Below, piece after piece: positions 1 through 29,226 of a stretch of DNA of 29,226 bases. The stretch is from assembly GCA_030592825.1 (NCBI GenBank), contig JAUVIG010000001.1, positions 1 through 29,226 of the forward strand, given 5' to 3'. The position numbers and the translations under genes were made by a program. The notes under the pieces were generated by a model that saw nothing but the letters and a program-made list of their open reading frames with translations, was not told the origin of the DNA and ran no database searches. This DNA comes from Chlorobiota bacterium (GTDB lineage Bacteria > Bacteroidota > Bacteroidia > Bacteroidales > JAADGE01). The number at the start of each line of letters is the position of its first letter. The stretch's first letter is position 1.

Positions 1-1590
1 AATATATCCTGCAAAAGTATGATCGAATGATTGTAAACGAAAATCAGTTGAGTTATAAACATAAAGATGACTGTTTACATCAAGATTTCCGGCTGCGGTT
101 TTAGTTGTTCCCTGGTTAAGATATAATCTGCCGTATATAACACCTGCGTATACAGTTTGGTCGTTTAAAGCTGCATCGTATCTGACATAAGATTCGTTTT
201 CGAGAGTTACAGTTCCGAAAGTTGTCGGAAAATTATTTATGCCCCGTATATATAAAGATGTATTATCGGAAACCGTTAAAGTATTTGAGCCTGAACCGCG
301 TAATTCAGCATTATTATTTATTATAAACCCAATATGATTGCCTTCGTCATTTAAAATAACTGTCATATCACCGTTTACTCTCATAATATCCCCGGCTCCA
401 ATATATGAATAACCTTTTACAGTTATATCAGCCGTTCCGAGTGTAAAATCATCGTCATTGTCATCGTAATATGTACCGCCCAGCATAACAATTGTTCCGC
501 TGAAACCGCAAGTGCCGTTTAAATATCCGCCTGTTAAAGTTTGTGTATGAGTATCTCCGTTGTCGTTAACTTCTGCATCGTTGTAGATATAAATTGTATT
601 ATTTACAATCATATCTCCGTCAATCAGTTTTTGATTGGCAGCTCCTCCGTTATCAAAATATGCTTGATAGAATACTACATTCGACTCTCCGTCAGTTGTA
701 CCTGTTGTAACAGTTTGTTGTTGAGTTGAAGAATTGAAAGTTGCACGTCCGGCAGTTGCTTCGTATTTGCTTCCGTCATCAACTGTGAAGTTATTTTGAA
801 ATATATGTTGTTGAGAAGATTGAACCTCTGTATTATTAGTGATGTAAAAGTCATTTGTAACAGTAATATTTGCACCCAATACTCCCATTCCGGCTCCGTT
901 ATATGTAAGATTATAAAAAGTTGCAGATGTAGTAACGGACTGAATAAGAGAAGCATCCATTTGTATTGTTCCGTTTCCGGTCATTTGCCCGGTTCCGTTT
1001 TCTGTCCAGTTTCCTGCTACGGTATGGGTGAAATTACCGTCAGCAAAAGTTGCTCCGGTTTCAATAGTTACTGCTCCGTTAATATCAAAAGCTATACCTG
1101 CCGTAACAGTTCCTGTGTTGAAAGTTATTCCGTTAAATTGTGGGCTTACAGTTCCGCCGATTGTAAAATTTCCGTCAAGGACAACATTAGCAATTTGGCT
1201 GGAGGTGTTATATAAATCAAGAGTTCCGTTGTTTGTAACAGCACCTTGAAAACTTATTGTATGCGTTATATCAAATGTTCCGACAGTAAAGGATCCGGCA
1301 ATTGCAGTCGCTCCGGTTACTGTCAGACTTCTTGCAGTTGCATCATTTCCGATAACAAGAACACCTGTATTGTTTACTGTTAAACTAAGAACAGTTGCAT
1401 CTTGATTAAGAGTAACTGTATGGCCTGCGGCAATTATAACATCATCTCCTGCAACAGGTACACCTGCATCCCATGTTGCTGCATTACTCCAATCACCTGT
1501 TCCAACCGATGTAATGGTTGCAGAGAACGCATTGAAGGATGTAATAAGTATTAATAAGCTAACTACTAAAACTTTTTTAATTGTCTTCAT
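1..1590 (-). CDS. Large secreted beta-strand-rich surface protein/adhesin with G8-like N-terminus (5' part only; continues past left edge)
   Basis: My own translation from ATG at 1590 is open for all 530 codons to base 1: MKTIKKVLVVSLLILITSFNAFS|ATITSVGTGDWSNAATWDAGVPVAGDDVIIAAGHTVTL..., then G/T/N-rich repeats (GNFTVAGNWT-like). It is missing from the ORF track because there is no stop in the window. Confidence 0.85.
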   Translation of the reverse strand, partial: MKTIKKVLVVSLLILITSFNAFSATITSVGTGDWSNAATWDAGVPVAGDDVIIAAGHTVTLNQDATVLSLTVNNTGVLVIGNDATARSLTVTGATAIAGSFTVGTFDITHTISFQGAVTNNGTLDLYNTSSQIANVVLDGNFTIGGTVSPQFNGITFNTGTVTAGIAFDINGAVTIETGATFADGNFTHTVAGNWTENGTGQMTGNGTIQMDASLIQSVTTSATFYNLTYNGAGMGVLGANITVTNDFYITNNTEVQSSQQHIFQNNFTVDDGSKYEATAGRATFNSSTQQQTVTTGTTDGESNVVFYQAYFDNGGAANQKLIDGDMIVNNTIYIYNDAEVNDNGDTHTQTLTGGYLNGTCGFSGTIVMLGGTYYDDNDDDFTLGTADITVKGYSYIGAGDIMRVNGDMTVILNDEGNHIGFIINNNAELRGSGSNTLTVSDNTSLYIRGINNFPTTFGTVTLENESYVRYDAALNDQTVYAGVIYGRLYLNQGTTKTAAGNLDVNSHLYVYNSTDFRLQSFDHTFAGYI

Positions 1591-1833
1591 AATTAAGATT
1601 TTTTATAATTTTGGAATAAAGTGCTGTTTTTTAAATTCTCTACAAACAGAGTATTTATTTAGCTGAATAGTTGCAGTTAAGATTAAAAGTTAATTGTTTT
1701 TTTGATGTTAGGCATATATCTTTACATGAAAAGAACATCTTATTATTTGAAATTTTACTGAACAGTACAAAAATATGAAAATATATTGAATTTAAATCAT
1801 TTTTAAAAAATGATTTAAATTTCAAACATAAAA

Positions 1834-3534
1834 CTATTTTCTTCTGTATTTCCGTTTCCTGATAACTGAAACTGTGATTCCAAAAATTGCTATTAAAAAT
1901 AAGGGGAGCAAAACATTGATAAATTGTATTATAAAGCGATTATTACTTATCTTCTTATGATTAAGTAATCGCATTTGTAATTCACGAGAACGAATAGTCA
2001 TCAGACCTTCGTCATCGCATAAATAATTAATAGTATTAAGTATGAACTCTTGATTTCCGATAAAAGTTTGTTGAGTAAATTTATCAAAACCGACAGGATA
2101 TGGCTTACCATCCCTTGATACTTCATTTTTAATGATATCGCCGTCGCTGACAATTATCATTTTTGCATGTTTGCTTTTTGTAATGACATCAGCTCTTGAA
2201 ATATTCGGGAAATATTTTTCGACAGGCCTGTTTTTAAAGATTGATTCAAACTTGCCTTCCAATAGAACGGCAATATTTTTTCTTCCGGCTCTCATCTCAT
2301 TATCTTGAGGCATTCTGTTTATCAAATCAAAGCTAATCCTTGAAGGTATGGGGTCCAACTTTGAATAATCGGAACTTTTTAACAGAATTGTTTTTTTAAG
2401 CTCGGGATTACTGCCGACTGTATCAATTGTGCAAACAAATTCAGTTTTTATATAATTCAAATACTTTGAAACAACATGATCATTATCTGAAACTATAACA
2501 GGAAAATAATACCACGGATAATGATTTATTCTTGGTTTACCGTCAGGACCCTTTGTTGTTAATCCTATGGGTGATGAGAATTTATCCATCAATAAATCAT
2601 GATTCACTCTCACGCCGTATTCAAAAAGCATGTCATTTAAATTAAGGTCTTGAGCCATAGAAATTGTGGAGCCTGTAATAAATAAACTGTCAATATTAGT
2701 TTTGGTTCCTTCTACTAACCACAGCACACTTCCTCCGTTCATAATAAATTGGTCAATTACAAACTTATCCTCTTCCGAAAAAACTTCTTCAGGCTTGGCT
2801 ATAATGATTGCTTTGAAATCATCTAAAATCCCGAGAGTACCACCAATTCTACCGGTTTTTACCAAATAATATTCCGACAATACGGTAGAAATATCCATTA
2901 CTTGATATTCATTCAACTCGCCATGTCCGTTAATAAATGCAATCTCCGGTTTTTTATCTTTACTTAATTTTTTAATAGCATTGGTTAATTCATACTCCAA
3001 AGACTGGATGGAATTATTTACGTTTTCTTCACTTTCAGGTGCAAATTCTCCTGCTGTTTTCAATAAATTTACAAGCGTTTCACGATCTTTATAAATAATT
3101 GATGCACCCGGAAATACCATCTTCTGTGAGGTCTTTCCGTCAGCACTTATTTCGTTGGTTTCAATAGGCAAAAGACCTTTATCTGTCAGGCTTCTATAGA
3201 ATGCAAACCTAACTTCTTTATCTGAACTTTCTGCCGGATCAATAAACTCATAATCCAAATTATCGCCGGCATAAATTTTGAATTCATCCAATTCTTCTTT
3301 AATCTCACGTTTGTATTTTTTTAAAGTTGCAGGTAATCCCTCACCCTCAAGGTAAACTTTAATGTAAATTTTATCATTCAGATTTTCAAGAATACTAATC
3401 GTATATTTTGATAATGTAAACCTGCCTTCCGAAGTTAAATCAAATCTTAAAAACTTAACGGAAAGTACATATGCACCAATAATTATCAATACAAAAGAAA
3501 GTATAAATTTTATAAAATTATTTTTCAGATTCAT
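1834..3534 (-). CDS. gldG: Gliding motility-associated ABC transporter substrate-binding protein GldG
   Basis: N-terminal TM helix, RFDLTSEGRFTLS, GHGEL, DGDIIKN, GNQEFILNTINYL, C-terminal TM; directly downstream of gldF. Confidence 0.93.
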   Translation of the reverse strand: MNLKNNFIKFILSFVLIIIGAYVLSVKFLRFDLTSEGRFTLSKYTISILENLNDKIYIKVYLEGEGLPATLKKYKREIKEELDEFKIYAGDNLDYEFIDPAESSDKEVRFAFYRSLTDKGLLPIETNEISADGKTSQKMVFPGASIIYKDRETLVNLLKTAGEFAPESEENVNNSIQSLEYELTNAIKKLSKDKKPEIAFINGHGELNEYQVMDISTVLSEYYLVKTGRIGGTLGILDDFKAIIIAKPEEVFSEEDKFVIDQFIMNGGSVLWLVEGTKTNIDSLFITGSTISMAQDLNLNDMLFEYGVRVNHDLLMDKFSSPIGLTTKGPDGKPRINHYPWYYFPVIVSDNDHVVSKYLNYIKTEFVCTIDTVGSNPELKKTILLKSSDYSKLDPIPSRISFDLINRMPQDNEMRAGRKNIAVLLEGKFESIFKNRPVEKYFPNISRADVITKSKHAKMIIVSDGDIIKNEVSRDGKPYPVGFDKFTQQTFIGNQEFILNTINYLCDDEGLMTIRSRELQMRLLNHKKISNNRFIIQFINVLLPLFLIAIFGITVSVIRKRKYRRK

Positions 3535-3703
3535 ATATTTTGCATTGTTGCATTACTGCATTGTTTTATTGTTTAACTGTTTCGTGTTTAAATGACACTA
3601 ATAATGTATATTGATGACATAATTGATTTTTTCAGAAACTTCCTGAAAACTAAGTTTTGTTATGTAATTCAACTCATATAAATTTTAATCTCTTTATTTA
3701 AAA

Positions 3704-4459
3704 TCATATCTTCCTTTCCAAAACAGCTTTGGCTGAAAAAATAAATATTAATGAAACAGCAATAAAATAAATAATATCTCGTGTATCAAGTACTCCTCTG
3801 CTTATTGATTTATAATGTGAGTTTATTCCTAAATTCTCAACATTCGGTGCAAATTTACCCCAAAGTTCAAGATTACTGACAGCTTCAAATCCTACAAACA
3901 AGAAAAAAGATACAATCATTGAAGTCAGAAAAGCAATAATCTGACTATCAGTAACAGAAGATGCAAAAACACCAACCGCCACATATACAGCAGCAAGAAA
4001 AAACAAACCTATAAATGAACCCCAAAAAGCACCTGTATCAATATTCCATACCGTATCTCCCAGCAAACCAACAGTTATAAAAAACAACAGCGAAGGGATT
4101 AATGAAAATATTACCAATACAATTCCTGCAGCATATTTAGCAACAATAATTTGAAGATCAGATATCGGACGTGTGTACAGAAGTTCAATGGTTCCGGTTC
4201 GTTTTTCATCTGCAAATAAACGCATGGTTACAGCGGGAACAAGAAATAAAAAAATCCAAGGAGCCATAAAAAATAAGGTATCAAGATTTGCATAACCGCT
4301 GTCTAATACATTATATTCTCCGGGAAATACCCAGAGAAAAAGAGAATTAGCTATTAAGAAAATTGAAATTACTATATAACCGGTCAAAGTACCGAAAAAA
4401 GATGAAATCTCTTTTTTAAAAATGACATAAGCTACCCTTGTATCCGAAAAAGTATTCAT
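3704..4459 (-). CDS. gldF: Gliding motility-associated ABC transporter permease GldF
   Basis: KKEISSFF, PAVTMRLFADEKRTGTIELLYTRP, SISRGVLDTRD motifs; about six TM helices. Confidence 0.93.
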   Translation of the reverse strand: MNTFSDTRVAYVIFKKEISSFFGTLTGYIVISIFLIANSLFLWVFPGEYNVLDSGYANLDTLFFMAPWIFLFLVPAVTMRLFADEKRTGTIELLYTRPISDLQIIVAKYAAGIVLVIFSLIPSLLFFITVGLLGDTVWNIDTGAFWGSFIGLFFLAAVYVAVGVFASSVTDSQIIAFLTSMIVSFFLFVGFEAVSNLELWGKFAPNVENLGINSHYKSISRGVLDTRDIIYFIAVSLIFIFSAKAVLERKI

Positions 4460-4563
4460 ATATTTTATTTTCTGAACGGATAAAATTATAAAATATTTCT
4501 TATTCTGTGAACCGAATTATATTTTGTTGTTACTATTATTGATGAAATAATAATCTAATACTG

Positions 4564-4571
4564 CAAATATA
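4564..4571 (-). promoter_or_regulatory. Bacteroidota housekeeping -7 box (TATATTTG) upstream of gldF
   Basis: Matches TAnnTTTG on the minus strand about 105 bp upstream of the gldF ATG. Confidence 0.45.
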
Positions 4572-4670
4572 AAAATTTGAAACAAAATGCAACAAGAATG
4601 ATTATTTAAAATAATATTCAGACACGAGAATTTTTTTAATACAATCCATCTCTTTCCGGAAAATTTCTGT

Positions 4671-4678
4671 TACATTTG
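4671..4678 (+). promoter_or_regulatory. Bacteroidota -7 box (TACATTTG) upstream of the LytTR gene
   Basis: Matches TAnnTTTG 62 bp before the TTG at 4741. Confidence 0.5.
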
Positions 4679-4740
4679 CGCGAAAATAAAAATTTAACAT
4701 CGAACTTAACAAACATCATTTCTAAAAAAGCTAAATTCTA

Positions 4741-5595
4741 TTGAATAATCGGAAAAATCAAATAATAAAATCACTTAAAGATGAACTGATGCTACTGTTT
4801 ATTATGAGCGCCGGTGTTTTTCTTTTTATACTTTTTTTCCAACCTTTCCCGCTCGAAATGCTTGATTTCAATAACAGATTGTTATATGTAACCGGATTTG
4901 GTGCAATAACTTTCATATTAACAAGTATTATTCTTATTATTCTACCTATATTAATTCCTAAATGGTATAAAATAAAAGAATTGGAAAGCAATCTCCCTTT
5001 TATTTTGGGCTTTTTGTTCCTTACGCTTACGGCTACTGCTTTCGCATTTTATATGAGTTATGTCGGTATGGTTTCGCTCTCGCTGTATATTATGTTTAAA
5101 GTGGTTTTGGTTTGCATCTTGCCTTTAATCATATTAATAATTATGCATAAAAATAAAATGCAGGAGCGTGTCATCAGCATTGTACAAGAACAAAACAAAT
5201 ATTATTTATTAAAAATAAGGGATTATGAAAAACTTGAAGAAGATGAAGTAATTGATATCCTCTCCAATAATAAATCCGATAAACTGACTTTAAAGAGTAA
5301 ACATATTGTTTCCGTTAAATCGGCAGATAACTATATCGAAATTTCTTATCTGGAAAATGATCTTGTTGAAAAAAAACTAATAAGGAGTACCTTAAAAAAT
5401 ATCGAATCGCAATTGGCAAATCACAGAAGTTTTATTCGTTGCCACCGCACCAGTATTGTAAATATTATTTACATTGATAAGCTTGAAAGAAATTATAGCG
5501 GCTATAGTTTAAAAATGAGCCATTTAGAAGAAAACATACCTGTATCAAGGCAATATTTTATGCAGGTAAAAGAAGCAATTTCTGTCAATGGATAA
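4741..5595 (+). CDS. Membrane-anchored LytTR-family transcriptional regulator (about 4 TM + C-terminal LytTR domain, no receiver domain)
   Basis: Hydrophobic N-terminal half; C-terminal KSADNYIEI...RSTLKNIE...FIRCHRTSIVN...IPVSRQY. Start is TTG 4741 or ATG 4789. Confidence 0.88.
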   Translation: MNNRKNQIIKSLKDELMLLFIMSAGVFLFILFFQPFPLEMLDFNNRLLYVTGFGAITFILTSIILIILPILIPKWYKIKELESNLPFILGFLFLTLTATAFAFYMSYVGMVSLSLYIMFKVVLVCILPLIILIIMHKNKMQERVISIVQEQNKYYLLKIRDYEKLEEDEVIDILSNNKSDKLTLKSKHIVSVKSADNYIEISYLENDLVEKKLIRSTLKNIESQLANHRSFIRCHRTSIVNIIYIDKLERNYSGYSLKMSHLEENIPVSRQYFMQVKEAISVNG

Positions 5596-5598
5596 GCG

Positions 5599-5651
5599 TA
5601 TTATTCACCCCTAATTAATGCCATTCGCCACAATTGAATATTATTCCCCAC
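5599..5651 (+). promoter_or_regulatory. Three imperfect direct repeats with 20-bp period; putative LytTR operator
   Basis: ATTCACCCC (5603), ATTCGCCAC (5623) and ATTCCCCAC (5643), immediately after the LytTR stop and upstream of the 606-aa gene. Confidence 0.6.
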
Positions 5652-5835
5652 TTTAAGATTGTCATATAACCCTCTTAATTGCAATGTCTGCTTTTTTTAT
5701 ATAACCTTGTAACTTTATTAATAACAAGCAAATATGACAAATTTTTTGATAAATATTGTGAATTTGCCTTTAAATTCGGAATCTTATTCCTGAAACACAA
5801 AAACTAAGTTTATAAAAAAAATAACTGATTGAAAT

Positions 5836-7656
5836 ATGATAAACACGCATTCATTTCATATACCGGTAATGGGAATTGCATATACAATAGATACCCCTTT
5901 AAAAGTTTCACAATACGGAATTGACTCTGTTATTTCCATAGTTGATGATTTTCTTCTTGAAAAATTAAGAAAGATGTATTGTGAAAAATTTAAAATTCCT
6001 TATAATGAGATTACAGAAAAAATTATTGATTTCAGAGCAAAAAGAATAACGTCTTATCTTAATTTAATAAATAAATTAGCTAAAGATAAATTTGAAGAAT
6101 TAAAAAATTTAACTATTGAGAAAGGTAATGAGATTAAAAAATACATTAATATGTTACCTGACAGTTCAGATATAAAACAAAAATTCAAAAGTTTGACACA
6201 AGAATATTTTGATAATAATAAAATCCGGAGCCTGTTAAAAGACAACTTATCACCAGGTAGTATTGATGTAAATATTATGACCAAACTTGATAAGGAGAAC
6301 TATATTAACGGCGAAAAATTGCCTATAGAATTTAATGATGCTTTTGCAGCACTCAGGGGTTATGCAAACAGCGATTTAAGTTCCTCCATTATCCTGTCAG
6401 CAGGAATGAGTCCAAGGTTATACAGCTATATTGAGCAATTTGAAGATTTTTATCCGGACGAATACGGAAAAATAAAAAAGAAAATTGTTCTAAAAGTCAG
6501 TGATTACAGGTCAGCTTTAATTCAAGGAAAATTTTTGGCTAAAAAAGGATTGTGGGTTTCGGAATACAGAATTGAATCAGGACTTAATTGCGGAGGCCAC
6601 GCATTTGCAACAGACGGATATCTGTTAGGACCAATATTAGCAAAATTCAGGGACAGCAGAAAAGAACTTATTCAATCAATTCACGAAATCTTGATTCCGG
6701 CACTTTCAGATAAAAAACGTCAGATACCTGCAACAGAATTACCTTTAAAAATTACTGCTCAAGGCGGTGTCGGTACCGCAGAAGAACATCAATTTCTAAT
6801 TGATCATTATCAAATAGATTCTGTTGGTTGGGGTACTCCTTTCCTTTTAGTACCTGAAGTAACAACAGTTGATGAATCTACTGTAAATAAATTAATTGAA
6901 GCTAAAGAAGATGATTTGTATTTAAGTAATATTTCTCCTCTCGGTGTTCCTTTCAACAGTCTTAAAGGCAATACTAAAGATCTTAAAAAATTATCTTTGA
7001 TTGATAAAGGAAAACCGGGAAGTTCATGCCCTAAAAAATATCTTGTATCTAATAAAGAATTTACTGATAAAGCTATTTGTACAGCTTCACGTCTGTACCA
7101 ACGCTTAAAATTGAAAGAATTGGATAATGAAAATCTGTCTTCTGAAGAATATCAAAACAAATATAAAAAAATTGTTGACAAATCATGTATTTGTGTAGGT
7201 TTAGGCACAGCTGCATTGTTGAAGAATAATTTAGAAACTAAAATTGAAGGTACCGGAGTTTCAGTTTGTCCGGGTCCGAATATGGCATATTTCTCAAAAA
7301 AAATGAGATTAGAAGAAATCACGGATCATATTTACGGAAGATCAAATTTCATAAGAAACAATCGCCCGAATATGTTTATAAAAGAACTAAAAATTTATAT
7401 TGATTTTCTTAAAAATAAAATTGAAGAAACGAGTTTTCCTATAACAAATAAACAACAAAAGTATTTTATAACTTTTATAAAGAATCTACACGAAGGAATT
7501 AACTATTATCGCGAATTATTTACTAAGCTGAAAGATACGTTTAAAGATACAAAATCCGGCATATTTAATGATTTAGATTCCGGTATGAAAGCACTTAACC
7601 TTTTAAATTCGAAGATTGAAAATATAAGAATGAATCCTGTCCAAACAGCATTATAA
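5836..7656 (+). CDS. Conserved hypothetical protein; predicted NMO/FabK-like FMN TIM-barrel oxidoreductase with Cys-rich (possible Fe-S) C-terminal part
   Basis: HIPVMGIAY, ESGLNCGGHAF, ITAQGGVGTAEE and VGWGTPFLLVPE parallel the IQGGMG, EAGGH, IAAGGI and GTRF motifs of NMO/FabK. Cys in SCPKKY, ICTAS, SCICVGL and VCPGP. Confidence 0.55.
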   Translation: MINTHSFHIPVMGIAYTIDTPLKVSQYGIDSVISIVDDFLLEKLRKMYCEKFKIPYNEITEKIIDFRAKRITSYLNLINKLAKDKFEELKNLTIEKGNEIKKYINMLPDSSDIKQKFKSLTQEYFDNNKIRSLLKDNLSPGSIDVNIMTKLDKENYINGEKLPIEFNDAFAALRGYANSDLSSSIILSAGMSPRLYSYIEQFEDFYPDEYGKIKKKIVLKVSDYRSALIQGKFLAKKGLWVSEYRIESGLNCGGHAFATDGYLLGPILAKFRDSRKELIQSIHEILIPALSDKKRQIPATELPLKITAQGGVGTAEEHQFLIDHYQIDSVGWGTPFLLVPEVTTVDESTVNKLIEAKEDDLYLSNISPLGVPFNSLKGNTKDLKKLSLIDKGKPGSSCPKKYLVSNKEFTDKAICTASRLYQRLKLKELDNENLSSEEYQNKYKKIVDKSCICVGLGTAALLKNNLETKIEGTGVSVCPGPNMAYFSKKMRLEEITDHIYGRSNFIRNNRPNMFIKELKIYIDFLKNKIEETSFPITNKQQKYFITFIKNLHEGINYYRELFTKLKDTFKDTKSGIFNDLDSGMKALNLLNSKIENIRMNPVQTAL

Positions 7657-7667
7657 CAGGATTTTTT
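7633..7667 (+). terminator. Possible intrinsic terminator overlapping the 606-aa gene stop
   Basis: AATCCTGT...ACAGGATT stem with a 15-nt loop, followed by a T run. Confidence 0.35.
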
Positions 7668-7838
7668 GATTATACGTTTTCCTCTTTTCAAACCATACTC
7701 ATTAATAATATATTAATGATATTATTTAAGGGCACTCCTAAAATTATACTTACCTGCCAAAATCAATATCAAACCGAATATATTATAGTTTTTTTCGACA
7801 GATTGCCGTAAAACATAAAAAGATCGCCTAAAAAATAC

Positions 7839-7846
7839 TATATTTG
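7839..7846 (+). promoter_or_regulatory. Bacteroidota -7 box (TATATTTG)
   Basis: TAnnTTTG 42 bp upstream of the acyl-CoA dehydrogenase ATG. Confidence 0.55.
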
Positions 7847-7888
7847 TAAGTAATTTTTAAAATACTAACATTTAAATATTTTCAAGAT

Positions 7889-9028
7889 ATGGATTTCAGT
7901 TTTACCGAAGAACAGTTAATGATCAAACAAGCGGCAAGAGATTTTGCACGCACTGAATTACTCCCCGGCGTTATTGAACGCGACGACAATGAAGTTGAAC
8001 CCGTTGAACAAATAAAAAAAATGCAGGAAATGGGATTTATGAGTATGATGGCTGACCCTAAATACGGCGGCGAAGGAATGGATACAATTTCCTATGTTCT
8101 TGCCATGGAGGAAATTTCAAAAATTGATGCCTCCGCATCCGTTGTTATGTCAATACAAAATTCATTGGTAAATTGGGGTTTAGAAACTTATGCAAGTGAG
8201 GAATTAAATCAAAAATATTTAGTGCCTATGGTAAAAGGTGAAGCAATCGGTGCTTTTGCTTTATCAGAGCCGGAAGCCGGTTCTGATGCTACAAAACAAA
8301 GAACAACTGCAATAGAAAAAGATGATCACTATCTTCTTAACGGAACTAAAAACTGGATATCAAACGCCTCTATTGCTGATTATTTCATCGTCATAGCCCA
8401 TACACATCCTGAAAAAGGACACCGAGGCATTAATGCCTTTATAGTAGAAAAAGGTTGTAAAGGTTTTGAAATAGGCCCCAAAGAAAACAAAATGGGTTTA
8501 AGAGGCTCACACACACATTCATTGATGTTTACCGATGTTAAAATTCCTAAAGAAAATCGTATAGGAGAAGACGGCTTTGGTTTCAAGTTCTCCATGATTG
8601 TTCTTAACGGCGGCCGAATTGGTATTGCTGCCCAAGCTCTTGGTATTGCACAAGGAGCATTGGATCTTTCAATCCAATATTCGAAAGAAAGAAAAGCATT
8701 TGGTAAATTAATATCAGAACATCAAGCCATTGCATTTAAATTAGCTGAAATGGAAGTACGAACCGAAGCAGCACGAAACATGATTTATAAAGCTGCTTGG
8801 CTGAAAGACCAACACAAAGATTATAATTTGGCAAGTGCAAGTGCTAAATATATCGCAGCAGAAACCGCTATGTATGTTACTACTGAAGCTGTTCAAATAC
8901 ACGGCGGATACGGTTATGTTAAAGAATACCATGTAGAACGTTTGATGCGCGAAGCCAAACTTACTCAAATTTATGAAGGAACTTCTGAAATACAACAAAT
9001 TGTAATTTCGAGGGAATTGTTGAAATAG
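7889..9028 (+). CDS. Acyl-CoA dehydrogenase (short-chain/butyryl-CoA type)
   Basis: FALSEPEAGSDA, LNGTKNWISN, GGRIGIAAQALG, QIHGGYGY and catalytic IYEGTSEIQ. Confidence 0.95.
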   Translation: MDFSFTEEQLMIKQAARDFARTELLPGVIERDDNEVEPVEQIKKMQEMGFMSMMADPKYGGEGMDTISYVLAMEEISKIDASASVVMSIQNSLVNWGLETYASEELNQKYLVPMVKGEAIGAFALSEPEAGSDATKQRTTAIEKDDHYLLNGTKNWISNASIADYFIVIAHTHPEKGHRGINAFIVEKGCKGFEIGPKENKMGLRGSHTHSLMFTDVKIPKENRIGEDGFGFKFSMIVLNGGRIGIAAQALGIAQGALDLSIQYSKERKAFGKLISEHQAIAFKLAEMEVRTEAARNMIYKAAWLKDQHKDYNLASASAKYIAAETAMYVTTEAVQIHGGYGYVKEYHVERLMREAKLTQIYEGTSEIQQIVISRELLK

Positions 9029-9305
9029 ATAATAGATGTTAGATTTTAAAATTTAATTTTTTTATGAAAATCATTTCAATAGTTTTTATCATTGCAGGTA
9101 CATTAAGGCATTGAAAAACATAAAATCGCATCCTATCATAAAACTATATATCGAAATTTTCATATCCTGTATGATTAATTCAAAAGGAAATTTGTCGAGC
9201 ATATATTGAATTTGCCGATTAATAACAAAGCTCTAAAAAAAACCCTCCTGCAAACATGCTTGCAATCAATAGCTTGCAGACCATTCCAACAAACAATTCA
9301 AATTT

Positions 9306-9341
9306 AACTAAATATTTAGTTGTATAACTAATATTTTAGTT
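9306..9341. promoter_or_regulatory. Tandem BlaI/MecI-type operators
   Basis: Perfect palindrome AACTAAATATTTAGTT (9306-9321) and near-copy AACTAATATTTTAGTT (9326-9341). ACTA-N6-TAGT spacing matches MecI/BlaI boxes. Abuts the TATCTTTG -7 box at 9343-9350. Confidence 0.8.
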
Positions 9342-9366
9342 GTATCTTTGTCCGAAAGATTTTATA

Positions 9367-9750
9367 ATGAAAGAACTCACAAAATCGGAAGAACAAATTA
9401 TGCAGATTCTTTGGAAAATCAATGAAGGCTTTGTAAAAGATATTATTGAATATTTTCCTGATCCTAAACCTGCTTATAATACAGTTTCTACAATCATCAG
9501 GATTTTAGAAAATAAAAAGTTTATAGATCATAAAGCCTACGGCAGAACGTATCAATATTTTCCTGTTATCAGCAAACAAGATTATACCACAAAGTTCATG
9601 AAAAAGTTCATGAAAAATTATTTCAGCGGTTCTTTCCGACAAATGCTGTCTTTTTTCTCGTCAGAAGAAGAATTGTCAATTAATGAATTAGAAAAATTAA
9701 AAAAAGAAATGGATTTAATAATCCAAAAGAAAAAACAAAATAAATTATAA
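9367..9750 (+). CDS. BlaI/MecI/CopY-family repressor
   Basis: LTKSEEQIMQILW, PAYNTVSTIIRILENKKFI, YFSGSFRQMLSFF. ATG 9367 is preferred over TTG 9340, which lies inside the operator/promoter. Confidence 0.93.
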   Translation: MKELTKSEEQIMQILWKINEGFVKDIIEYFPDPKPAYNTVSTIIRILENKKFIDHKAYGRTYQYFPVISKQDYTTKFMKKFMKNYFSGSFRQMLSFFSSEEELSINELEKLKKEMDLIIQKKKQNKL

Positions 9751-9754
9751 AACT

Positions 9755-10972
9755 ATGGTAAGTTTTTTCAATTATACAATCGAAGTTATTATTTCAATGT
9801 TTCTGTTTTTTACGGTCTGGAAAATATTTTTGCAAAAAGAGACCTTTCACTGCTTGCATAGACTCTTCTTACTAACATCTCTGATTATATCTTTTATAAT
9901 ACCTTCTTTTGAATTTATTTCTCCTGTATCAAATCAACTCGGTTTTTCTGATTATATAACAAACACAATTCAAATTGAAGAAATAATAATCAATCCCTAT
10001 AACGACTCAATTTACCTCATTGATTGGTTAAGCTTATTCTATATTTCAGTTGTATTATTCCTGTTAATCAGGCTTCTGTCCCAACTACGATCTATCAAGA
10101 AATTCGCAAAAAAATGTGAAATTCAAATTTATCAAGAAAAGAAAATCTATATAACAGACAAAGATATTTCTCCGTTCTCGTTTATGAATTATATATTTTT
10201 TAATAAAAATGATATAAAAGGAATAAATTTCAATCGTATATTTCAACATGAACTTATTCATGTAAATCAAAAACATTCTATTGATATTATTTTACTTGAA
10301 TTAGTAATTATTTTTCAGTGGTTTAACCCTATGATATATATCTATCGAAAACATTTGAAAACGCTCCACGAATATTTATCGGACGAAAAAGTTATCCTGC
10401 AGGGCTTTCAAGCCGATGAATATAAAATGCTCTTGATTAAGCAACAAATTGGATTTCAATTTGGATTTGCAAATTATTTTAATAAATCTTTAACATTAAA
10501 ACGAATAAATATGATTAACAAACTTAAATCACATAAAACAGCAAAATTAAAATTATTATTTGCTGTACCTATTCTCGCTTTTACGTTTTTACTATTTTCA
10601 TTTTCAGGAAATAAAAATGAAACATACAATTATAGTGTTTCGGCAACCCAAGATACAATATATGACCAAGCAGATGAAATGCCTGAATTTCCGGGAGGTA
10701 AATTGGCACTCAGAAAATTTTTAGCAGAAAATGTCAAATATCCGGAAATTGCCAAAAAAAACAAAGTAGAAGGTACAGTTTTCATCAAATTTGTTGTTGA
10801 TAAAACCGGGAAAGTAGGCGATGCAGTAATACAAAAAGGCATTTCTGAAAGTATAGATAAAGAAGCTTTGAGAGTTGTTAAAATGCTGCCTCCTTTTAAA
10901 AAACCCGGATATAACAACGGGAAACCTGTTGACGTTTATTTTTCAATCCCAATCACTTTCAGTTTAAAATAA
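9755..10972 (+). CDS. M56 (BlaR1-like) metallopeptidase with C-terminal TonB domain
   Basis: SPFSFMNYIF, HELIHVNQKH (HExxH), WFNP, HEYLSD; C-terminal MPEFPGG...YPEIA...VEGTVFIKFVVDKTG...DKEALRVV. Confidence 0.92.
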   Translation: MVSFFNYTIEVIISMFLFFTVWKIFLQKETFHCLHRLFLLTSLIISFIIPSFEFISPVSNQLGFSDYITNTIQIEEIIINPYNDSIYLIDWLSLFYISVVLFLLIRLLSQLRSIKKFAKKCEIQIYQEKKIYITDKDISPFSFMNYIFFNKNDIKGINFNRIFQHELIHVNQKHSIDIILLELVIIFQWFNPMIYIYRKHLKTLHEYLSDEKVILQGFQADEYKMLLIKQQIGFQFGFANYFNKSLTLKRINMINKLKSHKTAKLKLLFAVPILAFTFLLFSFSGNKNETYNYSVSATQDTIYDQADEMPEFPGGKLALRKFLAENVKYPEIAKKNKVEGTVFIKFVVDKTGKVGDAVIQKGISESIDKEALRVVKMLPPFKKPGYNNGKPVDVYFSIPITFSLK

Positions 10973-10983
10973 AATCAAAATAC

Positions 10984-11007
10984 AGCCCGTAATTGATCTT
11001 ACGGGCT
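10984..11007. terminator. Likely bidirectional terminator between the M56-TonB gene and the orphan dnaN 3' end
   Basis: AGCCCGTAA-ttgatc-TTACGGGCT perfect 9-bp stem with A/T-rich flanks. Confidence 0.8.
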
Positions 11008-11027
11008 ATATTATTCTTTACTTCATG

Positions 11028-11144
11028 CTAATTATTAATCATCATAGGCATTAACAGCATTAAAACATCTTCATTTTCTGAATCCGACTCAAAAGGTAAC
11101 ATTATTCCTGCTTTTGAAGGTTCAGACATTTCAAAAACAACTTC
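11028..11144 (-). pseudogene. dnaN: Orphan copy of the last 39 codons (including stop) of dnaN; attR-like direct repeat
   Basis: Encodes EVVFEMSEPSKAGIMLPFESDSENEDVLMLLMPMMINN*; 112/117 nt identical to 23771-23887. Confidence 0.95.
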
Positions 11145-11262
11145 AACTTATACGAAACTTCACACTTGGCTTGACACTGCCTTGGCAACAATAAACATAA
11201 TTTTGTTTTTTATAAATGATTGAATATCTTTGGTTTTCAGTGTAAAACCAAAACCATCACCG

Positions 11263-14200
11263 ATGAACCTTTTAAAGAAGCTCAAAAACCTCGCTTTACA
11301 AAGATTTATACCTTTAACTTTGTTTTTTTTTCTTTTAAGTTCCGTTCTTTTTGGTCAAAACGAAAAAATGAACAAAAAAACGAAGAAAGCTGATGATTTA
11401 CTTCAAAAGGCATTGGTTTTAAGTGATTCCGCAAAGTATGACAGTGCCATAGTTTTACTGACAGAAGCATCTGCTTTCTACAAAAAGAAAAAGAATAAAG
11501 AAAAGTATATTCATTGTAAAAATGAAATTATTAAACAATCAAGGTATATTAAATTTAATGATGAATTATTAAAACCTGCAAAGGAGAATATTGTTTATTC
11601 AAAGAAAATTTTAGGCAATGAGCATTATCTGACAGGTAATTGTTATAGTTTGTTGGGAAATATTTTTGCAGATATTAATAAAATTGACAGTGCATTGCAT
11701 TATTACAGCAAAGCAAAAGAAATTTGGGAATTGGATAAAAAGAAAAATAAAATGAGAATAGCCGATGCAAATTTAAATATCGGAAATATGCTTAAAAACA
11801 AAGGTGAGTTTGATAAAGCTGCTTCACTAATACACAAGGCATTAAAAACCAAAATTGATTCTCTCGGAAATAATCATCCCGATATTGCTGCTATATATAA
11901 TAGTTTAGGAGTTATGTATTATTATACAGGAGATATTGATTCATGCGCATTCTATTTAATGAAAATGCTGGAGATCAGAAAAAATTATTATGGAGAATCT
12001 CATCCTATAGTAGCAAATGCATATAATAATGTAGGAGTTGCATATAAAGTAAAAGGAGATTATGATAAGGCCCTAACATATTACAAAAAAGCTTTAGATA
12101 TCAGAAAAAAAAGTCTTGGTTTATTACATCCTAATTTGGCATTAAGTTACAGCAATATTGGTGTAATTTATGCAAATCTGGGAAAATATAAACTTGCAAA
12201 CGAATATTACGAAAAGGCATTAAAAATCAGGTTAGAACTTTTTGGTGAAGACCACATAGATGTAGCAGCTTGTTATACTAATATGGGTATTAATTGTATG
12301 GACTGCGGTGAAGGGGGAAGTGCCTTATTATATATACAAAAGGCATTCAAAATAATAATTGAAACATACGGTCAGGATAATCCGAATACATCAAGTGCCT
12401 ATAACAATATGGGGGCTGCTTATGTTTATGGTCTCGGTGATTTAGATAAAGCTTTAAAGTATTTTATAAGAGGCTTGGAACTAAGGCTTAAAACTGATGC
12501 AAATAATCCATTAATTGCAAGCAGCTATAATAATATTGGTGCTGTATATAAAAACAGGGGTGATTACGAACTTGCATTATCTTATTATAAAAACGGACTT
12601 AAAGTTATAAAGGATCAGTTTGGAGAACAACATATTGAGGCAGCTTCTGCATACAATAATATGGGTGAGGCATATTTATTACTAAACGATTTTGAGACAT
12701 CCCGAAAATATTTTGAAAAAGCACTTAATATCAGGTTAGAACTCTTTGGTGATAACTATCCCGGCTTAGCTGAAACATATCTTAATATTGGTACGGTTTA
12801 CAGCAAACTTGGTGAGCTTGAAAAGGAAAAAGAGTGTTATGAAAAAGGACTTGAAATTTGTTTGAAGAACTTTGATGAGAGAAATATCTCTGCTGCAAGA
12901 TTATATCTAAACCTTGCAATGAACGCGGCAGACATGAAAAATTATCATGAGGCAATTTCATTAACAGAAAAAGCTCTCAGCGTTCAAAAAGAAATATATC
13001 CGGAAGATCATCCCGGTATTGCAAAATCTTTGTCAAATTTGGGATTAATATATTATTTATCAGGGAATTATGATTTATCTGCTAATTATTATTTAAAATC
13101 TTTAGATGCAAACTATATCGGGAAACTAACTGACAATTTGGATTATTATTTAATATTGGATGAAATTCAATATCTCGAAACATTATCTGAACTGGCCGAT
13201 TTGTACTTTACGAAATATAAGCTTAAAAATGATATTCCGGCATTAAAAGAAGCGATTTCATATTATCAAAAAGCTTCCGATATGGTTTCTTTTCTGGCAT
13301 CAGGCTATTCTGTTGAAGCATCAAAGATGAATCTGCTTAAAAAGGCTGCCGGTATTTTTCAAAAGGCTTTAATTTCAACTGAAATCCTTTATCGAAATAA
13401 TAAGAATTATAAAAATACAGCAACGGCATTTGGTTTTTCAGAACAAAATAAGTCTTCTGTTTTATATGAATCAATAATAAGAAGTAATATTAAAACTGAA
13501 AACACATCGGACAGTTTGTGGGTTTTGCAACTGAATTTATCAGGAAAGATAAATTATTTAAAAACCAAGTTTTTGGCAGATGAGAATGATTCCCTCAATT
13601 TGCAAGCTAATAATGAGCATGATGCAGAACTCTCAAAAGCAATTATTGATTACCAAAGTGTTACAGAAGATATTCAATCAAGAAAACAGAATGCTCAGTA
13701 TGTTGTTTTCTATAAACAAACTTTGATTGATTCTATTCAAGCTAATCTAAAGCCCGTCGAATTAATGCTTGAATATTTTATTTCAGATTCAGCAGTTTAT
13801 TGTTTTGTTATCGGAAAACAAATCTTGGAGTTGGAAAAAGTAAATATTGAACCGGAATTTAAGGGTAGATTATTTGACTATATAACAAGCATAAAAAAAC
13901 ATCGCTTTTCTCAATTTCAGGAAAACAGTTACTACCTTTATAATAAATTGATTAAACCTGTTGAAAAATATTTTACAGATAAATCAAAACTAATTATTAT
14001 TCCTGACGACTATTTATTATACCTTCCTTTTAGTTCACTTATTTCACAAAAGCAAAATGATAATCAGATTATTAATTTTTCAAAATTGGATTACCTGATT
14101 AAGGATTACGAAATCGTATATCAATATTCGGCAAATTTATGGCTTGAAAATTTTCAAACAGGACAAATTAACAATACAACAAAAGGTTTTTTCGGTATTG

Positions 14201-14934
14201 CACCCTTTTCTACAAACGAAATTGTCAGCGAAATTGACAGTACAAATTTAAGTTTTTTAGATAAGGCACTTCCGGAAAGTGTATTGCGAAATATCACAAA
14301 CAGCAAGAATGAATATAAATCATTACCATATTCCGGTAAAGAAATAAATAGTATTGCAAAATTATTTGAGTTACAAGGTATTAGTACAAAAAATCTTATT
14401 GACACTGATGCATCTGAAAAAAATCTAAAGACCTTTGCTAAAGATTTTAAATACCTTCATATTGCTACTCACGGTATTATAAATAATATTCATCCTGAAT
14501 TAAGCGGATTAGTATTTATTAATGATAATAATGTGAGTAAAGATAAGGAACCGGACAATAAAACCAAACAAAGTTGGAAATTAGAACAAAATACGGATGG
14601 GATTTTGTATGCAAAAGAAATATTTGATTTGGACTTAAATGCTGAATTAGTAGTTTTAAGTGCCTGCGAAACCGGTATTGGTAAACTTGAAAAAGGAGAA
14701 GGTGTTATTTCACTGACAAGGGGATTTTTATACAACCGGGTACCAAATGTTGTTTTCTCTTTATGGAAAATCAACGATAAAAACGCCTGCGATTTAATGA
14801 CCGACTTTTACAGTAATATTTTGCAGGGCAAATCCTATGCTTCTGCACTTAGACACGCAAAGCTTAATATGATCAGTAATAAAGAAACTGCCTATCCGGG
14901 AAATTGGGCGGCTTTTTCTTTGATTGGGAAATAA
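11263..14934 (+). CDS. TPR-repeat CHAT-domain (caspase/HetF-like) protease, probably exported
   Basis: Signal-like FIPLTLFFFLLSSVLFG; roughly a dozen about-42-aa TPRs (HPDIAAIYNSLG-type); intact dyad motifs LHIATHG and VLSACETG; terminal PGNWAAFSLIG. ATG 11263 is preferred over TTG 11230 because TATCTTTG lies at about 11225-11232. Confidence 0.93.
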   Translation: MNLLKKLKNLALQRFIPLTLFFFLLSSVLFGQNEKMNKKTKKADDLLQKALVLSDSAKYDSAIVLLTEASAFYKKKKNKEKYIHCKNEIIKQSRYIKFNDELLKPAKENIVYSKKILGNEHYLTGNCYSLLGNIFADINKIDSALHYYSKAKEIWELDKKKNKMRIADANLNIGNMLKNKGEFDKAASLIHKALKTKIDSLGNNHPDIAAIYNSLGVMYYYTGDIDSCAFYLMKMLEIRKNYYGESHPIVANAYNNVGVAYKVKGDYDKALTYYKKALDIRKKSLGLLHPNLALSYSNIGVIYANLGKYKLANEYYEKALKIRLELFGEDHIDVAACYTNMGINCMDCGEGGSALLYIQKAFKIIIETYGQDNPNTSSAYNNMGAAYVYGLGDLDKALKYFIRGLELRLKTDANNPLIASSYNNIGAVYKNRGDYELALSYYKNGLKVIKDQFGEQHIEAASAYNNMGEAYLLLNDFETSRKYFEKALNIRLELFGDNYPGLAETYLNIGTVYSKLGELEKEKECYEKGLEICLKNFDERNISAARLYLNLAMNAADMKNYHEAISLTEKALSVQKEIYPEDHPGIAKSLSNLGLIYYLSGNYDLSANYYLKSLDANYIGKLTDNLDYYLILDEIQYLETLSELADLYFTKYKLKNDIPALKEAISYYQKASDMVSFLASGYSVEASKMNLLKKAAGIFQKALISTEILYRNNKNYKNTATAFGFSEQNKSSVLYESIIRSNIKTENTSDSLWVLQLNLSGKINYLKTKFLADENDSLNLQANNEHDAELSKAIIDYQSVTEDIQSRKQNAQYVVFYKQTLIDSIQANLKPVELMLEYFISDSAVYCFVIGKQILELEKVNIEPEFKGRLFDYITSIKKHRFSQFQENSYYLYNKLIKPVEKYFTDKSKLIIIPDDYLLYLPFSSLISQKQNDNQIINFSKLDYLIKDYEIVYQYSANLWLENFQTGQINNTTKGFFGIAPFSTNEIVSEIDSTNLSFLDKALPESVLRNITNSKNEYKSLPYSGKEINSIAKLFELQGISTKNLIDTDASEKNLKTFAKDFKYLHIATHGIINNIHPELSGLVFINDNNVSKDKEPDNKTKQSWKLEQNTDGILYAKEIFDLDLNAELVVLSACETGIGKLEKGEGVISLTRGFLYNRVPNVVFSLWKINDKNACDLMTDFYSNILQGKSYASALRHAKLNMISNKETAYPGNWAAFSLIGK

Positions 14935-14941
14935 ACCGATA

Positions 14942-15120
14942 AAATTATTTAATGAATATCCGTATACTCCCCCATAGTTCATTAAACAGATTGGAAATCA
15001 ATTTGTTTACCCCAAACCCTAAAGGGAGCAAATTGATTTTCTTCACACCCTTTAGGGATTGGGGTAAATGAAGAAAATCAATCATTAAAGTGGAGTATAC
15101 GGATATTCATTAAATAATTT
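14942..15120. repeat. 179-bp nested inverted-repeat element (MITE- or REPIN-like)
   Basis: Perfect 29-bp terminal IR (14942-14970/15092-15120) enclosing a 21-bp IR with one mismatch (15006-15026/15048-15068) and shorter IRs. Confidence 0.85.
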
Positions 15121-15189
15121 ATTGCCAATACAAAATATTTGTCTATATTTGCACTTAATTCCGAAATTATCCAACTAATTAGTAACAGT

Positions 15190-16350
15190 ATGCAAAATAT
15201 AGACAGAATTTTGAGTATTGAACTTCCAAAAAATCAATCAGCATTTTTATGGGGGCCAAGGAAAACCGGAAAAACAACCTTATTAAAAACCAAATTTCCG
15301 CAAAGCATTGTTTATGATTTTCTCCAAACTGATTTATTTTTTAATTTTTTAAAAAAGCCTTCACTATTACGTGAACAATTGCTTGCAAAAAACGGGAAGC
15401 TATTGAATTCCCCTATAATTCTTGATGAAGTACAGAAAGTTCCTCAAGTTCTTGACGAGGTTCATTGGTTGATTGAAAATAAGGGAATGCGCTTTATATT
15501 ATGCGGTTCAAGTGCAAGAAAACTCAAAAGAGGACGAGCAAATATGCTTGGAGGGCGTGCGTGGCGGTATGAAATGTTTCCGTTAGTAACTGCAGAACTC
15601 GAAAATTGGGATTTATTAACAATCCTAAACAGAGGCTTAATACCGGCACATTACCAACAAAAAAATTACAAAAAATCATTACGTTCATATACACAGGATT
15701 ATATGAAAGAAGAAGTATTTGATGAGGGCTTAACACGTAATATTCCGGCATTTTCAAAATTTTTTGATTCTGTTGGTTATTCTCACAGTGAACTAATAAA
15801 TTATTCAAATATCTCTCGAGATTGCGGGATAAATTCAAAAACCGTGAGAGAGTATTACCAAATACTTGTTGATACATTAATGGGGCGTTTTGTTGAACCT
15901 TTCAAAAAGCAACAGAACAGACAGGTAATAACCAAGGCACCTAAATTCTATCTGTTTGATGTTGGTGTCGCAGGAGCAATCTCAAAACGTGTTTTAGAAG
16001 AAGAAAAGGGTGAATTGTTTGGAAAAGCATTTGAACACTTTATATTAATGGAAATTACTGCCTATAATTCATATAAAGAAATTGACTTTGAAATAAACTT
16101 TTGGCGAACAAAATCCGGTTTGGAAGTAGATTTTATTCTTGGCAACGGTGAAGTGGCAATTGAAGTTAAAGGAACAAACCGTGTTGATAATAAAAGTTTA
16201 AAACCCATTGAAACATTCATTGAAGAATATTCACCTGAAAAAGCTTTTGTTGTATGCAATGAAACAGAAGAAAGACTTAAAGGGAAGGTTCGCATAATAC
16301 CTTACAGGAAATTCCTGTCTTCGTTATGGGAAGGTGAGATAATTAAATAA
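15190..16350 (+). CDS. AAA_14-type ATPase with DUF4143 / PD-(D/E)xK-like C-terminus
   Basis: Walker A GPRKTGKT, Walker B IILDEVQ, CGSSA, PKFYLFDVG, EVDFI...AIEVK. ATG 15190 is preferred because TATATTTG lies at 15144-15151. Confidence 0.9.
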   Translation: MQNIDRILSIELPKNQSAFLWGPRKTGKTTLLKTKFPQSIVYDFLQTDLFFNFLKKPSLLREQLLAKNGKLLNSPIILDEVQKVPQVLDEVHWLIENKGMRFILCGSSARKLKRGRANMLGGRAWRYEMFPLVTAELENWDLLTILNRGLIPAHYQQKNYKKSLRSYTQDYMKEEVFDEGLTRNIPAFSKFFDSVGYSHSELINYSNISRDCGINSKTVREYYQILVDTLMGRFVEPFKKQQNRQVITKAPKFYLFDVGVAGAISKRVLEEEKGELFGKAFEHFILMEITAYNSYKEIDFEINFWRTKSGLEVDFILGNGEVAIEVKGTNRVDNKSLKPIETFIEEYSPEKAFVVCNETEERLKGKVRIIPYRKFLSSLWEGEIIK

Positions 16351-16391
16351 ATTTGTTCATGCAAAAATACAAATAAAAAAAAGTAAACTTC

Positions 16392-16421
16392 TTTGTAACG
16401 ATTTTTAATTTCCGGACATAT
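16392..16421 (+). promoter_or_regulatory. Putative ECF sigma promoter TTTGTAAC-N16-ACATAT
   Basis: Same motif and spacing as upstream of the sigma gene (23671-23700). Confidence 0.6.
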
Positions 16422-16488
16422 CAGTATAAATTTGCATGATTTCCTACTTGCAAAACTTTTTATTTTTATAACTCAAAAATTAAAGAAA

Positions 16489-17253
16489 ATGAAATCAAAA
16501 GGCATTCTGTTTAAAAACATAAGCAAAATAAGTTATCTGTTTTTTATAATAATTGTTATATTTTCATCGTGTAAAAAGGATGAAAATATTGAGCCTGTGC
16601 AAATTTCTGATTTAAGCGGATTTTGGATTATTTCAGAAACTATTACAGGTAATTGCCATGGAAGTGTTGAAACTGAACAAAAAACAGAAATATTTTCAAT
16701 TTATCAGCAAGACAGCAAGTTGACAATAACAATTTATCCTAACGGTGATATTCTTAAAGGAACTGTTGAAGGGGATAAAATCTCATGGGAGGGCACAATT
16801 CCTACCGTCAGCGGTAAAACGGATATTGATTTTACAGGTACTGCAACAAACAACGGAAATCAAGCTGCAGGAACTGCAAGTTGGGAATGGAACTCGGATA
16901 CATACAATTGCTCCGGCACTACAAAAATATCAGGCGAAAAGGTGATTCAAGAAACAGCCGATTTTTCAGGTGAATGGGAAGGGACTTGGAAAAGTGAGGA
17001 AAATTCGGCTGACGGAACATTTTCAGCAAATGTTACTCAAAATGACACAATATTAAGCGGGACTATAGATGTTCCCTTTTTAGATATATCAAATGCAAGT
17101 TTAAAAGGATTTGTGTCAGGTAATGTTGTTTTTTTTGGTGACATAGAAGAAAAAATAAAATTTGTCGGCATTATGAATGAGAATACAGGTGAAGGCACAT
17201 ACAGCTATATGTCTTTAAGCGATGAGGGTAGTTGGACAGGCACAAAACAATAA
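16489..17253 (+). CDS. Surface lipoprotein with two tandem beta-rich domains
   Basis: Lipobox IFSS-C followed by KKDE; internal repeat DLSGFWI.../DFSGEWE...; ATG 16489 is preferred. Confidence 0.8.
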   Translation: MKSKGILFKNISKISYLFFIIIVIFSSCKKDENIEPVQISDLSGFWIISETITGNCHGSVETEQKTEIFSIYQQDSKLTITIYPNGDILKGTVEGDKISWEGTIPTVSGKTDIDFTGTATNNGNQAAGTASWEWNSDTYNCSGTTKISGEKVIQETADFSGEWEGTWKSEENSADGTFSANVTQNDTILSGTIDVPFLDISNASLKGFVSGNVVFFGDIEEKIKFVGIMNENTGEGTYSYMSLSDEGSWTGTKQ

Positions 17254-17281
17254 ACTTAAATATAAATAAAAAATTTAAATT

Positions 17282-17875
17282 ATGAATCTATTTCTAAAAA
17301 TTCCGGCAAATAATAAAACCAAACAAATGACCATGAAAACTTTATCTGTTCTGTTTATTTCAATGATATTTATCCACCTTGTAAACGGACAAGCAAAGGA
17401 GATTCCAAACAAGAAAAACAATGTTTTTATTCTATTAAACAATCATCTTGAAAAGAGAGGAAGTGAGAATTATTATACTTCCAATCCCGACTTTTCAGTT
17501 GGGTATGAGAGAGACCTTTTTGGTTTTGGTAAAAATCGGTTTTATGCCGGTATAAGAACAGGTGCTTATAAGGAATATGTTCTCACCGGTTATGGCTGGA
17601 GTCATCCGGAAAAAACCAGATTTTTCATAGGCCTTTCTCCCTCATACGTGCTTAATATTTCTAAAAAATTCAGGTTACAAGTAAATCTGCTTTATGATGT
17701 GTTACTACCTGATGATTATGATGAGATTTGGTCTTATTGGGCAGTTGAACCGTCATTTCAGTATTTCGTCAAGAATTTCTATGTCGGTATTTCTGCTGCA
17801 ACAGGTGTTTTCCTTTTCTTCGATCCAAAAGCCTATATGGATAAAGCAGGATTAAAGCTTGGATACCAGTTCTGA
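17282..17875 (+). CDS. Secreted protein, probable small outer-membrane beta-barrel
   Basis: Signal peptide from M at 17327 or 17333 (MKTLSVLFISMIFIHLVNG); alternating aromatic strands; C-terminal LKLGYQF. Confidence 0.65.
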   Translation: MNLFLKIPANNKTKQMTMKTLSVLFISMIFIHLVNGQAKEIPNKKNNVFILLNNHLEKRGSENYYTSNPDFSVGYERDLFGFGKNRFYAGIRTGAYKEYVLTGYGWSHPEKTRFFIGLSPSYVLNISKKFRLQVNLLYDVLLPDDYDEIWSYWAVEPSFQYFVKNFYVGISAATGVFLFFDPKAYMDKAGLKLGYQF

Positions 17876-17969
17876 TAAATACAAATATCAATAAGGACTA
17901 AGTTTATTCCTGAATATTTTAATGGTACAAAACAATAAATTTTAAAGGTAATTTTAAAAAAATTTAATT

Positions 17970-19187
17970 GTGAACCAATTTCTAAAAAATATATTTACTA
18001 TCATTTTTGTAGTCGTTTTTATAATTTCTTGCAAAAAAGATGAACCGGAAATTCACGAAGATCCTATTGTTTATGATGAAACAGGAATGTTGGGATTGGC
18101 GGATTCACCTTGGCCTTGCGACGGACATGATTCACGAAGGACATCACAAAGTCCGTATAACGGACCAAGCAACGTAAATGCAATAATGATTTATGATTCA
18201 TCACCCGGATTTCATACATCTGATGCAACATCACCGGCAATTGATGCTTCCGGAAATTTATTCTGCATGGCATGGACACGTGTTTTAAAGTTTTCAAGTA
18301 ATCATGATTTTGAATGGGAAAACGGAACAGGTTTATATTTGAGGAATATTCCGCCCATAGCAAAAGACGGAACAATTTATATAGGCGGATTTTATCAGCA
18401 ATCTGTTACAAATTTCACGACCGGATTAATTATAGCTTTAGATCAATCAAATAACACTAAATGGGAGTTTAAAACACCGGACGAATATGACGGCGGAATT
18501 TGGGGTGCTTTAGCTATAGGCTCAAACGGAACAATATATACAGTTGATGCATCAGACGGTTTATTTGCAATAAATAAACAAGGTAAAAAACTTTGGTCTT
18601 ATCAACCTGACAGATTAACTTGTTCATCACCGGCAATTGCCCCCGACGGAACTATTTATGTTATTGATTCTGATGACAATCTGTACGCAATAAAACCCGA
18701 AGGAGAGCTTTTATGGAAATACTCTGCAGGTAAAGATATTAATTATGATCCTGTTACAGGAATTGACGGCACAGTTTATATAGGAACTGAAAATTCATTA
18801 CTGGCAGTCGACAAAATCGGTGACAAATTATGGGAATATAATTTACCGGATGCTGCAATAAATCGGCCATCTTTGGCAAATGACGGTACTATTATTATTG
18901 CCTGTGCCGATAATAATATTTATGCAATAAACTCTGACGGAAGTCTTAAGTGGAATTACAACACCAACGGAAATGTTACAAGCCCTACAACTATTGATGC
19001 TGCAGGCAGTATATATTTCGGTACAAAGCCGGATTCCGCAAAAATCATATCTATATCAAACCAAGGCCAACTTTTATGGGAGTATCCCTTGTGGTTAGGC
19101 TATGTCCAACCGGTTATCGGAGCTGACGGAACATTGTACGTTGGTACAGCAGAAGGTAAAATTTATGCACTAACTGAAACCAAATAA
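17970..19187 (+). CDS. Lipoprotein with PQQ-binding-like beta-propeller repeats
   Basis: GTG start; lipobox IIS-C followed by KKDE; SPWPCDGHDSRRT; repeated SSPAIAPDGTIY...LYAI...G..LWKY. Confidence 0.85.
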   Translation: MNQFLKNIFTIIFVVVFIISCKKDEPEIHEDPIVYDETGMLGLADSPWPCDGHDSRRTSQSPYNGPSNVNAIMIYDSSPGFHTSDATSPAIDASGNLFCMAWTRVLKFSSNHDFEWENGTGLYLRNIPPIAKDGTIYIGGFYQQSVTNFTTGLIIALDQSNNTKWEFKTPDEYDGGIWGALAIGSNGTIYTVDASDGLFAINKQGKKLWSYQPDRLTCSSPAIAPDGTIYVIDSDDNLYAIKPEGELLWKYSAGKDINYDPVTGIDGTVYIGTENSLLAVDKIGDKLWEYNLPDAAINRPSLANDGTIIIACADNNIYAINSDGSLKWNYNTNGNVTSPTTIDAAGSIYFGTKPDSAKIISISNQGQLLWEYPLWLGYVQPVIGADGTLYVGTAEGKIYALTETK

Positions 19188-19220
19188 AAAAATAATTCAA
19201 TAACTTTTAAAAAAAAAATA

Positions 19221-19901
19221 ATGACTAAAAAAATACATATCAGAATTATCAAGCTCACTTTATTAACATTAATCCCTTTTTCAATCTTTTCGCAGGATTT
19301 AAAGGATAAAAAAATCGAATTTTCAATAACCGGAGGTGCATTATTACCCGGGAAAGTACAAGGTTCTTATGAATCGGACTATAATCCTGATTCTACAGTT
19401 ACTATTACTAATAAAGTATCGCCTTTAATAAAATTTGTTACAGATTTTAACATATTACCATATTTATCAGTCGGTATAAATGTAAATTTTGCAAAATTCA
19501 ACATCAATGATATTTTATACAAAGATGAATCTATGAAGGAAGGTAACGAGGTTAGTTTAGGTTACTGGGACGACAGAGAACATATAATTCCTTTGGATGA
19601 TATTAAGATGCTTGAAACAAATGTATCTGTTAAAGGACGTTTTATTTTAACTGATAAGATTGTGATTAAACCATGTGTGTATCTGGGTTACAGAAAAACC
19701 TTTTCGAGCAGCCCGGATGCAAGGGAAAAGGGCTTGGTCTTAAATTATAATATTGAATATCAGTATTATTTCAAAACAAACCATTTTTTAACAGCAGATC
19801 TCGGTATTTTTTCTCAACCTTACGGAGGTGTGACTCATGTGGCACATGTTCGCTCATTTGGGGTGCCTTATATTACAATAGGTTATGGATTTGCAATTTA
19901 A
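19221..19901 (+). CDS. Secreted protein, probable outer-membrane beta-barrel
   Basis: Signal peptide ending FSIFS|Q; strand-like pattern; C-terminal YITIGYGFAI. Confidence 0.6.
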   Translation: MTKKIHIRIIKLTLLTLIPFSIFSQDLKDKKIEFSITGGALLPGKVQGSYESDYNPDSTVTITNKVSPLIKFVTDFNILPYLSVGINVNFAKFNINDILYKDESMKEGNEVSLGYWDDREHIIPLDDIKMLETNVSVKGRFILTDKIVIKPCVYLGYRKTFSSSPDAREKGLVLNYNIEYQYYFKTNHFLTADLGIFSQPYGGVTHVAHVRSFGVPYITIGYGFAI

Positions 19902-20043
19902 ACAAAAATCTAAATACTTCATTTTCCTTTTTATGATTGTATTTGTGTTTTTAGGAATCTTAATAAACTGTGCATTGAGATCATTGAGAATTGACGGTGA
20001 TTTAATTCATACTTTTGATTATTTGTAAGCTAAAAATAAACTT

Positions 20044-22035
20044 ATGAAATACATGGCAAACATAAATATAAGAAATTCTTTTTTGCTAATCCTGTTCTTT
20101 TCTGTAACAATATTTTTATTGCCTAAAAACGTTATTGCCGATGATTCTATAAGAATTGAGTTAGATGAAATATTGTTTTTTGAATCCGGAAATGATGTTC
20201 CCGATAAAAAAGACAGAAAATATATTAATCATTTTAAACCCGAAACACAATATATTAATGTTGAATTAAACATTAAAAACCTGAATTATAAAAAAGAAGA
20301 TAAAGAATATAAAATAACATTTATTTGGAACTATTTAAACGGAGACGAATTTGGAAGATCAGAGGCGACATTTAATGTGAAATCAGAATGGTCAACTGCT
20401 TATATAAACCGGGGTTGGGGATTTACCGATAAAGGAAATTGGCGACTTGGCAGATACACGGCTAAAATACTTATTAACGACAGCCTCTTAGCAGAAAAAG
20501 ACTTTTTTATTACCAAATTTGATGAGGATTTTATTTCACTTCCGGAAGATAATAAAGTCATTGAAAACCTACAGAATATTTCTTCAGATATCAAGTACAA
20601 AATCCTGCATCAGTATAAAATAGTACCGCAACCATATTTTAATTATTTTTATGATATTAATTTCAGTGAAGACGGGAAAGATATCGCATATTCTATTGCT
20701 AATTATGAACATCAAAATGCCACTTCATATTCGGGTTCTTCAACATCAAGAGATATGCTCTTATTCAAAAATAACAAACAAATAATTCCGAATTATTTTA
20801 TGATACGAGCCGATTTTGATAAAAATCTTAAAAACTTAACTTATTTCGGATTAAAACTTAAAACTTCTGATATAAAGGATGCTGAAGGAAACGGTTATTA
20901 TAACGGATTGCAATTGTATAACAATACATACTATATCCCGTTAGATATAAGTCCCGACAATAAAAAACATATATATATACTGAATACGATGCCCATATTG
21001 AAATCTTCATTCACATGGGACAATGCCTACGAATTTTTAATGATAAACAATAAAAAAACACAAGCAGAACACTTAAAAACTGCAAAATCAATAAGAATTA
21101 CTAAATCTACCCAATCAATATTCTCTCGAACAAATTCAATAGTATTTATTAAAAATTCGGATAATTCCTATAATGCATTATATACGGCAAAATACAAGTT
21201 TGACAATCAGGCTCATTATGCATTATTTAACGAAGCAAAAAGAATTTCACCACAATTTGACGGCTACATCAGTATACCCTATTTATCTCCTGATGAAAAA
21301 AATGTTGCATACATTGTAAAGGATAAAAAAGAGTGGTTTGTAATGATTAATGATAAAAAAATAACAAAAGGATACAAAGAAATTAAAGCGTCAAAAGCAT
21401 TAAACAACGTAAAAAACGAAATAGTTTTTTGTAAGCAAGGGAAAAATGTTATTTACCAAGCTAAAATAAAAGGCGATTGGTATGTAATGAAAGGCGATGA
21501 AATAATATCCGACGGTTTTTCAAAAATTGAATTAATTACAGTGAATCCTGCCGGAGACAAGATTGCTTATATTGCAAAATCCGGAAAGACTTGGAGTGCA
21601 TATATTAATAAAAGAAGAATTTCAGAAGAATTTGATCGTTTTGGGAAAGAAATCAAATTCAGCCCCGACGGTAATAATATTGCTTATGCAGCAGGAACTG
21701 AAGACAGTATGTTTGTAATGATAAACAATTGTAAAGTATCATCAAATTTTAAAATTCAATATCAAAACTCATTATACATGGGAAAACAACCGCTTGCAAT
21801 CACTAATCTTACATTTAACAAAACAGGTGATAAGCTTGCATATATAGTTATTTTTGAGTATTCCGGAGAAGAATATGTGGACAAAATGAAACATTCTTAT
21901 ATCATGATTAATGATGCTCGGATTTCACCCAAAATGTACAATGCATCAATACACTCAAATAAACCGGGTGAATTATTTTATGCAGGAATAGATATTTCTG
22001 ATTTAATTCTTCATCATGTTAAGATTGAATTTTAA
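20044..22035 (+). CDS. Secreted protein: N-terminal Ig-like domain plus TolB/PD40-like beta-propeller
   Basis: Signal peptide; ...GNWRLGRYTAKILINDSLLAEKDF; blades FSEDGKDIAY, ISPDNKKHIY, LSPDEKNVAY, VNPAGDKIAY, FSPDGNNIAY, FNKTGDKLAY. Confidence 0.65.
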   Translation: MKYMANINIRNSFLLILFFSVTIFLLPKNVIADDSIRIELDEILFFESGNDVPDKKDRKYINHFKPETQYINVELNIKNLNYKKEDKEYKITFIWNYLNGDEFGRSEATFNVKSEWSTAYINRGWGFTDKGNWRLGRYTAKILINDSLLAEKDFFITKFDEDFISLPEDNKVIENLQNISSDIKYKILHQYKIVPQPYFNYFYDINFSEDGKDIAYSIANYEHQNATSYSGSSTSRDMLLFKNNKQIIPNYFMIRADFDKNLKNLTYFGLKLKTSDIKDAEGNGYYNGLQLYNNTYYIPLDISPDNKKHIYILNTMPILKSSFTWDNAYEFLMINNKKTQAEHLKTAKSIRITKSTQSIFSRTNSIVFIKNSDNSYNALYTAKYKFDNQAHYALFNEAKRISPQFDGYISIPYLSPDEKNVAYIVKDKKEWFVMINDKKITKGYKEIKASKALNNVKNEIVFCKQGKNVIYQAKIKGDWYVMKGDEIISDGFSKIELITVNPAGDKIAYIAKSGKTWSAYINKRRISEEFDRFGKEIKFSPDGNNIAYAAGTEDSMFVMINNCKVSSNFKIQYQNSLYMGKQPLAITNLTFNKTGDKLAYIVIFEYSGEEYVDKMKHSYIMINDARISPKMYNASIHSNKPGELFYAGIDISDLILHHVKIEF

Positions 22036-22044
22036 GAAACGACT

Positions 22045-22800
22045 TTAGTTCCTGATTATAAATTTGCCCGTAAATACTGATTCTTCTGTAGTTTCCAATT
22101 GCCAGTAATAAAGACCGGGTTTAAGTTTTTGTTCAAAAAGGTAAGTAGTATCAATTTGCTTTTCGAATATGATATTTGCTTTATTATCAAAAACTATGAA
22201 ATTAAGTGAATCAAAATCTGCTGATTCCCATCTGATTTTGATAATCTCATTCGGTTTAAATTTATAATTAAATTTCGGAGACAAAACTTCAAGATTTCCG
22301 GCTCTTACAGAATTTTCTATAAAATTTTCAAATTCAGGCATAATTTTGTATGCTTCTGCTAATAGATTTGTGTTTTTTTCATATTCATCATTAAATTCTT
22401 TGTTTATGATAGTCGAATCTTCTTTTTTGAATGTAATTGTATCAATATTTTCGGATTTTAATGATACAACATTTTTTCCAATTTTATTTTTATCTGATAA
22501 TAAAATGCCTAACCATGTTATTGAAACAAGAACTAATAATGTAGCCGCAATTTTTAGTAAAAAAGAAAAGTTGATTACAGGCTTCTTGCTTGTTTTTGGA
22601 ATTGCAAATTTATTTTGATTGATTTCTTTCGGTAACTCATTCCTGATAATACCGATTATTGCTTTTCTTTTTTCCAGTGTATCCATACATTCATCGCAAA
22701 ACAAAAGATGTTCTTCCAGTCCGTTTTCTTCCTCTTCTGTTAATTGATTAAGTAAGTACTTGTCAATTAAATCGTTATTTATAATATCATTATGATTCAT
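22045..22800 (-). CDS. Zinc-binding (zf-HC2-like) transmembrane anti-sigma factor
   Basis: IDKYLLNQL...EEHLLFCDEC (HxxxCxxC), a single TM helix, and a C-terminal Ig-like domain (LKPGLYYWQL); 18 bp downstream of the sigma gene. Confidence 0.85.
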   Translation of the reverse strand: MNHNDIINNDLIDKYLLNQLTEEEENGLEEHLLFCDECMDTLEKRKAIIGIIRNELPKEINQNKFAIPKTSKKPVINFSFLLKIAATLLVLVSITWLGILLSDKNKIGKNVVSLKSENIDTITFKKEDSTIINKEFNDEYEKNTNLLAEAYKIMPEFENFIENSVRAGNLEVLSPKFNYKFKPNEIIKIRWESADFDSLNFIVFDNKANIIFEKQIDTTYLFEQKLKPGLYYWQLETTEESVFTGKFIIRN

Positions 22801-22818
22801 ATCTTAACAATCAGCATT

Positions 22819-23655
22819 TTAAATGTAACCGTGCAGTCGTGCCGGTTTTTCAAGTTTTGCAAGTGCTCTGTGTTTGATAACTCTGCAATTTACTTCTGTA
22901 ATATTTAATTTTTCAGCAATATTTTTAAGTTTTTCCTCTTTAAAGAATACTTCAAAAAGTATATTTTTTTCTGACTCGTTTAAATCTTTAAATAAGTTAG
23001 ATATAAATTTTTCTTTATCTGATTCCGGTATATACTGATCATAATTATCAAAATAATCCGGTTCAAAATCATTAGTATTAAAAAAGAGATTCTTTTTCTT
23101 TTCTCTGTAATATTCAAAGAGTTTTAAGTTAATTATTTTAAAAATATATGATTTTAATAATCCGGAGTCCTTAAAAAAAAGTTCATTTTTTTGTAATTTG
23201 TTTAGAAAAACAACTTGCGCTTCCTGATAAAATTGTTCCTGCAGTTCAATATCTGAAAAACCTTTTTTTATAAGCCAGAATTTAATTCTTCTTTTTAATA
23301 ATATATCAAAAGTCAACCATACTTTTTTATCATTTCTATATAATAAATCAAAATAGTTTTGAAACAGCCTTGGAATTTTTTCATTTGCTTTCGATATTAT
23401 AAAATCTTTATATTCTGAGAAAGTACTTATTGTTTCCTGTCTGTAAGTTATTTTTTGTATTATATCCGAAAATAAATCATCAAATAATACTTTTCGGCTG
23501 CAAATTTCATCCTTTCCGGCTATCCAATCAAGTTCAATATATTTTTTAGAGAAATACCGGGAAACAACTATCTTCAAGTTATTCTTCACTATAGAAATCG
23601 CTTTCTTTTCACCTAAAGTTAGATTATTAATCAGCTCTTTAAATTTATCATGCAT
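22819..23655 (-). CDS. ECF-type sigma factor with an N-terminal extra sigma2-like domain
   Basis: sigma2 FYQEAQVVFLNKL...LKSYIFKIIN; sigma4 LNESEKNIL...LKNIAEKLNITEVNCRVIKHRALAKL; about 95 extra N-terminal residues. Confidence 0.85.
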   Translation of the reverse strand: MHDKFKELINNLTLGEKKAISIVKNNLKIVVSRYFSKKYIELDWIAGKDEICSRKVLFDDLFSDIIQKITYRQETISTFSEYKDFIISKANEKIPRLFQNYFDLLYRNDKKVWLTFDILLKRRIKFWLIKKGFSDIELQEQFYQEAQVVFLNKLQKNELFFKDSGLLKSYIFKIINLKLFEYYREKKKNLFFNTNDFEPDYFDNYDQYIPESDKEKFISNLFKDLNESEKNILFEVFFKEEKLKNIAEKLNITEVNCRVIKHRALAKLEKPARLHGYI

Positions 23656-23670
23656 CCCTTTATATTTATG

Positions 23671-23700
23671 AGATGTAAAAAATCACTCAAATGTTACAAA
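23671..23700 (-). promoter_or_regulatory. Putative autoregulatory ECF promoter TTTGTAAC-N16-ACATCT
   Basis: Ends 15 nt before the sigma ATG; matches 16392-16421. Confidence 0.65.
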
Positions 23701-23716
23701 AAATATGTAAATAAAC

Positions 23717-23750
23717 AAAAAGCCTGCAAGAATTTTCAAACAGGCTTTTT
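23717..23750 (-). terminator. Intrinsic terminator downstream of intact dnaN
   Basis: AAAAAGCCTG...CAGGCTTTTT 10-bp stem with T/A runs on both sides. Confidence 0.8.
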
Positions 23751-23770
23751 TATAATATCTTCAATAACAA

Positions 23771-24904
23771 TTAATTATTAATCATCATCGGCATTAACAG
23801 CATTAAAACATCTTCATTTTCTGAGTCCGACTCAAAAGGTAACATAATTCCTGCTTTTGAAGGATCAGACATTTCAAAAACAACTTCTTCCGAACCGATA
23901 TTTTGAAGTATCTCCGATAAGAAAACAGATTTAAAACCAATTTCCATATCATCGCCTTCGTACTGACATACTAAACGTTCATGTGCAGAAATTGAAAAAT
24001 CAATATCTTGTGCCGAAACTATTATTTCATTTGCCGTAAAATGTAATTTTATCAAATTGCTTGCCTGATTTGAGAAAACTGATACACGTTTCACAGTATT
24101 GTAAAGATCAGACCTGTTAATAATTAATTTATTAGGGTTTTCAGTAGGTATAACTGACGCATAGTTAGGGTATTTCCCTTCTGTTAATCGGCATATTAAT
24201 TTAAAACCGAGAAACGTGAATACAGCATTTTTTTCATCAAACTCAATAGATACTACCTCATCAACCAATCCGACAAGTAAACCTTTTAATAAATTAGCAG
24301 GTTTCTTCGGCAATATAAAAGATGAATCCTTATCGGCATTTCCGTCGGTTCTTTTGTATCTTACAAGCTTATGCGAATCAGATGCAACGAATGTAATATC
24401 TTCCTTTGTCATTGAAAAAAATATCCCGTTCATAACAGGCCTTAACTCATCATTTGCAGTTGCAAAAACGGATTTGTTAATACCGCTGTCCAAAAGTTTT
24501 GCATCCAATTTGAATTTCACGGATGTATCTTCGGACAATTCCGGAGCTTGAGGATATTCGTCAGCAGGAGAACCGACTACACTGAACTTTCCGTTTTCAG
24601 AAAGTATATTTACAGATAAAGTTTCAGAATCAATCTCAAAAGTCAGAGGTTGTTCCGGAAACTCTTTTAAAATATCTAACAAACGTTTTGCTTCCAGAGC
24701 AATTTTTCCTGAACCTTCACTATTCTCAATGCTTAGCTTTGTAATTAATGTAGATTCTAAATCTGATGCAGTTATGGTTAATTCTCCTGTATCAAGATCG
24801 AAAAGGAAACTGTCGAGTATCGGAATTGTAGATTTTCCGCTGATTGCTTTACTTACACTTAGCATATGTGAAAGTAATTCTGAACTGGAAACAATAAATT
24901 TCAT
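23771..24904 (-). CDS. dnaN: DNA polymerase III beta sliding clamp
   Basis: PILDSFLF, ASDLE, ELRPVMNG, VASDSHKL, GKYPNY, IGFKSVFL, LLMPMM. Confidence 0.97.
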   Translation of the reverse strand: MKFIVSSSELLSHMLSVSKAISGKSTIPILDSFLFDLDTGELTITASDLESTLITKLSIENSEGSGKIALEAKRLLDILKEFPEQPLTFEIDSETLSVNILSENGKFSVVGSPADEYPQAPELSEDTSVKFKLDAKLLDSGINKSVFATANDELRPVMNGIFFSMTKEDITFVASDSHKLVRYKRTDGNADKDSSFILPKKPANLLKGLLVGLVDEVVSIEFDEKNAVFTFLGFKLICRLTEGKYPNYASVIPTENPNKLIINRSDLYNTVKRVSVFSNQASNLIKLHFTANEIIVSAQDIDFSISAHERLVCQYEGDDMEIGFKSVFLSEILQNIGSEEVVFEMSDPSKAGIMLPFESDSENEDVLMLLMPMMINN

Positions 24905-25169
24905 GTGCTTTATTTTTATTATTTATGAATAATTTGCTAAAATATACATTTTTAAATTTAAAACAATATGCCGGCTTATCTTTTTTTAAAAATTTAGGCT
25001 AAATTTAATTATTGACAATTTACTAACACGATTTTAACATGATTTAAACACATTATTGATTCCTCCACAATTTTAACGGGGTGTTTTAAATACTAAAATG
25101 ATTAAATGCGACAATGCTATAATAATAAAAAGGTCATAATTCTAAAATCACTTTTTGATATTATTAGCT

Positions 25170-25928
25170 CTACTGTCTTTTTAACAATTCCTTGGCATAA
25201 ACGTCACAAATTGTATTCTCATAATGAAAAGAGTGTGCTTTAACCCATTCAAATTCAATATATTTACCTTGAGTCAGTTTATAATATTCTTTCCAATAAG
25301 TTATATTTTTAACTTTCTCTCCTTGAGCAGTAAACCAATTATTTAATTTCCAATTATAAATCCATTCAGTCAAACCTTTAATTACGTAGCGGCTGTCAGT
25401 TATAATCCTGATTCTTTCGCAATCTCCCAACTCCTTAAGCCCCTCTATTACAGCTACTAACTCAATTAAGCTGCTGTTTTGAATTTCCTTAATACCAAAT
25501 TTTATATCATATAGAGCATTTGTTTTTTTAAACAATGCAACATAAGAACAAAGTCGCTTTTTTACGGAATAACTACCGTCAGTAAATATACTTATAAAAT
25601 CATTTTCATAATAATCAAGTGTATAAATTTTGGGAGAATTCGTACGTTTATCATAAACAATGATTTTTGAAAGATCGTTAAATCCTACGACTTCCTTATT
25701 ATTTCTGATAATGAATTTTAATCTGAAGCCAATATAAAAAGTATCAGCTCTTTTATTATGGAAGATCTTTCTGATTTGGTATTCGTTTTCTTTTAAAACT
25801 TCAGTAAAAAAATTATTTGATTCAAAGGCAAGTATTTTTTTCACCGGTGTAAAACTAATCTCTGCTTTATGTGAAGATGAAAAAATATGAATTCTGTATG
25901 CATCATTTATTTGATCAAAAATGTGCAT
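25170..25928 (-). CDS. Ribonuclease HI-family protein with an about 110-aa unknown N-terminal extension
   Basis: FTDGS, IELVAVIEGL, TDSRYV, W..N.W, WVKAH...NTICD: all catalytic acidic residues and the His are present. Confidence 0.85.
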   Translation of the reverse strand: MHIFDQINDAYRIHIFSSSHKAEISFTPVKKILAFESNNFFTEVLKENEYQIRKIFHNKRADTFYIGFRLKFIIRNNKEVVGFNDLSKIIVYDKRTNSPKIYTLDYYENDFISIFTDGSYSVKKRLCSYVALFKKTNALYDIKFGIKEIQNSSLIELVAVIEGLKELGDCERIRIITDSRYVIKGLTEWIYNWKLNNWFTAQGEKVKNITYWKEYYKLTQGKYIEFEWVKAHSFHYENTICDVYAKELLKRQ

Positions 25929-25959
25929 ATCACATATTATCGGATATTTAATTTCAGTA

Positions 25960-26532
25960 TTAATAACTTAGCCAATTTTCAATAATATTTTTTCCGAATT
26001 TTGTCATTATGGATTCCGGATGAAATTGGATACCTTTAACATCATATTTTACATGACTGACAGCCATAATTATATCACGCTGTGATATTGCCGTAACTTT
26101 CAGATCGTTATTATCATTATCAACCGAAACTGCCCAAGAGTGATATAACCCGGTTTCAATCCTTTCAGGCTGATCTTTAAACAATTTATCTTCTCTGTCA
26201 ATTATTTTCGTATTGGTTTTAACTCCGTGATGAACCTTGTCAGGATTATATAAATCTGCTCCGAAATATTCGGCAATTGCTTGCATTCCGAGACAAATTC
26301 CCAGTATTGACTTTTCTTTATAAAATTTATCAATTATTTCAAATAAGTTTACTGTGTGTTCAGGTAATCCGGGTCCGGGTGAAATTAAAATTTTATCAAA
26401 TTCAGAAATTTCATTTAAATTTACCACATCGTTTTTAATTATCGTATATTCGCATAAATTGCTTTCATAAAGCAGTTGTGCTAAATTAAATGTAAACGAA
26501 TCATAATTATCTATTAATAAAACTTTTTTCAT
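25960..26532 (-). CDS. pabA: Aminodeoxychorismate/anthranilate synthase component II (glutamine amidotransferase)
   Basis: IDNYDSFTFNL, ISPGPGLP, LGICLGMQ, YHSW, QFHPES. A trpG assignment cannot be excluded, but the pabB neighbour favours pabA. Confidence 0.88.
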   Translation of the reverse strand: MKKVLLIDNYDSFTFNLAQLLYESNLCEYTIIKNDVVNLNEISEFDKILISPGPGLPEHTVNLFEIIDKFYKEKSILGICLGMQAIAEYFGADLYNPDKVHHGVKTNTKIIDREDKLFKDQPERIETGLYHSWAVSVDNDNNDLKVTAISQRDIIMAVSHVKYDVKGIQFHPESIMTKFGKNIIENWLSY

Positions 26533-26568
26533 ATTAACTCTTTAGACAGAAATAAGGCGATTCAAAAA

Positions 26569-27507
26569 ATGAATGAATACGGGAAAAATAATTTACCCTT
26601 TTTGTTCATTATTGATTTTGACTTTAAAAAAGCATATATACTTGATAAAGAAGAATTGGACCCTTACAAAGTTAAGTTTTCTTTTAACAATTTTGCGAAT
26701 TGTGAGGATAAAAAAATTAAGAAACCGATAAAATTTGAAAAAAAAACTCCCTCACTGTATAATTATCAAATATCTTTTGATAAAGTACAAAAAGAAATTA
26801 ATGCAGGCAATACTTATTTATTAAATTTGACTTTTTCTTCAGAAATTCAAACAAATTTGGATTTAAAAGAAATATATAATCTAACTAAAGCCCCCTATAA
26901 ACTCTATTTCAATGATGAATTTACGGTATTTTCTCCTGAAACTTTTATTAAGATAAAAGATCGAAAAATTTCTTCATTTCCCATGAAAGGAACTATTGAT
27001 GCAAGTATTCCGGATGCTGAGAGGAAAATATTAAATGATCATAAAGAAACTGCCGAACATAATACCATAGTTGATCTCATAAGGAATGATTTAAATATGG
27101 TTGGCAGAGAGGTTAAAGTTAAACGATTCAGATATATTGACAAAATTACTACCAACAAAAAAGATCTTCTGCAAGTCAGTTCAGAAATCAGCGGCATTTT
27201 ACCCGATAATTATTATGAAAACATCGGAACCATAATTGACAAACTACTTCCTGCAGGATCAATAAGCGGAGCACCAAAGAAAAAAACAATTGAAATTATA
27301 AAATATACGGAAACACATAATCGAAACTACTATACCGGAATTGCCGGATATTTTGACGGCAAAGATTTAGACAGCTTTGTAATGATACGATTTATTGAAA
27401 AACAAGGCAATCAATTATTTTTTAAAAGCGGCGGCGGTATTACAAATTTCAGCAATGTAAATTCAGAATACAACGAAATTATTGATAAGGTCTATCTTGC
27501 GATATAA
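26569..27507 (+). CDS. pabB: Aminodeoxychorismate synthase component I (short Bacteroidota type)
   Basis: GNTYLLNLT, SPETF, PMKGT, KETAEHNTIVDLIRNDL, PAGSISGAPK, SGGGIT. Confidence 0.9.
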   Translation: MNEYGKNNLPFLFIIDFDFKKAYILDKEELDPYKVKFSFNNFANCEDKKIKKPIKFEKKTPSLYNYQISFDKVQKEINAGNTYLLNLTFSSEIQTNLDLKEIYNLTKAPYKLYFNDEFTVFSPETFIKIKDRKISSFPMKGTIDASIPDAERKILNDHKETAEHNTIVDLIRNDLNMVGREVKVKRFRYIDKITTNKKDLLQVSSEISGILPDNYYENIGTIIDKLLPAGSISGAPKKKTIEIIKYTETHNRNYYTGIAGYFDGKDLDSFVMIRFIEKQGNQLFFKSGGGITNFSNVNSEYNEIIDKVYLAI

Positions 27508-27755
27508 GTTTTATTTGAAAGGTATTTTTTTATTTCTTTTAAAAATGCATTTCTGTCATTTTGGTTTTGGTTATTAGCAAAAATTACTTATCCTTGTTAA
27601 TACAGATTAACAAAATATGCCTATTATTAATAATCAAGAATAACAATGCTTACAGATTTACTTTTACAAAAATACTTTGCTTTCACCGGCAGATGAATTT
27701 GTTTTAAACGGAGAGGACCGGAGCATAGCCATCAAGTAAAAAAATCAGGGGAAGT

Positions 27756-28334
27756 TTATTTTTCGTAGAAGTGCATTTCTCGCAGATATTTCCATGCTCG
27801 TTCCGGCATGAAAAATTTTATATTTTTTTTCTCTTTAACCGCATTGCGAATAAATGTGGAAGAAATTTCCATTAAAGGAGCATTAACAAGAGTAATATTT
27901 CCAACTTCCTTAAATTTTGAATCATCAAAACCCGGGCGAGGATACACATAAAGCTTATGATTTTCAATGATTTGATTTGAATTTTTCCATTTATGAAAGC
28001 TTTTCAAATTATCACTTCCCATTATGAGTGAAAATTCTTTTTTAGGATATCTTTCTTTTAAATATGTTAAAGTATCAATGGTGTAAGAGGGTTTTGGCAT
28101 CTTAAATTCAATATCACAAGCATAATATTTTGTTGAATCACCAACAGCTTCTTCAACCAAAGCCAATCGGTGATAATCTTCTAATAAGTTTGCTCTCTTT
28201 TTAAACGGATTTTGCGGACTTACAACAAAAAAAATCTGTTCCAAATCAGTATATTCCAAGATATAATTTGCAATAATCATATGCCCGTTATGCACGGGAT
28301 TAAATGAACCGAAAAATAAACCTGTTTTATTCAT
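27756..28334 (-). CDS. nadD: Nicotinate-nucleotide adenylyltransferase
   Basis: FFGSFNPVHNGH, VSPQNPFK, PSYTIDTL, IMGSDN, YPRPG, ISST. Confidence 0.96.
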   Translation of the reverse strand: MNKTGLFFGSFNPVHNGHMIIANYILEYTDLEQIFFVVSPQNPFKKRANLLEDYHRLALVEEAVGDSTKYYACDIEFKMPKPSYTIDTLTYLKERYPKKEFSLIMGSDNLKSFHKWKNSNQIIENHKLYVYPRPGFDDSKFKEVGNITLVNAPLMEISSTFIRNAVKEKKNIKFFMPERAWKYLREMHFYEK

Positions 28335-28443
28335 TTTAAATTTTTAAATCTGTTTGGGGTCGTGAACTAAAATGTCTTGTATTATATTATTTTCTGCCAT
28401 TTTACAATTTTTATATCTTAACTAATTTTGATTTTTCTGGTTA

Positions 28444-28905
28444 TTACCAAATTAATTCCTGTAATTTTAATAATAATCTAAACAATAATGTAAAAACTAT
28501 ACTAATAAAGATGGATACGAGAAATATTTTCAAAATTTTTCTTTTATCAAACCTTGTTAAATTTTTTGCAAAATCCCATCCGCATACTCCACATGTTCTA
28601 TGTTCAAAATATATTGGCGTATATTTATATAATCCTACATTTTCCTGCAAATCTGATTCTTCTCTACTTGATATAATCTTTTCTGATGTGCATCTTGGAC
28701 AAACATTTAATTTATGGTTATTTATCCTAACTTTTAATTTTCTATTAATCAAAAAATTAATGTCTTTCGAATTTAAATTTCTTGAATTAATTTCATCTTC
28801 AATCTTCTTATAAGTAGCATCCAGAAAATTACTCTTTTGGTACTTAAAAAGAAATGCTAATTCAAAATCTTCATATTCCTTTAATTTATCTGTTAAATCT
28901 GACAT
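28444..28905 (-). CDS. Hypothetical protein with a CxxC...CxxC zinc ribbon and C-terminal TM helix
   Basis: CPRC...CGVC, then a hydrophobic tail; AT-rich but open for 153 codons. Confidence 0.6.
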   Translation of the reverse strand: MSDLTDKLKEYEDFELAFLFKYQKSNFLDATYKKIEDEINSRNLNSKDINFLINRKLKVRINNHKLNVCPRCTSEKIISSREESDLQENVGLYKYTPIYFEHRTCGVCGWDFAKNLTRFDKRKILKIFLVSIFISIVFTLLFRLLLKLQELIW

Positions 28906-28995
28906 AATAACATGAATTGCAGTACAACTCCAGTATATAAAAGCATTTTAATTTGAATAATACAAAAAATTATCATATATTTGTATTATATTATT

Positions 28996-29030
28996 CCCGA
29001 TAGCCCCTGATTTTCAATCAAGCTATCGGG
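28996..29030 (-). terminator. Hairpin terminator after the FAH-family gene
   Basis: CCCGATAGC...GCTATCGGG 9-bp stem, 9 bp past the stop. Confidence 0.6.
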
Positions 29031-29039
29031 TTTCTGTTT

Positions 29040-29226
29040 TTACTTAATTTCAAAATCAAACATTAAACGTTCTTCCATATAACCCTTCAAATTATCACCA
29101 ATTTTAATCTCTCCTACTCCGGCAGGTGTTCCCGTAAAAATTATATCCCCAATTTTAAGAGTGAAGAATTTTGAAAGATAACTAATCAATTTATCAAAAG
29201 AAAAAATCATATCTTTTGTATTTCCT
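29040..29226 (-). CDS. Fumarylacetoacetate hydrolase-family protein (3' end only)
   Basis: My translation: [38 protein letters not shown]...FEIK*; not in the ORF track. Confidence 0.92.

Follow-up and report, generated by a model that had tools for sequence, protein, structure and literature searches.

The last 39 codons of dnaN occur twice in the Bacteroidales genome analysed here (G000): once at the end of the intact gene, and once as a stranded tail separated from it by a block of 12.6 kb, so that some event must have rebuilt the end of an essential gene. Because the block is an ordinary chromosomal signalling cluster without integration machinery, we read the arrangement as a scar at a rearrangement-prone spot and not as the product of a new mobile element that targets dnaN. 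With moderate confidence we attribute the orphan tail to recombination, partly homologous and partly illegitimate, that joined close haplotypes where synteny breaks while selection preserved an intact dnaN. The window (the whole stretch of DNA analysed, 29,226 nucleotides) contains the following features.

7889..9028, plus strand: acyl-CoA dehydrogenase (ACAD; Pfam), which ancestrally adjoined the 3' end of dnaN.
9340-9750, plus strand: BlaI-like repressor (Pfam).
9755-10972, plus strand: M56/TonB_C membrane protein (Pfam).
10979..11012, no strand assigned: term2, a bidirectional terminator hairpin (AGCCCGTAA...TTACGGGCT; -20.6 kcal/mol, z -5.7).
11028..11144, minus strand: T2, the orphan tail of dnaN with its final 38 codons and the stop, decaying and with no upstream reading frame.
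11145..11229, plus strand: the joint together with the DNA upstream of the TPR-CHAT gene, identical at 84 of 85 nt in the sister species G009.
11230..14934, plus strand: TPR-CHAT protein, 1234 aa (Pfam CHAT, 2.6e-56; multiple TPR families).
14942..15120, no strand assigned: palindromic MITE-like repeat of 179 nt, bounded by perfect terminal inverted repeats of 29 nt.
15139..16350, plus strand: AAA_14/DUF4143 ATPase (Pfam).
16432..22035, plus strand: five cluster genes, unk273, unk197, a PQQ-like beta-propeller (17970-19187), unk226 and unk663 (20044-22035) (Pfam/NCBIfam).
22045..22800, minus strand: zf-HC2 anti-sigma factor, 251 aa (Pfam zf-HC2, 22.9 bits, barely above the cut-off of 22.2).
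22819..23655, minus strand: ECF-like sigma-70 family factor, 278 aa, extended by about 130 aa at its N-terminus (Sigma70_r4; TIGR02937, 43.6 bits, barely above the cut-off of 42.9).
23656..23721, minus strand: sigma promoter region, the true sigma-side edge of the cluster, whose 66 nt are kept in L081 and L086.
23722..23770, minus strand: term1, dnaN's own terminator region (AAAAAAGCCTG...CAGGC), outside the cluster (fold -17.4 kcal/mol, z -4.2).
23771..24904, minus strand: intact dnaN, 377 aa, with all three beta-clamp domains (Pfam).
23771-23887, minus strand: T1, the final 39 codons of dnaN, which are the working copy of the repeat.

The two tails form a direct repeat, as the earlier note had recognised, and G009 has the same junction. 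In G000, 112 of 117 nt are identical over the 39 codons including the stop, with five mismatches (11028, 11046, 11082, 11103 and 11121) and no indels; alignment tools return 116 nt at 96.6-97% identity, with a BLAST E value of about 1e-51 within the window. Exactly two copies exist in the whole 4.18-Mb assembly, the orphan tail lying 12.7 kb from intact dnaN. The abrupt end of homology at the codon boundary 11144/23887, also claimed previously, holds, and at its other end the repeat stops no more than 1 nt from the stop codon. Its perfect blocks measure 17, 35, 20, 17 and 23 nt; the 23-bp block at the junction, which had been taken for the longest, is shorter than that of 35 nt and contains a mismatch in G009, and so carries no "core" signature. 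At the joint 11144/11145 the homology is cut off abruptly, as expected of the illegitimate joint of a recombinational scar. Further decayed tails of dnaN or ACAD, which would be a sign of stepwise accretion, were searched for in the window and none was found.

It should be noted that G000 is a fragmented MAG (655 contigs, N50 7.9 kb), and that the repeat coincides with, or lies close to, contig breaks in metagenome run X1 and in G009, as might be seen if a strain-chimeric contig had joined two dnaN-downstream haplotypes through their shared tail. Such a misassembly, which the earlier note named as one of two findings that would undo its interpretation, was not seen, and we regard it as highly improbable. 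The junction is rebuilt, with 5% divergence, in the independent assembly of G009, where contigs C99 and C71 overlap by 55 nt precisely over the joint between orphan tail and block, spanning DNA of both. The word depth of run X1 is even over the flanks and most of the block (about 12-24x), and peaks only at the two repeats, reaching 34x at the duplicated tail and 90x at the palindromic one around 14737-15303. Moreover, the orphan bears decay mutations and not strain-allele differences, and L081 has an orphaned tail independently.

The orphan is older than the split between G000 and G009. The dnaN proteins of these two species are 99% identical, compared with 80-85% in congeners, and both tails end in MMINN*, an ending specific to G000 and G009; the dnaN tails of congeners are far more diverged and have other final residues (INS/ING). 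After polarisation with G009, 2 of the 117 tail positions already differed before the split, and we estimate that the two tails would have been about 98% identical at their origin. Together with the shared ending, this points to a source in the same or a sibling lineage, and an anchor duplicated within the lineage and nearly identical to the resident dnaN is what a recombinational scar should contain. Among the other polarised changes one lies in the functional copy, and two arose in the G000 orphan after the split. In G009 the orthologue of the orphan has lost its stop codon and has changed at first and second codon positions, so only two differences can be allelic; in L081 only about 36 nt of the tail are retained. 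The stranded tail has since decayed neutrally. The proposal that the mismatches fall at third codon positions only, and thereby prove two working alleles, was rejected once the changes were polarised with G009. Tail position 64 is identical in both copies within each species and different between the species, a pattern that needs gene conversion or a more complex history and that weighs against our reading.

The DNA between the tails resembles its surroundings, with a GC content of 30.7% (29-32% in the flanks) and a tetranucleotide correlation with the flanks of 0.988, above that of flank versus flank. Its content is that of an ECF sigma/anti-sigma and CHAT module: a sigma gene followed by a zf-HC2 gene, a CHAT protein, and a gene order conserved in L085, which keeps unk273-propeller-unk663-unk226. 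In each of L081, L082, L085 and L086 the anti-sigma gene comes after the sigma gene, and the TPR-CHAT protein has orthologues in G009 (92%), L088 (78%) and L085 (60%). Among 25 family genomes, unk663 was found only in G000 and G009. The AAA_14/DUF4143 ATPase has an internal deletion in G009 and does not occur in the L085 cluster; it is probably a secondary addition. The MITE-like repeat has about fivefold depth in four metagenome runs and at least three near-full copies in the genome.

The earlier note had interpreted the block as an island that uses the 3' end of dnaN as its attachment site. Its observation of DNA enclosed by an intact dnaN and a stranded tail stands; that this DNA is an integrative element using dnaN as its attachment site is not supported. 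Such an element would be a decayed or trans-mobilised site-specific island: an integrase-borne element with its own dnaN 3' end would have entered from codon 339 onward and stranded the native tail, its integrase module being later deleted or supplied from elsewhere. The e14 element and phage 21 enter icd of Escherichia coli in this way: a substitute 3' end completes the gene, and the native tail stays behind as a pseudogene fragment beyond the element. A housekeeping gene entered at its 3' end and restored, a long imperfect direct repeat (>100 nt), and a native-looking tail and terminator on the far side all match, and the direct repeats and reconstituted target gene are what the block has in common with integrative elements in general. 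This is a point against our reading, since the architecture is exactly what an integrase of the e14/phage 21 type would leave. However, e14 and phage 21 have phage genes and a tyrosine integrase of their own, encoded beside the att site, and they excise, whereas the dnaN block has no recombinase, excision or phage function and its cargo is a native-looking chromosomal cluster.

Scans of all ORFs against Pfam, NCBIfam and PHROGs detected no integrase, resolvase, excisionase, transfer or phage genes in the block of G000 or G009, and six-frame, stop-tolerant searches with PF00589 and PF00239 detected no tyrosine or serine recombinase, of the block's own or otherwise, on the G000 contig (C48). The intergenic gaps are at most 204 nt and leave no room for a recombinase remnant, and none is present in either species. 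Likewise, no plasmid or phage match was obtained for the block, and five congeners have no integrase next to dnaN. Elsewhere in the genome, 16 tyrosine-recombinase matches lie on other contigs, as supply in trans would allow; because the assembly is a fragmented MAG, they can be neither linked to the block nor excluded. Native composition, and tails that were nearly identical at their origin and are specific to the lineage, would be unexpected for an element with an independent history. Taken with the positions of the cluster in relatives described below, these observations make an island rather unlikely.

At the 3' ends of genes, decayed tandem islands and cis-mobilisable elements (CIMEs) likewise have cargo without an integrase between two copies of a gene tail. 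The difference is that there the integrase-bearing element persists in relatives at the same site, and that no relative of this kind turned up for the dnaN site across 40 genomes and the metagenome contigs. The earlier note knew of no described element that targets dnaN, but Streptococcus pneumoniae offers a precedent for accessory DNA at this locus (10.1101/2022.03.07.483185; 10.1101/2025.03.18.643841), the phage-related chromosomal island PRCI_dnaN, which is integrated next to dnaN, and dnaN as a landmark for island insertion is therefore not new. While this lends some weight to an island, PRCI_dnaN has int, regulatory and replication genes, measurable attB/attL/attP sites and the ability to excise, belongs to another phylum, and is described as adjacent to dnaN. 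A self-mobile element docking in dnaN would add an essential replication gene to the attachment sites of Bacteroidota; the evidence does not support this.

Relatives identify the block as an insertion relative to an ancestral adjacency of dnaN and ACAD, which is retained in G002, of the same genus, and in two genomes of other genera, G024 and G019. The BlaI/M56-TonB pair (9340..10972), between ACAD and the orphan tail, is lineage-specific: G009 and L081 also have it in linkage with ACAD and the orphan tail, G002 lacks it at this position, and G014 and G011 have 58%-identical copies elsewhere. The empty site that the earlier note envisaged, with M56-TonB, term2 and full-length dnaN side by side, was found in no relative genome or metagenome contig, the closest strains being thinly sampled; no relative or metagenome contig has a full dnaN beside the terminator at 10984, the ancestral neighbour of dnaN being ACAD. 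The earlier note had set this very outcome as one that would refute its model, and the result goes against that model. Logan contigs from four runs, too short to bridge the repeat, gave no clean joint of 11144 to 23888. One Logan joint, 11060 to 23919, was considered as an empty site and rejected: its short side, of 34 nt, goes no further than the stop codon, its skip is 115 nt too long, and it fits the dnaN of a relative.

Orphan dnaN tails were sought with the dnaN protein in 39 other relatives, and none was found, a further point against an island. In a survey of 401 genomes of the order with PF02768, the few double hits checked were full-length paralogues or noise; because the profile missed the 39-codon orphan of G000 itself, this survey is uninformative. 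Scanning metagenome contigs with M56-TonB returned one distant locus only, and exact-protein look-ups of dnaN and BlaI returned nothing useful.

Related Bacteroidales have the cluster itself at other chromosomal positions. In L085 it is an ordinary chromosomal unit with the same gene order and without a dnaN tail, and it has no dnaN tail in L081, L086 and L088 either. L081 and L086, independent contigs from two samples and of a nearer lineage, have the sigma edge at 23721 fused to the ACAD upstream region at 7792, so that the 66-nt sigma promoter region abuts ACAD DNA and not dnaN, and both T1 and term1 are missing. This boundary indicates that the dnaN tail and the 49-nt terminator do not travel with the cluster; an element moving as a unit with its att-derived gene tail is not what is seen, which again argues against an island. 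L081 further carries a truncated orphan tail and term2 beside M56-TonB, flanked by unrelated DNA, a layout in which the orphaning of the tail and the position of the cluster are separable. The layouts in L081 and L086 show that the locus went through more than one rearrangement, which complicates our reading. On the TPR-CHAT side, 11145-11189 is not common to the orthologous locus of L088, where homology begins at 11190; contigs of run X1 diverge at 11178, and in G009 one contig stops at about 11177.

Each tail runs into a strong terminator hairpin of its own, and the two hairpins are unrelated. Term2 lies past the orphan tail and past M56-TonB, is kept in G009 and L081, and follows an orphan tail wherever it was seen (G000, G009 and L081); its matches in a scan of the genome collection are unrelated Segetibacter terminators and coincidental. 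The stem and A-run of term1 match the dnaN terminator of G002 and of no other congener, a likeness that, because it rests on an 11-nt A-run and the stem, is at most suggestive.

These data also bear on a purely intrachromosomal origin, in which the segment from ACAD over the tail to the cluster would have been duplicated in tandem, or cut out as a circle and put back, so that the ACAD block and the cluster changed order and the dnaN tail was copied; later deletions would have produced the present arrangement. The joint 23721|7792 in L081 and L086 is exactly the one expected if 7792-23721 had been circularised or tandemly duplicated, and the near identity of the tails at their origin and the native composition fit as well. 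Such a history nevertheless needs at least three events, and it accounts neither for terminators that are unrelated from the first base past each stop codon nor for the source of the G002-like, 49-nt term1; we consider it unlikely.

Recombination between haplotypes would proceed as follows. The DNA downstream of dnaN is a synteny breakpoint in the genus, and close haplotypes would have carried different genes past the stop codon; at least six different contexts are seen downstream of dnaN in 14 congeners, and synteny breaks at the stop codon in all of them. One haplotype would have carried dnaN, term2, M56-TonB, BlaI and ACAD, and the other dnaN, term1 and the sigma/anti-sigma/TPR-CHAT cluster. 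An exchange with one homologous joint, inside dnaN or ACAD, and one illegitimate joint, at 11144/11145, would place both in series, either by homology-facilitated illegitimate recombination or by Campbell-type insertion of a circular fragment through a single crossover. Since the C-terminus of the clamp is indispensable, products with one complete dnaN would survive, leaving an intact gene and a stranded tail. Neither donor nor recipient haplotype nor empty site was recovered; we therefore infer the mechanism, and with it which tail was resident, from the product.

Homology-facilitated illegitimate recombination and Campbell-type insertion are known from transformation studies in Acinetobacter, S. 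pneumoniae and Pseudomonas stutzeri, as laboratory events of a few kb that usually delete recipient DNA. The likeness to the dnaN locus lies in one homologous and one abrupt joint, the lack of a dedicated recombinase, a close donor, and a duplicated anchor stretch that flanks the new DNA. In contrast, the dnaN block is a fixed natural insertion of 12.6 kb in an essential gene, inherited by two species: a natural case in which the end of such a gene was rebuilt while a signalling cluster was acquired. It also cautions that the e14-like layout of restored gene and stranded tail can arise without any integrase.

Scars of this kind recur in the genome. Six further loci in G000, the essential pheT among them, consist of an intact gene, a cassette and a decayed tail; no integrase lies on their contigs, and the junction sequences of the seven loci have no common motif. 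An origin from islands would require a separate, precisely erased integrase at each of the seven. Annotation pipelines that take a duplicated gene end by itself as the sign of an integrative element would get all seven wrong, and seven in one fragmented genome are a lead that such scars are common in the lineage. The loci favour gene 3' ends over 5' ends by about 6 to 1, a bias that is integrase-like and that random recombination does not obviously predict. It is conceivable, if quite doubtful, that orphan-tail insertion is a regular and possibly dedicated route by which this marine-sediment Bacteroidales lineage gains small cassettes, perhaps through an undescribed recombinase-independent or trans-acting form of gene capture that uses gene ends as docking homology. 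The cassettes comprise toxin-antitoxin pairs, ECF sigma/anti-sigma modules and TonB-dependent receptors. Sigma cassettes occur at three of the loci; that they form one family was rejected, two being 37% identical and that at dnaN unrelated. At the pheT site, G009 has a different toxin-antitoxin pair between the same pair of tails.

The direct repeat proposed in the earlier note was borne out: 11028-11144 matches 23771-23887 over 116 nt at 96.6-97% identity (E ~1e-51 inside the window), and the entire 4.18-Mb source assembly (G000) holds only these two copies. The repeat comprises the final 38 codons and the stop of dnaN; over 117 nt the two tails show five mismatches and no indels, leaving perfect blocks of 17, 35, 20, 17, and 23 nt. 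The homology does end abruptly at a codon boundary, as had been claimed (11144/23887), and at its opposite end it stops at most one base from the stop codon. A strong terminator hairpin lies 3' of each tail, the two being unrelated: terminator 1 is dnaN's own (23722-23770) and terminator 2 adjoins the orphan tail (10979-11012). The structure of tail and intervening block is real and not an assembly artifact, because a separately assembled sister species of the same genus (G009; dnaN 99% identical, locus DNA 93-96% identical to G000) has two contigs, C99 and C71, with a 55-nt overlap exactly spanning the junction of orphan tail and block, and because the depth of metagenome run X1 is even from the acyl-CoA dehydrogenase gene (ACAD) to dnaN (~12-24x), with peaks at the duplicated tail and a palindromic repeat. 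Between the orphan tail and the intact gene lie the following features, listed with dnaN itself:

11230-14934, + strand: TPR-CHAT protein, 1234 aa
14942-15120, no strand: 179-nt palindromic repeat
15139-16350, + strand: AAA_14/DUF4143 ATPase
16432-22035, + strand: four unknowns and a PQQ-type beta-propeller
22045-22800, - strand: zf-HC2 anti-sigma factor
22819-23655, - strand: ECF-like sigma factor, 278 aa
23771-24904, - strand: dnaN, complete beta-clamp with all three DnaN domains

No block ORF matched an integrase, resolvase, transposase, excisionase, relaxase, or phage function in Pfam, NCBIfam, or PHROGs, and a six-frame, stop-tolerant search with tyrosine- and serine-recombinase profiles found nothing on the window's contig; the rest of the G000 genome gave 16 tyrosine-recombinase matches and no serine recombinase. 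The widest intergenic gap in the block is 204 nt, plasmid and phage records contain no match to it, and its composition is host-like (GC 30.7%; tetranucleotide usage r = 0.988 against the flanks). The palindromic element at 14942-15120 is MITE-like, with perfect 29-nt terminal inverted repeats, and reaches ~5x the local depth in four metagenome runs; contigs C500 and C159 hold near-full copies of it, and C318 and C343 fragments. In G009, an extra 2 kb (ORFs of 164 aa and 376 aa) lies between ACAD and BlaI (L029:1839-3917, on C99), a DUF2569 gene separates unk226 from unk663 (L028:7316-7915, on C71), unk197 is missing, and the AAA_14/DUF4143 gene is internally deleted; no recombinase was found in the G009-only segments. 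Judging by these gene differences, remodeling of the block is still under way.

Both tails end in MMINN*, common to G000 and G009 only; the dnaN of other congeners ends in INS or ING, with tails far more diverged. When G009 was used to polarize each tail difference, only CCG/CCT and TAA/TAG set the orphan pair apart from the functional pair, which puts tail identity at ~98% before the species split. One of the G000 differences arose in the functional gene and is synonymous. The G009 orphan has acquired later first- and second-codon-position changes, and its stop codon is gone; between the two orphans there are 6 differences in 117 positions, matching the local genome-wide divergence. The polarized differences and the shared ending show that the orphan tail is a remnant under neutral decay, and that the second tail derived from this lineage or a sibling of it, not from an element long independent of it. 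Tail position 64 (codon 22) reads TCA in both G000 copies and ACA in both G009 copies, which suggests gene conversion between repeats 12.7 kb apart after the species split.

A DnaN search of 40 relatives turned up a second, orphan dnaN tail in G009 alone. The ancestral neighbor of the dnaN 3' end is ACAD: the two genes converge side by side in G002, of the same genus, and in G024 and G019, which belong to other genera. The BlaI/M56-TonB pair must then be lineage-specific as well, its relatives in G014 and G011 (58% identity) being located elsewhere. The sequence 3' of the dnaN stop falls into at least six unrelated contexts among 14 congeners, marking a synteny breakpoint, and no integrase adjoins dnaN in the five congeners examined. 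The empty site predicted earlier, with M56-TonB, the terminator at 10984 (terminator 2), and a full dnaN in succession, was absent from all genomes, metagenome contigs, and collection scans searched. Compared with G002 and G024, a further lineage-specific gain (window 4741-7656) has put a LytTR regulator and an unknown 606-aa protein between the ABC-2 permease and ACAD. Genome sizes are 4.2-5.0 Mb in G000 and G009 versus 1.8-3.3 Mb in congeners. The 24-nt hairpin of terminator 2 recurs letter for letter, again as a terminator, beside a tRNA gene in three Segetibacter MAGs (L089-L091), in what appears to be convergence.

The cargo is a chromosomal cluster found at other positions. On a distant Bacteroidales contig (L085; sigma 46% identical to the window's), TPR-CHAT, unk273-like, propeller, unk663, unk226, DUF2569, anti-sigma, and sigma follow in the window's order, adjoining thioredoxin-like and amidohydrolase genes without dnaN, and unk663 homologs of 60-72% identity occupy three more unrelated contexts. 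In contigs of a related lineage from two independent samples (L081 and L086; 93% mutually identical, sigma 77% identical to the window's), the 66-nt promoter region of sigma directly abuts the ACAD upstream region, 23721 being fused to 7792 (L081, 3643-3805; L086, 494-655), the expected product of circularization or tandem duplication of window 7792-23721. This joint shows that the clade has undergone at least one further rearrangement, which permuted the ACAD block and the cluster. The 49 nt from the dnaN stop to 23721, which carry dnaN's terminator, are missing from both loci, and the stem and A-run of this terminator match those of G002's dnaN, so the functional tail and its terminator are no part of the cluster. 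L081 retains BlaI, a truncated M56-TonB, terminator 2, and ~36 nt of the orphan tail with the CCT and TAG states of the orphans, flanked by unrelated DNA; tail stranding and cluster position are therefore separable events. On L088, a related metagenome contig, the TPR-CHAT ortholog sits after another TPR-CHAT gene, with homology to the window from 11190 onward only; L088:1-6815 holds three tandem paralogs, first the C-terminal end of one, followed by two that share 78% and 62% identity with the window's protein. Sequence in run X1 contigs departs from the window's at 11178, and one contig of G009 stops at ~11177, which suggests strain variants with other DNA after the tail.

Everything shown fits a recombinational origin, and we consider it rather probable that the dnaN tail and block are a recombinational scar at a synteny breakpoint; the locus was classed as a gene-tail duplication scar flanking acquired DNA. 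Close haplotypes would diverge straight after the dnaN stop codon, and an exchange with one homologous and one illegitimate joint, by HFIR or by Campbell-type insertion of a circular fragment, would put two dnaN downstream regions in series. The beta-clamp C-terminus includes conserved MPM pocket residues, and selection on it would allow only products with one complete dnaN. Since terminator 1 resembles that of G002, it may be today's functional end that is older, reversing the earlier polarity, in which an incoming copy restored the gene and displaced the native tail.

Self-comparison of the G000 assembly (N50 only 7.9 kb) revealed six more loci where an intact ORF has a second copy of its 3' end 0.7-4.7 kb downstream; the copy is ORF-less and 89-96% identical, and a small cassette lies between:

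pheT (essential): VapBC-like PIN pair
thioredoxin-like gene: PIN_2 pair
unknown 338-aa gene: AbiEi-like gene
TonB-dependent receptor: ECF sigma and FecR anti-sigma
MazG: ECF sigma and two ORFs
S4-domain gene: AraC regulator and TonB-dependent receptor

The repeats (L055-L060) lie at C476 2494-2625/3305-3434, C484 1006-1168/2027-2189, C652 7137-7195/4922-4980, C203 6662-6722/5661-5721, C213 8793-8975/4060-4241, and C178 4034-4144/6004-6114. Most finish at the stop or a few codons from it, the orphan retaining a nearby stop of its own, and 3'-end cases outnumber 5'-end cases six to one. The contigs of the six loci carry no tyrosine recombinase, and no common junction motif was found across the loci. 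A decayed or trans-served integrase island would leave the same-looking product, and the layout at dnaN is like that of e14 and phage 21 at icd; such an island would need an integrase cleanly erased in two species and at seven loci, its tail would have been nearly identical to the host's, and the cargo occurs elsewhere without its att-derived tail, so that we regard this origin as improbable. Set against the defining features of a site-specific element, the layout at dnaN fails on recombinase, empty site, a tail that moves as part of the element, and mobility genes. Work on S. pneumoniae describes islands that are integrated next to dnaN, carry int genes, and have att sites that can be measured (10.1101/2022.03.07.483185; 10.1101/2025.03.18.643841), so dnaN as a landmark is already known.

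These recurrent orphan-tail loci merit follow-up more than any other part of the finding. At pheT, different toxin-antitoxin pairs lie between the same functional and orphan tails in the two sister species (85 aa and PIN in G000, L055:2400-3560; 74 aa and 119 aa in G009, L062 on C81), and a promoter-like stretch directly 3' of the pheT stop is conserved between them: the cassette was swapped, or the site reused. The receptor case is also found in G009, from which the MazG orphan is absent. A single family for the sigma cassettes was rejected on comparison. The first and last 127 nt of the 4239-nt G000 contig C277 are identical, as a circular element of 4.1 kb might show, or a long gene for a repeat protein that wraps the contig end.

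Follow-up and report, generated by a model that had tools for sequence, protein, structure and literature searches.

When anti-sigma factors undergo classical regulated intramembrane proteolysis, RseA is cut by DegS and then by RseP, and RsiW by PrsW and then by RasP. DdvA/DdvS of Myxococcus xanthus combines an ECF sigma factor with a transmembrane zinc-finger anti-sigma factor that has a periplasmic TPR-CHAT region, one polypeptide thus containing the zinc-finger domain, membrane helix, linker and TPR-CHAT (PMC11506125, PDB 8rot). In the mechanism proposed for DdvA, CHAT acts as the site-1 protease on its own linker and RseP follows, with autoproteolysis still a hypothesis and mutants of the catalytic dyad lacking a phenotype under the tested conditions (PMC11506125). 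Such fusions have been reported only from Myxococcota and one Comamonas, and DdvS controls CBASS and CRISPR defence genes (PMC11506125). The TPR-CHAT protein Csx29 cleaves the sigma regulator Csx30 (PMC10028731), and genes for CHAT, subtilase and carboxypeptidase proteins occur in the neighbourhood of the ECF54 group of Actinobacteria (PMC8999054).

We analysed a 29,226-nucleotide stretch of DNA (the window) in which a TPR-CHAT protease, an anti-sigma factor and a sigma factor are encoded by separate genes. This trio makes up a three-gene core for signalling, apparently undescribed so far, which is found repeatedly across the phylum Bacteroidota.

Gene content and boundaries of the inserted block

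The following features were identified in the window:

11029 to 11144, minus strand: left boundary, a duplicate of the last 116 nt of dnaN, in direct repeat with 23772-23887 (97% identical)
11202 to 11232, plus strand: housekeeping-type promoter-like site, TTTG-N19-TATCTTTG, 30 nt 5' of the CHAT start codon
11263 to 14934, plus strand: TPR-CHAT protease, predicted to be exported (Pfam CHAT E=2.6e-56, many TPR families)
14942 to 15120: element between perfect 29-nt inverted repeats, separating the CHAT and ATPase genes, outside the conserved module
15139 to 16350, plus strand: AAA_14/DUF4143 ATPase (Pfam), cytoplasmic
16392 to 16419, plus strand: putative sigma-dependent promoter motif, TTTGTAAC-N16-ACAT, ahead of the envelope operon
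16489 to 17253, plus strand: lipoprotein with lipobox FSSC (from the translation), first gene of the output operon
17282 to 17875, plus strand: small exported barrel-like protein of 182-197 aa with C-terminal GYQF (from the translation), likely start 17327
17970 to 19187, plus strand: lipoprotein with a PQQ/BamB-like beta-propeller (Pfam PQQ_2, 4e-23)
19221 to 19901, plus strand: exported barrel-like protein, 226 aa (from the translation)
20044 to 22035, plus strand: exported protein with PD40-like repeats, 663 aa (from the translation)
22045 to 22800, minus strand: zf-HC2 transmembrane anti-sigma factor, 251 aa (Pfam, alignment, model and fold search)
22819 to 23655, minus strand: ECF-like sigma factor, 278 aa (Pfam region 4; TIGR02937)
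23673 to 23700, minus strand: putative autoregulatory promoter motif, TTTGTAAC-N16-ACAT, beginning 43 nt 5' of the sigma start codon
23772 to 23887, minus strand: right boundary, the 3' end of the intact dnaN, with the second 116-nt repeat copy

The original prediction described a mobile island. The direct repeats of the dnaN 3' end on both flanks enclose exactly the 12.6-kb inserted block and justify the term, and together with patchy occurrence within the genus they back mobility. The left copy matches dnaN residues 335-377 (tblastn). In the sister genome G009, the dnaN fragment forms the start of contig C99 and adjoins a BlaR homologue.

In the protease, a signal peptide precedes about 13 TPR repeats, and a helical linker connects these to the CHAT domain at the C-terminus. 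The longest open reading frame of its gene begins at 11230. Numbered from the Met at 11263, the catalytic dyad is H1070 (in HIATHG) and C1135 (in LSACETG), both invariant across an alignment of 13 anti-sigma-linked CHAT relatives. At the N-terminus, basic residues are followed by a 16-residue hydrophobic stretch and G|Q, and about 20 CHAT relatives have an N-terminus of the same type, which supports export to the periplasm as predicted from sequence. Thus, the description of a catalytically intact CHAT protease with a signal-like N-terminus holds.

The sigma/anti-sigma pair that had been described is present on the minus strand, with the ECF class of the sigma factor only marginal by profile (TIGR02937 score of 43.6 bits, cut-off 42.9). 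Pfam detects region 4 alone in this protein, which has an N-terminal extension of about 100-130 residues. Its close relatives number only 11 among 5.8 billion proteins, and all except two are 277-278 aa long. The anti-sigma factor has a cytoplasmic zf-HC2 domain with an invariant zinc motif in the alignment (H31-x3-C35-x2-C38), a single transmembrane helix (79-102), a linker (about 107-141), two conserved helices and an Ig-like beta-sandwich (171-249). The linker, which separates the membrane helix from the conserved domain, is disordered in the model and poorly conserved in the alignment. A Peptidase_M50 site-2 protease was found in the genome.

Five envelope genes had been placed between CHAT and the sigma/anti-sigma pair; all five products are exported, but a sixth gene, the ATPase at 15139-16350, had been overlooked. 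Its product, which has no signal peptide, gives a PADLOC match to the defence candidate PDC-S01 (4e-46). About 600 nt of the gene are deleted in G009, and it is absent beside all related modules examined, distant copies included. Its sole match in the fetched loci (L122) is about 6 kb from an anti-sigma gene that has no CHAT neighbour. The ATPase is an insertion and not a module component. Comparison of related loci shows that the envelope cargo also varies from one module copy to another; the conserved core is the CHAT, anti-sigma and sigma trio, not the entire 12-kb block.

Linkage and predicted complex of the protease and anti-sigma factor

In a 401-genome sample of the order, an adjacent CHAT was found for 12 of the 20 best-matching anti-sigma relatives, including all nine with E<=4e-25, and three of these 12 CHAT genes are co-directional with the anti-sigma gene, as in an operon. 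The other eight, more distant anti-sigma relatives have no nearby CHAT and retain the same conserved residues of the Ig-like domain. In a sample of the rest of the phylum, Ignavibacteria included, CHAT is adjacent at 14 of 15 places. As a control, the surroundings of other zf-HC2 anti-sigma factors were examined at 20 loci (333 kb), none of which contains a CHAT gene. The co-occurrence proposed for these genes is borne out by the counts, and a functional link between CHAT and the anti-sigma factor is supported.

Close sigma relatives retain a neighbouring CHAT orthologue despite rearrangement. The entire module is present in L041 (sigma 46% identical), and in L043 (61%) CHAT is divergent, 75 nt from the sigma gene. 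In three genomes with sigma factors of 28-34% identity (G423, G424 and G426), the sigma/anti-sigma pair adjoins the best CHAT match of each genome. No CHAT was found within 7.7 kb upstream and 10 kb downstream of the L037/L038 sigma/anti-sigma pair (62% and 59% identical). The genes could have been carried together merely as functionally unrelated neighbours on an island, as might be suggested by a 12.6-kb insertion that lies between direct repeats and contains at least one unrelated passenger (the ATPase). This is very improbable and nearly refuted by the counts (12/20 and 14/15 against 0/20), given that the CHAT/anti-sigma adjacency persists in differing gene orders and orientations, at different genomic sites and in different classes of the phylum; the predicted complex, which passed against its controls, also argues against it.

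That complex, of CHAT (first 379 residues removed) and the periplasmic part of the anti-sigma factor, was folded without alignments and scored 0.63. Of 80 solved complexes 55 attained this mark, as did 3 of 110 mismatched pairs; the best of three controls scored 0.00. Thus, the suggested pairing of the two proteins passed this comparison. Predicted contacts fall on the conserved motifs PEFENF and YYWQLE of the anti-sigma factor, and on the protease they cluster around the invariant W1168, D1172, P1212 and W1215. The predicted interface is a contact of a folded domain on the CHAT domain, and the model does not place the linker in the active site.

We lean towards a module that spans the inner membrane and releases its sigma factor upon cleavage, a model whose observed base is the conserved linkage, export signals, intact dyad, shared promoter motif and predicted interface. 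At rest, the zinc-finger transmembrane anti-sigma factor would retain the ECF-like sigma factor in the cytoplasm and present to the periplasm a small Ig-like domain carried on a flexible linker some 40 residues long. TPR-CHAT, apparently made from its own housekeeping-type promoter, would dock via the CHAT domain onto this Ig-like domain. A signal sensed via the TPR repeats would lead the His-Cys protease to cut the periplasmic part of the anti-sigma factor, making CHAT the site-1 protease, and the RseP-like site-2 protease of the genome would then cut within the membrane and free the sigma factor. The latter would activate TGTAAC-N16-ACAT promoters of its own operon and of the operon for the lipoproteins, small barrels and propellers. 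We infer the cleavage and its site, the signal, the activation of CHAT through its TPR repeats and the role of the site-2 protease.

CHAT could also only bind the anti-sigma factor or be restrained by it, and the predicted contact, joining two folded domains near the conserved SLWK-x-D segment after the catalytic Cys, is in keeping with this. TPR-CHAT would then be a co-sensor or shield, as RseB is for RseA, or the Ig-like domain a pseudo-substrate keeping the protease inactive, in the way that securin holds separase, a structural relative of CHAT, in check. The signal would separate the pair, the anti-sigma factor would become accessible to another site-1 protease, and freed CHAT would cut other periplasmic targets. 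However, CHAT is the only protease gene conserved in the neighbourhood at the loci examined, and the disordered linker beside the docking domain resembles a tethered substrate. Gene linkage and predicted binding fit this alternative equally well as they do cleavage, and the DdvA dyad mutants had no signalling defect in the tested conditions (PMC11506125). The dyad shows no change in any of the linked CHAT proteins examined, so proteolysis matters to the module, and we regard binding without cutting as credible but rather unlikely.

Promoter motif and envelope genes

TGTAAC-N16-ACAT has exactly two matches in the window, against 0.07 expected. In 9 of 11 related loci it sits 34-44 nt 5' of the sigma start, and it precedes seven output operons. 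It was found 5' of the homologue of the 16489-17253 lipoprotein in L041 and G009 and 5' of output operons in L070-L072, L103 and L105. Its conservation, also in distant relatives, ahead of both the sigma gene and the lipoprotein operon upholds the earlier view of the envelope genes as sigma output. The motif was not found within 200 nt of nine of the ten CHAT genes checked. Since it precedes the sigma gene and lipoprotein operon and not CHAT, we place CHAT upstream, as the input. The promoter-like site ahead of CHAT follows a housekeeping consensus that we take to be that of Bacteroidetes sigma-A promoters; a search for this type of pattern gave three window matches against 2.7 expected, so the suggestive value is in its position alone.

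Several envelope proteins have relatives in other loci. Homologues in L041 were identified for the first lipoprotein (55%; a weak one also in L070), the PQQ-propeller lipoprotein (68%), the 226-aa barrel-like protein (74%) and the 663-aa protein, the last also in L042. The small barrel-like protein belongs to no Pfam family and is missing from G009; it has homologues in the L070 and L106 output operons. Stand-alone homologues of the 663-aa protein are carried by other Bacteroidales MAGs, one preceded by the TGTAAC-N16-ACAT motif.

In three loci, CHAT is co-directional with the sigma/anti-sigma genes in an operon-like arrangement, and co-transcription with them means that CHAT is not always outside the regulon. 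This arrangement would suit a protease acting downstream or alongside, which processes or polices the sigma-induced envelope proteins while the anti-sigma factor monitors that activity as feedback. All partners share one compartment, and in the window and L041 the CHAT gene and the envelope operon share a strand, with CHAT directly 5'. Such a role is nevertheless improbable: the cargo changes by locus whereas CHAT, sigma and anti-sigma stay together, most loci have CHAT convergent with the anti-sigma gene, outside the output operon and without the sigma-dependent motif, and homologues of the 663-aa protein are found with no CHAT nearby.

Comparison with described systems

As in the classical RseA and RsiW systems, a first cut of a single-pass anti-sigma factor in the periplasm would license a second one within the membrane, the ECF sigma factor appears to be autoregulated, and a site-2 protease is in the genome. 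Unlike DegS and PrsW, the site-1 candidate belongs to the caspase-like cysteine proteases of clan CD, carries a large TPR array and is encoded beside the gene for its putative substrate. As in ECF54, a CHAT-domain gene is conserved near an ECF sigma gene and proteolytic control is proposed; however, ECF54 is actinobacterial and without an anti-sigma factor, whereas the CHAT linkage seen here is specific to one anti-sigma family.

A Foldseek search with the model of the last 624 residues of the protease gave Csx29 as the best structural match (2e-13), followed by DdvA (1e-9) and separase (1e-7); by sequence, the window protein is no closer to DdvA than to Csx29. Craspase shares a TPR-CHAT protease and the regulated cut of a sigma-binding protein that frees an ECF-type sigma factor. 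It is a cytoplasmic, RNA-guided system that target RNA activates, whereas the window protease has a signal peptide, its candidate target is a membrane anti-sigma factor, and no CRISPR gene was identified in the window.

The trio looks like a split version of DdvA, the only known anti-sigma factor with its own TPR-CHAT domain. Both systems have, in the cytoplasm, a zinc-binding anti-sigma domain and, beyond a single membrane helix, a periplasmic linker that is long and flexible, together with TPR repeats, a His-Cys CHAT domain and a partner ECF sigma factor; the proposed order of a CHAT site-1 cut and then RseP is also common to both. Unlike in DdvA, TPR-CHAT here is a separate secreted protein and the anti-sigma factor ends in an Ig-like domain predicted to dock it. 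The split form is found in Bacteroidota, unlike the fusions, and its sigma factor, unlike DdvS, appears to control envelope proteins.

Gene content and insertion at dnaN

With about 30% G+C, the window is rich in AT; it belongs to a fragmented Bacteroidales genome (655 contigs, 89% complete), and the relatives used for comparison are Bacteroidales MAGs. The CHAT gene, the sigma/anti-sigma pair and the five envelope genes of the original prediction are all present by ORF listing and Pfam, but its inventory omitted one gene, encoding an AAA_14/DUF4143 ATPase.

Genes of the CHAT-to-sigma block, with the source of each assignment
within 11263-23655, plus strand: TPR-CHAT protein, 1223-1234 aa (ORF list, Pfam)
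15139-16350, plus strand: AAA_14/DUF4143 ATPase (Pfam)
within 11263-23655, plus strand: lipoprotein (ORF list)
within 11263-23655, plus strand: small barrel-like protein (ORF list)
within 11263-23655, plus strand: PQQ-propeller lipoprotein (ORF list, Pfam)
within 11263-23655, plus strand: second barrel-like protein (ORF list)
within 11263-23655, plus strand: PD40-like protein, 663 aa (ORF list)
22045-22800, minus strand: zf-HC2 anti-sigma, 251 aa, downstream of the sigma gene (ORF list, Pfam)
22819-23655, minus strand, converging on the plus-strand genes: sigma factor, 278 aa (ORF list, Pfam)

The sigma gene ends 19 nt before the start of the anti-sigma gene. In the window, 7.1 kb separates the CHAT gene from the anti-sigma gene.

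A 116-nt direct repeat (97% identical; 11029-11144 and 23772-23887) corresponds to the 3' end of dnaN and exactly brackets the block, which is 12.6 kb in size. The same insertion occurs in G009, a genome of the same genus, at 92-95% identity, and both G009 contigs break inside the repeat. The sigma factor is present in 2 of the 15 genomes of the genus that were searched (genome G000 counted in), with no match to the sigma query in the remainder. In genome G002, the acyl-CoA dehydrogenase gene directly adjoins dnaN. Flanked by direct repeats and missing at this site in related genomes, the block is a genomic island. Integrase and transposase Pfam domains were not identified in its nine main ORFs.

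At 9340-10972, genes for a BlaI-like repressor and for a BlaR1/TonB_C membrane protein separate the acyl-CoA dehydrogenase gene from the left dnaN fragment. G002 lacks them at that position, so more than one insertion has entered this site. At a related locus with a 97% identical acyl-CoA dehydrogenase (L042), a sigma/anti-sigma pair lies on the opposite side of the dehydrogenase gene and has a sigma of just 77% identity; exchange or movement of the module within this neighbourhood seems to have taken place.

The ATPase, which carries no signal for export, matches PDC-S01, a single-gene defence candidate of PADLOC (E=4e-46). In none of the related modules that were inspected does it occur. The gene is short of about 600 nt in G009, where it is decaying. 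Just upstream of it in the window, a perfect 29-nt inverted repeat bounds an element at 14942-15120.

The TPR-CHAT protein, anti-sigma and sigma factor

The CHAT profile (PF12770) matches residues 903-1234 of the 1234-aa ORF with 191.7 bits (cut-off 24; E=2.6e-56). The putative catalytic dyad, H1070 and C1135 (counted from the Met at 11263), is invariant in two alignments, one with 5 relatives and one with 13, the latter being CHAT proteins linked to an anti-sigma. Every linked CHAT protein has a signal peptide at its N-terminus, often ending before Gln. Sequence searches against solved structures gave no match for the CHAT domain alone and TPR proteins only for the full protein; a fold search was needed. 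With an AlphaFold model of the C-terminal 624 residues (pLDDT 78), the top Foldseek matches were, in order, Csx29, the TPR-CHAT protease of craspase (2e-13), DdvA, a Myxococcus anti-sigma with a fused TPR-CHAT domain (1e-9), and separase (1e-7). The model has a TPR-CHAT fold of the separase/craspase type.

The anti-sigma matches zf-HC2 (PF13490) with 22.9 bits (cut-off 22.2), and its relatives with 23-27 bits. Its H-x3-C-x2-C motif (H31, C35 and C38) is invariant in 10 sequences and is a putative zinc site. In the predicted structure, a helical zinc-finger domain is followed by a membrane helix (79-102), a disordered linker of low conservation (about 107-141), a conserved pair of helices and an Ig-like sandwich. 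A fold search matched this C-terminal domain only to generic Ig/FnIII sandwiches; weak matches to type IX secretion tails were also seen in profile searches. A D-S/T dipeptide lies about 20 residues past the membrane helix (about 118-123 in the anti-sigma of the window) in most of 32 CHAT-linked anti-sigmas. In a linker that is otherwise variable and disordered, the dipeptide may serve for recognition or cleavage, or may be an artefact of the alignment.

The sigma factor barely passes the TIGR02937 model (43.6 bits, cut-off 42.9, residues 130-270), with 43.4-60.6 bits for its relatives, and Pfam recognizes region 4 only, with no match to region 2. At 278 aa it is larger than a typical ECF sigma factor (about 170-200 aa, no additional domain). 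The close family, 11 proteins among 5.8 billion and mostly of 277-278 aa, shares its N-terminal extension of roughly 100-130 residues. Distant sigma factors with the same anti-sigma and CHAT partners have 184-199 aa and several have no extension (L072:9554-10132, L103:8823-9383 and L152:9917-10471), so the extension is not essential to the trio. As expected of an ECF sigma factor, the gene has an apparently co-transcribed anti-sigma gene and a candidate autoregulatory promoter with an AAC-containing -35 element.

Linkage of the three genes and candidate promoters

The original prediction treated CHAT, sigma and anti-sigma as parts of one system, and the co-occurrence data agree. The probe was an alignment of the anti-sigma family (A3), applied to samples of 401 genomes from the order and 400 from the phylum; these come from many genera and families, although the relatives are not fully independent. 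In the order sample, a CHAT gene is adjacent in 12 of the 20 best anti-sigma relatives, including all nine with E<=4e-25, and in three loci it is co-directional with the anti-sigma gene, as in an operon. In the phylum sample the figure is 14 of 15 places, some of them in Ignavibacteria, and CHAT usually converges on the anti-sigma gene across gaps of a few to about 400 nt. By comparison, none of 20 control loci (333 kb) around other zf-HC2 anti-sigmas of the same sample contains CHAT. The trio occurs in about 3% of the sampled genomes, in the order as in the phylum. We consider the module and its CHAT linkage to be solid.

Gene order differs among the closer relatives. The whole module is present in another order at L041 (sigma 46% identical). 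At L043/L044 (sigma 61%), a 75% identical CHAT orthologue is divergent from the sigma gene and 75 nt away, and at L042 the gene for the 663-aa protein converges on the anti-sigma gene, after which the contig ends. At L037/L038 (sigma 62%), neither the 7.7 kb upstream nor the 10 kb downstream contains CHAT. The FGE-sulfatase protein upstream of the L037 sigma gene was considered as a protease swapped in for CHAT and ruled out, as it has no caspase-like domain. In genome G424, two genes with the ABC-3C conflict-system domains CTD12 and DUF2326 lie between CHAT and the anti-sigma (L072:5673-8613).

Homologues of the 663-aa protein stand alone in five other Bacteroidales MAGs, so the cargo is not fixed and this protein is a poor anchor for co-occurrence; an alignment of it found no relatives in the metagenome contigs scanned. 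In three of those MAGs, a distant sigma (28-34% identical) and an anti-sigma adjoin the genome's best CHAT match.

The motif TGTAAC-N16-ACAT (TTTGTAAC-N16-ACAT) occurs exactly twice in the window (0.07 expected); it begins 43 nt before the start of sigma in one case and 97 nt before that of the lipoprotein in the other. Of 11 related loci, 9 have it 34-44 nt ahead of the sigma gene, and a copy stands in front of seven output operons. Of 10 CHAT genes checked, 9 have no copy within 200 nt. A pattern search placed a promoter-like TTTG-N19-TAnnTTTG site 30 nt upstream of the CHAT gene in the window; its position alone is suggestive. The output genes vary between loci. This points to a regulatory core of three genes that is conserved, with envelope cargo that is exchangeable, and it places CHAT on the input side. 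In genome G423, a stand-alone gene for a 663-aa homologue (L050, about 4424) is preceded by this motif (TGTAACGATTTT...ACAT) and the sigma gene is on another contig, which suggests a dispersed regulon.

Predicted complex, mechanism and known systems

The original prediction had CHAT act directly on the anti-sigma, and a complex prediction is in line with contact between them. One prediction, of CHAT residues 380-1223 with anti-sigma residues 103-251, scored 0.63 (best of three controls, 0.00); 55 of 80 solved complexes attained this mark, as did 3 of 110 mismatched pairs. In both proteins, the predicted contacts involve the best-conserved motifs. Interface residues are alike in anti-sigmas with and without a CHAT neighbour, a comparison that is neutral. 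Judging from the model, CHAT likely binds the anti-sigma.

Bacteria rely on ECF sigma pathways as one of their major means of signalling across the envelope. Here, CHAT would serve as the site-1 protease on the periplasmic part of the anti-sigma, and a site-2 (M50) protease would then act, releasing the sigma factor. The genome has one Peptidase_M50 match (161 bits, contig C112). The main rival is a non-cleaving arrangement, in which CHAT and the anti-sigma form a shield or pseudo-substrate pair. The complex prediction bears on binding alone and is silent on cleavage. Proteolytic activation of sigma via CHAT is the preferred reading, held as somewhat more likely than not.

Bacteroidota have the most ECF sigma factors per genome (PMC7826278). 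ECF54 has CHAT neighbours and no anti-sigma (PMC8999054), and Csx29 cleaves Csx30, a sigma regulator (PMC10028731). In DdvA, the TPR-CHAT domain is fused to the anti-sigma, and self-cleavage of the linker ahead of RseP has been proposed for it (PMC11506125). PADLOC matched CHAT to no defence system apart from generic TPR, and gave no match to the sigma, anti-sigma or envelope proteins, so a DdvA-like role in defence is not supported here. No description of a Bacteroidota CHAT/sigma/anti-sigma trio was found in the literature covered, which excludes most subscription journals.

We judge it an evenly balanced proposition that these loci represent a widespread Bacteroidota class of ECF signalling, in which a free periplasmic TPR-CHAT protein would be the dedicated sensor and site-1 protease, recognizing the anti-sigma by its Ig-like tail, in a two-polypeptide form of the DdvA mechanism. 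If so, bacterial caspase relatives would have a periplasmic, non-defence role beside the cytoplasmic, CRISPR-linked ones. Caspase-type gating of a sigma factor would also become directly testable in vitro, as the natural split supplies enzyme and substrate for purification and mixing, along with dozens of natural variants for comparison and a predicted docking surface open to mutation. DdvA holds the zinc-finger anti-sigma and the periplasmic TPR-CHAT domain in one polypeptide, whereas they are two genes here, and adjacent but separate genes in about 30 other genomes. Thus, the module is not a member of the DdvA type, but would work like it.

Follow-up and report, generated by a model that had tools for sequence, protein, structure and literature searches.

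The window, a stretch of 29,226 nucleotides from the draft genome of a Chlorobiota bacterium, contains two convergent gene sets, one for five exported proteins and one for a sigma factor and its neighbouring anti-sigma factor. A sequence-only reading of the window had described an inward-facing pair of motifs, TTTGTAAC-N16-ACAT, ahead of the sigma operon and of the lipoprotein run. The pair is found where it was described (16392-16419 on the plus strand and 23700-23673 on the minus strand), and the gene map places one copy before each of the two sets. The features are as follows.

11263-14934, plus strand: exported TPR-CHAT protein (more than 1200 aa), whose gene is conserved next to the sigma/anti-sigma pair.
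16394-16399, plus strand: -35-like TGTAAC of the predicted envelope-operon promoter, invariant in the window, G011, L012 and L020 and also found in L038 and L039.
16417-16422, plus strand: -10-like CATATC of the same predicted promoter, 17 nt past TGTAAC; ACATATC is invariant in alignment A2.
16427-16434, plus strand: TAAATTTG box, housekeeping-type -7, a possible lineage-specific second promoter.
16489-17253, plus strand: gene 1, a 254-aa lipoprotein with a signal peptide followed by a lipobox-like FSSC and two predicted lipocalin-like beta-barrels.
17282-17875, plus strand: gene 2, a 197-aa exported protein with a C-terminal aromatic residue, outer-membrane barrel-like by eye.
17970-19187, plus strand: gene 3, a 405-aa PQQ_2/BamB-like beta-propeller lipoprotein with homologues of 41-44% identity in L021, L022 and L027.
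19221-19901, plus strand: gene 4, a 226-aa exported protein with homologues in L012 and in the motif-preceded operon of L039.
20044-22035, plus strand: gene 5, a 663-aa exported protein; its L012 homologue has faint PD40-type matches.
22045-22800, minus strand: membrane anti-sigma factor of 251 aa, with zf-HC2 (HxxxCxxC) at the N terminus, a single hydrophobic span, and about 150 aa forming an outer domain.
22819-23655, minus strand: ECF-type sigma factor of 278 aa, extended at the N terminus by about 100-125 aa, recognised by TIGR02937, Sigma70_r4 and Foldseek.
23670-23675, minus strand: -10-like CATCTC of the predicted sigma promoter, 14 nt ahead of the ATG.
23693-23698, minus strand: -35-like TGTAAC of the same predicted promoter; the six orthologous upstream regions of alignment A3 all have TGTAACA.
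23714-23746, minus strand: hairpin and T-run after dnaN, terminator-like by eye, just upstream of the predicted sigma promoter.

The plus-strand site consists of TTTGTAAC (16392-16399), a 16-nt spacer (16400-16415) and ACAT (16416-16419) followed by AT, and lies upstream of the five exported-protein genes (16489-22035). The minus-strand site has the same build, with TTTGTAAC at 23700-23693, a 16-nt spacer at 23692-23677 and ACAT at 23676-23673 followed by CT, and lies upstream of the sigma gene (23655-22819) and the zf-HC2 anti-sigma gene (22800-22045). These are the only two matches to the pattern in the window, where 0.01 would be expected, and none of 100 dinucleotide-preserving shuffles of the window reached two. 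A scan with E. coli-type promoter and terminator models stayed at chance level (48 against 43 +/- 7) and gave nothing in the right orientation at either motif site, but such models are uninformative for Bacteroidota. The terminator scan missed the hairpin after dnaN because its loop exceeds 8 nt.

The sigma factor is a divergent and marginal member of the ECF type (group 4). Residues 130-270 match TIGR02937 with 43.6 bits (cut-off 42.9) and Pfam Sigma70_r4 is matched with 30.5 bits (cut-off 24.1), whereas Pfam Sigma70_r2 was not detected. The sigma2 region is weak, and an extra N-terminal region is present. The top Foldseek matches of its AF2 model (pLDDT 79.5) are all sigma factors, those in the PDB being SigL, SigH, BldN, SigW and RpoE. 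BLASTP of residues 1-105 against residues 100-195, run as a search for an extra copy of sigma2, found the shared overlap alone. The anti-sigma gene directly follows on the same strand, with a zf-HC2 match of 22.9 bits (cut-off 22.2), and it adjoins the sigma gene in all related loci, as a cognate anti-sigma factor does. With about 40 clusters at 50% identity for the full-length protein among 1.84 billion representatives, the sigma family is rare, and it is an uncharacterised family of uncultured Bacteroidales.

Comparison of related loci indicates that the conserved core is TGTAAC-N17-CATnTC rather than TTTGTAAC-N16-ACAT. A search upstream of orthologous sigma genes had been proposed as a check in the sequence-only reading, and the motif is present in all those examined (77, 62, 61, 49 and 46% identity): TGTAAC-N17-CATnTC stands 13-15 nt ahead of the ATG in every orthologue with retrievable DNA and is the sole conserved block in upstream regions that have otherwise diverged. 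Conservation does not extend to the TTTG prefix: CTG, ATG or TTG stands ahead of TAAC in the relatives. Before the envelope operon the motif is found 64-79 nt from the ATG of the first gene, as counted from the sequences of five lineages (window/G011, L012, L020, L038 and L039), and the promoter regions of the window, G011, L012 and L020 have the invariant blocks TGTAACGATTTT and ACATATC in common. Gene 2 is absent from G011, and a homologue of it is found near the sigma-divergent operon in L029.

In 13 more distant relatives from Bacteroidales and other MAGs, with 26-39% sigma identity, 0-4 nt separate the motif from the sigma ATG, and a second copy on the opposite strand precedes a divergent gene. 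The loci of the distant relatives hold 15 matches in 159 kb, all beside the sigma gene, where a base-composition estimate gives about one. The divergent gene in L021, L022 and L027 encodes a homologue of the PQQ propeller of the window. Altogether, over 20 loci of differing genomic context have the motif together with this sigma family. The -35 reads TGTAAC throughout, apart from some distant sigma promoters that have TGTAAT; almost every site has a spacing of 17 nt, a few having 16 or 18 nt; and CAT is invariant in the -10 of all aligned sites where CGT would be expected. A natural control is provided by L018 and L019, where homologues of the lipoprotein (and of the PQQ protein) follow a LytTR gene and no sigma gene is close by; the TGTAAC motif is absent from these two loci and direct repeats are found instead. 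An Rfam search with the C56 repeats gave no match. Neither a single-sigma search of genome contigs nor an alignment search of metagenome contigs returned any relatives.

Conserved upstream blocks can also be operators, and a LytTR regulator appears to control the homologous operon in other loci, so the motif might be a binding site for a repressor or activator and no promoter at all. We give this a slim chance. An asymmetric, two-part element, the motif keeps a rigid spacing of 17 nt (16-18 in the family as a whole) and always has the orientation of the downstream gene; in the distant relatives it ends so close to the ATG (0-4 nt) that no room is left for another promoter; and the direct repeats of the LytTR-linked loci are quite different.

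As a promoter the motif is predicted to be of ECF type with a variant -10. It has an AAC-containing -35 (TGTAAC) and a rigid spacer of 16-17 nt, and it stands upstream of the sigma's own operon across orthologues, but its -10 has CAT in place of CGT. The promoter of Bacillus subtilis SigX has the -35 TGTAAC and the -10 CGWC, and SigX and SigW promoters together have TGTAAC or TGAAAC, a spacer of 16-17 nt and CGWC or CGTA (PMC12153292). The -35 hexamer TGTAAC and the 17-nt spacing are identical to ours, and there as here the motif is in the sigma's own promoter, the sigma gene is co-transcribed with that of a membrane zinc-finger anti-sigma factor (suggested here by gene order) and the regulon comprises envelope proteins (predicted here). 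The differences are the -10 (CATnTC here, CGxC there), the uncultured Bacteroidales host, the N-terminal extension of about 100-125 aa with a barely recognisable sigma2, the single-operon predicted regulon and the always-linked exported TPR-CHAT protein. ECF promoters of Bacteroidota carry a CGT box close to -10, and the SM6 ECF-type promoters of Flavobacterium psychrophilum, mapped by start sites, have targets that include type IX secretion genes (PMC9723704). SM6 resembles the present motif in being an alternative-sigma class distinct from TAnnTTTG with a sigma/anti-sigma operon among its targets, but it has CGT near -10, a wider regulon and mapped start sites, whereas those of the present motif are predicted. 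A literature search for TGTAAC promoters in Bacteroidota found no paper with the word TGTAAC among those listed. The regulatory principle, ECF autoregulation with a TGTAAC -35, is ordinary.

The housekeeping promoter of Bacteroidota has TTTG at -33 and TAnnTTTG at -7 (PMC9723704). TTTG is contained in TTTGTAAC and is found at both window sites, TAnnTTTG is the main promoter box of the genome (about 3-fold enrichment ahead of long ORFs), and the TAAATTTG box, which the sequence-only reading had raised as a caveat, is indeed present at 16427-16434 near the lipoprotein site. That both sites are ordinary housekeeping promoters is still marginally less probable than the operator reading. Neither the TTTG prefix nor the -7 box is conserved alongside the motif, and TTTG and TAAATTTG are 31 nt apart. 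No sigma orthologue has TAnnTTTG in its upstream region, and neither do the lipoprotein genes of L012 and L020. G011 retains TAAATTTG in the form TAAGTTTG, and L012 and L020 lack it; the housekeeping-type box is confined to the lipoprotein site of the window and of its close relative G011. It could allow sigma-independent expression of the lipoprotein operon in the window, where a weak extra housekeeping promoter is possible.

The genome is a 4.18-Mb draft, 89% complete, with 31% G+C. The exact word TTTGTAAC-N16-ACAT has four matches in it compared with six for the reversed control and is therefore not over-represented genome-wide as such. These counts and the low G+C content are what could be cited for two sites that are alike by chance, an explanation of negligible probability, given the 0.01 matches expected in the window, and refuted by the motif's conserved position even where sigma identity falls to 26%. 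The window pair are the only intergenic exact matches, the other two lying inside long ORFs, and they are likewise the only intergenic ones among five matches to TGTAAC-N17-CATnTC. A genome-wide search had been suggested in the sequence-only reading; a weight-matrix scan of the genome gave no additional good intergenic site. With one mismatch allowed there were 102 matches, 12 of them intergenic including both window sites; the ten others were considered as regulon members and none was convincing. Further members may be missed because the genome is an 89%-complete draft. Among 25 genomes of the family, the sigma gene, the lipoprotein gene and both promoter patterns occur in G000 and G011 only, but this co-occurrence is not independent evidence because the module is inherited as one island.

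Another alternative sigma factor of the host might read the promoter instead, as the genome encodes about 23 sigma-70/ECF-type proteins and -35 elements of the TGTAAC type are frequent in ECF promoters. We consider such cross-recognition as improbable as the operator reading. The motif follows the sigma family in more than 20 loci and stands directly before the sigma gene, LytTR-linked copies of the target genes lack it, and it was found upstream of none of the remaining ECF genes of the genome.

Present and conserved in sequence and position, rare in the genome and co-occurring with the sigma family, the motif TGTAAC-N17-CATnTC is very probably the promoter read by the adjacent ECF-type sigma factor, driving the sigma/anti-sigma operon and the five-gene envelope operon. 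Comparative evidence thus supports the earlier proposal that the motif defines the sigma's promoter and its regulon: the motif is the sole conserved block upstream of the sigma orthologues and of the target operon in several lineages, it is paired around distant sigma genes, and it is absent where the lipoprotein genes are LytTR-linked. Points against this reading include the -10 with CAT, unlike the usual CGT of ECF promoters, the weak sigma2 region, with a TIGR02937 score less than 1 bit above the cut-off, and the housekeeping-type TAAATTTG at the lipoprotein site.

The copy at 23698-23670 (minus strand) would direct transcription of the sigma/anti-sigma operon and thereby positive autoregulation, and the copy at 16394-16422 (plus strand) that of the five genes for the double-lipocalin lipoprotein, two small barrel-like proteins, the BamB-like propeller lipoprotein and the 663-aa protein. 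At rest the membrane zf-HC2 anti-sigma factor would hold the sigma factor until a signal inactivates it, probably via the always-linked exported TPR-CHAT protein. Once released, the sigma factor with core RNA polymerase would read TGTAAC through sigma4 and CAT through sigma2, and a start a few bases past CATnTC would give the sigma gene a leader of about 10 nt and the lipoprotein gene one of about 60 nt. A search of RNA runs for 16300-23800 listed none that contains it; those listed were cold-seep metatranscriptomes from the same study, in which almost none of its words occur. The system is very probably an autoregulated ECF promoter with a regulon of one operon, located on a mobile island together with the gene of the exported TPR-CHAT protein.

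A TPR-CHAT homologue adjoins the sigma/anti-sigma pair in L007, L012, L014, L020-L024, L026-L031 and L039. The TPR-CHAT gene of the window has no motif upstream and has a TAATTTTG box at 11198-11205. To our knowledge DdvA/DdvS is the only studied TPR-CHAT-linked sigma switch. In Myxococcus xanthus, DdvS is an ECF sigma factor and DdvA a transmembrane zinc anti-sigma factor bearing a periplasmic TPR-CHAT, and fused DdvA-like proteins are found only in Myxococcota and one Comamonas (PMC11506125). Both systems comprise an ECF sigma factor, a zinc-finger anti-sigma factor and a TPR-CHAT module outside the cytoplasm, with a genomic link between module and sigma/anti-sigma pair. The DdvS-dependent promoters include the sigma's own (PMC11506125), a dependence that is predicted from the DNA in our case. 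In contrast to the fusion in DdvA, the TPR-CHAT module is here a separate exported protein, and no CHAT or TPR domain was matched in the 251-aa anti-sigma factor. The phylum also differs, as does the regulon, which consists of CBASS/CRISPR defence genes under DdvS (PMC11506125) and is predicted to consist of envelope proteins here. Tentatively, and with somewhat less than an even chance, the locus may be a split and mobile DdvA/DdvS switch, in which a free-standing exported TPR-CHAT caspase-like protease gates the zinc anti-sigma factor, releasing an N-extended ECF sigma factor that reads an unusual CAT -10 and induces a small outer-membrane/lipoprotein assembly and its own mRNA, leaderless in part of the family.

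With the motif, a rare and uncharacterised ECF family gains a precise promoter prediction and a predicted regulon that is very small, and a defined output promoter would ease a reporter assay of the TPR-CHAT-linked switch in Bacteroidales. A reverse search of 596 Gb of genomes with the exact lipoprotein-promoter pattern gave four matches, one of them in a Bacteroidales MAG, with a TPR-CHAT gene on one side and a lipoprotein homologue on the other.

The same TTTGTAAC-N16-ACAT motif had been proposed, in the sequence-only reading, to precede both the sigma gene and a run of lipoprotein-type genes and to point inward from both ends. The two sites are present exactly as described and in that orientation:

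16392-16419, plus strand: TTTGTAAC-N16-ACAT, read from the window sequence
23700-23673, minus strand: TTTGTAAC-N16-ACAT, read from the window sequence
16489-22035, plus strand: five exported-protein genes 3' of the plus-strand site (envelope operon)
first gene of the operon, plus strand: 254-aa lipoprotein with two predicted lipocalin-like beta-barrels
17282-17875, plus strand: second gene of the operon, 197-aa exported protein
third gene of the operon, plus strand: exported PQQ_2/BamB-like beta-propeller lipoprotein
within the operon, plus strand: 226-aa exported protein
within the operon, plus strand: 663-aa exported protein
22800-22045, minus strand: 251-aa membrane zinc anti-sigma with an N-terminal zf-HC2 domain (HxxxCxxC) and one hydrophobic span
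23655-22819, minus strand: 278-aa sigma (Pfam Sigma70_r4 and TIGR02937)

The pattern matches twice in the window where 0.01 matches are expected; 100 shuffles never produced two. Across the full draft genome (655 contigs totalling 4.18 Mb at 31% G+C and 89% completeness, the window being contig C48) the exact pattern has 4 matches against 6 for a reversed control, so the exact words are not over-represented genome-wide. The other two matches fall within long ORFs; the only intergenic copies are the window sites, 7.3 kb apart and each 5' of a gene set.

A search upstream of orthologous sigma genes, as the earlier reading had suggested, found a core motif in all that were fetched. TGTAAC-N17-CATnTC ends 13-15 nt 5' of the ATG in every sigma orthologue with fetched DNA (L008/L009, 62% identity; L012, 46%; L013/L017, 77%; L014/L015, 61%; L016, 49%), and when six upstream regions are aligned, TGTAACA and CAT.TC are the sole conserved blocks. 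The core of the originally claimed motif is conserved but its TTTG prefix is not, as in L016, which has ATGTAAC.

The operon side shows the same conservation. A TPR-CHAT gene followed by the motif and then the operon, towards which anti-sigma and sigma are transcribed, is a layout common to four other loci: L012 (sigma 46%), L020 (lipoprotein 53%), L038 (a Bacteroidales MAG) and L039 (sigma 39%). All four have the motif 5' of the first operon gene. Counted from the sequences, CATATC lies 64-66 nt from the ATG in the window, L012, L020, L038 and G011 (the genome of a close relative in the same family), and 79 nt in L039. The invariant blocks of the operon promoter in the window, L012 and L020 are TGTAACGATTTT and ACATATC, while the rest has diverged. 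A reverse search with the exact TGTAACGATTTT-N10-ACATATC gave only 4 matches across genome contigs totalling 596 Gb. One of these is in L038, between its TPR-CHAT gene and lipoprotein homologue. For the other three (Clostridia and Flavobacteriaceae MAGs), the fetched stretch encodes no homologue of a module protein; these are taken as chance. The 197-aa gene (17282-17875) is missing in G011.

Two loci serve as a natural control. In L018 and L019, lipoprotein homologues (54-62% identical) lie 3' of a LytTR regulator gene, as does a propeller homologue in L018. Neither has a sigma within 10 kb or the TGTAAC motif; direct repeats of TTGTTATTC(A/G)TCCC type are present instead (L018:9850-10000, L019:9850-10000). 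The motif thus goes with the sigma and not with the lipoprotein gene, and control of this operon type seems to have switched between two regulator classes.

A rival reading takes the sites as housekeeping promoters. In Bacteroidota the sigma A box is TAnnTTTG, spanning -12 to -5 (PMC9723704). It is about threefold enriched 5' of long ORFs in the window's genome, with a peak 20-50 nt before start codons, and the box that had been raised as a caveat is present at the window's lipoprotein gene. However, it is confined there to the window and G011 (TAAATTTG and TAAGTTTG); no TAnnTTTG precedes any sigma orthologue or the lipoprotein gene of L012 or L020. The box cannot explain the conserved motif, although it may be a lineage-specific second promoter.

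More distant relatives have the same arrangement. Genome contigs yielded thirteen loci whose sigmas are 26-39% identical, and these were searched with TGTAAT and spacings of 16-18 nt allowed. They contain 15 motif matches in 159 kb against about 1 expected (our base-composition estimate), and all 15 adjoin the sigma. The motif ends 0-4 nt 5' of the sigma ATG (e.g. L021:9956-9991, L023:1786-1817, L024, L025, L026, L027 and L029), and a second copy lies on the opposite strand 5' of a divergent gene. In L021, L022 and L027 that gene is a homologue of the window's propeller (41-44% identity). L029 has a homologue of the 197-aa protein, and L026 and L039 have additional small genes 3' of the anti-sigma that are predicted to be motif-driven.

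With the refined core, conservation supports the earlier proposal that the motif is the sigma's promoter and marks its regulon. Its layout matches ECF promoters such as that of Bacillus subtilis SigX (-35 TGTAAC, -10 CGWC; PMC12153292), but with CAT instead of CGT. The freed sigma would direct RNA polymerase to both sites, boosting its own expression and switching on the envelope operon. If the C of CAT lies near -11, as CGT does in many ECF promoters, the sigma mRNA of the distant clade would begin at or beside the A of the ATG and be leaderless or nearly so. In the window the leaders would be about 10 nt for the sigma gene and about 60 nt for the lipoprotein gene. Leaderless mRNAs are uncommon among Bacteroidota; their share in F. 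psychrophilum is 5.5% (PMC9723704). The stop codons of the two convergent units are only 9 nt apart (22035-22045) with no terminator-like hairpin found between them, so induced transcripts may overlap head-on.

The window's genome has about 23 sigma-70/ECF-type genes. The genome-wide search also suggested earlier gave 5 matches to the refined pattern, about the chance level given by neighbouring spacings, and only the two window sites are intergenic. A weight-matrix scan of the genome found no further good intergenic site; the high scores of the window sites are circular because the matrix included them. Allowing one mismatch gave 102 matches in all, with ten more intergenic, none convincing as a regulon member. 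On contig C56 (L034), two similar non-coding copies (~1480-1760 and ~2340-2620, starts ~860 bp apart) with several GC-rich hairpins lie between gidA-like and uvrC-like genes (named by eye from translations). The repeated stretch has no Rfam match, and each copy is preceded by the one-mismatch motif TGTAAC-N17-CATATA.

The sigma narrowly exceeds the cut-off of the NCBIfam ECF superfamily model TIGR02937 (43.6 against 42.9 bits, residues 130-270). Its AlphaFold model is all-helical (pLDDT 79.5), and the best Foldseek PDB matches are sigma factors, mostly ECF (SigL, SigH, BldN, SigW, RpoE). N-terminal to the recognisable ECF core lie about 100-125 residues; this extension (residues 1-125) is conserved throughout the family and modelled with confidence as helical, and BLASTP self-comparison did not reveal it as a second sigma2 copy. 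Homologues are rare: ten clusters at 77-45% identity were found, and 1.84 billion representatives yielded about 40 full-length 50%-identity clusters. The proposed circuit is of a well-known kind, and its value lies chiefly in giving access to an unstudied sigma family with linked TPR-CHAT proteins.

The two promoters belong to a 12.6-kb island, along with the envelope operon, anti-sigma and sigma, the TPR-CHAT gene and an AAA_14/DUF4143 gene. Its further features are:

11029-11144 and 23771-23886: flanking 116-bp direct repeats with 5 mismatches, copies of the dnaN 3' end
11263-14934: exported TPR-CHAT protein, a gene separate from the anti-sigma

The island is present in only 2 of 25 family genomes. 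Of these 25, G011 and the window's own genome are the only ones with the sigma, the lipoprotein and the two promoter patterns. This fits the promoter reading, but since the module forms a single island it does not count as independent evidence. In nearly all loci the TPR-CHAT protein accompanies the sigma/anti-sigma pair, even where sigma identity falls to 26% (window, L012, L014, L020-L031, L038 and L039). The closest studied system is DdvA/DdvS, in which, unlike in the window, TPR-CHAT is fused to the anti-sigma (PMC11506125). The motif is absent upstream of the window's TPR-CHAT gene, which has its own housekeeping-type TAATTTTG box at 11198-11205. The AAA_14/DUF4143 ATPase gene (15139-16350) separates the TPR-CHAT gene from the promoter, a position that is empty in other lineages; in G011 the gene is partly deleted.
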